Positions 1 through 64,000 of a stretch of DNA of 64,000 nucleotides are shown here, piece after piece (positions within the stretch are counted from its first letter, which is position 1; each line of letters opens with the position of its first letter). Source of the DNA: Cyanidioschyzon merolae (taxonomy: Eukaryota). The notes beneath the pieces were generated by a model, which was given only the letters and a program-made list of their open reading frames with translations, searched no databases and was not told where the DNA came from. Both the position numbers and the translations under genes were made by a program. The stretch lies in the NCBI GenBank assembly GCA_000091205.1, contig AP006498.2, one strand, 5' to 3'.

Positions 1-1218
1 ATGCAGACGCATGACCCAACGTCTTTATTGCCAGAGCTACCAGATCCTTCGGAGCTTGCACCATTCCCTGCACGTCTTTCGATGACATATTCAGATGGGA
101 GTCAGCAATCTGCCGCTGCCCTTCGGTGTGTAGCCGTGCATCCGCAACTGGGCCACTGGTTAGCAACCGGCTCTGATGATGGCCTGGTTCGAGTTTTCGA
201 TGTCATTACCGGTGCTTTGGTATGTCGTTTGGACATGTGCGCCAGGCATTCAGGAAGCGCACCAGACCTGGCGAAAACAGCGCGCGACCCCGTGGTATCC
301 CTGGTTTGGCTGCACGCACTCGAGCCGAGCGTACAGGAGATGCTCCTGCTGGTTGCCGTCGGACGTTGTATCTACATCCTCCGCGTCTATCCGTTGATCA
401 TGGGACAACGAGCCACAGGTGCGCGCGGAGACGATCCTGTGCAAACGCCGGAGTCGGCGGTGCCGCAGCGGGCGCCATCCACCTTGCCGCTTCCCGCTGA
501 TGTACAGTGGCGGGAGCTCAACGACGAGGATTGCGGGGCGCTGCCACGTGGCACGCTCCTTATCGAGCACGGCAAGCGAATTCGACACGTAGCAGTACAT
601 GCACGTTCCGATTATATCGCTGTTGTGGGCAGCGATAGCAACGGCAGCACAGTCTACGTTCATCAGTTGTCGCGACGGCATTCACAGACACCGTTTCGGA
701 AGCACATTGCGGATGTTCAGTGCACCGCTTTCCATCCGAGTCGACCGTTTTTCTTTGTGGCAACGATGCAGCATATTCGGGTGTACTCGCTGGCAACAAG
801 AAGCATCGTTCAGAAGCTTACACCTCGTGTTCGGTGGCTCTCAACGTTGGATATTCATCCTGGAGGCGATAACGTGCTCTGCGGGAGCTACGATAAGCGA
901 CTCTGTTGGTTCGATCTGGATTACGGCGAGAAACCTTATCGCGTTATTCGCAACCATTCCATGGCGGTTCGCAAAGTCTGCTTTCATCCGAGACTGCCGT
1001 TGTTCGCCTCAGCTGGCGACGACGGCACCGTGCACGTCTTTCATGCTACCGTCTACGATGATCTCGGGAAGGACCCGTTGCTGGTTCCGTTGCGGATCCT
1101 GCACGGACACCAGGTCAGCCAACGACTCGGCGTCTTCGATATCGCCTTCCACCCGCGTCTTCCGTGGTTGTTCAGTGTAGGTGCAGACGGAGCATGCCAC
1201 CTCTGGACGGAGGTTTGA
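1..1218 (+). CDS. BOP1: BOP1/Erb1-like WD40 ribosome-biogenesis protein, C-terminal ~405 aa (5' end cut by window start)
   Basis: Repeated WD40-like blocks (LATGSDDGLVRVFDV; ASAGDDGTVHVFH). The C-terminus ...GVFDIAFHPRLPWLFSVGADGACHLWTEV resembles the conserved BOP1/Erb1 end. The frame is open from base 1 with stop TGA at 1216-1218. Confidence 0.65.
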   Translation: MQTHDPTSLLPELPDPSELAPFPARLSMTYSDGSQQSAAALRCVAVHPQLGHWLATGSDDGLVRVFDVITGALVCRLDMCARHSGSAPDLAKTARDPVVSLVWLHALEPSVQEMLLLVAVGRCIYILRVYPLIMGQRATGARGDDPVQTPESAVPQRAPSTLPLPADVQWRELNDEDCGALPRGTLLIEHGKRIRHVAVHARSDYIAVVGSDSNGSTVYVHQLSRRHSQTPFRKHIADVQCTAFHPSRPFFFVATMQHIRVYSLATRSIVQKLTPRVRWLSTLDIHPGGDNVLCGSYDKRLCWFDLDYGEKPYRVIRNHSMAVRKVCFHPRLPLFASAGDDGTVHVFHATVYDDLGKDPLLVPLRILHGHQVSQRLGVFDIAFHPRLPWLFSVGADGACHLWTEV

Positions 1219-1720
1219 GCGTCGTGCACATGTGGTTAAACGTTGAGCGGGTCTCGTGTGGCTAGTAGGTGCTGGTGTCCTGCCCATGGAACACGCGCGG
1301 GGACCGGGACACACCAAGAACGATTGCGACCTAATCACCAATTCCTGGACGCAATGGAAACCTGCGAAACGAATACCCGAGAGTCGTGACGACCCTGGTG
1401 TCAGCGTCTACGGTGAAAGCAGCAACCACTCGAAGCGAGCCGAACTTGACTTGGACACAACACCTTGGAGGCGTCGCGTTAACGGGAACGATCGATTTGT
1501 TTCCAAGTGCTTTTGAGCCTTCAGCTCACGTTTGTTTCACCCTTGATGTGGTGTAGAGCGGGTGATCGACGTCACGATGCAATGTGACTTTAACATCGTG
1601 GACGCATGGAGTGTAGGATATATATTCCTTAATGAAGAGGGCACGGGGGACTGCATTCCTCCTTGAGTTCAGTCACACTGGAGTGCTCTGATGGCTGAGG
1701 AACACTGAAAAAACAAGTAG

Positions 1721-2423
1721 ATGCGCTCCGCACCATTCAAAGGTGTTCGCAAAATGCCTATGCGGTCAATGGTAGATGACAACCCGTTGATCACCGTACA
1801 GAAAGCAAAAGCGACGATCATAGACGCCACGGGCGTCTCTCTTTCTCAACAGACAATACGTGTGGTCGTGGAAACTTTGGGATACAGCCCCAAAAAACGT
1901 CCTAATTCAGGTACAGCCATCTTTCACCGAAATGGCAACTAAAGCGTGCGTAAAACTCAGAGATCGGTATGGAGCTGAGAGTCATTGGTTTGGTTTTTTT
2001 CCGTCGATACGACTCTCGTCGGATGAAACGGTCGGAGCGCTTATGGGTATACGCGGAGCAGGGAGCCCGTTCCATGTACAATGGAACTCGAAGAGAACGA
2101 CGACCTCATCACCTGTTCTAGCTGCAGTGGATTCATTTGGCAGTCTAGGTTTCGTTCGTCGAGAGGGTTCATACAACAGTACCAACCACACCGCCGAATC
2201 ATTGATGGATTTTCGCTCGACGTCTGACGACGTTCTTCTACTTGACAATGTGGCATTTCACCATTTCCCTTGCGTTCCAGCTTTTGCCGATTCTATCGGA
2301 ATAAAGCTGCTTGTCATTCCTCTGCATACTCCGTGGTTGATGCCCATCGAAGGACTGTTTTCTATCGTGAAACGCAATGATCGCTCCACTGGGCGGATCG
2401 CTGCGTCTTTCTGTACACGGTGA
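1721..2423 (+). mobile_element. Tc1/mariner-like DDE transposase remnant (HTH-like N-terminal ORF plus C-terminal DDE segment), frameshifted and internally deleted
   Basis: ORF 1860-2423 ends with DDVLLLDNVAFHHFPCVPAFADSIGIKLLVIPLHTPWLMPIEGLFSIVKR. This matches the DDE_3 C-terminal signature (DNasiH ... LPpYSPdLNPIE ... K) of Tc1/mariner transposases. ORF 1721-1942 (IDATGVSLSQQTIRVVVETLGYSPKKRP) looks like the HTH region. The central catalytic region is missing or degenerate. Confidence 0.5.
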
Positions 2424-3511
2424 CACACCGGGGCACATGTCGTCTTTCTTCTGCAAGCTCTCTGCCCTGCGGGAATCTCCTCACCTAAAGGCATAAACAA
2501 GTTCCTTCATTTCAAAAAAATTGGAAAGTGAGCTCGGACGTACATTTCAGAAGGTCGATATCGAGAGCAGCCAGCGGAGCGCATCGGCGATAGAAAAATA
2601 CGGAGAGCTGACCTAGCACCGGATGGAACAGAGAGCGCGCGTTCTAGCAATCCCTGCATTCATGAATTTCATCAGAGTCAACAAACACATGGAGTATGCG
2701 AACTGAGACTCGCACGCCACCATCAATATCAGGCGACGTGTGATGCTGAGGACAAGGCCCGCAGACCTGTCGCGATCCAACGTTATGAGGCAACCCTTTT
2801 ATGCTCGAAAAGTACATGGAGAAGCTGAAGCAGATAACAGTAGGCCGATCAAACAGGCTGGGAAGCGTCTGCGGGTTGGTGTATATCCTTACCATCCATG
2901 GTTATGAGGTGTTTTCCGTTTTTATCGGTATAGCTGTCGTGTCTATATCTTGGGGCGCTCGTGCAGTTCAGGTGCATCTGAAGCACCTGCGGCCAGCCAA
3001 GGCGCTCATGCGACGCTGCCCCGTACTACTACTACGACTACTACAGATCAAATTTCTAGTTTCTGGACACTGGTACTCGACAGGCATTCTCAGAGGATCG
3101 CCACACAAGGCAAGTCGCGTGAGCGATCGTCGCCTACTGCACCCCAAGGCGCGCACTCGGTGAGAGGATGTCGTAAACACGCACGGCCTTGAACCCGCCC
3201 CTGCTGCTGCTACTGCTGCCGAGGATGATGATGTTGGTGGTGGCGGTAGCGGAGGTAGTCGGGGCTCTGATGCTGCTGCTGCTGCTGCTGCTGCTGTTGT
3301 GTCGCAGGAAACGCTCATGTGTTCCATTCTGTCACTCGCGTTGTCTGCGCTGGTGACCTGCAGACGCAGCACCGGAGCCGACACGTCGACGCCTCGGTAC
3401 CACCACGTGACGGACATCAAAGCGCCCGTTCCATATCAATCATGGCAGTCATGGCTGGGGAGTTTGCATCATCGAGGAGCACGCGCGGTGTCTCTGCGCG
3501 TGCTCGGCTCG

Positions 3512-4036
3512 CTAGTGGCTATCGGTTTCGGCCCAGGAGTTCTCGGCCCGCAGCTGAGCCTCTTCTTCGGGCGTAAAATCGTTTTCGATATTGAAGGTCG
3601 CTCGTATTTGCTCAGGGGTCTTGCCTCGTATCATGTCCGCGATGTGTCTACAACACAGATCCAGCAGAGATGGTATATCCAGAAAGTTTGCAGCCAGTGT
3701 TAAAGAGAATAGAAGACTCTGATCAACTCGCAGGAAATCGCGGTCCCAGAGCGTTCGTTCGCCTTTTGGGCGGTTCGGTTGCGCGTGGTATCGACAGTAC
3801 TCAATGACCTTAGCCAGGGTCTTGGCGTCGATGTCTTCCAGAAGTATCCCTGACTCGTCGCTATCGGCAACGTCCTCAAGCAGGTTTCGAATAACGTTGG
3901 AGACTTTCAGGATGGACTCTTCTACGTCAAAAACTTCGCCTTCAGCAGAGCGCAGACGAATAACGCGCCCGCCCCGGTAACCTGGAATGAGTGGTGCCTC
4001 TGAAGCGCCGTCCGCGGTCTCCATCGAACACGCCAC
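3512..4036 (-). CDS. SKP1: SKP1 (SCF ubiquitin-ligase adaptor)
   Basis: VIRLRSAEGEVFDVEESILKVSNVIRNLLEDV ... TLAKVIEYCRYH ... DLCCRHIADMIRGKTPEQIRATFNIENDFTPEEEAQLRAENSWAE matches the SKP1 POZ and dimerisation domains end to end. Confidence 0.85.
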   Translation of the reverse strand: MACSMETADGASEAPLIPGYRGGRVIRLRSAEGEVFDVEESILKVSNVIRNLLEDVADSDESGILLEDIDAKTLAKVIEYCRYHAQPNRPKGERTLWDRDFLRVDQSLLFSLTLAANFLDIPSLLDLCCRHIADMIRGKTPEQIRATFNIENDFTPEEEAQLRAENSWAETDSH

Positions 4037-6248
4037 TGTTCGCTCGCAAAAGCCTCCGTCGTTCTACCAGCCGCTCGCGGTGGACAGAGCGTACGTGCTT
4101 GTCTCTGTATCGTTTTAAGACAGGCACCTTTCGTTTTCACAGGGTAGTCTACCCCAGCGGGAACGCTTCCCTCTAAACAGCAGCCAAGTGCCCCCAGGAG
4201 CAGCCGTGTGCAGCGCTCAGCGCTTGCCAGCAACACTGCACTGTGCAGGGCGAGAGTTGGCGCCGCCCAGCGCGCCTGCGCGCGGGACACCACGACGTCC
4301 CCAGTGAAGCGTTCCGCATTCCCCGATAGCTGGCACTGATCGACATCGGACACTGAACTGCTTGCTCTATTCGTGATTGATGAGGTTCTCCTGAACATTG
4401 TTTCTGAATATACAGCTTCGACAATCGAACTGCAACAAGAGCGGCTTATGGATTTGTGCGTAGTCTTAGGACTCTCGGTGGTGTTCGCGGAGAGGCTCCT
4501 TCGAAGCGCTCGCCAGTGAAATTCGTATCGTGACTGTCATCAAGATGACGAGCGATACAATCGACTATAGTCTGTAAAGTATTCAGTTTTGTTATTCAAT
4601 TCATACGTAGAGACCTCTTTTGTCATGCATTCATGACGCGTAGCACAGTGAATGCAGGCATTATTGATGGACAAAAGAACCGGATACGGTTCTTCGGTGA
4701 CTGGATCACAAGCTCCTGCTGATACGATACTGAGCATGTCACGTTCAGTTATCGAAACCATTCGGAACGCAAATCCTCCTGTCTTTGTGGCGATTGAGGA
4801 GACGGGATTCGATACCAGCACGGTACCTGTGACCGCGTACGCTCCCAGAGGCACCCGTACCTTCGATGCTGGGTGCCTGGAGAGGGCGTTGGAGTCGGCA
4901 GCGGATCATCGCAGCGCTCGCTTTCCGTGGAGCATGCGTCACTGTGTTGGATGAAGACGGCGCAGGCAGATTGGTATCTCTCAGCTTGCCGTACAGCCTG
5001 GATGCTTTTTCCGGTACTTGTTTTATCATGAACAACACCGTCGTCCTCAAAGCCTCTATCGAATGGGACCGCGAGCATTTCAGCGTGGAGCGGGTGTCGC
5101 TCAGAACACGCCTGTGATCGTCAGGTACGGCACTGCGAACGGAGGCAGAGGAGCATATCGATGCGATCCTTCTGCACCCGTGAAGAGCGTGTGCCGAGCG
5201 ATACAAGCAAGCGTTCATGTGCCACAGGGCAGCGTTCTGAGCAGGATGAGAAGGCGGAGGTGGTGGCAGAGCAGGAGCATATGCTCTGGTCAAGGGGGCA
5301 CGCCTCAGCACATTCAAGTGACACCGCTGCGATGGGTGCACCCGCACTGGGTACAAAGCTGATGAAAATGACAAGCTATCCGTTGATCGCAACTTTTGCC
5401 TGTGCCTGGAATGCGTCGACAGCGGCCTGCAACGGTGTCACTGGGGCTTTCATCGCGCTGCCAACACGCTTCGACCGCTGACTGCAAAGACAGAAGCAAA
5501 GAAGAGACCGGCGTATTGAAAGCCAGAGATAATTGGAGAGCAAGAGGAAGCAGCGGCAGGCGAAGCCAGCAAAAGCCGATGTTCATGATGGTAAAAAAAG
5601 AGACCCAAACTCCAGCGGGTACGCCCGTCTTCGCCCGATGGACCCGTTCCATTGTAGTCTGACACGGGTGTACGCGACGCTGCCGCATGCGTTCAGGTAT
5701 ACCTCCGAGAGATCCTCGGTATACGCCTGCCCTTACATACGGCAAGTCGATCTCAACGTCAAGTGCCGTAACACGTGCGGCTCCTGCTCCAGACGCCGGC
5801 CGCTTGATCGCAACGCAATCCCGTGTGCTTGACGAGCTTCAATAAAAACGCTTTGGTGCCGACGTTATCGTTGCACACCAGGCGCATGACCCGATGCGAA
5901 AGCTGGGCAAACGTCATCGCTCGGGGCTCGATCCGCAGCGGAACCTCAGCATGCTAACTCGCAGTCAAAATGCAGACCTTGTTTCTGATCGACGATGCCT
6001 GGACCTTTCCGGTGTCCAGATCCAATGCAGCCGTGTCACGTGCGCTCACTCACTCACACACTCTCTCTCTCCCTAGAAAGCACAGATCGTATCTCTAGCC
6101 GCATGCACGTCTTGCGCGGTTCGAACGAGGCCTCTCTACGACAGGTTCATCGTTTGCGCTGTGGGTATGTTTCCGGTGCCAGTGATACCCACCATCCGCG
6201 GAGGCATGCGCTACGACCATCGCGATGGACTTTTGCGGCCTCCGCGGG

Positions 6249-6271
6249 CACACACACACACACACACACAC
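6249..6271. repeat. (CA)n dinucleotide microsatellite (~11 units)
   Basis: cacacacacacacacacacaca seen directly. Confidence 0.9.
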
Positions 6272-6418
6272 CGAGTAACGCGGTTTATCGATTGCAGGGC
6301 GAAAGACAACCCGTTGCCAGCATAGGCATGGACAGGAGCATCCACTCGACTCGCTGGCGGCTCATCGAAGGGCCACTGGACCGCGTACGTTTCTTCGCTG
6401 ACTCGTGGTCCGCTGCGT

Positions 6419-8239
6419 TCAATTGAGGTCGCGAATCTCCACTTGCACCTCTTTCTCCCGATCAAACTCATCTTCAATCTCGATCAAATGGCCCAGTTTG
6501 GCCTTTTTCGTGCGCAAGTAGCGGATATTCCACTTGTTTGGCGTAACCTTTACAGGCACGCGCTCCATAATGGATAATCCGTACCCACTGAGACCGGTGT
6601 ACTTGCGAGGATTGTTGGTCATGAGTCGCATTTGCTGCACACCGAGGTCCACGAGAATCTGCGCACCAATGCCATATTCCCGGCTATCGACAGGTAGACC
6701 GAGATCCTCGTTCGCCTCAACGGTATCGCGCCCTGCATCTTGTAAGGTGTACGCACGGATTTTGTGCGAAAGCCCAATCCCTCGACCCTCTTGGCCGCGT
6801 AAATACACCAAGACGCCCTGGTTCTCGGCCGCAATTTTCTCCATCGCAAACTGCAGTTGCAGTCCGCAGTCACAGCGCAGCGAGCCGAAAACATCACCTG
6901 TACAACATTCACTGTGCACACGAACCAGTACGGGACGGTTACTGAATTGCTGCGGGTCCCCGCGGACCAACGCAAGGTGCTCGCAACCATCGAGCTCGCT
7001 AACGTACGCGTAGACCGTGAAATCGCCGTATTTGGTGGGCATTCTTGCACCCTGGGGCTCAATCCGGCGAACGAGCTTCTCCCGACGTCGTCGAAAACAA
7101 ACGAGATCCGCAATACTCGTCAAGACCAGTCCGTGCTGCTTCGAGAACACTTCCAAATCAGGCATACGTGCCATACTCCCGTCGCTGTCGTTGACGATCT
7201 CGCAAAGGACGCCGACCGGTGCCAGCCCTGCAAGCCGGCATAGATCGAGACTCGCCTCTGTGTGACCTGCACGTTTGAGCACACCACCCTTGGCATAGCG
7301 CAGCGGAAAGATATGACCAGGTCGGCGAAAATCATCAGCTGTGGACCTGGGGTTCGCCAGCGCCCGAATCGTCGCACTCCGATCAGCGGCAGAGATGCCG
7401 GTCGTGACGCCGTGCTTTAAATCGACGCTAACCGTGAAAGACGTCCGTTTCGGATCTTCGTTATCGGGCACCATCTGAAAAAGGCGCAATTCGTTCAGAC
7501 GCTCCTCCTCCATGGACACACAGATCACTCCGGATGTGTGGCGAACCATGAACGCGATCGCTTGAGGTGTCGCCTTCTCTGCAGCGAGGATAAGATCACC
7601 TTCGTTCTCCCGATCTTCATCATCAGTAACGACAACGAATTCTCCACGCTGCAGAGCTGCAATTGCATTCAGAACGGACTGCTCACCAAAACACCAGCCG
7701 ACGTCTTTATCAGTGGTCGCAAAGCCCGAGGCGCCTACGCTCCCGTTCTCGGTCTCCATTTCCGCTTCAGGCGCGTCTCTGAGTGAATCTCCTAAGCGCT
7801 CGGCCTCGCAGAACACACCTCTCGCAGCTAGCGACTGTACGTGCGACGAGTTCACTGCAGCGGGCGCTGGTGCAGGCGTCGCTCCCGGTGCTCGCTCTGC
7901 AGCGGTGCCGTCACCAGCGCTCTGAGCCAGTGCACCGCGCATGAGACTTAAGTTCTTCATGGTGCCTATGATTTTAAAATAATTGCGCCTTCCTAGAAAA
8001 TTTGAGGCTAGTTGTCGTCGAGCGTGAACACCAGAGACCGACCACGAGACCCTAGCGGGAACGCACTGAAACATGAGCCGCAGCAACCTGTTTCGTCGCA
8101 CTTGTTGCTTGCCAAGTCGTGAACTTGCTAGTGTGTTCCCAGGTCGCACGAAAGAAAGATCGCAAACTGCGCTTTCTTGTCCAAACGCTCTGGATATTCT
8201 CGGGGGAACACGACTTTTGACGAATGCGTTGTGCTTCAC
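6419..8239 (-). CDS. ribBA: Bifunctional riboflavin biosynthesis protein RibB/RibA (DHBP synthase + GTP cyclohydrolase II) with ~170-aa N-terminal extension
   Basis: The DHBP-synthase block is VVVTDDEDRENEGDLILAAEKATPQAIAFMVRHTSGVICV. It is followed by the GTP cyclohydrolase II block VRVHSECCTGDVFGSLRCDCGLQLQ ... YLRGQEGRGIGLSHKIRAYTLQD. The whole protein is one uninterrupted 606-aa ORF. Confidence 0.9.
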   Translation of the reverse strand: MKHNAFVKSRVPPRISRAFGQESAVCDLSFVRPGNTLASSRLGKQQVRRNRLLRLMFQCVPARVSWSVSGVHARRQLASNFLGRRNYFKIIGTMKNLSLMRGALAQSAGDGTAAERAPGATPAPAPAAVNSSHVQSLAARGVFCEAERLGDSLRDAPEAEMETENGSVGASGFATTDKDVGWCFGEQSVLNAIAALQRGEFVVVTDDEDRENEGDLILAAEKATPQAIAFMVRHTSGVICVSMEEERLNELRLFQMVPDNEDPKRTSFTVSVDLKHGVTTGISAADRSATIRALANPRSTADDFRRPGHIFPLRYAKGGVLKRAGHTEASLDLCRLAGLAPVGVLCEIVNDSDGSMARMPDLEVFSKQHGLVLTSIADLVCFRRRREKLVRRIEPQGARMPTKYGDFTVYAYVSELDGCEHLALVRGDPQQFSNRPVLVRVHSECCTGDVFGSLRCDCGLQLQFAMEKIAAENQGVLVYLRGQEGRGIGLSHKIRAYTLQDAGRDTVEANEDLGLPVDSREYGIGAQILVDLGVQQMRLMTNNPRKYTGLSGYGLSIMERVPVKVTPNKWNIRYLRTKKAKLGHLIEIEDEFDREKEVQVEIRDLN

Positions 8240-8349
8240 ACTAGGTCACCTGCGCAATGTCGCACGAACACCGAACTCTTTTCAAAAGAAAAACGCTGTC
8301 GCCAACGGTGTACAGTAATAGCGGTGAACGCGTCCTAGAGAAGACGTCG

Positions 8350-8544
8350 CTAACTGAGGTGCAGACGCCACCCCGTCTTTCTCGACCGGCCACCCACTAA
8401 TGCTTCCAACGTTTTCTCATATAGTTCACATTTTAGCAATTGTCCAATAAATTTCTTTCTTGTCAGCTCTGGAGGTCTTCTTTCCATCACCGCACATCTC
8501 CTGATATTGATTGCGGCGTGAGTGTCTCGGTTCACAAACTCCAT
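8350..8544 (-). pseudogene. Orphan TnpB/Fanzor-like C-terminal fragment (RuvC-III-like motif only)
   Basis: The minus-strand frame reads ...TNDGKKRMEFVNRDTHAAINIRR. Its N-R-D-x-x-A-A-I-N-I block aligns with the R-D-x-N-A-A-x-N-I RuvC-III motif of TnpB and with copy B at 62.9 kb (NGQKLRNRDLNAVINI). An in-frame stop lies just upstream and no CxxC partner is seen. Confidence 0.4.
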
Positions 8545-9199
8545 ACGTTTCTTGCCATCATTGGTTGTACTTACTAAAGCAAGTAGCCCTCGAACTTATG
8601 CCCTTCTTTCCATTTGCTCCTCCGTCAGCGGTCCGTACTTTGCTACATCCTCACGGCTCCTTTAAAAGCCCCACACACCACGCCCGGATGAGAGGTCTAG
8701 TTTTTCCGGAGGAGCTCTGAAAGTGGGTTAAACCGGGGTGTTCGGGCGACGGGTAAGGAAGCCCACGCCAGGGACCTTGACCGCAACGAACGGGGCGGCG
8801 GAGGCAGCAGCACGAGGAAATATTGACGAGAGTTCTGAGCAGTCATCCGCTGCTCCCGAGCCAACGCTGCGGGTTCCGGCGCAAATCCCGGATCCATCCT
8901 CGAACTCGGGCTACGTTTTACCTCCCACCTTGAGTACCTACCTCAACTTTGGAAACAATGTCGGCGGATACTTTGGAAGACGGCTGTCGATATGCTCGTG
9001 GTCGAAGCTGGAACGAGCGCTTACCCGCCTATATGTTTGGGGAGCGGATACTAAGCCGCTGAAAGGTTGGTTCGTAGACTGTTCCCAATGGTTGCGGGTA
9101 GCTTCACGCGTCCACCAAGGTGACGGTCGCATTTGAATCGACCTTGACTAATGTACTTCTGATTCTACGCTCGCGCTGCGGCAGAAACTCAATGAACAA

Positions 9200-12100
9200 C
9201 TGGAATGCAGGAGGCAATGGTGGCATGTACGTTCACACACCACGTGGGGGTGCGTCTAAATCGACGAAGTATCTCGGGAGCACCGCAGCGTTACTCCTAT
9301 TCCCTCACGCGCTACGACTCGATAGGTTTCGCGTCATGGAATATTTGCGGTGTGGCCTCGATACTAGACGACGAGATATCGAATTACCAGTACAGTAATG
9401 AAGAACTGATACAAGTCGAGAACTCTACAATAGGAAAAGATACCCAACGGGATACGGAGAAGGAGGCACAGGAAACTCATGATCCACGTAGATGCGAAAT
9501 AACCAGAGAAAGCAGCTCAGGAAAGAGCCCGAAGAAGAAGAAGACCAACAAGAAAAGACAGAAGAATAGAGAGAAGAACTCCTGAACGAGCCCATAACCA
9601 CTTATTCCCCGAAAGGGCACCCCAGCAGGAACTCAAGAAAGCTGCCGCCAAGCCAAGTCACCTACTCACAGCGTTGAAGATCCGAAAAGCCATGCATACA
9701 AATCTTTAGACCAATTGGCACGCGAGTATGTAGATGGGAATCAGAAGATTGCCAGAGAGCTGGGACTGCTTGCACCAGAACGCAACAGTTGCAAACCTCA
9801 GTACCTGAAACGACGTACCAATACCCGGATTGATGAATGCCACCGACTCAACAAAATCGTCAACCGCACCGCCATACATGCCAACGCCGGAGACAAGGAA
9901 GCGAAAGCAGCGCTACCGACGCTACAGGCGGAACATGAAGAAGCTATCAAAAGAAAGAAGAAACTCTCCAGAGAAGACAAACGAGAGGATCGAAACCGCA
10001 AAATCACCTCCCTGGCGGAATCTATGCTGGAGAGCACCAACAAAGATGAGACTTGGCGCTACGTCCGATCGAGACTGGACCCGCCAACAGACTGCTTGGG
10101 GCTCACACCAATTGTTTATAAGGAAGCGCTGAGGACGGAGCGTGCCTCAGTGAATGAGGCCTAGACGGACCACGGGACAGAGCTGCATGAAGACGCAACT
10201 GGGCACTGCCAAGACCCAATCTATTGGCACCAACATGCCGCAGAACTACCGCGCCTCGACCCGGTACCAGTATGGAACGACCCAATCTTCTGGCCTGAAT
10301 CTGTTCGGACCCTGCTATGCTCAAGCAACCGCAAAACACCTGGCATCGACGGTATCTCTGCGGAGTGGATGATACTGGTGACCCCAGAAGACGGGACAAC
10401 AGGGACACTATCGATACCAGATGAACTTGACACAAGCTTAGGCAAACGCCTTGTGGAGCTCATCCAACGCATGTTCGAAGAGGCGTACATCCCGGATGTA
10501 TGGAGGACTGCCGAGGTCGTACCGATCCTCAAAAAGGACTCTCACATACACAGACATGAATATCTACCGGCCTATCGGCCTCATCCCGTCAATCATGAAG
10601 CTACTTTGCGCCATTCCCACGAACCGGACTCAGAGGCGCTTCGAGGAACGCAAGTTCTTCGCCCCAGAACAGGCTGGATTCCGGAGCCACGAGGAGTGCA
10701 TGAGCCATGCCCTGACCCTCATTGAAGTGGCGCAGCGTCGCTTCATTAGCGGCCAACAACCAGCTTACGTATGCTTCATCGACTTTCAAAAGGCCTTTGA
10801 CACGGTCCCGCATGAGGCTCCATTTCTGAAGATGGAACGAGTCGAAGTCTCCGGAAAGTGCTTACCGTTCTTCCGTGCGCTCTAGGCAGACTCGTGGATG
10901 TGCACCCGACTGGGCGACTGCTGAAGAACCCCTTCGGTAAGAGTCCGCCGTGGACTGCGATAGGGCGACCCCACATCCCCGCTCCTTTTCAACATCTTCA
11001 TCAACGATCTGCTGAACAACTGCGGACAATACGGACTTGAGGTGCCGTGGATAGACTGGGGAGATGCCCGGTGAGGAGCCCTCACATAGGAACCGCCTCG
11101 CAGGCCTTCTATTCGCGGACGATGTCGTGTTGCTGGCTCCCGCCCCGGAAACGCTTGCGGCTAGCATGGAACAAGTCAGCGCCTGGGTCGATCGCTGGAA
11201 GATGAGCATTGCAGCATCGAAGTGCGGCGTCATGGTCATCCATGGAGACTCGCAGCGCATTCGCAATCGCTCGTGGCGGTTGCAGAATCAGGAAATTCCG
11301 ATCGTGGAAAAATATCGCTACCCGGGGGTCTGTCTAACGCCGACGATCGACGAAGAGGCACACGTCGACGAGATGATCGCCAAGATGCATAGACGTACAG
11401 CGATCGCACGCCCAGTCCTATCCGACCCCTCTATCTGCATAGCAATTCGTACCAGCGCACTTAGGATGTGTATCATCCAGCCTGCGACCTGGGGTGCTGA
11501 ATGGTGCGGCATGAAGCACACAAATGCCTCGCGTCTGCAGACAGCCGCCAACAGGGCAATAAGACTCGTTGTTGTTGGATGCTCAATGCAGAGCAGAGCA
11601 ACCAACCCGCTGGCACTCGGACTTGAACTCCAAATACCCTCAATAGAAGCGATAGCAGCAGGCTTCCGGGCATGTATATGGGCGAAGGGGTCCACCAAGC
11701 GCACCCGGTTCAGTCGGAGTTTCATGCAGATCCCAACGCACTCCAAGAAATCTTGGATGAAATCAACGCAGATTTGGGTGAAGCGCCTTTTAGGAGACAA
11801 CACGCTCCAATCGTTCCCCAGGAATATAGAAGGCTCCCGCCGCCTCTAGCGAACGGTCCAAACAAAAATATGGGAGGGTAGACACGGAACCAGTCGCCAG
11901 TAACGCCGGCTTGACTCTATACTGGAACTACAGCCTAGCCTGTTCATTCAAGTACTGGTAGGAGGTGCTGGAATTCCCGGGACTTGCTCGCGGTAGCCAG
12001 TGGCTCGCGAAAATCCGCGTTGGTGGCTTCTGGCTAGCGCCAGCTCTAAGCCGTATAGGAACACTGGAATCGCACTGTCCCTGCTGTGGAGACGATAACC

Positions 12101-12426
12101 CCGAGACGCTGACATATTTAGGCTTAGAGTGCCCGCGCTGGAAGCAGGAGCGCAGCGTGCTCCTTGAAGGACAGCAGCAGCTGGACATCACCGTGATAGC
12201 AAAAGGCCGGACACTCACTTTGAGTGTAGCACTGGCAACTGATGGTCCGCTAACGGAGCCTCAGCGCTCATTAGTGGCGAACAAACTCACATGCTACGTT
12301 CTGGGCGGAAGGTCCAGCGGATCGGATGCGCACACGGGCTCAGTGCGCTTTCTGCGCCTACCCACTGTGGTGAGCGTCAAGCACAAACCCACATTGCCAA
12401 CCGACAACAACGCATTCCATGCATGA
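9200..12426 (+). mobile_element. Degenerate non-LTR (LINE-like) retrotransposon: endonuclease-like N-terminal, reverse transcriptase and C-terminal Cys/His knuckle, split over at least 5 frames
   Basis: RT motifs lie in consecutive frameshifted ORFs. They are WRTAEVVPILKKD ... YRPIGL; FRSHEECMSHALTL ... YVCFIDFQKAFDTVPHE; LLFADDVVLLAPAPETL ... WKMSIAASKCGVMV. Upstream, SWNICGVASILDDE is EEP/APE-like. At the C-terminus, HCPCCGDDNPETLTYLGLECPRWKQER is a zinc-knuckle. Confidence 0.75.
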
Positions 12427-13015
12427 TCACGAAGGAGAGAGGCAGCTCCCAGGATATATCTGAACAGCCATGTTTCTCCAGCGTGTCGTGCAGCGAATAC
12501 AAGCCTGCATCCGCAGACTGTCCGAGCACAAACTGACGATGAGACCGGATTCTACGTCGGGTGAACCATGCCTCGAGCCGACGCCCTCTGTGGTATGGAA
12601 AAGCAGTTCTAGCTCTATGAACTATCTGCTCCAGCATTTAAGGCGCAAAGGCGGATACGGAACGGCAGGTACGAGGCACACACGATAGGACGTATGAAAC
12701 GACCAGAATATCCGAGAAGAAGTACAGGTAAAGTAACTTGGAAGTAGGGGGTTTCATAAATACTTCACCGCGCACTGGAAAAAAAGTGAGAAAAGAAAAA
12801 GCGCTTGATCGGAGAACGCTGACCCAAGGAAACGTCTTCTCCATAGGAAAAAGAACCTGCACCACACAATGGGCGAGTCGAGCGCGTCCACGGTGCTGCT
12901 CGCCGCCGGAGCGCAAATGCCCCAGAGCGGCGATTCCCAGTTCACGTTCGCACACACTGCACCACACGACGTCGAAGGTGCGTAGCAGAGACTTCGAAAA
13001 GCGGGTTTTCTGCTC

Positions 13016-15460
13016 GTGGTGACTTGTTCCAGGAGCGTTTTGCGTCAACTGGTGCACACCATGACACTCGGGTTCATTGTGCCAGTTCCTAGAACGCAAC
13101 GCTGGGCTGCGCACTCAATCTGGTTGGGAGCGACTGACAGAGTGCCTCATCCACGAAGTGCGGTGGCTGCAGGGAACGCTATCGTGCGGCGTACTCGACT
13201 CGTTGGAGCTGGGGCGCAACCGCAGCGGCTGAAGCGCGGAACGCTGGCTAGTTTGCGCAGTGTACACGGCGGGAGCGGGCACGTATGGGACAATGTGTCG
13301 TGTGCAAACTCTGGCAGCACGGAATCCGGAGACTTGACACGCAACCGTTTTGCCGTTCACAGGAGGCTGGGGTCGTCCGAGTGGCGTCGCACCTGGAGCG
13401 AGCGACTGGCTGGAGCGCGTCGTTTTCTGGTGGAACGTGCTCGGACGACGCTGCGGCGCTCGCCGCAACTCCTTCGCGAGACTCGACAGCAGGTGCAACG
13501 AGGGGCAGTCTGGTGCGAGCAGCGGCTTCGGCTGCTTGCCGCAAACATGCTCAAATATCTCGAGTGGATGTCGAAACTTCGGCAGCGCCGCAGGGCTCGT
13601 TCGCCTTCTGCCGAATGGGGTCTCGTACTGGAGGCAGGCTGGGCGCGCCGCGGTTTCGGCTCTCCAGCGAGTCGGGCAGTGGAAATCTGGTCGTTTGCGC
13701 TTCATCAGGTGTGGATGGAATTGCGTCTGCGTCGAGTTCAGGATTCGAAGCAACGCGCTGCGCTGCGCCGCCGGAACGCCCGCGCGCTCAAGGAGGGCCT
13801 CCTCCGTCTCGGACCGACGTTCATCAAGCTTGGACAACTCGCGAGCACGCGCGTGGACCTCTTCCCCCGTGAGTATATCGAAGAGCTTGTCTCATTGCAG
13901 GATCGCGTTCCACCGTTCAACATTCGCGTTGTGCGCCAGATCATCAGGGAGGACCTCGGTCGCGACATCGAGGAGCTCTTTGATACGTTCGAAGAGGAGC
14001 CCATGGCGGCCGCATCGCTCGGCCAAGTGCACAAAGCGCGCATCAACGGACAAGACGTGGCTGTGAAGGTACAACGCGCCGGACTCCGGGAGCTTTTTGA
14101 TGTGGATCTGAAGAACTTGCGTCTGCTCGCGCAGATGCTAGACTGGCTGGATCCGAAGACAGACGGCGCCTCACGAAACTGGGTGGAAATCTACAATGAG
14201 TCGGCGCGGCTGCTCTACGAGGAGATTGACTACGAAAACGAAGCACAGAATGCGCGAGAGTTTGCAGACAACTTTGAGCGATCCACTCGGGCGTTCGGGG
14301 GCGCAAATGATTGGGTGCGCGTCCCCAGAATTCTCGATGCCTACACGTCCAAGCGAGTGCTGGTCATGGAGTACGTGAAAGGCACCAAAATCAGCGCCGT
14401 GGAGGCGCTCGACGCCCTCGGTCTCGATCGAAAGCTACTTGCAGAGCGACTCGGGCGTTTCTTCCTGGAACAAACGCTGCGGCATGGTTTTATTCACTGT
14501 GATCCGCATCCGGGAAACATCGCAGTAGACGAAGAAGGCAGGTTGCTGGTCTATGATTTCGGCATGTGCCAGCGCCTGACTGCCAAAGTGCGCCGGGCCG
14601 TCGTGAACCTTGTCTTCGCGACCTACGAGAACGATGTTGCAGCCTTTGTGGATGCGCTGGCGGAAATGGGTGTCCTGAAACAAACCGCTGACAGGCTTAC
14701 CGTATACCGCATCGCCCGGTACTTCCTCAAAGCGTTCCGGGAACGCCTCGACGGCACTGCCGTGCAACTGGGCGGCGTCGCGGGTGCAGAGGCCACTGGC
14801 GAACAGCCGCCAGCACCAGAGACGACAACAAATCCGTTACCGAGTCTGCCAGTGGTGGACAGGAAGCTTGCACGCCAAATGACGCTAGAGAAGAGGCTCT
14901 CGGCAATCGGAGAGGAGCTGCTAGCAGTGGCCGACGATCAGCCGTTCCAGTTTCCGGCAGTCTTTACCTTCGTTTTCCGTGCATTGACCTCCATCGACGG
15001 TGCAGCCAAGGCACTGGACCCCGCCTTCGATATCACACGTCTCACCAAGCCGTACCTGCGTGATCTCATCGACCTCCGCGATGGATCCATAGCAAAGACC
15101 GCGTTGAAAACCGCCACCAAAGCGCTGGGTTGGCGCAAAGAGGACCTCGCCAGCGTCGTCACGCAGCCCCGAAAAGTCGCCTATATCGAATCGGTACTGC
15201 GGAAGATAGAGACGGGCGACCTCAAGATTCGCGTGAGAACGCTGGAAATCGAGCGCTCTTTCAAACTGCTCAGCGTCATGGTCGAAATTTTAGGTCACGG
15301 CATGCTCGCAAGCATCTTCATGAACATGGCACTCGCCGGGGTCTTCGCATCTGCCTGTTACCTTGGAGCAGCAGTGTGCGGTGTGCGCGCACTCGTCGGT
15401 TTTCTCAACTTGCGCATCATCCAACAACGACAGGCAAAGTACGCTCGTGGCGGGAATTAA
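13016..15460 (+). CDS. ABC1/ADCK (UbiB-family) atypical kinase with long N-terminal extension (true start may lie downstream of 13016)
   Basis: LGPTFIKLGQLASTRVDLFPREYIEELVSLQDRVPPF ... AAASLGQVHKARINGQDVAVKVQRAGL ... HCDPHPGNIAVDEEGRLLVYDFGMC are the canonical ABC1 kinase motifs. Confidence 0.85.
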   Translation: MVTCSRSVLRQLVHTMTLGFIVPVPRTQRWAAHSIWLGATDRVPHPRSAVAAGNAIVRRTRLVGAGAQPQRLKRGTLASLRSVHGGSGHVWDNVSCANSGSTESGDLTRNRFAVHRRLGSSEWRRTWSERLAGARRFLVERARTTLRRSPQLLRETRQQVQRGAVWCEQRLRLLAANMLKYLEWMSKLRQRRRARSPSAEWGLVLEAGWARRGFGSPASRAVEIWSFALHQVWMELRLRRVQDSKQRAALRRRNARALKEGLLRLGPTFIKLGQLASTRVDLFPREYIEELVSLQDRVPPFNIRVVRQIIREDLGRDIEELFDTFEEEPMAAASLGQVHKARINGQDVAVKVQRAGLRELFDVDLKNLRLLAQMLDWLDPKTDGASRNWVEIYNESARLLYEEIDYENEAQNAREFADNFERSTRAFGGANDWVRVPRILDAYTSKRVLVMEYVKGTKISAVEALDALGLDRKLLAERLGRFFLEQTLRHGFIHCDPHPGNIAVDEEGRLLVYDFGMCQRLTAKVRRAVVNLVFATYENDVAAFVDALAEMGVLKQTADRLTVYRIARYFLKAFRERLDGTAVQLGGVAGAEATGEQPPAPETTTNPLPSLPVVDRKLARQMTLEKRLSAIGEELLAVADDQPFQFPAVFTFVFRALTSIDGAAKALDPAFDITRLTKPYLRDLIDLRDGSIAKTALKTATKALGWRKEDLASVVTQPRKVAYIESVLRKIETGDLKIRVRTLEIERSFKLLSVMVEILGHGMLASIFMNMALAGVFASACYLGAAVCGVRALVGFLNLRIIQQRQAKYARGGN

Positions 15461-17077
15461 GTATCCCACAGTGGCTGCCAGCAGTCACTGCAACAGTCAT
15501 AGCGCTTGAGAAGCGTTGTCGCATACGCTTGGCGCTTTTTCCAAACCAAAACAGGTTGTTGACGTATACGTACGAATATCGAATACTGGGCTACCATAGC
15601 CGGTCATCGATTGGCCAGGCAAATCGTTCACGGTGTAAATATACGGCGCTCCAGTGTGTGGTGCTGGACCGCTGAACCCTACCATACCAGTACCTGATCC
15701 CAGGCGAGTACGCAGTGCCCTCTCTCCTGGCCAAGGATATTTTGTTTCTCGAGAGCCTGCCCCGTTTCACCACAATGTCCACCATGGATACGAAATCATT
15801 CACTGGAACGTTCGCTCAACAGCAAGGCGATGGATGTTCATCCAGCACGAGACGTTTCCGAATATTGATCGAGGCGGTCGAATATCGATGAAGAGAAAGT
15901 ACTTGCGAACATCGTTGCAGGCGGCATCGTATTCTAGCAAGTCGCTCGTTTTCGTCTGCCCCGCCGAGTAACCTGAAGTCTGCTTCCCGTGCACCATCTG
16001 CTGCATGCGGCACATGTTTCACGGTATGCTGCTGAACCAGGTTCGGCTTGCATCCGTACCCGTGATGCACGTCTGTCGTCCTGAACGTATCGATGGGAAT
16101 CGTCGGGTAACGATTCTCGGACGCTCTGTGAGTGCGCGCTGTCGCTTGTCGGGCGCCATATGCTGCCATCAAAAACCACGCGACTTGCCCGTCGTTTCCT
16201 TTTAGGGTTCGTGGAACAAGTCGGCGGTTGCACGACGATGGCCGTGGTACATCCGAAACCGACGTCCAGCCTGGCGCAGTCGCATGTGTGCTGACCCAGG
16301 ATCTCCTTCTTGATCCACTTGGAAACTCATGGATGCTCTGAATGATGTGTACAAAGCATCGGCCTTGTGCTCGGTACGGTACTGTGGGCTTCGTACGAGG
16401 TATCGACGCCCTCATTGCAGCTGATGGTACGCCTCGGGGCGTCCACGATGCCTGATACCCGATCATGCCGAACCCCGGAGAGAGGTTGAGCGGCCTCACC
16501 TGGTTGCCGTTCAGATCTTGGGTTCCGTCGTTTCTATATATGGGGGTACGGCGACCGCCGTGATGCACACGAAGCCGGGACCCCGCTTACCGTAAACGTA
16601 TACCCTTCATGTACGTTCAGCGGTTGAACGTGAGTCTCGTTGCTCGACTCTGGACCAGGTTTCTAAAAAAATTGCGTGGAAATGGAGATGCCTTGCATCT
16701 GTATCCTCCCTGCAGAAGTCTTTCCATTTTATATTCTCTGTAAACGACAAAGCTTGAACGAGCTCTGCGAACGCTGTCTAAGATGTAGGTCGAATGCTTC
16801 ATAGTTGCTCACAGAGACTGGCTCCTTGTTCGCTTTTTTCTTTATTTTTCTGGTTCACATGGATGTACTGGCTGCATTCGATTTCAGGTTTTGTTCCCGC
16901 GGGACCTGGACGCACGCTGTGAACGGTGGCACTGAAAATCGCCTTTTCTATGGATGCATCTACGGTTCCTCAAGTAATACGTTGTCAGCTTCTCTGCCTC
17001 CAGCATGTCCGCAGACCGAAACGCACAGTTTCATTTCCTCTCATGAACAAACAGATGCGCAACAGCGCGATTCAGTT

Positions 17078-17969
17078 CTAGTGAACGCACTGGAGAACGT
17101 CAAGTCGTAAAACAGTTTTTCGATTAACGGTGTCACGGATGCGACTGACTCGTCTATAAATCACAGAGCGCCAGATGCGGCGTATGGCTACAGAAAAGTC
17201 GCCTTCGACTGGACTGAACCAGCGAGCATAGGCAGGCACAACGCGCAGCTCAACCCCAGGATCAGCAGCATATTCCAGGTCAGGTATTGAATGATGGAAT
17301 TCGGCGCTGTCTATAAGCAAAAACAGAAGCATCTGGAAAGGAGAAGCTACGAATTGTGCATCGACGAAAGATGCGTCGCTGAACAATCCTGCTGATATTG
17401 CGATTTGTGAGCGCCCATATGCATCAATCACAGCGAGAGCTGGTGTTGGCGCTTTGGTCGCTTTCATGCGAAACAAGAGCAGTTTGCCTGCTTTGGGGTA
17501 CCCACATACCAGTATATTGTTTCTTCCGGATACCGTCTCATCGATTGACACGAAGACGTGCATCTCTTGTGACGAACGTTTGCGTTTCAGAACGAAATCC
17601 ATAGCCTTGTCCAGCACGTGACAGTCTACCGCAGACGCACACCGGTCTCTTTGGGTAAGCGTGCCTCTTCATCGCCGTTCGGGGCAGCGGTATGCTAAAA
17701 TCAGATTCTGTGGCTTTTTTGATAGAATTTCTTAGAGAACGTATGGAATCGGATGCATTGACGATGGGAATGGTGAATAAATAGGCTCTCGGAAGTTCTG
17801 TAGATGGGGCATGATCTTCAGGATACGGAGCAAGATAAGCGTCGTTCATGGACATGCGGACTGCAGAACGAATAGCTTGTACAAGTAAGGTAGTTTTTCG
17901 CAAGCGATCATTGCCAGCAGAACTTCTTTCCATGATCTGCTTCGAATCCAGCGAATATATTCCTCTCAT
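17078..17969 (-). CDS. Hypothetical protein(s) in a locally lower-GC island: two adjacent minus-strand ORFs (179 and 143 aa), no recognisable domain
   Basis: ORF length only. Base composition here is visibly AT-richer than the surrounding genes. Confidence 0.2.
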
Positions 17970-19316
17970 AATACAGCTTTTTGAAAAACAAGCAAAACCA
18001 AAAAAGGCAAGCTGATGCAGGTTCTCAAGAATTCACTGCTTGGTGAAGTAACGAGCAATGCATCAACGCTGCCGCTCGCTTGGATTGCGTCCCTGCGCGT
18101 AGACTTGGACCGCACTGTAGGCGAAACAGCTTCCAATGGAAATCCAAAGAGGAGAGAGACTGGCGTACTGACAACCTGCAATAAGAGAGCGGAATACGAA
18201 GCAGTCGCGGGTAGAGCTCGTAAACGCTGGTGTTGATGATAGCTAGAAGAGAACGGAAAACTTCATAATGAACGCCCATGTTCGCGAGGCGGATCCTGTT
18301 CCATTTTATGCTCACCTGCACGTACGCGTGAAAAGTCTCCGATGAAAACGCGTTGCAGCGTAGCGCATCGCCAGACAGCAAAACAGGAGACGCCGTTCAG
18401 CTCAAGTCCTGGCAACGGCAACCGCTGCTGCTTCTCTACTGCATCGCACGCTCGTAGCGGAACCGCGGGTTCGTGGCTACTGCCGCACATCCGCCTCGTG
18501 TATGCCTTGCCTCTGACGGGAGCAGCACTGTTTTGCACATACATCACACCGTGAACGCTTTTGCGACTGCAAGTTGCAGACAAGGGAACACGAACGCACT
18601 GGCGGAGACTGGTGTTGCGCAGGACACGCCCTGCTTGGTGTTCTGGTCGAGAACGCTTCGATGATGAGGCACGTTTAACCGCCGTTCAAGTCGTCGCCAC
18701 TATCCCTGGCGCGAAATCGATCGATGGACACATCCCTCGAGGTGCTGCGAAAAGCGTCGCTTCAACCGGACGCAAAGCGAGACGCGCAAACCGCATCGAG
18801 ATTCCGTACCAGAGAAAGCATCGAAGCAGGAGCGACGAAGGCGATATCGCGGATACCGAAACACGATCACGATCGCTATTGAGGTTCGCAGCCGAAGACT
18901 CTGTATGGAATGTATCGTTGGTTGCGACGCAGTTGCGAGGTGCAATCATCAAGTCCAGCCATGTGGCAGGGCCTTAGCGCAAACGATTCTCTTGGATCCA
19001 GTTCTGGATCGTGCATACGCAAGTGAGGCATCGAGCAACGTCTGATTGTGCAGTTTGTTTTGCGGCGAGCACGGAGCATCTCGTGTGTGCGAGCAAATAC
19101 GAGGTCCGAGTGGCTTCTCTCGGCGGAATACGGAGCTCGTCCTCCAGGCGACGACGCCGAGAAAGACGTTTCACGAACGCATCTCCAGCGAGTCCATGCG
19201 TCTATGCAACGCGCTTTCCCGTGCTCCATATAGAGCTAACGTAATCGTTGCATCCACTGGATAAGAAACCGCTCGCTCAATGCATGTCGGCCTCATCTCG
19301 ATTAGGGGTCTCCATG

Positions 19317-20795
19317 CTAGGGCTTTTTGTTCAGAGGCCCATCCATAACACCTTCCCGATGGTAAAATTCATCGAGAATCTTCTGGGACACACGTTTCAG
19401 AAGGTGCGCGGGGAATGTGCGTAGCAAACTCCAGGCCAGGTCCAGGGATTCGTAAACAGAGCGGTTCTCGTTACGACCTTGATGAATGAACTTGGACTCA
19501 AACTTTGCCAGAAAATCGAGGTGCAGATGATCTTCTGCGGTAAGCGCCTCCTCACCGATGATCGCTTTCATTGCCATCACATCCTTGCCAATCGCGTACG
19601 CAGCATATAACTGGTTGCTCACGTCACTATGGTCTCGTCGAGTCATGCCTTCGCCTATGGCACTCTTCATGAGGCGCGACAACGACGGCAACGGGTTCAC
19701 CGGTGGATAAATCTCACGGCTGTGAAGCGCTGCGTCCAAGAATATTTGGCCCTCGGTGATGTAGCCAGTAAGGTCGGGAATCGGGTGCGTGATATCACCG
19801 TTCGGCATGGTGACAATCGGGATCTGGGTGATCGATCCTTTGCAGCCTTCGACGCGGCCAGCTCTCTCATAGAGTGAGCTCAAATCCGAGTACATGAACG
19901 AAGGGTAGCCGCGGCGCCCTGGTACCTCCTCCCGAGCCGCGCTGACCTCGCGCAATGCGTCACAGTATGAAGCCATATCCGTAAGAATGACCAGCACGTG
20001 CAATCCGCAGTCGTATGCCAGATACTCGGCAGTGGTCAGCGCCAGGCGCGGTGTAATGATGCGTTCAATCGTTGGATCGCTGCTCATGTTCAGGAAGAGC
20101 ACCGTGCGGGTCATGGCTCCGTTTTCTTCAAAATCGCGGCGGAAGAAGCGAGCTGTCTCCTGGGTCGCACCCATTGCTGCGAAAACGATGGCAAACTGAT
20201 CGTCGTTGGCATCATTCTTCTTTGTGCCGGGTGGTCGCACCAGGCACGCTTGGCGACATATTTGTGCGGCGACCACATCACTAGGCAGGCCACTGGACGT
20301 GAAAATGGGAATCTTCTGACCGCGGGCGACGCTCATCATGACATCGATCGTCGAGATGCCGGTCTGGAACATTTCCTGCGGATACATACGTCGCTGCGGA
20401 TTGATCGGCGATCCATTGATATCCGCAAGCTTTTCGGGGAGAAAGGCGGGCCCCCCGTCGATGGGCCTCCCAGAGCCGTCGAAAACGCGCCCCAGCATGT
20501 CCCGCGAGAGTGGCATGCGCAGTACGTCGCCGGTAAACTCGATGACCGTCCCGCCGCTATCGATTCCGTAGGTACCCTCGAAAACCTGAACGACAGCACG
20601 ATCACCGTTTACTTCCAGCACCTGACCGCGTCGCCTGGTTCCATCGGAGAGCGTGATCGTCACGATCTCTGCGTACCGCGGTTGACGCACCCGCTCGAGC
20701 ACGACGAGCGGCCCGTTCACTGCTGCCACAGTGCGGTACGTTAAGCGCGGCTTGACGTCTTCGAACCGATGCGACTCTACTTTTGTACTCTCCAT
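19317..20795 (-). CDS. ATP6V1B: V-type proton ATPase subunit B
   Basis: The 492-aa ORF has the conserved V1-B / F1-alpha-beta fold signature blocks [29 protein letters not shown] ... [21 protein letters not shown] ... [22 protein letters not shown] along its whole length. Confidence 0.95.
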
Positions 20796-21021
20796 CAGTC
20801 ACCGGAAGCTCTCTCGGTCCAGAGCAAGAGAAACGCGATTCGATTCGGGTTGGGTGCAACGATTTGCGCTGTTGCTTGACCTGAGCTCGCCGCTCGGTGC
20901 CGAGAAGCTTACGCCTGGAGCCTGTTGCCGAAGTATGTACGGGTAGCAGTTGCTCAGACCCCGAAACACCGTAAGCGAACCGCGCTTTGTGTCTCCCGGT
21001 GAGTCAGGAATACGCACTAAT

Positions 21022-21049
21022 AAACGAACAAACAAACAAACAAACAAAG
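21022..21049. repeat. (AAAC)n microsatellite in the V-ATPase B / GLOD4 divergent intergenic region
   Basis: acgaacaaacaaacaaacaaacaaag seen directly. Confidence 0.85.
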
Positions 21050-21279
21050 AGTTTTCTCTGAAGCGCCACAACTGCAATAATGATAACCTGCACCAGGGAT
21101 GCCTGCAGCGACGCACGCTTCAGGCAAAACGTGCCATCGCTGGCGCTCGCTTTAGCCTGCACCGGCATTCCGTACGAGGCTGGAGGTGTACAAGCGACGG
21201 GTCAAACGGCAACGGGTTCGCATCTGAACTAGCCACTTGTGTTACCGGGCAGTTTCTCAGTGACGATTTGCAGTGCTTC

Positions 21280-22458
21280 ATGGCAACCGAGGAAACAACG
21301 CGGCGTTTTCGTGCGTTGCACTGGGTGTTCAAGGATCCCGACCGGCGAAAGACCTATGAATTCTATCGGACAGTGCTGGGGATGAAGGTCCTTCGGCACG
21401 AGGAGTTCGACAGTGAGTGCAAAGCTTCGTGTAACGGACCCTACGACAACCGCTGGTCCAAGACCATGTACGGTTTCGGACCTGAAAGCGAGTATTTTGC
21501 GTGTGAGTTAACCTACAACTACCCTATCAAGAAGTATGCGTTAGGAAACGACCTGCGCTTCGTCGAGCTTGCCTCCACCACCATACAGGAACGCGTTCGG
21601 AACTCAGGTTGGCCTTTCGAAGAGATCCAGACTGGCTCTGTGCTCGAGTTGCGTGCACCCGGTGGTTACGTTTTTCGCTGTTGCGGTGACGATGCGCTCA
21701 CCGAAGCGGGAAAACCACCTAGCAAGCGGCTCCGAACGGATATAAAGCAGGACGGGAAGAGCGTTTCCGCTGCACAAAACGCAGAACAGCGCGTCACGGA
21801 ACCTGATCCCTTTCGGAAGATTTCACTTCACGTGACTGATATTGAGCGATCCATCTCGTTCTACCGGGATGAACTGGGAATGCAGCTCGAGGGCAGGTCC
21901 AGCGACCCGGAGGATTGCGTTCGTTTGCGATACCCGGGCGACGCTTTCGTGGTCGAGCTCGTGGCGCTTCCAGCGGGTACCGCGCTGGACCACGGAGAGG
22001 CATACGGAAGAATCGCATTTTCCATCTCCGGATCGCCTCTGGATATCGAAAAAAAGATCAACGAGAATCCCAAAACGCTCGGTCGCGTACAAACTCCCCT
22101 GGTTGCACTGGACACGCCAGCCAAGGCAACGGTTGAAGTGGTGATCCTTCAGGACCCAGACGGGTACGAGATATGTTTCGTTGGTGAGAGCGCGTTCAAC
22201 GAACTCTGCGTACCAGATCCGGATGCAGAAGCATGCCTCCAGGAAGCGATGGATGCAGACCGTTCTGACGAGGTTCCATTATGGCGAGCGGCGCCAGAAG
22301 CGACCGACAAGGACTCGAAAGCTGCAGAGGAGACGCACGCCGTCGACGCCAACGAGCCTGCTGCAGCAACAGAAGACCGAAAGTCTTCGAAAAAGCACTT
22401 GGAGAACGATACACAGAACGACGCTCCAGGCAGTACCGCTGAGCCATCCGCCACCTAA
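21280..22458 (+). CDS. GLOD4: Glyoxalase domain-containing protein 4 (GLOD4)-like, with acidic C-terminal extension
   Basis: From the ATG at 21280: MATEETTRRFRALHWVFKDPDRRKTYEFYRTVLGMKVLRHEEFDSECKASCNGPYDNRWSKTMYGFGPESEYFACELTYNYPIKKYALGNDLRF. This closely parallels GLOD4 N-termini (RRALHFVFKV ... VLGMKVLRHEEF ... CNGPYD ... WSKTM ... ELTYNY). The listed ORF start at 20950 is upstream read-through. Confidence 0.8.
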   Translation: MATEETTRRFRALHWVFKDPDRRKTYEFYRTVLGMKVLRHEEFDSECKASCNGPYDNRWSKTMYGFGPESEYFACELTYNYPIKKYALGNDLRFVELASTTIQERVRNSGWPFEEIQTGSVLELRAPGGYVFRCCGDDALTEAGKPPSKRLRTDIKQDGKSVSAAQNAEQRVTEPDPFRKISLHVTDIERSISFYRDELGMQLEGRSSDPEDCVRLRYPGDAFVVELVALPAGTALDHGEAYGRIAFSISGSPLDIEKKINENPKTLGRVQTPLVALDTPAKATVEVVILQDPDGYEICFVGESAFNELCVPDPDAEACLQEAMDADRSDEVPLWRAAPEATDKDSKAAEETHAVDANEPAAATEDRKSSKKHLENDTQNDAPGSTAEPSAT

Positions 22459-23987
22459 GCGTGTCTTCGAACAGGGTAGGCGCCGATGGAGGCGGGGCTG
22501 TTTCGGTTGCCGCCCCGTCAACACGTTCTTTCTTTGCATTCATCGTTCTGGCTTGGCAGCGGGACAGTCACAGGGACGGCACTTCTGGACAGCGTCTGGG
22601 AAGCTTGCCAGTTTTCGCATAGATGCTTCAAAGGACGTCTTTGGTGCGCGTATCGACGTGAGGCACTGGAATACAGGGCGCTTTTCAATCGACAAAGGTA
22701 TCGCCCTGGTCCAGCGCGCAAGCCACTCGCTGGTCCGTCGACGCTTATTCGGACACGAGTTCTGCTCAGATGAACACGGAATGCTGGCCTGCTCCTGCTT
22801 ATCGATTTTTTCTGAACTTTTTCTAGATGCACAGGCTCGATAATGAAAGTGCGGTTATAAGGGTTTACGAATTCGAACCAAGTTTTAGGACGGTTTATTG
22901 TGCTTTCGAGGTGACTGCGTTGACGCTCTGCCACCGGAATGCGTTGCGTCAGCGTAATCGAGATGATTCGCGACGCCGACGAACAAGGGTCTCGTTCCAT
23001 ATCCGATTCCATCATCCAGTTCTATCGTATGAGCCTCCACGCTTCTCCTTTTTTTACGTGTAGTGTGCTCGAATCACCCATGGTTTAACTTTCCGATCTT
23101 TCTTTTTCAAGGCAACTCGCAGGTACAGGACTTCATGCCGCTGGATTGACGAGGCGAAAAACGCGACCGCAACCTTTGACGGCTTGTCTATAAATTCATG
23201 CCGAAATTTCTCTGAACTTGTCATGTCAAACGGTAGATTCCATTCGAAAGTCGAATCCGCGTCTTGCTGAGGGCATCGAAAAAACCCGTATTCCACAGCA
23301 GCATGATACCTGTCAGAACCTATGCCCCCAGAAGCTAGGCTTTCTTCTTCCATGAAACGACGAGGTCCTGGACTCGGACCTGCGCTCTCGTAGCGATCGC
23401 TTCCGGCGGAAAACGCATCAGTGTTCTGCACAAACGCATTGTCTACGGATCGAGACTGCTCGATCTGTTCTTCAGCATCTATTTTCCTTACGGCACTTGT
23501 TTCAGAATGAAAAACATCCAGTTCCAAAAATCCTCTATTTCATGGAACAGCGCGCGTTTACTTGTGCAGTAGACAGAGTCTTCACCCAGTGAGTCGGCCA
23601 GAAAAAGCCCGTAATCGGTAGGTGCGGCAGCGGACGCGGAGACGGAGGAGAGTGTCGAGAAGGGCCCCTCTGTACACGTTGATGGCATTCACCGAGCGAC
23701 GGAGCAAGCCTTCACGCGCCGTGGGTGACGCTTCGAGGACAAGGTCTCCGGCGGACATCCCCGAACAACCAAACGGAGCCAAGTGCCACCGTAGCGACGG
23801 GCGTACCGTGGCTGCATGAATCGACAATGCAAATGGAAGCGAAGCTTCGTTCGCAGTGATACGCATCCGATGCATCGATTGAAGCGGAATCAGCGAATCT
23901 GGACTTGACGCTGCCACCAACATCCTTCGACTTCTAGTAACGGCGCTGGAGTTACAGGAGAGACTCTGGACCATTTAAAGCCGGGGG

Positions 23988-24953
23988 ATGAAGAGAACAA
24001 AAGGAAGCAATCTTCTGGTATTTCACCTCAGTTGTGCTCCATTCCCCGGGTGCGTGTCATCAAATGCTTTCTCGCAGTTGATACAAGGCGCGTGTGAAAA
24101 GCGTCCATTTTCAAAAACAGCTCGAAGGGAAAAGTATGGGCATGGAAGCCGGGCATCCTCGAGGCCCGGTGTCGCAGCCTGCCATGAAAAAAAACGAGAA
24201 AAATCCTCTTCTCGTCGACCTTCGAGCGAAGAAGAAGAAGAGAGTAGTGATCGGCGACAACAGGTGTTTGCCCGACAGGACGACGACGAGACCGTACTGG
24301 CACAGAGGGCAAGCGTTCGAGGACTCCCTGCAATGCTGAGTTCAACCAGCGCCAATGCATGCAAGACGTTCGTGAACCGAGACTTGAACGGCGCCAGCCA
24401 TTTCAGAAGATATGCGGTGCTGAATTCGAGACCTGAAGAGCTGAGGCTATCCAATTTTGTGGGGAAGCCTCTCAGGCTCGAAGCATGCCAGGAGGAACTG
24501 AAACCAATAACAAGCGGCCGATCGAAAAAAAGGCCCCGAGGCGCCATTGACTGTGTATTCGAGTACGCGCTCGAGCCGACGCCCTCACTGGTACCGCGAC
24601 GCCGTTCTGCGGTCGTGCAACGATCGCACCAGTGCTATAGACGCTATTGCGGACGCTCTGGACAGGCATTCGGCGCACGACAGAACCTACGAATCGGAAA
24701 GTATATCCGAGCACAAGTACGGTTCATGAAACTTGGAAGAGCTTCGAAAGAAGGGCGCGCTGATACCAAGCGCCGACTCGCAAAACCCAGACTTCAATGT
24801 CCATGTTTGTCCAGAAAAAAAATCAGCTGGCGGGCCGGCGCGCACGCAGCTGGGCGCGGGACGCAACGGGGCCGCAGGGCGTCACGGCAGCGGGTCATTG
24901 TTTTCGTGCATCGCTTGGTGCAATTGTTGTTGGTGTTGTTGTCCTGTTCGTAA
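23988..24953 (+). CDS. Hypothetical basic/Ser-rich protein (321 aa), no recognisable domain
   Basis: Longest ORF in an otherwise unassigned 1.5-kb gap. No motif support. Confidence 0.15.
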   Translation: MKRTKGSNLLVFHLSCAPFPGCVSSNAFSQLIQGACEKRPFSKTARREKYGHGSRASSRPGVAACHEKKREKSSSRRPSSEEEEESSDRRQQVFARQDDDETVLAQRASVRGLPAMLSSTSANACKTFVNRDLNGASHFRRYAVLNSRPEELRLSNFVGKPLRLEACQEELKPITSGRSKKRPRGAIDCVFEYALEPTPSLVPRRRSAVVQRSHQCYRRYCGRSGQAFGARQNLRIGKYIRAQVRFMKLGRASKEGRADTKRRLAKPRLQCPCLSRKKISWRAGAHAAGRGTQRGRRASRQRVIVFVHRLVQLLLVLLSCS

Positions 24954-25127
24954 GGAGCGGGTTGCGGCGTTCACGGTGGATAGATTGAGGCCTTTTATAG
25001 TGTTCGATAGTGGGAGCGTCTTTATTTGGGGATTCACGTGCTGCAGACGAGCAACAGCGGTCGGAAAACGGCAGTTGTCTCTGTTGTGCTGCTTACCCGC
25101 TGGTAGAGACCGCGCCGGCCTCGGCAG

Positions 25128-26123
25128 GTGGCGGCGGCGGTGGCGGCGGCGGCGGCGGTTGTGGTGGTAGTGTTTCAACAGCGCCTCGGCACGTCGTCGT
25201 TGGCAACCCAGGAGACTAGGCTCGTACCTGGGCTGTCGAGAAACGCGTCTTTCCCGGCAGCGCGGTCCAGGTCTTTCTCGGCATTGAAGGGCGCGATGGC
25301 GGCCGCGGCGGCACCGGGCTCGACGCCTCCTGGGACGCCCACAGAGTACGACCCCTTCCGCTTTCGTTCCATCGAGCCCGATCTCCGAGTGGCTATGGTT
25401 ACGGGAGCGACCGGTGTGCTCGGGCAGGCGACCGTGCGCGCGTTTCTGGACGAGGGGTTTCGGGTGGTTGTTCACGACAACTCAGTGGAGGACCTGAACG
25501 CACTTGTCGCACAGCTGGGTGCAAGTGCAACAGCCGAGGCGCTCTACCCCATCTGTTTCGATATATCGCGACCCGAAGCAGTTGCTGCGGCCATGCATCG
25601 AATCCAAACTGACTTTGGTCAGGTTTATTTCCTCGTGAATAATAACGCTGTTGTCAGCGCGACGCACGCGCTCGACACCTCGCCAGAGGATTGGCAGTAC
25701 GCCTTTGCACAGAACGTGCATAGCGCTTTCTACATGTCGCGAGAGGTTCTTCCGGCGATGCGCGCGAAGCGCTTCGGGCGTATTATCAACACATGCAGCT
25801 TGGCCGGCAAGACAGGAGGCATTACCACCGGTATTGCCTATTCGACGACCAAGGGTGCGCTCCAGACGCTGACATTCAGTCTCGCACGCGAAACCGCTCG
25901 AGATGGCGTCACTGTGAACGGTATCAGTTACGCGTACGTGCAGACGGCGACTCTGGAACGATTTCCCAAAGAGGTTGTCGATCAGCTGCTTAGCAGCATA
26001 CCCGTTGGTCGATTCATGCGACCAGAAGAATTTGCGTTCGCTGTTATGTTTCTGAGCTCCCCTATGGCTGGGTTTATCACAGGCGAAATTGTAGATTTAA
26101 ATGGCGGTCTGCTCACAGACTAG
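25128..26123 (+). CDS. Short-chain dehydrogenase/reductase (3-oxoacyl-ACP-reductase-like). The ORF as listed begins at a GTG inside a (GGC)n tract; the probable ATG is near 25296.
   Basis: MVTGATGVLGQATVRAFLDEGFRVVVHDNS is a Rossmann TGxxxGxG motif. NNAVVSATHALD ... CSLAGKTGG ... YSTTKGALQTLTFSLARE is the SDR catalytic S-Y-K region. Confidence 0.8.
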   Translation: MAAAVAAAAAVVVVVFQQRLGTSSLATQETRLVPGLSRNASFPAARSRSFSALKGAMAAAAAPGSTPPGTPTEYDPFRFRSIEPDLRVAMVTGATGVLGQATVRAFLDEGFRVVVHDNSVEDLNALVAQLGASATAEALYPICFDISRPEAVAAAMHRIQTDFGQVYFLVNNNAVVSATHALDTSPEDWQYAFAQNVHSAFYMSREVLPAMRAKRFGRIINTCSLAGKTGGITTGIAYSTTKGALQTLTFSLARETARDGVTVNGISYAYVQTATLERFPKEVVDQLLSSIPVGRFMRPEEFAFAVMFLSSPMAGFITGEIVDLNGGLLTD

Positions 26124-27282
26124 GTAAAGTATTTTTGCACAAAACGTTCGGCGGAACAGAGCGGCGCCCTACCGCTCTGCGCTTGTGTCAGCGACGCGTT
26201 TCGCTTCTGGCTCCAGATCGTCCGGGTGTCGTGTCCGCGTCGTCTCGACCAAGGTCGCGTGCTGCAGCTCACCCTGGGTCAGTATTTGGGCGTTTCGTTG
26301 GAGAAAACGGTCGAACTTGCGCCTGTTTTCCTTTTGATTGCGGGACAGTCTCCGCTTCGGACGGCTAAAACGAACCCGTCCATCGAGTAGAACCAACGTC
26401 CGCCGCCAGAAGCAACCGTAGTTCATAACACTAAGCCGAAGAGGCCGCTTCTGTAACCGTTCACGTGCACCAACGCGTAGATGGCGAAGAGGAGGCGACT
26501 TCGCCTGCGGATCGGCGGGCGACGGCGCTCCGATTGCAGCGCGTCGGCGGCAGGCACGCGACAGTTCACGACTGGGTGCATGGATCACGGACTCGGGTGG
26601 GATGTTCGTTAGACTCAACACTCCGCTGCCTGGAAAGAAGCACTGGTGGATGCACTGTGAGCTCAACTCGTGGCCAGTCGAGGTCCATGGAACGTTGCTT
26701 TTTTTCTGGGAGTCTTTTCCGCTGGCGAAATGGGTGGTTCCGGCTTTGTCTGTGAAGGGATCAGGTTCAGGAATGGCAATGATCACGTGAGCGCTGCACT
26801 ACGCGGGAACGCGTGCTCTTGAACGAGGAATAGCATCCCAAATATCGATATATTTCGTTTGAATGACTTTGTCACGCTGGAGGAATCACTGGCAGCTGGC
26901 TGGTGCGAAATCCATCACGATTTGCGTGATGCGAGTCCGTTGCTACCGCTCCCGATACATGCGTTGGCAACCTGCTTTCGAATGACACTTGGTGAAGATA
27001 ACGGGTCAAGGGCGGGGCCGCGTCGAGCACTCTCACAGGCCTGAATTCCATCGTCGCCGCCATTTTCTGCAAGCGTCCTTGAAGATCGCGTCTCGATGCG
27101 AACTGCACTTCACACGGCGTATGGCGAGTTGCTTCGCGATCCGCGCCCCAGAGACATCGGGTGGATTTGCGCTCGCTGAACGCTATGTTGGTGGTGTTTC
27201 GCCTCCGGAATACACGACCAAGATCTCGGGCTCGTCGCGGTTTCATGGCTTTCCGTTTGTTCGAGCTCAAGCTGTTACCATG

Positions 27283-28112
27283 TGAGCAGTGAATCTGGAT
27301 TAACAGGAGAAATGTATCCAGTTCATTGCAAACACGTCGCTGGACGACTTGGTGTTGACTCCGATAGCATAGGAGTACAAAGACCCGTCTCGCCAAAGTA
27401 AGCCGAGCCACGCTCAGCAGGTGGATGACGCACACGTCTCGTCATCCGCATCCAGTGCGCAGTGCATCCGAAACAAATGCCATCAAACTCCATCCGCACA
27501 CCTGTATCGTCGTCAATCCATTCCCCCCATTTTCCCCATTTCCGGAACAGACGACTAGTTCAGAACAGAGCAGACGCCGTGCTCGAATAAGAGCGATCCC
27601 GCCGCCACGAACATGTATTCCATGTGGTCTGCACGTATGGGGTCCGGTCCCATGACATCACTGTAGACACATGTGTATAGCACTATGCTGCGTCCGTCGT
27701 GCGCTACAACTGGCCTCTGCGAGCAGAGACCAGGCATTCGAACATCGTCGCGACGAGCATTTGCGAGGCTCATGCATGGCCTCTCGGCTCAGGGCAGACA
27801 GCGGAGACACGTTTACCGCCATGATGGAGACAGTCAGAATATCTGTGTGCATGCACTTTGTGTAACCGACGCCTGAGTCGAGCAATGAAACTCCTCTCCA
27901 ACCGTTCGAGGTGGATGACGAGCAAGTCTCGGTGGCGGGCGTGAATTCCGGTTTCATTGATATGGGCGCCGTCGCCGAGCTCATGAGGGGGTAGGGGACG
28001 GAGCCAGAGACCTCCAAGGCATGCAGCTGTAGCTGCTCAGTTCTGCCAGCGCACGGCAGTATCGGGAGTCGGGCATGATGGACACGAAGAGACATCCCGG
28101 GAGCTAGAATTC
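27283..28112 (+). repeat. Direct repeat copy 1 (~830 bp, ~98-99% identical to 39546-40423)
   Basis: Overlapping ORF translations are nearly identical between the two copies (e.g. MTHTSRHPHPVRSASETNAIKLHPHTCIV ... differing at 2 residues). Sequence identity read directly. Boundaries are near gagcagtgaatc (5') and cccgggagctagaat (3'). Confidence 0.85.
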
Positions 28113-28501
28113 CAGCAAGTCTGGAGCGCGGACAATCCACCTCGGACACCGATCTTCTCGGCCGTTTGCGAACGGTAATCGTGTTCTATTGCTCGAGATT
28201 CCCGACTGTACCACATCCGGTATCCGCTGCATGCATGCGTTGCGCGACCAGGCCGCCACCATCTAAAATCCTCCATGGTGGTAGCACGAGCGTCTGCAAC
28301 GCCCATCGACATGATGCACTGCTCGGAGACGCTTGCCAGGGTGGTGCAGTTGCTGCACCGGGACGCCGCTGCGTCGTTCGACCCGCGCGCCATCCTTCAT
28401 CAACGTGATCCGGCTCTGTCGATGAAACTCGTTCAGCAATCAAGTCATCGAGCAAGCGCGGAGAATGCATCACAGTGGCGATTTCCTACGCAAGTAAATT
28501 C

Positions 28502-29167
28502 TCATACAAAAGCAGTTTCGCTTTTGGAACCGTCTTCATTGGGTCGCCCTTCCGGGCTTGCGCACTCGTCAGGGCCGTCGAGGTAACGCTTCACAAGCTG
28601 GAGCGCTTCCTCCAGTTTGATGACAACGCCCTCGACGTTGCGTGCTTGCGCATCGGAAACTTCTCTGGACTCGGAATCCTTCAAGCTTGCAATTGCTGCT
28701 TCAATGTGCTTCCCGGCATCTTGGACTCGCGCCCGCCACTCAAGCCGCTCCTTCATGCGTCTGCGCAAACGATCGAGCTGCTCCTCCGTGAAAACCTGCC
28801 TCGACTGCCAAACATCCATCAGCTTCTCAAAGCGCTCATCACCAAACAATACATCCAAGTGATTTTCCAATCCCGCAAAGAAGAGACTCGCAAGTTGCTC
28901 CAGTGTCGATACAGGGAGGCGGTGGCGCGCGTGCTGCAGCACCTCATTCGCGACATACAAAAGGTGTAAACGTCGCTCGCGATCGCTTTCGGTAAACACT
29001 TGCACCCATTCTTGAACGAGTGAGGATGCGAACGTTGGCGCCATGAATAGGATGAACTGCGCGAGGGACTGGATGGACTCCAGGTTCGGCTGGATCGTTG
29101 AGAGACGCCGTTGGAAGTTCGCGCGCGAATATCGGAGTCTTGCGCGGTGCTCACCTGATTCTGCCAT
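28502..29167 (-). CDS. CID (RPR) domain protein, Rtt103/RPRD1-like
   Basis: N-terminal LSTIQPNLESIQSLAQFILFMAPTFASSLVQEWVQVF ... RLHLLYVANEVLQHAR matches the CTD-interacting domain. The C-terminal half is coiled-coil-like. Confidence 0.7.
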   Translation of the reverse strand: MAESGEHRARLRYSRANFQRRLSTIQPNLESIQSLAQFILFMAPTFASSLVQEWVQVFTESDRERRLHLLYVANEVLQHARHRLPVSTLEQLASLFFAGLENHLDVLFGDERFEKLMDVWQSRQVFTEEQLDRLRRRMKERLEWRARVQDAGKHIEAAIASLKDSESREVSDAQARNVEGVVIKLEEALQLVKRYLDGPDECASPEGRPNEDGSKSETAFV

Positions 29168-30858
29168 TGCATCAACCTATGCCCGTTATCGGGTTTCACT
29201 TGTCTGTAGGAAGCGTTCACTCGGCGTTCTCGAAGGACACCAAGGCTCCGAAAAGGGTCGCACACAGCGGGTACGTTCCGAGGAGCACACGATCCAGGAC
29301 TAGGTTCCTCGACTTTTCGTTCCGCAGGTGTCCGAAAGAAGCCGCGCACACACTTTCGTACAGTACAGCGTCCACGTTTGGTCGAGTCTCTAAAGCGACG
29401 CGCCAGAGACCGCTGAAACTCCTGCGGCGGTGTGCTTCGCGCTCGGATACCTCACCGTCTTGCCCCTAGGTCGCGTTGCAGCAGCGACTTGGAAGAATAC
29501 CCGCAGCTTGGCGTTGAATGCAAGCGCTGGTCACAATCACTAGTTTAAGCCAAAAACACGAATAAAGGTATGGCACGACAGCACTACCAAGTACGAACTA
29601 TCCAATTTCCGTACGGCTCCAGGATCAACGCACTTGCGTACAGCGCACGTCGACTGCGCGGACGCTCTTAGCATCGCGAATCCATACAAAGCGCGAGGTC
29701 TCTCGTCTGTCTCCGATACCGGATTCCTGAGCCGAACAGGGTTTTCTTTCGATCCGCATATGCTATCATAGACCAAAGAGAAAATTATCGTTCCTCTACA
29801 AGGTCGGCACTGTTCTCGAATAGCTGTAGGCGGGTGTCTCCGTATGAAAACGGGTTCGAGCAATCTGGCGATACGCTGGAGGCATCGCAGACGAGGCACT
29901 TGTCCGAGTGAGGCGCATTCGTTTCGAGGCGGCCTTGCGAGCAGCAACTCGAAGCGCGCACGACGCGACAAGCGCAGTCGTCCGCGTACCCTATTTTCCC
30001 TGATGCATCATCATCATTATTATTATTATTATCATCATTGCGCTGATGTGAATCCCCACCATATCCATTAGCTATGCGTTCGCATTGGACAGGAGCTTCG
30101 CGAAAGCGGCCGCAAAGGCATCTGAAACCCATCCTGTACGCCTCCGGTGACTGCAAAGGCGCATTCGAGCGCCACAGCCAGCGCCCGCCGATGACGCTTC
30201 GCGCATCTACTCACCGGATCGATGATACCGTTCTTCCATGGGATACGCTGGACTGATACCGGGGTACGTGGAACTCGTCCGCATAGAAGCAGAAGCGCCG
30301 TCCCAGATTATCAAAAGCAAATATGTTTCCAGAAAGTCTGTGTGGCATCATCGACCCTGCACGAAAGCAAACAGGCAGCTCAACTGACAGCGCTGGCAGG
30401 CTGGAGCGTTTCCATGATCACGCGCCTGCGTCCAGCATCCAGGGTTCAGCGGCGGGCGCGGTCGCGTCGCCGCGGTGGCGGAAAGCCGCGCCTCGCACGC
30501 AGGCGCTGTCCATCGCGAGGAGCGACAACGCTACCGTCTATCAACGGAAACTACTGTGCTGCTGTCGAAAGACTGGGCATAGTGACTGGTAGAGGACGCG
30601 TTGACCTAACGAGTGCCTTGTGCACTGAAGACAGTGTAAGGTGTCCGCTTGGAGGAGCCGGCTACTCCGGGTTCTTCGGTACAACTGCAACTTGGCTTGG
30701 TGTTCGTTGCCTCGGCGGGCGACGCCTCGGTGTGCGTTTGCGGTTGTGTTTCGGGCGGTATCTGGCGCCATACCTGAACCTTGTAACCTAAGCTATCTGA
30801 TTCGCCGCGAGGTAACGTCGCAGAGCTGTGCAGTACCGCTGAGCGGGCCGTTGTCCGA

Positions 30859-32118
30859 GTGCATCGAATGGGCACAGTGCGTCGCAAGCCGCCGTGCTCT
30901 GTTGCCCGCGTCTACGCGCACGTGAACGAGAACCGCCCCCGCGAATACTGGGACTATGAGAACCTCGTGGTCAACTGGGGTAATCAGGATAACTATGAAG
31001 TGGTTCGAAAAGTAGGTCGGGGGAAGTACTCCGACGTGTTTGAGGGTATCAACGTCGTGAACGGCGATCGGGTCGTAATCAAAATACTCAAGCCGGTGAA
31101 AAAGAAGAAAATTAAGCGAGAAATCAAGATCTTGGAGAATCTCTGGGGCGGTCCGAACATCGTGAAACTGCTGGATCTCTGTCGCGACCCCGTTTCGAAG
31201 ACACCGTCTTTGATCTTCGAGTATATTCAGAACACTGATTTCAAACAGCTGTATCCGGCGCTAACGCTGAACGACATCCGCTACTATGTCTATGAAGTAT
31301 TGAAGGCGCTCGATTACGCGCATAGTATGGGCATTATGCATCGTGATGTCAAGCCGCACAATGTCATGATCGACCATGAACGACGCGAACTCCGACTGAT
31401 CGACTGGGGTCTAGCCGAGTTCTACCATCCCGGACGACTGTACAACGTACGCGTTGCCTCCCGGTATTTCAAAGGACCTGAGTTACTCGTCGATCTTCAA
31501 GATTATGATTATTCCTTGGACATTTGGTCGCTTGGGTGCATGCTTGCCGGCATGATCTTCCGAAAGGAGCCGTTCTTTCATGGCCATGATAACCAGGACC
31601 AGTTGGTGAAGATCGCTCGCGTGCTCGGTACCGATGACCTTTATGCCTATTTAGCAAAATACGGCATTGAACTGCGCGCTTCCTTCGCGACGTTGATTGG
31701 GCGACACAGCAGAAAACCGTGGGATCAATTTGTGGTGCCCGAAAACGCACATCTCGTCACACCAGATGGCATCGATCTGCTGGAGCACATGTTACGATAC
31801 GATCACCAAGAGCGCTTTACTGCACAGGAATGCATGGCGCATCCATTCTTTGATGCAGTGCGGCCACCGGCACTCGTCGAGACGCTGCCGACAACCGCGG
31901 AACCGAGTGACGCTGAGAAAAACGCTCACGTATCGGAATATGCGGTGCCTGAGAATGGAGCTATTTCCCCGCGATCCCTTGCAGTAGACGGACCGCAGGG
32001 AGCGCGCCGCTCGATGGGTACCAATGCCTACGAGCGGGGAGCCGCATCAGCGACTGCGTCTGCCGTGATGCGGGTGGATAATTCAACCCTGTGGACGAGC
32101 AGCTCGGGTGCGAGTTAG
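30859..32118 (+). CDS. CSNK2A: Casein kinase II catalytic subunit alpha with C-terminal extension
   Basis: [48 protein letters not shown] ... [34 protein letters not shown] ... is near-identical to the canonical CK2alpha signature sequence. Confidence 0.95.
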
Positions 32119-32651
32119 TAGCGAAGGTCGACCAAAGACGTCGCCGAGGGATACGGAGTCCAGTTCATTGGTATTATGCGCACCACAGAGACAGGTCGTG
32201 GAATCTCGGGCTCCAACTGATAAAAAACGAGTCGTGTTCAACGGTTTCTCGTTCCGGAGATCTCAACGTGTCATGCACAGGCGTGCACGATTCGCTCGGC
32301 ATGCGTTATCGTGCGGGTCACCTTTCCGTACGCTCTATGCAGCATCTTGGGCTGAGGTCGCCATAGCGTCTCGCGGCATTGACGCCTATCACTTCGTCGC
32401 ATGGAAGATCGAAGGGAATTGGCTCGAGATCATCACACAGTGTCTCCAATCATCTTGCAGCCGGCGGTCTCACGTGCGCACGGAATTTGTCCTTTCGGGG
32501 AGTTTCGCGCTCGATACCAATGATCATGGATAAACCACGGAGATGTGACGTAAGACCAAGATCTTTGTGGGGACGCGTCCAGTCGACGCTAGCCGCCAAC
32601 GGGCAGCGCACGCTGCGCTACGCGATCCACGGGTAACGATCCTCTCCCCTT

Positions 32652-33689
32652 TTACTGAAACTTGCTAGCGATCTCTAAAAACTCTTCGATATCTTCAGCG
32701 CTGCCCATGAACACGGGTACTCGCTGGTGAATATGTCGCGGTCTGACGTCCAAAATATCCTCCCTGCCGGTCGTGGCCTTGCCACCGGCGACCTCCATCA
32801 AGAACGCCATCGGCGCCGCTTCATACAGGTACCGCAACTTGCCATCCTTGCTCTTGCTGTCCGCGGGGTACATGAAAACTCCCCCGTACAGCAGCGTCCG
32901 ATGAACATCAGCCACCATGGATCCGATGTAGCGCAGAGAGCGCGGTTTCCCTTTCTCAGGATACTTCATGCGCTGCACGAACTCGCGAACAGCTGGATCC
33001 CAGTCGCGGCTATTGCCCTCATTGATCGAGTAGATGGTCCCGCGGGGTGGACAACGCATGTTCGGGTGCGTTAGAACGAATTCCCCCAGCGACGGATCCA
33101 GCGTGAACCCGTTGACAGTCTCACCTGTTGAGAAAACGAGGTTCGTCGCGGATCCGTACATGGCGTAGCCAGCAGCAACCATCGAGCGACCGCTCTGCAG
33201 CATATAGCGATTGACGTCCTCCGACGAGTTGAGTTCCTGCGGGTTATCGATGTGATAGATGCCAAAGATCGTGCCGATAGAAACGTTCGCGTCGATATTC
33301 GAAGAACCGTCCAGCGGGTCGAACGCGACGGCATAGTGGCCGCGCAAGGATGGGTCCACGAGAATCGCCAGCTCCTCCTCCTCGCTGACCAAGCACGCGC
33401 ACTTCTCCGATGCAATCAAGTTCAGTTTAAAGGTGTCGTTTGCTATCACGTCCAACTTTTTCTGGTCTTCTCCCTGAATATTCTGGTCGCCTGCGAGACC
33501 GTAGAGTTTCGCGATACCGGCGCGCCGCACACACGACTCGATGACCTTACAGGCAAGCTGCACCGCGGACAGCAGCAGCGTCAAGTCGCCCTGTGCTTCG
33601 CGGTGGCGCCGCTGCTCCACCAGCACGTAGCGGGTGAGGGTCATTGCCTCCGTTCCCTCAAGAAAAGTAGGGGCCCCCTTTGTGGTCAT
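32652..33689 (-). CDS. FBP: Fructose-1,6-bisphosphatase class 1
   Basis: The 345-aa ORF has LTRYVLVEQRRH ... GEDQKKLDVIANDTFKLNLIAS ... SEEEE ... DPLDGSSNID ... GKLRYLYEAAPMAFLMEVAGG, which are FBPase active-site and metal-binding blocks. Confidence 0.95.
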   Translation of the reverse strand: MTTKGAPTFLEGTEAMTLTRYVLVEQRRHREAQGDLTLLLSAVQLACKVIESCVRRAGIAKLYGLAGDQNIQGEDQKKLDVIANDTFKLNLIASEKCACLVSEEEELAILVDPSLRGHYAVAFDPLDGSSNIDANVSIGTIFGIYHIDNPQELNSSEDVNRYMLQSGRSMVAAGYAMYGSATNLVFSTGETVNGFTLDPSLGEFVLTHPNMRCPPRGTIYSINEGNSRDWDPAVREFVQRMKYPEKGKPRSLRYIGSMVADVHRTLLYGGVFMYPADSKSKDGKLRYLYEAAPMAFLMEVAGGKATTGREDILDVRPRHIHQRVPVFMGSAEDIEEFLEIASKFQ

Positions 33690-33872
33690 AGTTGTTGTTT
33701 AGGGTACTCGCAACAAGTTTACGCGAACCCGTCTATGACTGGTGTCGCCGGAGAAGTAGTAGCAGCACAAATAGCAGCTGCACCTCACGGGAAAGAATGG
33801 TTCAAAAGGCGTTCGCAGCGCAGCGCAGCGCAGCGCTGATCGGAATCGACGGCGGCTGCGGCGCGATCACAC

Positions 33873-34060
33873 GATGCACATCGATGCGCTTTCCGATGCA
33901 CATCGATGCGCTTTCCGATGCACATCGTTGCGCTTTCCGATGCGCTTTCCGATGCGCTTTCCGATGCGCTTTCCGATGCGCTTTCCGATGCGCTTTCCGA
34001 TGCGCTTTCCGATGCACATCGTTGCGCTTTCCGATGCACATCGTTGCGCTTTCGCAGCAG
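33873..34060. repeat. Tandem minisatellite: 22-nt unit (gatgcacatcgatgcgctttcc) x3-4 interleaved with a 12-nt subunit (gatgcgctttcc) x7
   Basis: Read directly. It lies ~180-370 bp upstream of the FBPase start codon (minus strand) and downstream of the PRC1-like stop. Confidence 0.9.
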
Positions 34061-34488
34061 CGCAAGTTGCGCATTCGAAGGATTCCAGGCGGAATTTGCG
34101 TGCGTGTCGAGCGTCGAGGTCAGATAACATGCATAACAGCAAACGGTATGCAAGTGGTGTTGCTTGACCCGCGACCAACGAGTGCTACGGAGGCCTTGAC
34201 CTGCTCCTGGGACGGTGATGTGGCGGTGGTGCTTTCTTTCGCATGCTGCATGCACGAGCGCTGGACTTGATACATGGGAACCAGCAGTCCTTAGTCAATG
34301 TTCGGGGGTAACGCAATCACATTCGTTCACGCAGCCGCTTGCATACCGTCCACCGGGAAGCGGACGACTAGGGGCGTTAGGCGCTCGCGGACAAACGCTT
34401 CAGCGAAAACGCGCATCTGGAGCCAAGACGAACGGACGCGACGCCAGAGGCAGGTTCAGCAACTAGATCACAACGCTTCCGATACGCG

Positions 34489-37400
34489 TTAGCGGATAGG
34501 CGACTCGGCACAAGGAAAGTCGGCTGAAAACTGAACAGGATAGGGCTCCCCAGACGCCGCAGGTGGCCTGGTGCTCGAATGTGTCGAGCCCGGCTGCTCC
34601 GAGAGCGAGTCTTCGGCGCAAGAATGCGCCCTCGTCGGGGCGTTCGAAGGCATCCCAGTCGTGCACTCCTGATTGTCGACGGCGGTACACTTCATTTTCG
34701 TGGTATTCGGTGTACAAGTTGACGCCGATGACGCCGATGACGCTGAGCGCACACGCTTTTTCGGCATGCAGTTCATCGTGAGATCGCTTTCTTGGAGCCG
34801 GGGCGAACCGCGGTCGCTAACACCCTTGATAGCTCGCGGGGTCTCGACCGGTCGGAACGACTGCTCGGCCGCGACATTCGCTTGCAAACTACTGTTTTCC
34901 TGGTCGGACTCAGGGTCTGAAGTTTGTACAGCTCGTTTTTTCTCTTGTGACAGACGCGAGGGTGTTTCGATATGCGACGCCCTACTCGTGGTATCAAGCG
35001 CGGGCGCGTTGTGCTCGTGCGTTTGCATTCCGGCTTCCATGAGCTGCTGCTGCTGCTGCTGCTGATGTTCCGTTCCTTGCGACTGCCTGCAAGGCGATAA
35101 CGTCGAGCCGGACACCGACGTGCCGGACGACAGACTCGGGTCCAAGAGCTTCGCCTCGGAGGCGCATCTTAACGACGGCGCGCTGCCTCCGCTGTGATGA
35201 CCATCGCTTTGGGACGAATGGAGTGACCCTATAAGCCGCGCTGAATTTCCAGTCGGGGTACTCCTGTATTCTACACCGACGAAGGACGGTGCTGCCGCAC
35301 TCGAACCGTACGAGTGCTCCGCGAGCTTTGCCCCTGCTCGCTCAGTGGGCGTGGTCTGTGCAGGGGAACGATCGAGCGTCCGTGTTGACCGCTCAGAGAC
35401 GCTTCCGCCCTGAACGCAACCGTGACTATTGGACGTACTCATTTCAGTGCCGCTGCTGGAAGACGCATTCTCGGTGAAGCAGCGGTCATTTTGGCCAGTG
35501 CTCTGGTTGGCGCACCCACCCGGAGGTCGGATTCCGGCGACTCCAGGACTCTGTGGCGAATCTGCTACCTTTGACGCAAACTGGGGCGTTCGCAAATCTC
35601 CAATCATAGGCGCTCTACAGGACATACTATAAGGTGCCGCTGAACCCTCACGAGCTATCGCATGGTGCTGGTTCGCAGGCCCCGCCGCTGAAAGCCAGGC
35701 ACACCATGCGCCCGGGACTTCGGCACTTGCAGCCGCCAGCGCAGTGGTGGTCTTCGCTTGTCCGATTACCGCGAAAGGAGTATTCGCATCGTGTTTCGAT
35801 TCCACGCGCTTGCGAACTTGGGCTGCGAGCACTTTCTTCGCACTCGTTCCATTCCATGTATTTGGTGCATTCGGCCTTGGGGTCGGGGTCGAACGAGCGC
35901 TCGTGGCGTTGCTCGGTGCAGCAAGCCGACCTGCGCTGCCGGCAGCAGAGGCCGCGTTCGCGGGGACCGTAGCAACCGGTACAAATGCTCCGCTGTTCGC
36001 GTTCGTGGGCGTTTCGCGTTGACCGCTGCGACTCACGCGCATGGCAGCCTCGGCTGCCTCTTCCTGTTGAAGGCGCTCCAAAATATCCACACCCTTATGT
36101 ATGAAACGTTTCTGGAATTCGTGCGCATAACTCTCCAGTAAACTGCGTAACACATTGTTCACTTTGGGTAGCTGACGCACCTGTTTTCGGAGCTGCTCCT
36201 CGCGGAGAAGGCCCCCTACGATGCGCTTACCGCCGCTGCGACCAAAGAGGCGCTCCGGATTCTGCATCTCTCGATCCAGCTCCATCTTCTTTTCGAGCAA
36301 TTCTTCGCGGCGCCTCAAAAGCTCGTGGATCGGACGAATACGCCTTGCAATGGACTCGAGACGCGATGTTTCCTGCTCTATGGCTTCGAGAACTTCCTCG
36401 CTCGCTTCATCGTTGCTGCAGAAAGCAAACGAGACCCGCTGCGCTGGTGCGATGTCAAGCTCATTCCACAGCGCGGTCAGGCGTTCTTTCTCCTTGGCAA
36501 TGAGAGCTCGAAGGCGCTTCTCGCGAGTCGCGCGCAATTCTTCCACATGGCTGTGCCATGCTTCCAAGCTGTGTTTGCTGAGAGTGCTGTGTTCCGCTTG
36601 GAATGCACTAAAGCGCTCCGCGGGATAACGTAGCGCCTTGTAGAGCTCAGCGGCGATATTGGATACTCGATCGAGCTCTTCGACCCGCAATTCAATTTCC
36701 CGCTCCAGATACGCTACCCGCGCGGTCAAAACATCAATGGAAACAAGAGAGGCACCCAGCGGCTCCTGCGTACCGTCAAAGGTCAGTGCAAGACGATCGA
36801 GTTCTGATTCAGTCTCTTCGGGTGACACTATGCAGAGTCTCCGAAGAAGACCTCTGATCGACACAAGTAGCGATGCAATCGTTTGCACTCGTTGCTGGCG
36901 CAGCTCTAACAGTTCCGAAATCTTCGACTCAAGCGCACGAATGCGCTGCCCATATTCGCGAATGGAAATCTTGCGAAGGGGATTGTTCAGGTCGGAGGCA
37001 ATCGTGGTAATCTGCGTAAAATTAGCCTCATGACTTGGGCTTACATTTGCCCCGAGTTCGACTGCGGACGGTACGTCGCGGGTGCGCCGACTCCCCGTGA
37101 TCACGAGTGCGTCCCGGTACTCCTCGGGCAAGTCATCAACGACTTCGCCGAGTTCATCAACCCAGAGCGTCAAAACACGTTTTTGCAGCTCACCGAGACG
37201 CTCGACAAAGAGTCGCTTCTGCGCTTCCAAAGCAGCGACTTGGCGTGAAACCTCGTCCAGACACTGTAGCAAAGTGCCCTGACGACCGGACGAGTCTCCA
37301 GAGCGACCGGATCGCTCATGCGGAGCGAGCCCAGGATTCGTGCTTGCACCAGGCAGTAGACGTTCCACAGTCGGCGCTTCACGCCGCAGAGAGGGCTCAT

Positions 37401-37830
37401 CCGGCAACGTACAACTCACGGACATGTCCGGTGCTGCAGTATGCCCCAAACCGCCGGCGCCAAAAGTCGTCGACAGCTCTATGGTATTATTGGCAGCAGA
37501 GGCGGCCCCCCATTGTCGCTCCGTCATGTCACCACCGACCGTACGCCGGCTACTGCTCAGCACATCAGCAGGCAACCATGCTGCAGGAGCGCTCTTTTGA
37601 GCAGCGGCGACCTCCGCCTGCAGCTCCAGCAGCAGTGCCTCAGCGGCGTCCAGTTCATTTTCGAGGGTATCCCGCTCATCCGCCGCACTTTCCAGCGTAT
37701 CCACGTATACACGAATCACCTGCTCGCGCAAAGCCTCCACCCGACGAACTCGTTCAGCTTCGTCGAGACCAATCTCCGCCCAAACTTCCTGTAAACGCGA
37801 TATAACATCTTGATTCAACCTGACCTCCAT
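34489..37830 (-). CDS. PRC1/MAP65/Ase1-like microtubule-bundling protein with ~700-aa low-complexity S/T/A/P/Q-rich C-terminal tail (poly-Q from a (CTG)8 tract at 35041-35064)
   Basis: The N-terminus VISRLQEVWAEIGLDEAERVRRVEALREQVIRVYVDTLE parallels the PRC1 N-terminal dimerisation helix (LREIWELIGIPEDQRLQRTEVVKKHIKELLDMMI). Long coiled-coil follows, then a disordered tail. The identity call is by memory only. Confidence 0.55.
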   Translation of the reverse strand: MEVRLNQDVISRLQEVWAEIGLDEAERVRRVEALREQVIRVYVDTLESAADERDTLENELDAAEALLLELQAEVAAAQKSAPAAWLPADVLSSSRRTVGGDMTERQWGAASAANNTIELSTTFGAGGLGHTAAPDMSVSCTLPDEPSLRREAPTVERLLPGASTNPGLAPHERSGRSGDSSGRQGTLLQCLDEVSRQVAALEAQKRLFVERLGELQKRVLTLWVDELGEVVDDLPEEYRDALVITGSRRTRDVPSAVELGANVSPSHEANFTQITTIASDLNNPLRKISIREYGQRIRALESKISELLELRQQRVQTIASLLVSIRGLLRRLCIVSPEETESELDRLALTFDGTQEPLGASLVSIDVLTARVAYLEREIELRVEELDRVSNIAAELYKALRYPAERFSAFQAEHSTLSKHSLEAWHSHVEELRATREKRLRALIAKEKERLTALWNELDIAPAQRVSFAFCSNDEASEEVLEAIEQETSRLESIARRIRPIHELLRRREELLEKKMELDREMQNPERLFGRSGGKRIVGGLLREEQLRKQVRQLPKVNNVLRSLLESYAHEFQKRFIHKGVDILERLQQEEAAEAAMRVSRSGQRETPTNANSGAFVPVATVPANAASAAGSAGRLAAPSNATSARSTPTPRPNAPNTWNGTSAKKVLAAQVRKRVESKHDANTPFAVIGQAKTTTALAAASAEVPGAWCAWLSAAGPANQHHAIAREGSAAPYSMSCRAPMIGDLRTPQFASKVADSPQSPGVAGIRPPGGCANQSTGQNDRCFTENASSSSGTEMSTSNSHGCVQGGSVSERSTRTLDRSPAQTTPTERAGAKLAEHSYGSSAAAPSFVGVEYRSTPTGNSARLIGSLHSSQSDGHHSGGSAPSLRCASEAKLLDPSLSSGTSVSGSTLSPCRQSQGTEHQQQQQQQLMEAGMQTHEHNAPALDTTSRASHIETPSRLSQEKKRAVQTSDPESDQENSSLQANVAAEQSFRPVETPRAIKGVSDRGSPRLQESDLTMNCMPKKRVRSASSASSASTCTPNTTKMKCTAVDNQECTTGMPSNAPTRAHSCAEDSLSEQPGSTHSSTRPPAASGEPYPVQFSADFPCAESPIR

Positions 37831-38139
37831 TCCTGGGGTTCCAGCCAGAGCGCTTGGTCACTTTTCACGACCGCGTGTGGGGACAGGTTCGACTCGAAGC
37901 AAACACCAGTTCCCTGTAGCGCCTTGCACGCTGTTGTCCGCTATTCGCAGAAAAGCGGCAACGCTCGCGAAGCGCAACGCAATACCGCACCGTGGCACAG
38001 CCAGACAGCAGCAGACACACCGGTAGGAGTGGCGGCACACCGGGCGTCGGGATCGCAACGGCTGGATGTGGCGAATCGGCGATTTGAATGAGGGCGGCTG
38101 TGTCGGGTACGGGCGCGCGCTGCTTGCGACGTGTCGCGC

Positions 38140-38310
38140 GATCGATTGATTCTCGATCGATGGACTGACGGATCGATGGACTGACTGACTGACTGACTGA
38201 CTGACTGACTGACTGACTGACTGATTCTCGATCGACGGACTGTCTGATCGATGGACTGTCTGATCGATGGACCGACTGACTGACTGACTGATTCTCGATC
38301 GATGGAGCGC
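38140..38310. repeat. Complex (GACT)n / tcgatcgatggactg(a/t)ctga repeat cluster
   Basis: (ctga)12 core plus flanking imperfect 20-nt repeats, ~300 bp upstream of the PRC1-like start. Confidence 0.9.
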
Positions 38311-39545
38311 ACAACGAGTCGCGAGTTGGACGCTTCTCTGCAGAGAGATACTGGCATCTGTTCGTGTTCGTGGATGCGATGAAGTCGGTGCTGTGTGGCG
38401 GAGTTGGCGTTCGTCTGGGCGCGTTGGTGCGTTTCTTTCGTTTCCGCGCATAGCGTAATGTCGTGCGGAACGGCTGAATCTGGGTATCCAGAGTATGCGA
38501 CTCGATTTTTTGACTTTTTCCCAGAGTCGATTGAAGAAACAGAGCACGTCTCTAACGATGATAGCGTCTGCAAGGCTGGCACCAACGACAGCCAGTTGCC
38601 TGCGAGGATCAGATCCTGGATGATACGCTGAGGTAAAGTTTAGTGTGATGGATTGAGTTTCCTGTACTCATACAGGATACAGATACGCGCAGTGAGCTCG
38701 AAACGAAGCGACATGGTCAGCGGCGGTGTCTGCGCCTTGGACGAGTTTATCGGCGCTCATGCACGTGAACGGCTCGTTGCATGGTTCGCTCCGCCCTCGT
38801 GCATAGCGTTGCGACCAGGTTCCGTCGAGCGCACACCGTACCCGTGTCGAAGAGGTATTCGCTGGGTCTCTGTGCAGCGAACTGGCAGAGTGATTGTGCA
38901 AGCTGTTCCAATGAAGGCTGGTCGTCTGCAGAGCGCCGCAACGAGGGCTGAAACGTTTTTCCGGTGGATATCTGTGTGAAAAAGATGATCAAATACGCAG
39001 CTTATGGAGGCGCATATTACCGAGTGCCATTCGGGTGCAGTCACGCATGTTTGGGCATGTATTGTGCACTCCAGTATCGCACCTATCTTGGACCGTTTAA
39101 GCGAGGTATTGCGGGCGGCGTCGGCTATCTTCCCAGCATACACGCGTACTGTGCAGCGCTTGCGAGGCGTAGGTCACCTGCTGACAGCGATGCACCATTT
39201 TGTGGCCAAGTACGCGTTGCTAGCCTTGCGCACAGCATACGGCGCCCGCACCGATATCGCTCACCCTAAAAACACAAGCTCCATTTGCCCGATCGCAGAA
39301 GCAACTTGACATCTCTGGGAATGGCGGCAAAAGAATGGACGCTCCCGTTGGGTACTGAGTGCCATGAGCATAGAAGTCATCTGCGATGCCGGGCGCGGAG
39401 CAAGACTCACCGTGCGCTAGCGTCTCAGGTGGACGTAGGTACAACGTCCGTTATCAATCGTAGCGTCTTGGAAGAGCAGCGTTCAAAACACTGCGCAGAG
39501 AATGCCATACAAGTCTAGCGCGGCGAAGGCGAAATCGATAGATGC

Positions 39546-40423
39546 AGAGCAGTGAATCCGGACTGCCTTTGTATGCATGCCCTTTTGTTTTCGCAGGTTT
39601 TCCTCGAAGTTTTTTCCTGAAGAAACGTATCCAGTTCATTGCAGAAACGTCGCTGGACGACTTGGTGTTGACTCCGATAGCATAGGAGTACAAAGACCCG
39701 TCTCGCCAAAGTAAGCCGAGCCACGCTCAGCAGGTGGATGACGCACACGTCTCGTCATCCGCATCCAGTGCGCAGTGCATCCGAAACAAATGCCATCAAA
39801 CTCCATCCGCACACCTGCATCGTCATCAATCCATTCCCCCCATTTTCCCCATTTCCGGAACAGACGACTAGTTCAGAACAGAGCAGACGCCGTGCTCGAA
39901 TAAGAGCGATCCCGCCGCCACAAACATGTATTCCATGTGGTCTGCACGTATGGGGTCCGGTCCCATGACATCACTGTAGACACATGTGTATAGCACTATG
40001 CTGCGTCCGTCGTGCGCTACAATTGGCCTCTGCGAGCAGAGACCAGGCATTCGAACATCGTCGCGACGAGCATTTGCGGGGCTCATGCATGGCCTCTCGG
40101 CTCAGGACAGACAGCGGAGACACGTTTACCGCCATGATGGAGACAGTCAGAATATCTGTGTGCATGCACTTTGTGTAACCGACGCCTGAGTCGAGCAATG
40201 AAACTCCTCTCCAACCGTTCGAGGTGGATGACGAGCAAGTCTCGGTGGCGGGCGTGAATTCCGGTTTCATTGATATGGGCGCCGTCGCCGAGCTCATGAG
40301 GGGGTAGGGGACGGAGCCAGAGACCTCCAAGGCATGCAGCTGTAGCTGCTCAGTTCTGCCAGCGCACGGCAGTATCGGGAGTCGGGCATGATGGACACGA
40401 AGAGACATCCCGGGAGCTAGAAT
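39546..40423 (+). repeat. Direct repeat copy 2 (partner of 27283-28112; carries a ~55-bp insertion near its 5' end)
   Basis: See copy 1. This copy ends ~65 bp before the first ORF of TnpB-like copy A. Confidence 0.85.
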
Positions 40424-40484
40424 GACGGCATCAGGACCGAACTCGACGCTTTAAGCTCCGGATCGAGCAGCGAAGGCAGACGCT

Positions 40485-41388
40485 TTGCGCGCTTCATTCG
40501 TAGTGTTCGTGAGCGTCCAAATGCATGATCCAGACCATCCTTGGGAGGAGTACATCAAAACGCGATGCGGCCTACATCGGTCTCGTCTGTACGCACACAT
40601 GAGGCGTGCATTCTCCAACTTGTTCATTGAGTCGCAAAAGCAAATGACCCGCAGGCCACTTGGTTCGGAAGCGGCCTAGTGTACTGGACGTGCTTCTGCT
40701 CGCAAAAGCTGCACTTCTGCCTCTTCGGCGAGAGCGTGCCACACGGGATATGTCCGCAGATGATCCCGTCACTTCTGTTTGCATGGCAAAGGGCATTGGA
40801 CTCGATCTTAAGTCATTGCAAAAAATCGCCTCCATTGGAGCCTGCGTCACCGTTTTGCGCGGAGGCTTCGCACAGAAATCAAAATTTCTCGACTTGTTCT
40901 ATAGCCTGGACTCTATCTGCTAATCGTTTCATCACGGGCATCATCCCGTTCTGCAAATCCTCTATCGAAGGGGAAAGCGTGCACTCGCTCATGTTACGGA
41001 AACCGTACTCGCCGAGCGAATCGCCCACAAGTCACCCGTGATCGTTATGTACAGCACCAGACACGGAAACGGAGCAGGGTATTGAGCAGAACCTTCTCTA
41101 CCCGTCAAAGAAAAGTACCAAGCTATGAAGCAAGCGTTCGCGCGCAGCAGGGGGGGCCTCTATACGGGCGCAGTGCTAGCCCTATGCGAACACCTGACAA
41201 ATGCCAAGTGTCACCGATGCCAAAGGCGTACCAGCGCTATTCTGGAAGAACATGAACATGGCAAGAGACGCGTAGCTCGCAACTGCCACCTTTACATGAA
41301 ATGTAGCGACAACGTTCAGAGGCGGCGAGCTCGGGAGTTTAAACCTGCCATCAACATCCCTCAACAAACGACGACAGAACCTGAGTAG
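40485..41388 (+). pseudogene. TnpB/Fanzor-like copy A: N-terminally truncated, degenerate, with a RuvC-I-like motif, a Cys/His finger and a mutated RuvC-III motif
   Basis: ORF 40660-40923 has AKGIGLDLKSLQKIASIG, a G-x-D RuvC-I-like motif. ORF 41125-41388 has KCHRC ... EEHEHGKRRVARNCHLYMKCSDNVQRRRAREFKPAINI. Its DNA and protein align with copy B (62.8-63.0 kb). The R-D of RuvC-III is replaced by R-E-F. Pieces are in different frames. Confidence 0.5.
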
Positions 41389-41490
41389 AAGTAGAGACTG
41401 GCGTATGTAAAACGGGAGATAAGAAAACAAAAAAATTAGCCGTCAGACTAAAAGCACGCAAAACTGGGGTTGATGATGGAGGAAGGAGAC

Positions 41491-43092
41491 CTAAGCTTCG
41501 GCGTGTGCACCTGTTTTGGAGGCCCAGCGACTTGCTCCATACGCTACTACGGGCCTTTGACGCTTGCACTCCTTCAAGGCGCTCAACTGACTGAAAAGAA
41601 TGTTGAATGTGCGCTGCTTCCCACAGTACAGGTTCATACGCTGGAAAGCCCACCGGGGCTTGGTATATTCTCTCCAGAGCGCCTCCCAATGAGCAACGCG
41701 AACTTTCATGAACTCCCGAAAAGCTCGATAGCCCGCTCCGCGGCACGTCATCTCGCTGGTCGCTTCCAGGTGATCCTTCACTCGTGCATTCCATGTCTGA
41801 ATTTTCTTCCTTGCACTCATGATGCCGGATTCTCGGTAGTATCTCGCCCTCGAGAGCTTGAAAAGACGAATGTCTTTATGAGGCAAATTACCGTCAGTAC
41901 CATCTTCCGCTCGCTTGGGTGCTGCGATGGCTATATGATTCGTGTTTCCAGGGTCTGTGCCAACGACAAAGCCGTTATCCTCCACCTCCTGCGTCACAGG
42001 ATCCTCCTCCTTCTCATCTTCATGGTTCGTCACGGGCGCAGCCGAGGGCGGAACTGGACGATCTGTCTTCAAGCGCCGATAGTGTACATACATGGTTACT
42101 CCATCGGTCTCAATCATCCCAGTGAATAACTTTTGCTTGCTCGTATTGAGACGTTTGAAATCGAAAATATTCTTCCAGTACGTCTCCCGGTTTTCGCCGG
42201 AGGATTCCTCCCTGCTAACATCGAACTCCGAACTGATCTCCTTCATGATGCACTAGAAGACCTTGGAGTCGATAGTCACAAAACGTGACTTGATGTTGCA
42301 CAACGGAACGACGTTGAAGCGCGTCCCCCATTAGGAAAGCCTTCCGTTTCTCCGAATCTTCGTTTTTTGTCCCACTAAGCTTCATCTCTGCCTTGCCTTC
42401 GAGTTCTCGATCCAAAAACACGAAATACCTCAATATGAGGAGGTAGTATCTTTCCTTATCTTTTTCAACTCTGATACCTTTTCTGCTGGATTCGCCAGCT
42501 CCAGTACCGTACGATGCTCTTGCATGACCGCACGGATTACAGAAGCTTCATTCGTGCTCTCGTTTGACGCCTTCTTGTCTACAAATTGGATCTCATCTTC
42601 ACGCTTGTGATCTTTCGTGATGCCATTGATTATCGCCCATATTCCTTTGCGAGAGGCACCCGGGTAGAGCGCAAACACGGCGCCTATCATGAAACGTTCG
42701 AGGTTCACGATCATATGTTTCTTCAGGTTCGTGAGGTACTTCATGGCCCCGTAGGTAAACATACCCCAGTATCCCATGTATCGAGTGCCGTTGAAGTGGT
42801 ATTCGGAGTGATTTTCGTGGAAGGCATGCACTAGCTCATTTTCCCTCCGCGCTTCCCCTTTACTAAGCATCAGGTGCCGAAGAATGGTCTTGTCGAAAAA
42901 ATCGCCCGGAACCTCGACTGTTTCCATGTCCGTCACGTCGAGATACATCTCCCTCGACATATGCATTAGCCCTGACGAAGCCTTTATAATACTCATGGAG
43001 TACGACTTAACACGGTTTCTAGTTGCCTCCCGTAACTTCTCCACCCACGCATTCTTGATATGTTTAAGAAGACAGGCTTTCACCACCGTCAC
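41491..43092 (-). pseudogene. TnpB/Fanzor-like copy C: N-terminal ~530 aa in three shifted frames, ending just before the expected RuvC-II/zinc-finger region, convergent with copy A
   Basis: It contains ...DNGFVVGTDPGNTNHIAIAAP (RuvC-I-like G-x-D-x-G ... N) followed by a basic helical region (KLSRARYYRESGIMSARKK ... LYCGKQRTFNILFSQL ... RPVVAYGASRW). That layout is typical of TnpB between RuvC-I and RuvC-II. The N-terminal part (ALYPGASRKGIWAIINGITKD) is homologous to copy B at 61.5 kb. GC is lower than in host genes. Confidence 0.5.
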
Positions 43093-44242
43093 GTAGGACT
43101 CTTGTTTTTCGTGCAGCTTCTGACGTGGGCTCTCCCTCTTCTGCGTCTTTGTCTTTTCCTGTTACTCTCCGCCGGGCACTGTTTTTCGTTTTTTTTCTGG
43201 CAGCCGGCGACACCTGCCTTCCAGGATCCTCCACTTGCTTTTCCAGAAATTTCCTTTTTTCGGAAAAGAACGCGCTTTGAACGCTTCTGTTATTAACTGC
43301 GAAAAATCAACCGAATACACTCATTAGAGCGTTGAAACACGACTGAGATGAAGTAATATATTTCGCTACGATTCCAATGCAAATACACGTTTTACGTTAA
43401 AACAACAAGTCAACGAATGGTCAGGATTGCGTTTCCCTTCAACGGCGAGATGCGCGTCGTACCTCATGCCTGCCGGTAATGGAGGTGCGCATCTCGACCG
43501 CACTATATGCAGCAAAGAACAGAGACTAGCTACTGACTAGCAATGAGATGACAATTTCATTCCCACTCTACAGTAAACGTTAAAAGGGCAAATGTTGCCA
43601 GATCGTCGAAAGCTTACCTTCCAGGCGAAAGGTCCAGCGAGCCGGACGAGTCTCCGGGGGTTCGTGCTTCATGGCTTCCCCTTCGCCACCCCAGTGCCAG
43701 GTGCTTTAGTGATATCTGACCAACTCATCCCCGAAGCGGTTTATTCCGGCATTAAGGGTGCTCAGGCAGCGTCTGGGCGTCGCCCGGCTTGCAGTTATCT
43801 CCTAGTATATCGCTTCGCGCTGCCGCAAACCGTATGTCTATCTGTACAAATTGCAGGCTCCCAGAAAGACAATTAGCCCCGATTCCGTATCACGTGTAGT
43901 ATTCCCCGAGCCGACGCCCCCGGTAGTGTGGTAAATATGTTCTGTTTCCGTGATACATCTGAACCATCGGTAGAGGGGCTATTCCGGGTGCTCACGGCCG
44001 GCAAGCGGCGCATGAGAGAACGAATGAAACGACCAGAACGTTCGAAAGCATGTATAAGTAATGGAACTTGGAGGTAGGGTGCAGCATGGCGGACGCTTCC
44101 CCGATTGCCAATTCCCATCTCGCAATCCGGGATCCATAGTCCGTGGAAACTTTTTGGCATCGAAATAGGAATCCGGCACGGGTCCAGAGGAGGCGCTTCC
44201 GCGGCACCAGCGCAGCGCAGCTGTCCCTTGGCAGGTACAAGA

Positions 44243-45190
44243 ATGACCGCGTTGTCCTTCTTCATGGAGACGCTGCGGTTAACCACGAAGGCTTTCAAGG
44301 TAGGAGCGCTGCTTGTACCGTCACGGAAGCATATTGCACACAGGAGTGACCTTTTTCGCCCGATTGGAGCGAAAGCTCGGTTTGCGACTCAGACGCACAG
44401 CGAAGCCGCCGGGGACTCTCCCGTCACCAAGGCTGCGTTCCTGGAGCGCTGCACTCTAGACCACGTGCCAACTCGAGGTTTCTCCCTGGAGGCACTGCAA
44501 GCAGCGGCCGAGGATGTCGGACTGTCGCCTGCATGGGTTGCTCGTTTCGATCGAGGCCCTGTGGAGCTCGTCGAATGGTGGCGTGAACACGAACTGCGAA
44601 CCGCGCGGGTCCTGCTCCTTGAAAAGGGTGACTGGCGGCTCGTCGATTCCACAGTAGCGGCGCTTGCTCGTGCTCCGTCAACACAGGTTCCGGAATATGC
44701 ATGGACGCGAGCCCGCCTGCTGTCCTTCCTTCAGACGATCTTTCGTCTCCGTGCGCCGTACAGGCGTTTCTGGCCACAGGCTCTCGCCTTGCAACTGCAA
44801 CCGAACAGCTGGAGTCAAGGGCTCGGGGTTCTCACGAAAGCCGTCGATGAGCTCGCCTGGTTCGCGGGCGATCGCTCTGCGGATATGCAATGGTACTGGC
44901 GGCGTGCTGCTGTTGCGTCGCTACTCCAGACAACGGAGCTTTACTGGATCGCTACCCTGCCAGACACAACGATGCTCGAACAAAATGCAACCTCAGACTC
45001 GTTTCAGGATTCGGAAACCTGGAATTTCGCGCAACGGCAGCTTGCTGATGACTCAGCTTTCATGACTGTCTGGTGGAGGCCAAACCAGAACCTTTCCAGT
45101 CGATCGCAGTCGGAGATTGTGGCGTTGCTTCGGATTTTAGGTCAAGGTGCGTCCGCTTGGGCTCGCGCCTGGTCAAAGGGATTCTCCTAG
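44243..45190 (+). CDS. COQ9: Ubiquinone biosynthesis protein COQ9 (ATG at 44243; the ORF is open upstream to 44105)
   Basis: The C-terminal block DMQWYWRRAAVASLLQTTELYWIATLPDTTMLEQNATSDSFQDSETWNFAQRQLADD matches the COQ9 domain (WYTRRAAL ... YTSTEL ... D.S.DF.DTW.FL.RR). Confidence 0.7.
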   Translation: MTALSFFMETLRLTTKAFKVGALLVPSRKHIAHRSDLFRPIGAKARFATQTHSEAAGDSPVTKAAFLERCTLDHVPTRGFSLEALQAAAEDVGLSPAWVARFDRGPVELVEWWREHELRTARVLLLEKGDWRLVDSTVAALARAPSTQVPEYAWTRARLLSFLQTIFRLRAPYRRFWPQALALQLQPNSWSQGLGVLTKAVDELAWFAGDRSADMQWYWRRAAVASLLQTTELYWIATLPDTTMLEQNATSDSFQDSETWNFAQRQLADDSAFMTVWWRPNQNLSSRSQSEIVALLRILGQGASAWARAWSKGFS

Positions 45191-45217
45191 GCGTCCACGC
45201 ACTTGGAATACGCACCG

Positions 45218-47656
45218 TCATTGGCCGCTCGCTTTGCGGCGGTGATGACGTTCACGCTCATGCCTCGTGTATGGCCGAGGAGTACGCGATTCGCGGCCGC
45301 TGATGTGCATATCCGCCGGCTGCGACGAGCCCGACGATGCTTGTTCGTTTGAACGCATCCGCTCGGTGGCAACGGGCTGCATTTCCGCCAGCGTTTCACT
45401 ACGACCGGATGATGGCGTCCCTGGTGCATGGTGCTGCTGGTGCTGCTGGTGCTGCTGGTGCTGCGTTGCAGCACCCGTTCGCGGTCGCAAATCAAGCGCA
45501 AGTCGCATAGCAGGCAGCGGATCTTGAGCTCCGCCCGCATGCGCGCTGCCGACGCTCTGTTCGGACATCTCCTTCCAATGCTTTGCGATCACCGTGCGAA
45601 TTTCGAGAAAACGATCCGGTACCAGACGCAGAATAGCACAGAGCTCCTTTTCGAGGGGGCTCAAACGTTTTGCGCTCGGCCAGTTATCGACGAACAGGAG
45701 ATTGGGTGTGGGCGACGAATCGCTGCTACCCGACAAGGGCGCTGCACCCCGAGGCTGGGGCGTTTGCTGTCGATGCACGATACTCGACCAGCTCGTAACC
45801 TCGGCAGCGGATTCACTCTGCAATACCCGCATCGCCAAAGCCTGGGTACCGGTTGTTAAAGTTGTCACAGTGGGCGTTCTGCGATCACTGGTCGAGAGGC
45901 CTGATCGATGCTCGGCGTTCGACAGCACAACTGCAGCTCCAGGCGCGGCCTCCTCGGTGCGAATCCGTACCGGTCGACCGCGACGTCTGCGGGGCGCCGC
46001 GCTCTCTGGCACGATCTGGAATGTGTTGCTCACCAGCGCACCTGTTGATTCAGCAGGACGAACCGGCGGCTCTGCCACGTCGACAGGGAATGGCGTTGTG
46101 TGCAACCGCTCCCGCAAAAGACGTTCGCGTTTCCAGTGCTCAAACTCGCTCAAGTCCCGGACGCCAGAGCGCAGCGCCTCCCAGATTTCTGTAACTTCGC
46201 GAGCAAGACACACCTCCGTGACCAAGCGTTGTGCGAACTCGTCGAACTGTAATCCTTGGCCAATGGTAAGGCGTACGAACGGCAAAAGAAGCCTGCCCAC
46301 CCGTCGTTCGAGAGGGGACTTTGCCCGCTCACGAGCACGTGCGGCTGGAAGATCCGTGAAACCGCGCTGCTCAACGACGGTCTTGCGTTTCGACCGCTCG
46401 TCCAACCAGAAAGAATAGATTTCTAAAATGCGCAGCTTAAGTTCTCTCTCCTCCGCCGTATCCTCATCAGTGATATACATGTCAGCAATGAGTAGCTCCG
46501 CGTCGTTCTGGAACGGCTCCACATCGTAATCCTGGCGTTTCGGCATATAGCCCGCTATATCACCTTTTCTCGGGCGACCCGGCGGAGAAATCCGTACCTC
46601 TGGTGTATCGTCCGACAAGCCCTGCGGCCAACTGGCATCGCACGTCACTGTTTCCGGAGAGTCACCCGAAGTTGGCCCTTTCACCATGCCCTGACTGCCG
46701 TCTTGTGACCTGGCATCGTTCGACGCTTTCGGTGTCTGAATTCCATCGCTTTGTGAAGTAGCAGGTGACGACAGCGACGCCGCCGCATGGTCCAATTCGC
46801 CAGTGGCAACGCTGGCTTCTGGAAAACGCGACGCTTTCGAGGTTCTCGAGTTGTCCGCAGCAGTTGTTTTCGCATCACCAGTGACCGGATACGCGTGTAT
46901 TAGGCGAGCCAGCGCTGGGTTCAGGCTGGCTGCCGCAGCAGCAGTGAGCGCAAGCTCCCGCGCGACCGCAGCAGACCGTGCAGTGCCAGGCGGCAGTGAT
47001 GGATGCGGTGCTCGCGTCTCCGAGAGAATCCGCTCTGGATTCGGCAGCGGGGCGGTATCGACCGCGTCCAAGTATACTTCCAAATAATGTTGCTCGCACT
47101 TGATTTTCGACTTGGTTCCAACGTATTCTGCCGCGAGCTGGAAGTTACCGGGGCCATACATCTCGAGACCCTCCAGCAACCGCAGCTCCTCTTCCGCGCT
47201 CCACTCCGTTGAGAACACCGGTCTACTCACGTACTCAACGACACGATACGGATGAGACGCCTCGTGGGGATATACGCTCGCTCCTACCGAGAAGCAGCTG
47301 ATACAGAGATCAAAGTCCGGACACACTGCACATGTGATGCGCGTGCAGTTTGAGATGTCACGTGAACAGTAGTTACAACGGTAACGTGCGCCAAACACTC
47401 GAGGCGCTAGGGAAGGATGCCGCGTGGACACCGCCTCTTGCAGTGGCGAGGACGCCAGAGCTACCACATCGCCAGCCAAGTTTGCGCTTTCTGCCGACCG
47501 CTTCTGTTTCTGAGTCGGAGAGCTCGGACCCCGCAGGTGTTGATTTACAGCTCGCCGCTCAGGCGCTGCGCAGTCATCGCCATTGTTAGCAATATTTTCA
47601 GGCTCGGCTGTGCCAACTCTACTCCGCCGTCGCTTTAGCGGTCGTTCTGAAGGCAT
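45218..47656 (-). CDS. ADA2: Transcriptional adaptor ADA2 (ZZ finger + SANT + C-terminal SWIRM), with a (Q-Q-H)n coding repeat
   Basis: YRCNYCSRDISNCTRITCAVCPDFDLCISCFSVGASVYPHEASHPYRV is the ZZ finger. WSAEEELRLLEGLEMYGPGNFQLAAEYVGTKSKIKCEQHYLEVY is the SANT domain. RLSPLEKELCAILRLVPDRFLEIRTVIAKHW is SWIRM-like. The GCTGCTGGT repeat at 45428-45470 encodes QQHQQHQQHQQH. Confidence 0.8.
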   Translation of the reverse strand: MPSERPLKRRRSRVGTAEPENIANNGDDCAAPERRAVNQHLRGPSSPTQKQKRSAESANLAGDVVALASSPLQEAVSTRHPSLAPRVFGARYRCNYCSRDISNCTRITCAVCPDFDLCISCFSVGASVYPHEASHPYRVVEYVSRPVFSTEWSAEEELRLLEGLEMYGPGNFQLAAEYVGTKSKIKCEQHYLEVYLDAVDTAPLPNPERILSETRAPHPSLPPGTARSAAVARELALTAAAAASLNPALARLIHAYPVTGDAKTTAADNSRTSKASRFPEASVATGELDHAAASLSSPATSQSDGIQTPKASNDARSQDGSQGMVKGPTSGDSPETVTCDASWPQGLSDDTPEVRISPPGRPRKGDIAGYMPKRQDYDVEPFQNDAELLIADMYITDEDTAEERELKLRILEIYSFWLDERSKRKTVVEQRGFTDLPAARARERAKSPLERRVGRLLLPFVRLTIGQGLQFDEFAQRLVTEVCLAREVTEIWEALRSGVRDLSEFEHWKRERLLRERLHTTPFPVDVAEPPVRPAESTGALVSNTFQIVPESAAPRRRRGRPVRIRTEEAAPGAAVVLSNAEHRSGLSTSDRRTPTVTTLTTGTQALAMRVLQSESAAEVTSWSSIVHRQQTPQPRGAAPLSGSSDSSPTPNLLFVDNWPSAKRLSPLEKELCAILRLVPDRFLEIRTVIAKHWKEMSEQSVGSAHAGGAQDPLPAMRLALDLRPRTGAATQHQQHQQHQQHHAPGTPSSGRSETLAEMQPVATERMRSNEQASSGSSQPADMHISGRESRTPRPYTRHERERHHRRKASGQ

Positions 47657-47673
47657 ATGCTACCATACAACAC

Positions 47674-47712
47674 AACGAACGAACGAACGAACGAAGGAAG
47701 GAAGGAAGGATT
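47674..47712. repeat. (AACG)4-5(AAGG)4 compound microsatellite
   Basis: acaacgaacgaacgaacgaacgaaggaaggaaggaagga read directly, just beyond the ADA2 start. Confidence 0.85.
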
Positions 47713-50401
47713 GCTTAGCAACTGCGGCACGACGTGCGCCCTTGGCGCGTGCTCGGAACAGCGCGTCTGGAAGAGAACTGCACAAATGTGGACGTTGAAT
47801 GGATCGCGCGCTGCAGCGACGAAATCTTTGGCGATGCTGGCGAGTCGCTTTCCGTGCCTGGCGAAGGATCGATGCATAGAAACGGGTATACCTGATGTGC
47901 GAAATGTTCCGGGGGATCGGTGCACAGAAACGAATGCACATGGAAGCCGTTTCCTGTTGCTGGTGCGGGATCCAGGGATATAAACCGATATACCTGGATG
48001 TGCGGGATGCTATCGCTCTGCATCAGTGAGAATCCAGCACCACACGGACGCCCTTGCGTTCGATACGTGCCAGTTCGGGATCTCCCCGGCGAATCGAGGT
48101 TGCATCATTCTTGTGCCTTGAGCGGTGCTGATGCTGCCGCTCTCCTTCTTTGGAGCACCAAACCCGCTATCACTTGCGCTGTGTGAATACGGGGCAGTTT
48201 CACCGCAAGCGCACCCTCGGGGGGTGTCCGTGCGAGGCCCCGCGTGCAGCGTGCGTACGCTGCGAAGTGGATCACGGGGGCACAGCCACGGCAAGAGCAC
48301 TCAAGCGTGAGCGGTTGGTTACTGTCGATGGTGCTAGCACCAGAACGAAACGAGAATTTTTGTCATGCACGACTGTCGAGTCCATGGAAATCACAATCGG
48401 CAAGAGATGAGGTCACTGGTATAGCGTGATGTATTCGCAGCCTGGCAAGAAACGCAAGCAAACTAAAGGAACTGCTTCACGCCTTCGTATCATTAATAAC
48501 TGGAAGACCAGCTTCGAACCCTGGATACTGTGGCTAACATCATAGCAGCTTTCGGCTTGAGACGCATGCGCGGAAGCAAGCTTTTCAACGATCAAGAGTG
48601 TGTTCGCGGAGTTTTCCCTGGAAGAACACTGGATGCACCGCAAATGTCCAGCGTGGACTGCGCTGTCACTCGATCCGCTGTCGTCTGATCCACCCGGTTG
48701 TCGGTGTCAGAGCGGCATCGCTTTCGTGATAACGCTGTGCAGCACATACAATGCCTCCAGTGCGCATATTGTCCAACGACACCGGTATAGCGCATTCGTG
48801 ATGCTGTGTGGCATCCTTGGAACCCGGTTCTGGTAGGGGCCTGGACCTTGGCACCAAGATAGCTACCCGCCCACCTTGCTCTCTCGATACCACGCTGAGC
48901 TACACAAGAGCGTCGTTCAAGGTTTGCACTCGCAAAGAGCGCCAGTGACTCGAGCAGGCCAGACCCACAGACTGCCGGTTTCCAAGCTCGCGTCGCATAT
49001 ATCGCTGAAGATGCGTCAAGGCTCGGTTGCACTGGTGAATACTCGGCCGCCGAGAGCCGCATACACCCAGGCGGCCGGATGCCGGATGACGGATGCCTCG
49101 AACTCGCCGGTCGCGGCTCCGTCAGGGCACATCTGTGAAGCGGAAACCCGTCTGCCGCATTCCAACCCTGTGCGCTGTACGCTCAGTTTAACCCCTGCGC
49201 TTGCAATATGAACCCGCCAAATAGCGGATTCGAGTTCAGGCACGTCGCTTCATATCGTGATGTATCGACGCCCGAGAATCAGCTGTTTGTAGCGCGCTCT
49301 CCATGGAGCATCGCACCGACGCGGTGCATGAACCACTGGAACCAGTTGTTCTCGTAGAGACGCACTCCAGGGTTGGCCCTGCTCAGACGCCAGGTATGGG
49401 CGCTGCATCCGAGGCCGAACATTGGCGTGCGAGTATCGCGTTTGGCCGCTAGCAACCCGTCCGGCATTCCGGGCAGTCCGAGCAAAAAAAAGTTCGAATT
49501 GTCGCGGATCACGAAAGCACTGACACGAGCTACTCGTTAGGACGCAAGCACCAGCAGTCACTGCGTATCAGTTGAGACACGCAACCGGTCATTAGGTGAG
49601 AAGGCAACCGGGTCCAACCTCCATCGGAGCGTGCATCCTCGTTCGCATGTCGAAAGCGTCGCGTTCGAGATGCCACAGCCTCATCGGTCAGAGCATTCAC
49701 GAAGCGTGCATGCACCCGCGAACTTGCGCTGCCGCCTGCGAATGCGCTGTCCAACGCTGCGAAACTGGGGCAGCAGCGACGCCGCGCGCCTTGCGTCAGC
49801 GGCAGCGCTGGGGTCGCTCGGATCCGAGATTCTGCCACTTGGCGGGATGTCACAAACTCGGCGTGACATTCCAAGGGGACAGCACCACCCCGTTTCAACG
49901 GCGTTGCATGCGACCCGTTGATGTCGCGTCCACTGCCGTCGGAATCCCTGTTTGGATGTCTCTTGTGGTCGCAGCGAGTGCATAGTCAGCTCGGGCGCAC
50001 CCCGTAAACCCCAGGTCGAAACGCGTTACATCTGCACACCAGGATGTGCGTCGTATCCTTCGCTGGGCGCGCACACACGGGCCGCACGGGGATGGATGCA
50101 ATGTACGTCTCACGTGCGCTGCACGCATGTGCCGGCGCGAACTGTGCCCCGGTGCTTGGCGCCAAATGGGGTCATGTTTTCCATCCGACGCGATCCATGC
50201 GTTCGAGGGCGCGCAGCAACTGGAGCACGCGTCTCCTGCGCAATTGATCCGTTTCGGCGCGCTCAATGTCCCTGTGGAGAACTAAACACAGCTTGTTTGT
50301 AGAGTTGATTCCAACTTCGTGTGGATATAGCTAGAAAGAAGTAGTTTAACGGTTTTTATTCGATAGTAGTTTGTGGAACCTACGGTCGAACGGCCTCCGG
50401 G

Positions 50402-51367
50402 ATGTCTTGGCACGTTCCCTGTGAACCGTACCGACGGGAACCCAGCTCACGCTCTGTTCGGGTATACCCCATTCAAAAAAACTGCCCTGCAGTGCAGAAC
50501 GTGCAGCGCTGGACGTGTTGGGGTGGCTGGTGGCTACCGACGTCGTTCGCGGGTCCGACGAGTCTGCAACCGCTCTGGGAGCCGTGCCTTGCATATCCGC
50601 TGTCGTGGCGGGGGAGTTTCGCAGTTGCTTGTGGAGCACCGAGCCAGCTCCAGAGCCGAGTTCGTTTGCCGCCGCTGTCCGCATACTTTCCCCCGCACCC
50701 TGATAGGTATATCCCTGATAATACGATTGCGCTCGATCACCAGGAATGCACGACGGACGAGCCGGATGTGCAGTCCGCAACCAGCACCGACACTGTGGTT
50801 CCGCTGGAAACCCTCGAATGGCCACAGACAACCGCTTCGACAGCGGCAACGACGACGGTTACAAAGTCGCCGTTGTGCATCCCAGGGCGGGATGCTACCG
50901 CGGACGACAGCCGCAGCGATGCACATTGCGTTCGTGGACACGACGCGCGCTCTGACGGCCGTCAGTGCTACCACTGTGGTGTTTCCAAGTCACCGAACTG
51001 GTATTTAATGGAGAACGATCGTACGCGAAGGTTGTGCAATGCCTGCGGCAAGTACTGGAAACGCACCGGGGCTCAGAGGCCAGCGCATCTGGTTCAGTGC
51101 AGTCAGCGGATCCCGCGGCGACGTGGGCGTGCACCGACCAGCGTTCGCGAGCGTCAAATTCGGGGCGCTCTGGGAAGTGCCCCGCGAAAACTGCAGGCGA
51201 TGCCGTTCGTGGGATCGCCCCTGACACCGCCATCGACGAGTGAAGGCGATGCCCCGAACGCGCTATCGAAGGTATCCCAGAACACGCACGCAGCACGGCC
51301 TTTGCTTCCGAGTTTTGAGCGCGCTGCAGACCCGTCTAGCCGCGGTGCGAATGATGGTGAAATGTAG
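50402..51367 (+). CDS. GATA-type zinc-finger protein (single finger), otherwise low complexity
   Basis: CYHCGVSKSPNWYLMENDRTRRLCNACGKYWKRTG matches the GATA finger consensus C-x2-C-x17/18-C-x2-C with W and LCNACG. Confidence 0.55.
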   Translation: MSWHVPCEPYRREPSSRSVRVYPIQKNCPAVQNVQRWTCWGGWWLPTSFAGPTSLQPLWEPCLAYPLSWRGSFAVACGAPSQLQSRVRLPPLSAYFPPHPDRYIPDNTIALDHQECTTDEPDVQSATSTDTVVPLETLEWPQTTASTAATTTVTKSPLCIPGRDATADDSRSDAHCVRGHDARSDGRQCYHCGVSKSPNWYLMENDRTRRLCNACGKYWKRTGAQRPAHLVQCSQRIPRRRGRAPTSVRERQIRGALGSAPRKLQAMPFVGSPLTPPSTSEGDAPNALSKVSQNTHAARPLLPSFERAADPSSRGANDGEM

Positions 51368-52847
51368 CAACCGGGGCCTCGCATCGAACGTATCCGGGAG
51401 CGGGGCGGGGGGCCCATCCTCGACATTACCGATGGCAGCGGCCGTCGCCGCGTTTTTTTCGGGGGCGTCACGGATCGCGGGGCGCGATCGTCTTTCCCGC
51501 GGATGCGCCCGGCTGCTCGGCTGCGTCGACAGAGCGCATGCCAGCGTCTCTGTCCTACAAGGAACTGTCCACGGATTTTCAAGGGGAAATGCCAGAAAGG
51601 ATCAGCCCAGCGTGGCAGCGTCCAACAAGATGTCTGCTACTCGCCATCGACTGCTCACTGAAATCTAGCGCGCGTCGTGTGATCAGCAAGTGCGTCATGC
51701 TGCTTGACCACGGGTCAACTTGGATTGCGAATGCGCACTGCTAGCATTGGCGTATGTTTCTTTCAAACGAGCACTGGTCTGGCTGGATGCACCAGCACAG
51801 TCACAATGGGTAATGCGGGGCTCAGCCCTAGCATCCGAAATCTGTATCTGGTCCTTGTCAACGCTTCGGGCTCTTGCGGTGCGTCGCTTGTCCGTAACGC
51901 GTTTATCGTGGATCTGAGCCACCTCGCACGCGATTCGCCCCCGGCACGCAGCGCTCATCGGATGTGTAGCGGCAGCACGCATGCGTCGTGTTCCCGCGAA
52001 TCGCCATTCGAGCGGTGCCCAACAGCGCCGCTATTGAGCCTCGACGCGTGTGTGAGCCTGCGCGCTGCATCCATCACCGCACAGCGGTAAGTCATGCTGC
52101 CTATTCCCGTCGATGGAAAATTTGACAGAGAGTGATCTAGAGTTTGCGTCGGAGAAACTGCCTGCGCCAAGCGCTGGTTCTGAGTGCATCCCTAAATGAC
52201 TGAAGGTATTCTCTGGAGCACGCAATGGATATTTGGCGGCACCGAAGGACGCTGGGATCGATTTTTCAGTGCACCATTGTCGTCGCCATCTTTCAGTCAC
52301 GTGGATTCATCGCAGCCGGCTGGCGCTTACCATACTTTATTTCATAGCATGCGAGCGATGCATCGAACCAGATTCCTCCGGATGCACGGTTGCGATTCGT
52401 AACCGGGGAAGCATCGCCAGCTCCTTCACAGACGCTGCTGCTTTCTATCAATCCCGAGACCAGTTTTCCTCTCAGAAACCGAAGCATAATGCATCCGGTG
52501 ACCTCGATGATACCACGCCTCCAGCGAACGACTGTCGACGACAGCACGGCTGCGGTGCATGCCTGCGAGGATCGCGGCCCCGGGTCGCGGATGTGCACAC
52601 ACGACCTCGACGTGCGCAGCGCCACGGCCGGGAATCGATCCGCGCGCCCGCTGTGCTCGCTGCCTGCGGGCGCCTGTGCAGCCGCGTGCGCCGGTAGAGG
52701 CACCGGCGCGGGTGCCTCTCCAGGCACAGCTCGTCATTGTATCGGCCTTATTGCGGGCATTGGTAGCACCGGGAACGCTCTCCTGCTTCAGCGGCTGCCT
52801 TTGAAGCACTGGGACTCGGCTGCTGGCGCTGACGACGGCCGCGGCTT

Positions 52848-54008
52848 GTGGCGACACCTGTTTCCGCAGAAGCTACAGAAACGGTGTTCGGAGAGCAGCA
52901 CACTCGTATCGACCAGAAGCCTGCGACGTATAGTGCGAAACGCTTCTCGGAACCGTTGCTCATGTTCTCGTCCGGCCGGGCTGCACGCTTTGGCGAAGCT
53001 CCGGCAGGTGCCACCTCGGTGTACGCTTTGGACTTTGATGGAGTCCTCTGCGACTCCGTAGAAGAGCTCAGTCGGTGCGCTTACTACGCTGCGCTGGTGG
53101 CGTTCCCCGCTCAGCTCGAGGCGCCGCGCTGGACCGGACACGATAGCTCTCGGAGCGCGAGCTTCACGGAACGAGGCGAATCCCCGGGAAAGATCGCTAC
53201 AAACCCCGGGCTCGGAGCAGAGGACCCTTCGCCGGCAGCGGCAGCAGCTGAAACAGCGCGGATACCAACAATTTCAGAAAACATCTGGCAGGCCGTCCCG
53301 CCTGCTTGGTTGTTAGATAAAATGCGGAAACTCCGTCCATACATAGAGACTGGCTACGAGAGCATTCTTCTGGTACGGATGCTGATTGAGGAGCGGCTCG
53401 TATCTGAGCGAGCAGAGCGACGCCCTCGTCCGCTGACAGTCGGTGAGATCGCCGCCAACTGGAAGTCTGTACTGCACGACCGGCTCTTACGGGACTGGAA
53501 CATTCAACCCAGTTTCTTAATTGAACTTTTTGGCACTATCCGGGATGCGTGGATCGCTCGAGACAAGTCAACGTGGCTCTCGATGAACCCTATTTACCCA
53601 GGTGTGGCGGACGCGCTGAACATGAGCCAGCAGCCGGTCTATATCGTTACCACCAAACAAGAGCGCTTTGTCAAGCTGATTCTCGAGCATGCCGGTATTC
53701 GTCCAGGCCGTATCCCGCCGGCAAACGTGTATGGCATGGACCGAAAGATGACCAAAATCGCAACAATTAAAGAGATCCTGCGAAAAGAGGAAGAACGGAG
53801 CCAAGATAGCCAACGAAAGGTAGTTGTACACCTCGTAGAGGACCGTCTCGAGACGCTGGAGGCAGCGACGATATCCCTGTTAGGCGCACCCGTCACCTAT
53901 CATCTGGCAACCTGGGGCTACAACGATCCAGCACAACGCGCTCGGGCTGAGAAACACCCGTTCATCGACTTGCTCGATTTACCATCCTTCACCATGAAGA
54001 TGCACTAG
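52848..54008 (+). CDS. HAD-superfamily hydrolase-like protein
   Basis: VYALDFDGVLCDS is HAD motif I (DxDGxL). Downstream YIVTTKQERFV ... VVHLVEDRLETL is compatible with HAD motifs II and IV. Subfamily not assignable. Confidence 0.5.
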   Translation: MATPVSAEATETVFGEQHTRIDQKPATYSAKRFSEPLLMFSSGRAARFGEAPAGATSVYALDFDGVLCDSVEELSRCAYYAALVAFPAQLEAPRWTGHDSSRSASFTERGESPGKIATNPGLGAEDPSPAAAAAETARIPTISENIWQAVPPAWLLDKMRKLRPYIETGYESILLVRMLIEERLVSERAERRPRPLTVGEIAANWKSVLHDRLLRDWNIQPSFLIELFGTIRDAWIARDKSTWLSMNPIYPGVADALNMSQQPVYIVTTKQERFVKLILEHAGIRPGRIPPANVYGMDRKMTKIATIKEILRKEEERSQDSQRKVVVHLVEDRLETLEAATISLLGAPVTYHLATWGYNDPAQRARAEKHPFIDLLDLPSFTMKMH

Positions 54009-54945
54009 GCACCACATTCGACTGCTTAGGTAAACAGGTTGAATGCCGCGAGCAGCGTGGCTTGTGGGCGCCTTTCGACGTACTTGAGCGAGCGTCGCAG
54101 GGGATCTCGATGCGACGCCTTGTTCAGTCTGCTGGACATCTGCGAGATACCGTGTCCGAGCAGTGCACCGGGCAGCATTGTCAACGGCGATGATGCTAAT
54201 CATCGTGACGCTGGTATACTGATTCATGTTGAATGATGGAATTACAATTTTGCGCACCAATCCCCAAGGGAAGCCGTTCCCGATGTACATGTAGGACACG
54301 CCAGCCGTTCCGGCATTGCTGGACCGTACCGTGCCAGTGCGCGGTCACGGGCGGGAATATGCGGTCGCGGCCTCGCTGCTGTCCACTGATTTCCTTGCTT
54401 CGGAAGTGGGCAGCGTTCCGGCACCATGCTCACAACGAGTGCTGAAGGATTTGCTCGAGACTTCGCTTGATATAAAGGCACCCGATGCCACAGGAGCACG
54501 ACTTAGATATGGATGCTTCTCGGGAGGTTCAAGTCGCAGTGCAGCATGTGCTTGCGCGCATTCTATCTGGTGAATGCACACCACAGCAAGCCTCTGATCT
54601 TCAATTGCATTGAAAGCTGACGTTCGATCCGCCTACGGTTCTCTACCTGGTGCATCCAGCTCTGCATCAAGCTCAACTTTTGTACCTGATTCAGCGCACA
54701 ACCGTGCTCGTGAAGCGTGCATGTCGTTCTCAACTCGTCGATGGGAATCGTACAGCGTCGACTCGTGCACTCGTTATACGCTCTCGTCGAAGGATGACGA
54801 GTGTAGCCTTTGCGCGCTGCAGCCTGTCCAGCACCATAGCTAACACCAAATGACGAAACGCATCGGCCGTTTCATTTTCCATCTCATTGAACAGGTACGG
54901 GAATGCACGCCTCGAGCCTGCATAGCACCGTAAGCATTAGTGGCC

Positions 54946-55401
54946 TCAGCGTGGTCTCATGTGCTCCCGACAAAGCTTTTCCGCATAAGCGCTTTGGATG
55001 CTCATACACGCACCGAATGAAACGTACGAATCATTGTCCTCTGCTCCATACATGACTGAGAGCGTCGAGATCGGGGTTCTGGTAACGTCGTCATTCCAGT
55101 TGATGATATACCTCGTCGTGATCATTGTGCTCGACTCACGAACATACCGAGCCAGGGAAAAGCTCATCAGATTCATCTGCTTTCCGTTCAGGCCTTTGGC
55201 CGCGTGCTCTTGACTTGGAGGTACGGCGACGTCTATGACGCCCTGGTACCACGAATTCATGCCCGGAATCAAGTCTTTCATTTCAGTTGCTTTTGGACAG
55301 TTGAAAATGCATCTCGTGGTTCGACTCGCTTCTTGGCTATACAATGTGCATTCAGATTGACATTTAGTCGTTCTCCATGGTCTCTGTATACCTCTTGTCA
55401 T
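54946..55401 (-). CDS. Hypothetical 151-aa protein in a lower-GC patch
   Basis: ORF only, no motif. Confidence 0.15.
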   Translation of the reverse strand: MTRGIQRPWRTTKCQSECTLYSQEASRTTRCIFNCPKATEMKDLIPGMNSWYQGVIDVAVPPSQEHAAKGLNGKQMNLMSFSLARYVRESSTMITTRYIINWNDDVTRTPISTLSVMYGAEDNDSYVSFGACMSIQSAYAEKLCREHMRPR

Positions 55402-56573
55402 GTCCTCCCCGTAAACGCGAATCCTTGACCGAGCTGCACCTGTGCCCTCCGCAAACTTTGATCAAATGCTTCATTGCTGTTGGAGGACATCGGCTCCTTT
55501 TCCCCATCTCCAATACCTGGTGGAGTCGCATAGATTTGGTCGCTATGCTGTATATTCGTTTTTGTCCTAGAGGTTCAGATGCACTGGGTAGACGGAAAGT
55601 GTGATCCACTGAGACGAATACTCATCTCGAATGTTCCCTGCGTTCGCAGTACACGACGACATCGACACTGTGCTGTTCATCGCGGAACAGGATCCGAATA
55701 AAGACTCGCAGTTTTCAGAGTCCCTTCATGCCTCCTGATCACCATTCGTACCAACGTTACGAAGACTTCACAAATCCTATCAATCTTTCGGCAGGATCGC
55801 ATGGTGAATGCAACGGGTGGAATCGATTGACCAGGGCCGAGTCATACCGAAAGAGCTTGATCAGTGCTTGTTTTCGGCGCATGACGTTCAGCGAAAGGAC
55901 CAGGAGGAGTGCGATTCGTCTACCACCTGCTGACCGAACTATGACTGACTTGTCGAAACAATGCCGTTTTTAGCGAACGAAAATTCACCGCATAAAGTCC
56001 TTCTGCGACCTTTCTCCCATTTACAGGATTTGTACCTCTAGTTGACTACTTTCGAGGAAAAAGAACGGAAACAATGAGGACGTGCTGCTACTGGTCCTCC
56101 GGGTTTCACCGATGATCATCGCGATGACTATGGTCAGTGAACCCCAGAGCTAGGCGCGGCATCGCTCCGTGATCATGCTCCGCCCTTCTATGAAACGCAG
56201 ATGCCAGTAGGTTTCGCGTCAACAGCATCAGAGTGCACAAGTCGCAAAGTGCTCCCGTTTCACTGCTTCACGCGACACGAAGCGGGTCCAGTGCGTGCTA
56301 CCCTAGCAAGTACTCGTGTTCTGCGAAACTCGAAACGCGTATCGGCGCTTTATCACCGAGACAAATCTTGAAAACAAGTACAGTGCTGTTATGTCGATCT
56401 CGTGCTCCCAGCGATAGCATCTTTGGAGCGATTTCGCGAAACAGTCACGTCGAGGAACTCGTATCCCCGACACTAGCGAAATACCCAGCGGAGCTTGCAT
56501 CTCGTTGGAAGCAGTGCACGGCAACTCCCCGCATGAGATGTCGAGATGAATGCATTGCGCACCATGAGATCGC

Positions 56574-59093
56574 TCAGAGAAGATGGTTCGTTTGAATTAG
56601 CGACAGATAGCCGGCTCCGTGCTCCACCGCCATCTCCATGACGGTAGACAAATGCTGCAGCATTCGAGCCAGGAGAGAAGGCGCCTCCAGAGAAGATCCA
56701 GCCGGTCGGGCGCGGCAGGGGCGCTCCAGTACCAGCGCCCGGTTCACGGCTGCGGCCACCAGGAGACGCCACCGCTGGAGTGACGCAGGAGCAAGCACTG
56801 CAGCATCTGCGTGCGTCACCAGAATGAGATGGTGGAGAAGGAGGAGCTGGACCAGCTGCCGGTGCTCTTCCGTACGGTTGCTCGTTTGCGCAGGGGCCTT
56901 ATTTCCAGGTGCTGACTTTCGACCATGTTTTCCGAGCGGGGGCTGAGAGGCATCCCGTTGCGCTTCGGCTGGACCGCTGCAGAGTGCAGACTTGCCGGCA
57001 GCAGTGCCTGCACACTCAAGAAGAAGCGGCCAGAGATGCCCACATGCGTACTGGAAAACAGAGTAAGATTCGCTGCTGCGCTCGCTTTGGTGTGCGAGCA
57101 CCTCGCGAAACTCTTGACACCGAAGTAGTATCGCGGCGAGTTGTTGATCTAGTGCCGTTTCTGAGGCGGGCCCACTGCAGTCGCCCAACGATGCCGGCGA
57201 TTGGAAGAATCGCGGATAGTGCTCGGCGCCCAGTGACCGTGCTTGCTCGATCTCACCTCGTAGAATATAGTCCATAATGGATGCACGAATGCTGGCATCC
57301 GAAAGCGCCTGTGGAAGTTTTTGCTGTCGCAGCTGATGACGCGGCGAAGAACGCGGCGGATCCATTTCGGGCGCTGCGTGTACATCCCCTTGTGACACCA
57401 AGCGCTCAAGGGGAAACACAGTTTTGGCAAATGCGCGTGCTGTTTCCACATATCCCTCCGTAAGCAGATAGTCTAGCACCACATTCTGCAGAGCGCATTG
57501 CTCATGAAGGACGCTCGAATGCTCGTCCTCATCGTCATTGTCCGCTGTAGCGGCCACGATCGAGTCAAGGAACATTTCAACCTCCTCGCGCACATAGGGT
57601 TCGATATCGAAACGAAACGGCTTCTGTCCAAAGTTTGCCTCAACGATTTCGCCAACGGTACGCATCCCCACGACCGGATACCAGCCCTCGTAGCTTGAGA
57701 GCCACTGTGGGGATCGCGTTGCTCCCGCAGCCCACGGAAGGTGTGACGCACCGCTCGTGCCAGCGCCGCCATCGCCACCGCTACTGCTGCTGCTACTATT
57801 GCTACTACCACTACGGGCGCCGCCGTTGCCTGCTCGCCGTTCACCGGGTATGGAGGCAACACCACGCCGGAGACGGGTCGGTCGCACGTTCCGAAAGGCA
57901 CGCTTCAGTCGGACACCTTCCTTGGTGAAAAACACGTCACCCGTGATGCAGTTCCAGCAACACCCTACGGTATCGCCAGTCGAGTAAGTGGGTCCATACG
58001 GAGACCCTACTCCCGAGTCGCGAAAAATATGCCCGTCGTCGCCATGATAGCCGATGCTGTTCTTTTCCCATCCGGGGAGACGTTCCAGGGCAACATCGCC
58101 CGCACACAGTCCTAGGCCGATAAAGCCCTCAGCACCCGCCGATACCACCGTCATTTCATAGTAGTAGATGCAAGCCTCGGTGGGGACAGGCACATTCGCG
58201 CGCACAGCAGCAGCGTCCGTATCCAGCTTACCAGGTCCAACGTAGTACGCTCGTCTCGGCCGATCGGTATGCTTCTCCAGATCGACGCCGACGGCCTTGT
58301 CGGTACTGGACCAGTGAGATGGAAAGCTGATCTCCGGCACAGACGCGGTTGCCTCCACTCCGGGGCGCTTATGGCCTACGCTGGCTGCTCGTGCACGACC
58401 TATCTCGATGACGCGACAGCTTGGACGCTGTCGACGATGACGACGGTGTCGAGCACTCGTTGGCGCTTCCTCGCTGGAGTCCGCCATGACCTCATCATCA
58501 TTCCCGGGATAAGTTTGCTCAGATGCAAACTCTGCCGCGGTTGAAGCGTCACCAATAGCGTTCCTTTCAAAAGGACCCACGTGGCCGTATGCCGCCAGAT
58601 AGGGCAATTCCTGGTCTTTCCAGCGCCGGTACCAGTCACCGAACTGGCGGACGCGCCAGTGCCGGCCATCCAGTCCAATCTGCAGCCACTCGCGTGCCAG
58701 ACCTTCGCTCCAATTAATTTTCAGTGGATCTTCGCTCGGTTGCTGCTCGTCGCTCACAACATCTGTCCCTGCCGCCGCGGTCTCCGCTGCGAAAGGCTGG
58801 AAACGGAAACGCTGTGCCCGCTCCCGCTTCGTGGTAGGCTGCAAGGGGTTCTCCAGCCATCCCTGCAGTCCCATGAGGGTGTAAAGTTCGAAAACGGTTG
58901 ATGCTGAAGTAGCGGGTGTCCTCGCTGCTGAAAACATTTCAGACGTGGCGTCTCCTCTGCTGGTGTCATACTGCGAAGCCTTTGAGTCCAGGCCCGAGTC
59001 CGGCGTTTCTGCTTCAGGGCACGGCCCGCTGCCGTGCATGGCGATTTTCGAGGGGTTAGTCTCAACAGTGTATAGAGATAAAACAGGTATCAA
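56574..59093 (-). CDS. RanBPM/Gid1(Vid30)-like protein: SPRY + LisH + CTLH domains
   Basis: YYEMTVVSAGAEGFIGLGLCAGDVALERLPGWEKNSIGYHGDDGHIFRDSGVGSPYGPTYSTGDTVGCCWNCITGDVFFTKEGVRL is the SPRY domain. VLHEQCALQNVVLDYLLTEGYVETARAFAK is LisH. IRASIMDYILRGEIEQARSL is CTLH. Confidence 0.7.
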   Translation of the reverse strand: MIPVLSLYTVETNPSKIAMHGSGPCPEAETPDSGLDSKASQYDTSRGDATSEMFSAARTPATSASTVFELYTLMGLQGWLENPLQPTTKRERAQRFRFQPFAAETAAAGTDVVSDEQQPSEDPLKINWSEGLAREWLQIGLDGRHWRVRQFGDWYRRWKDQELPYLAAYGHVGPFERNAIGDASTAAEFASEQTYPGNDDEVMADSSEEAPTSARHRRHRRQRPSCRVIEIGRARAASVGHKRPGVEATASVPEISFPSHWSSTDKAVGVDLEKHTDRPRRAYYVGPGKLDTDAAAVRANVPVPTEACIYYYEMTVVSAGAEGFIGLGLCAGDVALERLPGWEKNSIGYHGDDGHIFRDSGVGSPYGPTYSTGDTVGCCWNCITGDVFFTKEGVRLKRAFRNVRPTRLRRGVASIPGERRAGNGGARSGSSNSSSSSSGGDGGAGTSGASHLPWAAGATRSPQWLSSYEGWYPVVGMRTVGEIVEANFGQKPFRFDIEPYVREEVEMFLDSIVAATADNDDEDEHSSVLHEQCALQNVVLDYLLTEGYVETARAFAKTVFPLERLVSQGDVHAAPEMDPPRSSPRHQLRQQKLPQALSDASIRASIMDYILRGEIEQARSLGAEHYPRFFQSPASLGDCSGPASETALDQQLAAILLRCQEFREVLAHQSERSSESYSVFQYACGHLWPLLLECAGTAAGKSALCSGPAEAQRDASQPPLGKHGRKSAPGNKAPAQTSNRTEEHRQLVQLLLLHHLILVTHADAAVLAPASLQRWRLLVAAAVNRALVLERPCRARPAGSSLEAPSLLARMLQHLSTVMEMAVEHGAGYLSLIQTNHLL

Positions 59094-60090
59094 CGTCCGG
59101 TAACGTGCAACAGAATACTTTCGAGAACAACCTCGTACGAAACGTTAAGAAGAGTGCCTGACGGTACCGCTGGTGGCTTGCTGCACTGCGGGATGTCGGG
59201 CGCCCCCGGCAACGCACATCCACTTCGGCCCGTGAGGCGCTTGTTCCACTCTTTCATCTCAATTGGGTTCCACAACCAGGTACATGGAACCAAATGATTT
59301 TTTCGCAGTTTATAGCAGACTTGTCGGAAGTGTTCTCATTGGAAGGAATAAAAAATCCAAGGGAAATGAATGGATGTGAAAGTCGACGGACGCACAGGGC
59401 CGTCATTGCCGGATTCACCAAGGGAAACGAAAAAAGACCTCTTCTTGCCGACCGTCGAGTGAAGAAGAGCAAGTGACAAAGAAGAAGGAGATATCCGAGA
59501 GCGCTTGTTTGCCCAACGAAATGGTGGCGAGATGTTAGTGACACAGAGGGTACGAGTTCTAGAAAGCCTTGCATTCATGAGTTCCACCAGAGGCAATGAA
59601 CGTAAAGAGTTCGTATACCTGGACTTTACGCCGCCATCAATACCAGACAGTGTACGGTGCTGAAGACGAGACCCGAGGAGCTGACGCGAGCAAACTTCAT
59701 GGGGCAGCCTCTGATGCTCGGAGTTTGTCCGATGAAACAGTAACCGATAGCAGGCGGCGGGCAGAACAAGGCAGGGAGGCGTCTTCGAATGGGCATAAAT
59801 GTAACCTCCATGGTTGTGAAAAAGCTTTTGTTTCGTCGACCACACTTGCTGCAAGCCAGAAGCGTTCCTTGTTTGAGAAAGCCTCGTGAGGTTTACCAAC
59901 GCATCCCACAAATAGCTTAGGAGACGGTGTGACTGCCCTGTTGCCCCCGCTCTGCAGACGTTTCTCTACTTGTGTAGGCACCGCGTGGAGAGTTACCTAG
60001 GACCGGCCAGTTTCAGCGGCGAATCCGCCTGGGATAAAGTCTCTGAAAACTGGTTGAACCGCTTGTGGACGCCACAAGGACACGAGGAAA

Positions 60091-60468
60091 TTGTTTTCTG
60101 GAGGAAATCACCGGGACCCAGAACAGCGCATCCCTAAAGGAAAGCTCCCTGCTGGCTCACTGCCGCAGATGCTCAGCGGTGAGCAGTCAAGTGCCTCTGG
60201 CCCCGGGTCCACTGCAGGGGAGTATGAGGGACAGGCGCCAGCAACGCGAACGCCAACGCACTTTCTGCGAAAAGTTCTTGGACGTCCAGTTGTGGTGAAA
60301 CTCAATAACGGTACGGAATACCGTGGAACGCTGGTTTGTTTAGATGGTTATCTGAACATAGTTTTGGAAAATTCTGCGGAATTTTTGAACGGAGAGCTCA
60401 AGCGACGCTATGGAGACACCCTCTTGCGTGGTAGTAATGTACTTTACGTAGGGACGATTCCCGATTGA
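60091..60468 (+). CDS. LSM6: Sm-like protein LSm6 (the core ~75 aa are at the C-terminus of the ORF; the real start is probably the internal ATG near 60169)
   Basis: THFLRKVLGRPVVVKLNNGTEYRGTLVCLDGYLNIVLENSAEFLNGELKRRYGDTLLRGSNVLYVGT is nearly colinear with LSm6 (IGRPVVVKLNSG.DYRG.L.CLDGYMNIALEQTEE..NG.LKN.YGDAFIRGNNVLYI). Confidence 0.8.
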   Translation: MFSGGNHRDPEQRIPKGKLPAGSLPQMLSGEQSSASGPGSTAGEYEGQAPATRTPTHFLRKVLGRPVVVKLNNGTEYRGTLVCLDGYLNIVLENSAEFLNGELKRRYGDTLLRGSNVLYVGTIPD

Positions 60469-60823
60469 TGCGTTCGGGTAAAGCTGGTCTCTACACCCGC
60501 GTCAGACTAGAATGGAGCTCTGAAACTTCTCGCTGTTTTCCTGGCTTTGGATTCGTTCCAAACTTTGCTCAGTTGCACACTCTCGACATTCGAATGACGG
60601 CAAGAAGGGCTTACGGATTCACGCGTAGTAATTGACTGATCGGTCGTGTTCTAGGTGTGGCTCCTGCTCGACACGAACTTGTGTTCGGGGCTTATGGCGC
60701 CGCGACTGAGCACAACGGACCAGTTGGAACCTGTTTTGCGAAATTGGTTGGAGGTTGCGAATGGTGGATCTCCGAAGAGACACGTAGACAAGGGATGAAC
60801 GAGGCATTTATCAGAAACGTGTC

Positions 60824-63005
60824 GTGCTTGATTATCAAAAGAGGCACGCAACCCGAGCACACCAGGTATGCTGCGGAAACAAATGTGTACTGGTAAAAAA
60901 AGAAATACTGGAGCGTTTTGAACAGCCTAATGTATCGGTCTCAGAGAACGTCGCAACTCTCAGACGAAACGCATTCCTTCGTGAGGATCACCGCTGTTCT
61001 ACGACACTGTGGTCGTAAAGATATGCCTCAGTACTTTTTATTTCCCCTTACCGGAAAACGGAGTCCGCGCAGCAGGATATGCACTTGTCTCCTCGGAGCT
61101 CCAGCATCGAGCTTACCTCAAGCTCAAGACCGTGTGCTTCGCAAGCGTGTTTGAGCTTTTAAAAGTAAGGAACTTCACAGAGGCGCTGATGTGACGGATA
61201 CCCTTTTTGTTCTCACGCCAACCGGGCAGCTACTTGATACATGTTGTCCGGTCCGTGCAGTCATTCGTGGCGCAAGCGTTTCGGCTCCCTGGCTGAGCGA
61301 CCTTGCGGATGCCGAAGCCTTGACTCGTTTAATGACTCAAAGCGGACTGGATAACACAAAGGAGCACTCAGGAAAACATACGAACGGCGAATTTGGACAA
61401 CGTCAGCTTTCATCCCCGTACACGCGTACAGAATTCGATGTCCTAAAAGCGACAGGGCGACGACTCGGTCGCCAGCTGCACGGTATGAAGGCACTCTACA
61501 TGCCGGGCACTTCGTCGCAGCCCATTGGCTCGACCGATACAGAGAGCGTGATAAACCTCATTCGTGATTCCTCGACGACGAAGATGCCGAGAATAAGTTA
61601 GACATGATGGCTGCGAGGAGCATGCCCACGAAAGTGATGGCATTTCCGAATCTGGAAAGCTGCTCCAGAGTGCTTCAAAGGAAGAAATTCCTCGTTAACG
61701 AACGTATCCCTGCGCCGCCCGCACCAGCCGCTCGATTCGAGGTTTTTCTTTCGCTGGGCTGTGAAGGAAGTCGTCCTCGCAAAGGCGCTCTGATGACGCC
61801 CAGTAGAGAACAGGAGCGTCGAACAAGAAGCGCTGATCGACGGCATGGAATGCACGAAGCAAGCCATGCATTCTTCACCCGGAGATTCAGTGGAAATCAT
61901 GAACGGCTTTAGGATCGAAATGCAATGCAGTGCAATGAAAGGTGCGAATGGTGCGGAAAAACGAAGCAACGGGAGGTTCACATCACGGTGCGTGGATGCG
62001 TTCCCCTCCAGCGAGTCCGATAGGGTGGCGGTTTCCATCTCATCAAACGCAACATTCCTACGCGCTTCATGACCGCCTCGGAGCTTAAACGCATTCCCAC
62101 TCACCAGAGGCAACACATGTATGAACAACCAGCAACACGAGGACGCCGTCTCGGCAGCTCGATCTCCAATGCGATCTACATAGGTCTGGACGCAGACATA
62201 GCGAGCATCTACACCTGCGTTTCCGTGAGACCCGAAGAGCACCACAGTTCCCATGTGGTAACCGATAATGCGCCCAAACCAAGAGTTTTGGAACCCGCTG
62301 ACTTCCACCCACAGTCGCAAGTTCTACCCGCGCACCATTCATGTTCGTCTCCGTGGAAGCGGAGAAATCAGTGCATAATCCAATGAGCGACCAAAAGAGA
62401 ATTGAGTAGCACAAGCCGCAGGAGCATTGTCCCAGGCGGGCGGAACATGTGCACACGATGCCCATGAGTGATCCAGGAACCTCGATTACCGTAATGCTAA
62501 TCCGCACGTTTCGCGAGTCGCTCACACAGACGAAGAACAACTTGCATGGGGACAGATGTCGAATGATCGAATGGAACAACGAGCGCTTGTGTATGCAGCG
62601 GACAGCGTGCTCGCCGAAAGGATGACCAAGAAGAGCCGCATGATCGAGGTTTACGGTACTGAGCACAGAAACGGAGATGGAAATTGGGTTGAACCATCTC
62701 CACAGGTCACGGGCATGTACCGAACGATATAACAAGCGTTCACGTACCATAGGGCGAAGCTCGGAGAAGCCTGTGTGTTTGACCCATGCACACACACACA
62801 CACACACCCGTCCACATCCTGGTTTCATCGCTATGACGGGCGCATCGAGCCTGCATGCAAAGAACATGAAAATGGCGAGCGAAGCGTGGATCGCAGCTTT
62901 CACTTGTGCATGAATTGCGTTGCCAATGGCCAGAAGCTGCGAAATCGGGACTTGAACGCTGTCATCAACATCCTTCGACGGATAAAAACAAAACCAGAAC
63001 GATAG
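60824..63005 (+). pseudogene. TnpB/Fanzor-like copy B: most complete copy (~2.2 kb span) with an N-terminal region, RuvC-I-like motif, Cys/His finger and intact RuvC-III motif, fragmented over at least 5 frames and interrupted by a (CA)n tract at 62790-62812
   Basis: The end of ORF 62775-63005 is ACKEHENGERSVDRSFHLCMNCVANGQKLRNRDLNAVINILRR, i.e. C-x2-C followed by R-D-x-N-A-V-x-N-I, the TnpB RuvC-III signature. 62069-62386 has IYIGLDADIASIYTCV, which is RuvC-I-like. 61191-61601 has ALYMPGTSSQPIGSTDTESVINLIRD, homologous to the copy C N-terminus. Confidence 0.5.
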
Positions 63006-64000
63006 CAGAGACCGCCAAACATGATGCCTGAGCTCAGGCCGAGGAAAAGGAAGCATTCTTGAAAAATCACGCAAAAGGTTTTGTCCATGAAAACCGGAAG
63101 AGGCCCAAGCATTAGCGTGTATGCCCAAGTTAGCAAGACGTGCATGTTCCATTTTATTCTGATATGGATGCCGTGAGCATTCCGCGCAGATGAAACGCTG
63201 CCGTGATGGGGTCTGCGACAGTCCCGTTTGCCGGGACATGCGGTGCAGAATACGTGGGAATTCAGATACGTCCCACTATAACTCCCGGAATCAGCGTTTC
63301 GAGGGCGGTTTCTCAGCTGCATGGAGGCTCATTGCTCCGAAGCTGGTTCGATGCTCATGCGCGATTCAATATTGCGAGCCGCGCATTTGTATGAAATGAC
63401 GAGTGCATCAGGTTAGGGTCGGCGGGCGGCGACCCGAGTTTGCGTGTCGAAGGCACTCGCCACCGACTCGCTAAATAAACCGCAGTCGCAGTGGCGCTAT
63501 CGCCTGTTCCATAGACGTAGTCACGACAAATTTGCTACATGCAAAGCATTCGAAATAGCGCTCACATGTGTTCCAGCATCGCGCTCCCTAATGACTCGCT
63601 GCGTGACCACCACTCGAAACAGCGCTCTCACCTGTTTCAGAGTCCGCTGGTGGCTCTTTCCGGTGACCCGACGTGCCTGCGTTCGAAGCGGTACTCGAGT
63701 CATCAGGGGCGGCGGTTACCGTCCATGTGGTATCGGCATTATCCGCGGCGATACTACCCGCACCGGTATACGGTTCGATCTTACCACGGATAAGTTGAGC
63801 TCGCTCATCAGCCACATTCGTTGGAATGGAGTACGTAATATCGTGAAGCACAGCCTCGACACGCTGGCTTGTTGGGTCAACTGCAAGCGCCGAGCCACAG
63901 AGCGAGAACGTACGTGTCTCGTAGACGACTCCCTTCAAGTCCAGGCAGAGACGAACCGCCCCCGAATCCGCGTTGTGGCTCCATTGCACGCAACCAATGG
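62900..64000 (-). pseudogene. TnpB/Fanzor-like copy D: partial (runs off the window end), convergent with copy B
   Basis: ORF 63588-63989 (minus strand) has SGAVRLCLDLKGVVYETRT, RuvC-I-like and close to copy A's GIGLDLKS, then HDITYSIP. ORF 62900-63322 (minus strand) has LRNRPRNADSGSYSGT ... FMDKTFCVIFQECFLFLG, which aligns with copy C's LSRARYYRESGIMSAR ... FQRMNLYCGKQRTFNILFSQL. Confidence 0.4.

Follow-up and report, generated by a model that had tools for sequence, protein, structure and literature searches.

Fanzor1 (TnpB-like) elements of Cyanidioschyzon merolae are represented by the CMe-1A family, published with a consensus of 3169 bp (PMC3627910, supplement 2), and Bao & Jurka gave the motif D-X(125,275)-[TS][TS]-X-X-[C4 zinc finger]-X(5,50)-RD (PMC3627910). 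A shorter element, TE-N2_CMe, has 635 bp, occurs in ~70 copies and is equal to the CMe-1A 5' end (PMC3627910). The sequence of strain 10D is that of a finished genome; a WSV486-like interspersed repeat with 253 copies was described in it in 2007, and no LTR retrotransposons have been reported in C. merolae (PMC1955436).

The DNA analysed here (the window, 64,000 nucleotides of C. merolae 10D chromosome 16) contains an 803-bp unit in two copies, which, like the CMe-1 Fanzor1 elements, has no TIRs and which retains, in collinear order, remnants of CMe-1 protein residues ~310-480, with the RuvC-I Asp motif. The parent relic of the unit extends further, over the WEEY and zinc-finger regions and the R(D/E)xxxAINI motif. 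In contrast to CMe-1A DNA (~80% identity to the 3169-bp consensus), the unit shows no detectable nucleotide similarity to the consensus (Smith-Waterman z=1.2) and only ~25% amino-acid identity, and the relic is therefore placed in an older subfamily that has diverged further. It is, moreover, a pseudogene, and what is repeated is an internal 803-bp piece of it, not an element. As with TE-N2_CMe, a short Fanzor-derived sequence is found apart from the full element, but the unit is non-terminal in its parent, is present in two copies (versus ~70), and has no similarity to CMe-1A positions 1-905.

Two further systems are comparable. With NAHR low-copy repeats the pair has in common two ~99% identical direct copies, unique flanks, a bracketed gene block, a hint of conversion and one contig with the predicted junction; unlike segmental duplications, the unit lies below the usual 1-kb threshold, and recombination between the copies is only a candidate. 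Templated break-repair insertions (SDSA or template switching) are likewise of sub-kilobase size, with a nearby ectopic donor, arbitrary end points in the donor, and neither TSD nor termini; in the filled site, the sequence AGAA was noted at the left and the right end of the unit.

The repeat pair and the genes between its copies

The repeats and the neighboring genes are located in the window as follows.

25128-26123, plus strand: SDR (short-chain dehydrogenase) gene, left neighbour of copy 1
27308-28110, plus strand: repeat copy 1 (self-BLAST, alignment), an isolated fragment and the putative derived copy
28111-39620: block between the copies, 11,510 bp, with four genes and two simple-repeat arrays
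28502-29167, minus strand: CID gene (Pfam)
30859-32118, plus strand: CK2alpha-type kinase gene (Pfam, Pkinase)
32652-33689, minus strand: FBPase gene (Pfam)
33860-34075 and 38128-38307: simple-repeat arrays within the block
34489-37830, minus strand: MAP65/PRC1-like gene (Pfam, MAP65/ASE1)
39621-40423, plus strand: repeat copy 2 (self-BLAST, alignment), internal part of the plus-strand Fanzor1 relic and the putative source copy

The two copies, delimited by self-BLAST of the window and by a MAFFT alignment with flanks, are direct repeats of 803 bp each, with 98.9% identity (9 mismatches, no gaps), sharp edges and a start-to-start spacing of 12,313 bp. The identity is uniform along the full length. 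No other pair in the window is at once long, dispersed and nearly identical, the remaining self-BLAST matches being local tandem arrays, in agreement with the original prediction that no other paralogous sequence is as similar (~98-99%). The repeat itself was correctly recognised there, but the proposed limits (27283-28112 and 39546-40423) imply lengths of 830 and 878 bp, and the starts have to be moved to 27308 and 39621. With two copies in the window, high identity and unrelated flanks, the pair has the character of a low-copy repeat or segmental duplication.

The four genes expected between the repeats (CID, CK2alpha, FBPase and PRC1-like) were recovered by Pfam, and their proteins match the C. 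merolae 10D proteins BAM81768-81771 exactly. Copy 1 lies alone in the spacer where the 3' ends of the convergent SDR (plus) and CID (minus) genes face each other, and its flanks are homologous neither to those of copy 2 nor to any of the Fanzor relics (z = -0.5 to 1.8).

The unit starts and ends with AG..AT, not TG..CA. No TIRs were found at its ends (9/40 ungapped matches, best local score 8), no TSD was found within +/-6 bp, and a search for inverted repeats gave none. A TIR transposon or MITE was rejected, the unit lacking both TIR and TSD.

A decayed Fanzor1 element around copy 2

The Fanzor copies in the window that are related to the repeat, and the motifs readable in the relic around copy 2, are listed below.

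15831-16816, minus strand: third relic, same subfamily (tblastn, CMe-1 protein residues 557-689, E=2e-8)
39541-41522, plus strand: decayed Fanzor1 (TnpB-like) pseudogene, called copy A in the original prediction (tblastn with the CMe-1 protein)
39931-39990, plus strand: FHVVCTYGVRSHDITVDTCV motif, inside repeat copy 2
40125-40172, plus strand: FTAMMETVRISVCMHF motif, inside repeat copy 2
40263-40286, plus strand: RuvC-I-like GFIDMGAV, inside repeat copy 2
40364-40405, plus strand: ARQYRESGMMDTKR motif, inside repeat copy 2
40536-40625, plus strand: HPWEEYIK...SNLF, in the relic, outside the repeat
41209-41229, plus strand: CHRCQRR, in the relic, outside the repeat
41332-41358, plus strand: REFKPAINI, in the relic, outside the repeat
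41510-44162, minus strand: CMe-1A Fanzor1 copy (BLASTN of the consensus, positions 1-2641, 83% identity)
54506-56120, minus strand: second relic of the old subfamily, the "B/D" locus (tblastn, CMe-1 protein residues 425-679, E=1e-13 to 1e-16)

The plus-strand relic retains collinear remnants of CMe-1 protein residues ~310-731, interrupted by several stops and at least two frameshifts (tblastn); on the left it begins at 39541 or further upstream, and the span given is a minimum. The 803-bp repeat by itself covers residues 310-480, including the RuvC-I motif, with at least three stops and at least two frameshifts. It is thus not an intact Fanzor1 ORF, nor does it match an RNA family (Rfam and tRNA searches of the unit), but it does contain decayed Fanzor coding sequence, contrary to the original prediction that no ORF is recognisable in it. 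Pfam gave no significant match for the local ORFs or for the CMe-1 consensus protein. The motif of Bao & Jurka is degraded in the relic, with RE in place of RD and a C4 finger readable only in part, as expected for a pseudogene.

A stitched translation of repeat positions 311-803, with frames hand-chosen by the analyst, matches CMe-1 protein residues 310-480 with E=1e-9 (BLASTP). Plain tblastn of the 803 bp alone against the same protein is not significant (22.3 bits, versus a shuffle maximum of 22.7), so the relic assignment of the unit rests on collinearity, on the stitched translation and on nucleotide homology to other relics. For the last, z is 27-32 for the repeat against the two other relics and 29-43 for the flanks of copy 2 against other relics. 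In the third relic, homology extends over repeat positions ~407-803 (z=26.6) and the right flank of copy 2 (z=28.9, both by Smith-Waterman), and 40028-40423 could be aligned with its positions 16816-16414. At the B/D locus, 55469-55093 aligns with 40047-40423. This diverged form of the unit (~60-65% nucleotide identity), present at 55469-55093 and 56120-55995, overturns the earlier statement that the unit does not reappear there.

The homology crosses both edges of copy 2. On the right, 40316-40737 matches 55200-54778 with 65% identity; on the left, 39541-39663 matches 56120-55995, with 50/83 matches upstream of the edge (P=2e-10). Judged by this Fanzor-family homology, which passes unbroken through both repeat edges, copy 2 is internal to copy A, being its upstream part and not a mere neighbour. 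The annotation is corrected accordingly: copy A reaches ~900 bp further upstream than first read. The first ORF previously assigned to copy A (40485-40679) begins 62 bp from the repeat, close to the ~65 bp given before. Whether the relic family has its 5' end at the left repeat edge was also considered, the first alignment having begun at 39629; this was rejected, as the collinear homology to the 55-kb relic reaches at least 80 bp upstream.

The minus-strand CMe-1A copy (44162->41510) is 5'-complete and 3'-truncated, and joins the plus-strand relic tail-to-tail. It has 70% identity to the CMe-1 protein over residues 18-579 (tblastn), and is the best-preserved TnpB-like gene at the locus, overlooked in the original prediction, on the strand opposite copy A. 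Nesting of the plus-strand relic into this copy was rejected, because the missing part of the consensus (2642-3169) was not found upstream of the relic. In the repeat, BLASTN of the CMe-1A consensus gave nothing credible; one match of 58% identity (E=1e-5) overlaps the last 70 bp.

Altogether, at least eight Fanzor fragments are present within the 64 kb. The 253-copy interspersed repeat goes back to a TnpB-like family of which the plus-strand relic is a member, and the parent Fanzor family of the relic is already described.

Copy number and occurrence in wild populations and relatives

Across all public assemblies reached, the repeat was found in only two genomic contexts, that of copy 1 (context 1) or that of copy 2 (context 2); the two-copy figure for the 16.5-Mb genome comes from indirect surveys of these assemblies. 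A metagenome k-mer scan of limited power found 2 contigs. Among 5.8 billion proteins, the longest ORF of the repeat (145 aa) falls in a single cluster of 19 members; among the 15 members listed, the lengths are 163 aa (context 1) or 209/218 aa (context 2). An exact look-up of the 72-aa ORF of copy 1 returned no record.

L018, L025 and L029, all wild assemblies, each run through copy 1 and both its flanks, and the wild contig L034 does so for copy 2. Mis-assembly of the second copy, named at the outset as the finding that would overturn the duplication, is excluded by these independent metagenome/SRA assemblies. Both copies are present in wild assemblies ~98-99% identical to 10D, and thus predate the split of 10D from wild populations that are ~1% diverged.

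The gene order of the block is kept in Cyanidiococcus and in a MAG lineage, where the repeat is absent; the syntenic spacers (1-2.4 kb) contain no Fanzor signal and no relics. FBPase led to two kinds of relatives, those with ~99% identity, in which both copies are present, and those with only 65-80% identity in coding DNA, whose spacers could not be aligned. No informative relative in between was found, nor was an empty copy-1 site.

Origin of copy 1 and exchange between the copies

Nine sites separate the two copies within 10D, and 9-15 separate orthologues of different strains. At site 217 both 10D copies have C, where all wild copies, whichever their context, have T. In addition, the two contexts have several variants in common in the wild assemblies, which are short-read assemblies of a collapsed repeat where mis-phasing is possible. 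These patterns hint at gene conversion between the copies after the duplication.

The 803-bp unit is, with good probability, an internal segment of a dead Fanzor1 relic that was copied once, without a transposase, into the SDR-CID spacer. The relic ORF would have decayed long before the duplication, and the segment would then have been placed, in the same orientation, 12.3 kb upstream of its source, most likely by templated synthesis in double-strand-break repair (SDSA or template switching). Since the empty-site allele was not found, we infer the direction and the mechanism of the copying. A break directed by a Fanzor guide was considered for the copy 1 site and set aside: the window has a single CMe-1A copy with a complete 3' end, and no 8-mer of its 3' flank recurs in the reconstructed empty site, a test that tells nothing beyond this. 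After the duplication the copies may have exchanged sequence by gene conversion. The unit presumably has no function of its own, and its sole likely consequence would be to offer homology for recombination by which the 12.3-kb unit could be deleted, excised or duplicated in tandem. The earlier proposal of a recent duplication or gene conversion is supported, and of the three readings offered segmental duplication is the right one, but the associated truncation of the copy A 5' end does not hold, the unit being the upstream part of copy A.

An unlikely alternative history is that two independent old relic fragments of one Fanzor subfamily, 12 kb apart and by chance equally oriented, were homogenised by recent gene conversion. 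The density of Fanzor relics in the window would allow it, the variants shared across contexts and site 217 suggest that conversion occurs, and part of the mismatches is grouped at the left edge (positions 6, 24 and 26). Against this, the flanks of copy 1 retain no family homology (z<=1.8, compared with z=29-43 for the flanks of copy 2), and, given the sharp edges and the even identity over 803 bp, an old fragment would need to have exactly the extent of the conversion tract. Transposition of a non-autonomous mobile element, or of a member of a dispersed family, to both sites is very improbable. Partial Fanzor-derived elements do exist in the genome, as TE-N2_CMe shows (PMC3627910), but repeat positions 1-400 have no similarity to CMe-1A positions 1-905 (z=0.5), a region which covers the TE-N2_CMe-equivalent first 635 bp, so identity with TE-N2_CMe was rejected. 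Copy 2 has both its edges within a larger relic, and the two contexts, the single protein cluster and the lack of termini, TIRs and TSD give no support to the dispersed repeat family first envisaged.

Slighter still is the chance that the repeats are functional, as a duplicated regulatory element, an ncRNA gene or a small protein gene (e.g. the 145/163-aa antisense ORF). Both copies are kept in all wild populations sampled, and interspersed elements are transcribed according to Nozaki et al. (PMC1955436); on the other side, Rfam and tRNA searches of the unit gave nothing, the ORF lacks homologues away from the locus among the 5.8 billion proteins and varies in length by context, the sequence is that of a frameshifted, stop-bearing transposon pseudogene, and relatives that keep the gene order do not have the repeat. 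Direct orientation and an LTR-like size recall retroelement LTRs, or an assembly artefact, but hardly any weight can be given to this: the interior holds four housekeeping genes in ancestral synteny, the ends are not TG..CA and carry no TSD, LTR retrotransposons are not reported for the species and the 10D genome is finished (PMC1955436), and each copy is spanned with its own flanks in independent assemblies. An LTR pair was rejected on these grounds.

If the favoured reading, a single copying of a segment of the dead relic, is correct, the locus would be a clean, datable case in which a dead TnpB-like element was copied without a transposase, perhaps with concerted evolution of the copies. 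On its own it is of small weight, a short duplicated stretch of transposon debris in a genome that is finished and well studied; it also flags a candidate for repeat-mediated duplication or circularisation of the four-gene block.

C. merolae is a haploid alga with efficient homologous recombination. The original prediction that the repeats are a substrate for unequal recombination is plausible and unproven, and one metagenome contig bears on it. Ga0078972_1014395 (12,564 bp) has overlapping ends and contains the block and one hybrid repeat, joining the left flank of copy 2 to the right flank of copy 1, which is the predicted recombinant junction. It may show recombination between the repeats, or it may be a cycle in the assembly graph. 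It is doubtful that the repeats recombine actively in nature and that this contig stems from a wild hot-spring population in which the block is truly duplicated in tandem or carried on an extrachromosomal circle; if true, a dead Fanzor fragment would drive copy-number variation of CID, CK2alpha, FBPase and MAP65, genes central to metabolism and mitosis, in a eukaryotic genome that is among the most streamlined.

The repeat pair and the genes it brackets

Self-BLAST of the window reveals a single long dispersed repeat, present as two directly oriented copies, each 803 bp long. They differ by 9 mismatches without any gap (98.9% identity), and their starts lie 12,313 bp apart.

27308-28110, plus strand: copy 1, in the spacer between the short-chain dehydrogenase (SDR) and CID genes (context 1)
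28111-39620: block with the CID, CK2-type kinase (CK2alpha), FBPase and MAP65/PRC1-like genes (Pfam)
39621-40423, plus strand: copy 2, in the MAP65/Fanzor context (context 2)
39541-41522 at least, plus strand: copy A, a decayed Fanzor1 pseudogene

The pair is real. Its identity had been estimated correctly in the original prediction, while the coordinates and the lengths of 830 and 878 bp needed slight adjustment. In an alignment including 200-bp flanks, identity starts and ends abruptly at both repeat edges. The window belongs to chromosome 16 of the finished C. merolae 10D genome, its proteins matching BAM81765-81773 exactly.

Directly upstream of the CK2alpha gene lies a 189-aa ATG ORF (30222-30791, plus strand) with no Pfam match, which has been gene-called in many metagenome assemblies. 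No BAM number is free for it between CID (BAM81768) and FBPase (BAM81770), thus it appears to be absent from the 10D annotation. The block also holds a tandem array of 22-bp period between FBPase and MAP65 (33860-34075) and a GACT/GATC-rich microsatellite of 8-bp period upstream of MAP65 (38128-38307); both differ in length between 10D and the wild contigs, and many metagenome contigs break there.

The repeat as an internal part of copy A

A Fanzor1 (TnpB-like) element of this alga, CMe-1A, was described by Bao & Jurka together with a 635-bp derivative, TE-N2_CMe (PMC3627910). The CMe-1A consensus measures 3169 bp and its protein 734 aa; the element occurs in ~150 copies, lacks TIRs and has an unknown TSD. 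Between ~39931 and ~41522 the plus strand aligns weakly but collinearly with the CMe-1 protein (CMe-1p); this stretch corresponds to copy A and starts inside copy 2 of the repeat. Of the original readings, segmental duplication is the right one, corrected in that the unit is a part of copy A and not its neighbor. Four recognisable CMe-1p remnants are found within the repeat, in both copies.

Remnant 1: FHVVCTYGVRSHDITVDTCV, against CMe-1p FNVVPLCNIKSHFVTIDSRV
Remnant 2: FTAMMETVRISVCMHF, against CMe-1p FTGMIETDGVAMCVHY
Remnant 3: GFIDMGAV, at the position of the RuvC-I Asp motif
Remnant 4: ARQYRESGMMDTKR, against CMe-1p ARYYRESGIMNARK

Downstream of the repeat the relic shows the WEEY region, a CxxC motif and REFKPAINI. 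A stitched translation of the repeat, bridging two frameshifts and three stops in frames chosen by the analyst, matches CMe-1p residues 310-480 with E=1e-9; the 803 bp alone give no significant match to CMe-1p in plain tblastn, and at the DNA level they resemble neither CMe-1A nor the region equivalent to TE-N2_CMe.

Homology to other relics identifies the repeat more strongly than the protein match. Compared with two minus-strand relics (56120->54506 and 16816->15831), the repeat scores z=27-32 and the right flank of copy 2 z=29-43. A BLASTN match between 40316-40737 and 55200-54778 runs through the right edge without a break, and the left edge is crossed by a collinear alignment of 39541-39663 with 56120-55995, in which 50/83 positions outside the repeat match (P=2e-10). 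Since this homology crosses both edges, the unit lies inside the old element at both ends.

Origin, age and possible exchange of the two copies

The flanks of copy 1 resemble neither those of copy 2 nor the relics (z<=1.8). Copy 1 also lacks TIRs and TG..CA ends and shows no TSD within +/-6 bp, which together with the flanks points to copy 2 as the native copy and copy 1 as a secondary, isolated one. AGAA occurs at both unit ends (AGAAA/T at the start, TAGAAT at the end). The repeat matches no Rfam family and no tRNA. Transposition by the element itself is unlikely, because the end points are arbitrary positions in a dead element, with no termini or TSD. The best-supported route to copy 1 would be ectopic, non-transposase copying, e.g. 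break repair by templated synthesis, the donor lying 12 kb away. In the main rival reading, an old relic fragment coextensive with the unit was homogenised by conversion; this is disfavoured because the copy 1 flanks retain no residual homology. The duplication is small and of an ordinary kind, a copy of transposon debris.

Copy number was gauged by proxies (metagenome 24-mer, ORF and neighbour-gene look-ups in public assemblies, and protein clusters). A 24-mer from the unit matched only 2 metagenome contigs, and look-ups by exact ORF and neighbouring genes gave ~20 contigs (JGI, ENA and Logan assemblies), each with either the SDR/CID or the MAP65/Fanzor context. The longest ORF of the unit (145 aa, antisense) matches just one cluster in a search of 5.8 billion proteins. 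The cluster members listed fall into three lengths, 163 aa for context 1 and either 209 or 218 aa for context 2. The wild sequences, ~98-99% identical to 10D, carry both copies (copy 1 spanned by assembly contigs L018, L025 and L029, copy 2 by L034). The gene order ADA2-COQ9-MAP65-FBPase-CK2-CID-SDR is conserved in two more distant relatives, Cyanidiococcus yangmingshanensis and a MAG lineage, whose spacers are short and contain no repeat and no Fanzor signal. By this distribution, both the duplication and the relics belong specifically to the C. merolae lineage, the duplication being older than the split of 10D from the wild populations.

Among eight full-length repeat copies, the 10D paralogues differ at 9 sites, mostly 10D-specific singletons, and orthologues between strains at 9-15. 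At site 217 both 10D copies have C and every wild copy, in either context, has T; several variants (positions 84, 389 and 527) are common to both contexts. This is consistent with a young duplication and subsequent gene conversion between the copies, but mis-phasing of the collapsed repeat in short-read assemblies could give the same pattern.

One 'circular' metagenome contig, Ga0078972_1014395 (L019; JGI 3300005573; 12,564 bp with a 121-bp terminal overlap), consists of the block (28111-39620) and one hybrid repeat, joined to the left flank of copy 2 and the right flank of copy 1, along which variants change from copy-2-like to copy-1-like. This junction is the one expected of a circle or tandem duplication from recombination between the repeats, and equally of a de Bruijn assembler cycle from R-block-R. 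Normal linear junctions occur in at least 4 assemblies, and we consider a real circle or tandem duplication improbable.

Other Fanzor-family sequences in the window

Family copies were located with the published CMe-1A consensus as query, which found many further fragments scattered across the window.

44162->41510, minus strand: CMe-1A copy, 83% identity, 5'-complete and 3'-truncated
2529-2872, 4919-5631, 8280-8660: Fanzor-family relics
12295-12748, 15831-16816, 22782-23980: Fanzor-family relics
24570-24758, 54506-56120, 62565-63121: Fanzor-family relics

The minus-strand CMe-1A copy ends at consensus ~2641, exactly where the plus-strand relic has its 3' end (41436-41522), so that the two lie tail-to-tail; its missing 3' 528 bp were not found nearby. 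From window position 43794 onward, L034 (JGI 3300050379 contig Ga0506617_00416) departs from 10D in its positions 1-2510, which beyond the CMe-1A 5' region are a mosaic built from further fragments of the Fanzor family. Either L034 has a structural variant here, or different TE copies were joined into a chimera during assembly.

Relics are unusually dense here, with at least 8-10 fragments within the 64-kb window compared with ~1 per 65 kb on average in the genome, based on the 253 copies of a 3.2-kb WSV486-like interspersed element reported by Nozaki et al. (PMC1955436), probably the CMe-1A-type Fanzor1 element. Several are 5'-only or 3'-only fragments. Two plus-strand fragments (24018-24529 and 59252-59784) share one internal-deletion structure, with CMe-1A consensus ~790-969 joined to ~2833-3082, which suggests a short, non-autonomous deletion-derivative subfamily; the former overlaps a 321-aa ATG ORF (23988-24953). 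A 261-aa ORF (11064-11849, plus strand) with a weak, sub-threshold RVT_1 reverse-transcriptase match is probably among the few non-LTR retroelement remnants of this genome.

Follow-up and report, generated by a model that had tools for sequence, protein, structure and literature searches.

Organization of the locus

The locus lies within a 64-kb window, i.e. the whole stretch of DNA that was analysed. Its DNA is nuclear and belongs to Cyanidioschyzon merolae 10D; the V-ATPase B ORF in the window is an exact match to the C. merolae 10D protein XP_005537801.1, and the neighbouring genes are eukaryotic. Three fragments were delimited (Table 1). One, copy C, occupies the minus strand, and the other two, relics A1 and A2, follow each other on the plus strand. 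Every fragment is interrupted by stops or frameshifts. The facing 3′ ends are separated by a short spacer, in which no similarity to either family was detected.

A preceding sequence-only reading had described two convergent, degenerate genes at this site. The convergent orientation was confirmed, with the ends ~80–100 bp apart, and all peptides quoted at that time (VVGTDPGNTNHIAIAAP, AKGIGLDLKS, CHRC and AREFKPAINI) are present in the sequence. The low GC content that had been noted for both genes holds for copy C (0.50) and A2 (0.51), compared with 0.58–0.59 in the neighbouring genes, but not for A1 (0.57). In the window as a whole, ~10 kb are Fanzor1-derived and represent three lineages.

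Table 1. Features of the locus (positions in the window)
Feature	Position	Strand	Basis or remark
CMe-1A Fanzor1 element copy (copy C)	41510..44162	-	blastn of the published consensus
5′ non-coding part of the CMe-1A copy	43258..44162	-	consensus 1-905, 80.6% identity
Decayed Fanzor1 (CMe-1) coding region	41510..43257	-	codons 1-578 of 734
RuvC-I motif of copy C, VVGTDPGNTNHIAIAAP	41917..41967	-	catalytic Asp kept
Spacer	41434..41509	.	76 bp, A-rich, between the facing 3′ ends
803-bp segmental duplication copy, including the 5′ part of A1	39621..40423	+	self-blastn
Relic A1, middle part of an older divergent Fanzor1-like gene (putative)	40014..40743	+	HMM
Relic A2, C-terminal two thirds of a zinc-finger-bearing Fanzor1-like "family 2" gene (putative)	40780..41433 (start approximate)	+	tblastx, hhalign
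AKGIGLDLKS	40786-40815	+	A2 helical insert
ILYRRGKRA	40957-40983	+	A2 motif
SPVIVMYS	41032-41055	+	A2 motif
LALCEHLTNAK	41176-41208	+	A2 RuvC-II position, Glu kept
CHRC	41209-41220	+	A2 zinc-finger remnant
NCHLYMKC	41281-41304	+	A2 zinc-finger remnant
AREFKPAINI	41329-41358	+	A2 RuvC-III position, Asp replaced by Glu

Copy C is a truncated member of the CMe-1A family

CMe-1A is a Fanzor1 element described by Bao and Jurka in 2013 (Mobile DNA 4:12; PMC3627910; Repbase). It is 3169 bp long, lacks terminal inverted repeats (TIRs), and is present in ~150 copies that are ~80% identical to the consensus, some of them ORF-intact; CMe-1 is listed under Fanzor1 in the same paper (PMC3627910). We aligned the consensus (taken from supplementary file 2 of PMC3627910) with the window by blastn. 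Copy C matches consensus positions 1–2641 of 3169 (2661 alignment columns, 83.1% identical). It is complete at the 5′ end, where it begins at consensus position 1, and is cut at position 2641 at the 3′ end. The missing last 528 bp (2642–3169) encode RuvC-II, RuvC-III and the stop codon, and include the 3′ terminus. The first ~635 bp of the 5′ part of CMe-1A are shared with the non-autonomous element TE-N2_CMe (PMC3627910). The element reaches ~1.07 kb past the end assigned in the sequence-only reading.

After frame correction, the coding region is 85.7% identical to the consensus at the nucleotide level and 75% at the amino acid level, and the match to the protein family has an E-value of 1e-184. 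The ATG is lost, 1-bp frameshifts are found at ~43198 (+1), ~42466 (−1) and ~42323 (+1), and in-frame stops lie within 43153–43173 (codon 28) and within 42244–42264 (codon 331). The coding sequence ends with ...VVAYGASRW (41524–41550), upstream of the RuvC-II motif VDEFRTS, in agreement with the earlier description of a frameshifted gene that stops just short of RuvC-II. The assignment of VVGTDPGNTNHIAIAAP as RuvC-I was likewise borne out, as it aligns with GxDPG, which is invariant in the family, and also with GvDPGR of the Parasitella Fanzor1 PpFz1. The Asp of this motif is the only catalytic residue in copy C.

Differences from the consensus are distributed over the three codon positions as 84/66/98, and of the codon changes 63 are synonymous and 143 non-synonymous, a neutral-looking pattern. 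Unlike a complete element, which is bounded by two termini and encodes CMe-1 in an uninterrupted ORF of 734 aa, copy C has only the 5′ terminus and a broken reading frame. It is a truncated member of the CMe-1A family and a dead fragment.

The plus strand: two relics or one gene

Relic A1 covers profile positions ~10–238 of 339, with HMM i-E-values down to 1.4e-11, and contains two frameshifts plus stops. It begins ~470 bp ahead of the start that had been given for a single plus-strand gene. In its RuvC-I remnant VAGVNSGFID (40245–40274) the Asp is replaced by Asn, and the N-terminal domain, RuvC-II and RuvC-III are lacking; a search with the full-length family HMM revealed no N-terminal relic upstream. 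A1 is collinear with two further relics on the minus strand, at 55457–54772 and 16816–16173. The second copy of the segmental duplication that includes its 5′ part lies at 27308–28110 and is 98.9% identical, and the HMM hits of this part recur there, at 27704–28098.

Relic A2 contains two in-frame stops and is collinear with the stretches 4917–5531, 23384–23965 and 62566–63047 (tblastx). The four copies were aligned, and comparison of this "family 2" with the CMe-1 family by hhalign gave a probability of 95.9% and an E-value of 5.3e-9. The HMM score of A2 itself is an insignificant 1.5 bits, so its membership is suggested by the profile–profile comparison only. At the DNA level, 41246–41365 is 73% identical to 62860–62979, and the paralogue reads NRDLNAVINI (62943–62972) where A2 has AREFKPAINI. 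Three of the four Cys of the zinc finger are kept in A2 and one is lost, whereas family-2 paralogues have CxxC...CxxC. Both the hhalign result and the paralogue motif support the earlier view that the Cys/His finger and AREFKPAINI represent the region of a Fanzor-type protein that comprises the zinc finger and RuvC-III. The best match to PF07282, obtained with one family-2 relic, has an E-value of 0.089 and stays below the Pfam threshold. A profile search of the PDB with family 2 yielded only noise, and an indexed search with the family-2 alignment returned only one and the same 87-aa metagenome ORF (P0213); no intact family-2 relative is therefore known.

The peptide AKGIGLDLKS had been taken for RuvC-I. 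It precedes the LYGGKKR-type motif by ~51 residues and so falls within the helical insert (profile region "kgikeeleaLstvsskga"); RuvC-I is found ~100 residues ahead of that motif. We also considered the region 40780–40920 as RuvC-II, an RGLL motif and RuvC-III of the gene represented by A1; this assignment was rejected because the region is collinear with the family-2 paralogues and runs on without a change of frame into the LY..KR motif.

The plus-strand copy had been read as one gene. A1 and A2 are indeed adjacent, on the same strand and in the correct N-to-C order, and a stretch of the 5-kb paralogue, VFVAIEETGFDTS, which is possibly RuvC-I-like, resembles VAGVNSGFID of A1 (by eye only). 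A single degenerate Fanzor gene with an internal duplication or insertion of ~300–400 bp, or with introns, would account for this. However, the two parts are not in register: their profile coordinates overlap, with A1 extending to ~238 and A2 starting from ~128–190. Their sets of paralogues also differ (relics at 16 and 55 kb for A1; at 5, 23 and 62 kb for A2), as does the GC content (0.57 versus 0.51), and the C. merolae genome has very few introns. We thus regard a single gene as unlikely and favour two relics, a division drawn from weak, degenerate similarities.

A close variant in a hot-spring metagenome

A contig from a hot-spring metagenome carries the same dead arrangement with 98.8% identity. 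Two sizeable ORFs (220 and 251 aa) are still open in copy C, so that expression of fragments is conceivable on the basis of the sequence. One could propose that these ORFs, which comprise the DUF8286-type N-terminal region, represent a domesticated or still expressed truncated gene with a nuclease-independent role; the preservation of the arrangement in an environmental relative, where proteins have been predicted by gene callers, and the existence of a Pfam entry for the family, DUF8286 (PF26935), would fit such a role. The details argue otherwise. Frameshifts, stops and the lost ATG are common to both variants, and the differences between copy C and the metagenome variant are mostly non-synonymous (non-synonymous versus synonymous, 5 vs 3 and 6 vs 1). 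Substitutions relative to the consensus are spread evenly over the codon positions, and an identity of 98.8% is the neutral expectation between close strains and continues through the non-coding spacer. In addition, the protein collection has no C. merolae gene with this exact ORF. A domesticated or still expressed gene with such a role is therefore highly improbable.

Assignment of the CMe-1 family to Fanzor1

Full-length relatives carry the motifs GxDPG, VDEFRTS and NRDxNAAINI, i.e. an intact triad. No significant match to Pfam-A (the set searched did not include PF26935/DUF8286) or NCBIfam was obtained for any ORF of the locus, and none to Pfam for the intact relatives; this includes PF01385 and PF07282, which had been proposed as a check. 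A single-sequence phmmer search of the PDB with the relative P0104 gave only low-complexity noise, and a profile was thus needed. The family profile, built from 28 sequences, matched PpFz1 (PDB 9cf0) with an E-value of 9.1e-14 in two stretches, one at RuvC-I and one at RuvC-II/III, and the Guillardia Fanzor1 GtFz1 with an E-value of 0.012. The fold was checked with an AF2 model of the intact relative P0121, not of the truncated copy at the locus (pLDDT 84, pTM 0.75). Its best PDB matches in Foldseek were SpuFz (1e-11), PpFz (6.5e-10) and GtFz (6.8e-8), followed by Cas12 proteins, Fanzor2 and TnpB. The C4 zinc finger is absent from the alignment of the CMe-1 clade, in which a single conserved Cys remains.

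Given the null results with Pfam, NCBIfam and single-sequence PDB searches, the Fanzor assignment is based on the profile match, the fold and the published description. Absence of profile similarity and of a RuvC fold, or a resemblance limited to a few residues, had been named beforehand as outcomes that would speak against it; neither was observed, and both similarity and fold were found. A chance motif match in unrelated ORFs, in keeping with the silence of Pfam and NCBIfam and with the spurious RuvC-I call for AKGIGLDLKS, is refuted by the E-value of 1e-184 to the protein family, the 83% nucleotide identity of copy C to CMe-1A, and the similarity in profile and fold to Fanzor1 proteins of known structure.

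Work by Saito et al. in 2023 and later Fanzor structures reportedly provide the basis for omega-RNA-guided nuclease activity of Fanzors. By analogy with this established knowledge, intact relatives of the locus copies would be omega-RNA-guided RuvC DNA endonucleases.

Element ends and guide RNA

We found no convincing TIRs, direct repeats or target-site duplications flanking these copies. Inverted repeats over 39500–44400 were limited to short imperfect pairs at chance level, none of them at element ends. A TIR-bounded host transposon, for which a search had been proposed, is absent, and the lack of TIRs at copy C agrees with the TIR-less nature of the CMe-1A family. In Fanzor and TnpB systems, the guide (omega) RNA normally comes from the 3′ end of the element; copy C lacks this end of CMe-1A (consensus 2642–3169). 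A search of Rfam over 39000–45000 at E ≤ 1 gave no match.

Interpretation and implications

At this locus, three inactive transposon fragments have very probably accumulated in the nuclear DNA of C. merolae 10D, as in a small graveyard. The minus strand carries a copy of the TIR-less repeat CMe-1A, complete at its 5′ end and truncated at its 3′ end, and the plus strand probably carries two Fanzor1-like relics that are older and belong to separate lineages. The tail-to-tail layout most likely arose by accident, through one insertion or deletion after another where repeats abound, and would not be a functional unit. The split RuvC triad Asp/Glu/Asp is incomplete in all copies at the locus. Because catalytic residues are missing, RNA-guided endonuclease activity is ruled out for these copies, and no fragment can be an active nuclease. 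The central claim of the sequence-only reading, that a eukaryotic chromosome here carries decayed Fanzor (eukaryotic TnpB-like) genes derived from mobile elements, is supported by the identity to CMe-1A, the profile, the fold of an intact relative, and the homology of A1 and A2. Fanzor pseudogenes can thus be detected by reading sequence alone, while motif-level calls can be misplaced, as with the "RuvC-I" of copy A. In annotation, CMe-1A and the older Fanzor1 relics should be masked here and no genes called; otherwise the stretch is of little importance.

The 2013 paper already described the CMe-1A family of C. merolae, gave its copy number and reported ORF-intact copies, and we found nothing relevant beyond that paper in the later literature on C. 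merolae Fanzor/TnpB. The 2013 survey lists one Fanzor1 lineage for C. merolae (PMC3627910). The window contains CMe-1A, the type of A1 and the 16-kb and 55-kb relics, and the zinc-finger-bearing family 2. An ORF-intact, zinc-finger-less member of the CMe-1 clade from a hot-spring metagenome, P0001, has 752 aa and an intact D/E/D triad. It is possible, if doubtful, that this very compact red-algal genome harbours at least three Fanzor1 lineages and that ORF-intact zinc-finger-less CMe-1 members such as P0001 may be active omega-RNA-guided nucleases in thermoacidophilic algae. Should both hold, the result would be an atypical Fanzor1 that dispenses with the canonical zinc finger and functions at high temperature. 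With so much Fanzor1 debris in the window and ORF-intact CMe-1 members in close environmental relatives, the Cyanidiales are a reasonable group in which to search for thermostable Fanzor1, a lead already implied by the 2013 paper.

Comparison with known systems

Copy C resembles CMe-1A in its 5′ end, the CMe-1 protein and the absence of TIRs, and its 83% identity is typical of the reported divergence (~80%). In contrast to the ORF-intact copies of the 2013 paper, it is 3′-truncated, frameshifted and stop-bearing.

Like the solved Fanzor1 proteins (SpuFz, 8GKH/9CEY; PpFz, 9CF0; GtFz, 9CER), the CMe-1 clade has a split RuvC (D/E/D), a long helical insert following RuvC-I and the same overall fold (Foldseek E-values of 1e-11 to 7e-8), at a sequence identity of just 14–19%. 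It differs in that no C4 zinc finger is present between RuvC-II and RuvC-III, no sequence match to them can be detected for its N-terminal half (DUF8286), and no omega RNA is known for the clade.

Prokaryotic TnpB (IS200/IS605 and IS607) and the type V Cas12 proteins belong to the same RuvC superfamily as the CMe-1 clade. The locus differs from prokaryotic TnpB systems in its eukaryotic host, the absence of TnpA and of IS ends, and a much longer N-terminal region. The fold likeness of the P0121 model to these proteins is distant (TnpB 8H1J, 7e-4; several Cas12 proteins, 1e-5 to 1e-2), and family 2 shares the motif [TS][TS]xxCxxC...CxxC...RD with prokaryotic TnpB.

Identity of the minus-strand copy

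The minus-strand copy (copy C) is a truncated CMe-1A, a Fanzor1 element with a 3169-bp consensus, ~150 copies that are ~80% identical to it, no TIRs, and undetermined TSDs (Bao & Jurka 2013, PMC3627910). CMe-1A encodes the 734-aa Fanzor1 protein CMe-1, its 5′ 635 bp are common to the non-autonomous TE-N2_CMe, and some copies remain ORF-intact (PMC3627910). Window positions 44162..41510 (-) align with positions 1-2641 of the consensus (supplementary file 2 of PMC3627910) at 83.1% identity, and because the alignment begins at consensus position 1, the element starts at its true 5′ end. The sequence-only reading had recognised a minus-strand Fanzor copy here and placed its 5′ end 1.07 kb too far downstream. 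The four peptides that it quoted were all recovered, at the positions and on the strands given in the table.

The final 528 bp of the CMe-1A 3′ end are missing. The suspected decay was borne out: the ATG is lost, 1-bp indels occur at ~43198, 42466, and 42323, and in-frame stops are found at codons 28 and 331. The 220-aa and 251-aa ORFs share a common frame and are connected by a 72-aa ORF in a different frame. The coding part is 85.7% (nt) and 75% (aa) identical to the consensus; the differences are evenly spread over the codon positions (84/66/98), and of the changed codons 63 are synonymous and 143 non-synonymous. The RuvC-I Asp is kept (VVGTDPG). As proposed, copy C stops ahead of RuvC-II, its last codon being 578 (...VVAYGASRW), and has neither the RuvC-II Glu, the RuvC-III Asp, nor the element 3′ terminus. 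The notion of a TIR-bounded host transposon was abandoned, since a repeat check gave no TIRs at the locus and CMe-1A is TIR-less (PMC3627910). No Rfam family is present at the locus.

Features of the locus and related Fanzor1 debris in the window
Feature	Position	Strand	Remark
CMe-1A fragment	2529-2872		consensus comparison
Family 2 relic	4917-5531	+	collinear with A2
CMe-1A fragment, 3′-terminal, isolated	8280-8660	-	consensus 2785-3165, 86% identity
CMe-1A fragment, TE-N2_CMe-like	12556-12748		consensus comparison
Longer A1-type relic	15711-16816	-	RuvC-I to RuvC-III, frameshifted
Family 2 relic	23384-23965	+	collinear with A2
CMe-1A fragment	24018-24737		consensus comparison
AKGIGLDLKS	40786-40815	+	A2
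CHRC	41209-41220	+	A2
AREFKPAINI	41329-41358	+	A2
Copy C ORF, 251 aa	41491-42246	-	
VVGTDPGNTNHIAIAAP	41917-41967	-	peptide quoted in the sequence-only reading, copy C
Copy C ORF, 220 aa	42430-43092	-	
Longer A1-type relic	54494-55457	-	RuvC-I to RuvC-III, frameshifted
CMe-1A fragment	59252-59784	+	consensus comparison
Family 2 relic	62566-63047	+	collinear with A2

Assignment of the family to Fanzor1

A search with the joined copy C ORFs yielded 152 relatives (E down to 1e-184), almost all from JGI/ENA/Logan environmental assemblies, many of them with a PF26935 (DUF8286) tag. The full-length relatives P0001 (752 aa) and P0104 (676 aa) extend beyond the copy C stop point and carry ...VVAYGAGR...VDEFRTS...VRGLL...NRDFNAAINI. 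Neither the locus ORFs nor the intact relatives matched Pfam-A or NCBIfam, and a single-sequence search of the PDB gave no match. In a family profile of 28 diverse relatives, the D of GxDPG and the E of VDEFRTS are invariant, and the RD of NRDxNAAxNI is nearly so. This profile matched Parasitella parasitica Fanzor1 (9cf0; E 9.1e-14) in two stretches, i.e. RuvC-I and RuvC-II/III, and Guillardia theta Fanzor1 with an E of 0.012. The intact relative P0121 was modelled with AlphaFold2 (pLDDT 84, pTM 0.75), and the best PDB matches of the model were SpuFz (E 1e-11), PpFz, and GtFz, followed by Cas12 variants, Fanzor2, and ISDra2 TnpB. Because both the profile and the model match solved Fanzor1 proteins, the proposed Fanzor/TnpB-type family with a RuvC-like fold stands.

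Two relics on the plus strand

The supposed single plus-strand gene (copy A) consists of two separate relics, A1 (40014-40743) and A2 (~40780-41433), which are collinear with different paralogue sets (tblastx). The family HMM matched A1 at 40017-40643 (profile 11-206), the match being split over three frame segments; VAGVNSGFID stands at the RuvC-I position and has Asn in place of Asp, and no N-terminal-domain remnant is found upstream. Positions 40028-40743 are collinear with old relics at 55457-54772 (-) and 16816-16173 (-) (tblastx). The two longer A1-type relics reach HMM i-E values down to 7e-20 and are nearer to P0104, a Logan-derived sequence, than to CMe-1. The A1 5′ part is contained in an 803-bp segmental duplication (39621-40423 = 27308-28110, 98.9% identity), which is far younger than the relic in it.

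A2 has a single frame with two stops. Its conceptual translation aligns with those of the three other family 2 relics, and the resulting profile matched the CMe-1 family profile (hhalign probability 95.9%, E 5.3e-9), pairing ILYRRGKRA of A2 with RLYGGKKR, SPVIVMYS with VVAYGA, ALCEHLT with VDEFRTS, and AREFKPAINI with NRDLNAAINI. The zinc finger and RuvC-III call is thereby correct for A2, albeit in degenerate form, with the RuvC-III Asp changed to Glu and one zinc-finger Cys lost; the 62-kb paralogue still has CMNC...RNRDLNAVINI. AKGIGLDLKS was rejected as RuvC-I: it lies ~51 residues ahead of the LY..KR motif, whereas RuvC-I lies ~100 residues ahead, and it matches the helical-insert consensus 'kgikeeleaLstvsskga'. 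The 62-kb copy retains SFHLCMNCVANGQKLRNRDLNAVINI and bears an inserted CA-type microsatellite that codes for THTHTH. An index of 5.8 billion proteins gave no intact family 2 relative, the only match being the same ORF of 87 aa in a metagenome.

Genomic setting and further debris

The window comes from the nuclear genome of Cyanidioschyzon merolae 10D, a red alga; its V-ATPase B ORF (19317-20795, -) exactly matches XP_005537801.1/BAM81765.1, and the ORFs near the locus are genes of a typically eukaryotic kind, such as MAP65/ASE1, ADA2, COQ9, RibBA, and an ABC1 kinase. Only 81 bp (44162-44243) separate the CMe-1A 5′ end from the first ATG of the COQ9 ORF, which is divergently oriented, so that the transposon end sits in the would-be COQ9 promoter region. 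Self-comparison revealed short tandem duplications with ~90-bp units (82-86% identity) at 33872-34053, just downstream of the MAP65 ORF (34489-37830, -), and at 38144-38306, inside the ORF 37858-38547 (-). The GC content, claimed to be below that of neighbouring genes (0.58-0.59), is so for copy C (0.50) and A2 (0.51), but hardly for A1 (0.57).

The isolated 3′-terminal CMe-1A fragment holds the RuvC-III coding part and a terminal GC-rich hairpin plus T-run; such an element 3′ terminus is the type of site where an omega RNA would be sought. The regions 24018-24482 (+) and 59252-59784 (+) have an identical layout, with consensus ~790-970 joined directly to ~2840-3080 (~70% identity), which suggests a derivative family that has an internal deletion and is possibly non-autonomous. 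Fanzor1 debris of three lineages is estimated to occupy ~10 kb of the 64 kb in the window.

Environmental relatives

Contig L001 (2687 bp), from a JGI hot-spring metagenome, matches 43097..40411 without gaps at 98.8% identity and therefore shares both the frameshifts and the A/C arrangement. The 32 differences are mainly non-synonymous within the surviving ORFs, as expected for neutral DNA. The stretch 11606-12863, including the TE-N2_CMe-like fragment, is 87% identical to positions 2393-3671 of a second metagenome contig (L002). Immediately next in L002 is the ORF-open CMe-1A copy P0001 (4001-6259), which is missing at the matching place in the window, so that the relatives differ by its presence or absence. 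Just ahead of RuvC-I, P0001 has three tandem ~25-aa repeats (…KHEE.K.A.PATQEV.DND..VD…), of which copy C has one unit. With D/E/D intact in a related environmental genome, P0001 validates the locus as a lead to an intact family member, a lead that is not new (PMC3627910).

Implications

The finding is already known: the CMe-1A family was described from the same genome in 2013, together with its assignment to Fanzor1, its abundance, and its decay (PMC3627910). The convergent A/C layout is most probably an insertion/deletion accident in a repeat-rich stretch. Intact Fanzor1 proteins are reported by Saito et al. (2023) to be transposon-carried, omega-RNA-guided RuvC endonucleases, a role that the solved complexes 8GKH and 9CEY also reflect. 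At the locus, nothing of this machinery is left: no copy retains the full catalytic triad, and copy C lacks the 3′ end, in which a guide RNA would be expected.

The sole candidates for undescribed features are the A1-type lineage, the family 2 lineage, and the missing C4 finger in the CMe-1 clade. In the CMe-1/DUF8286 clade of Fanzor1, RuvC-II and RuvC-III are not separated by the canonical C4 zinc finger, and only one conserved Cys is left in the alignment, in VRGLLWC.
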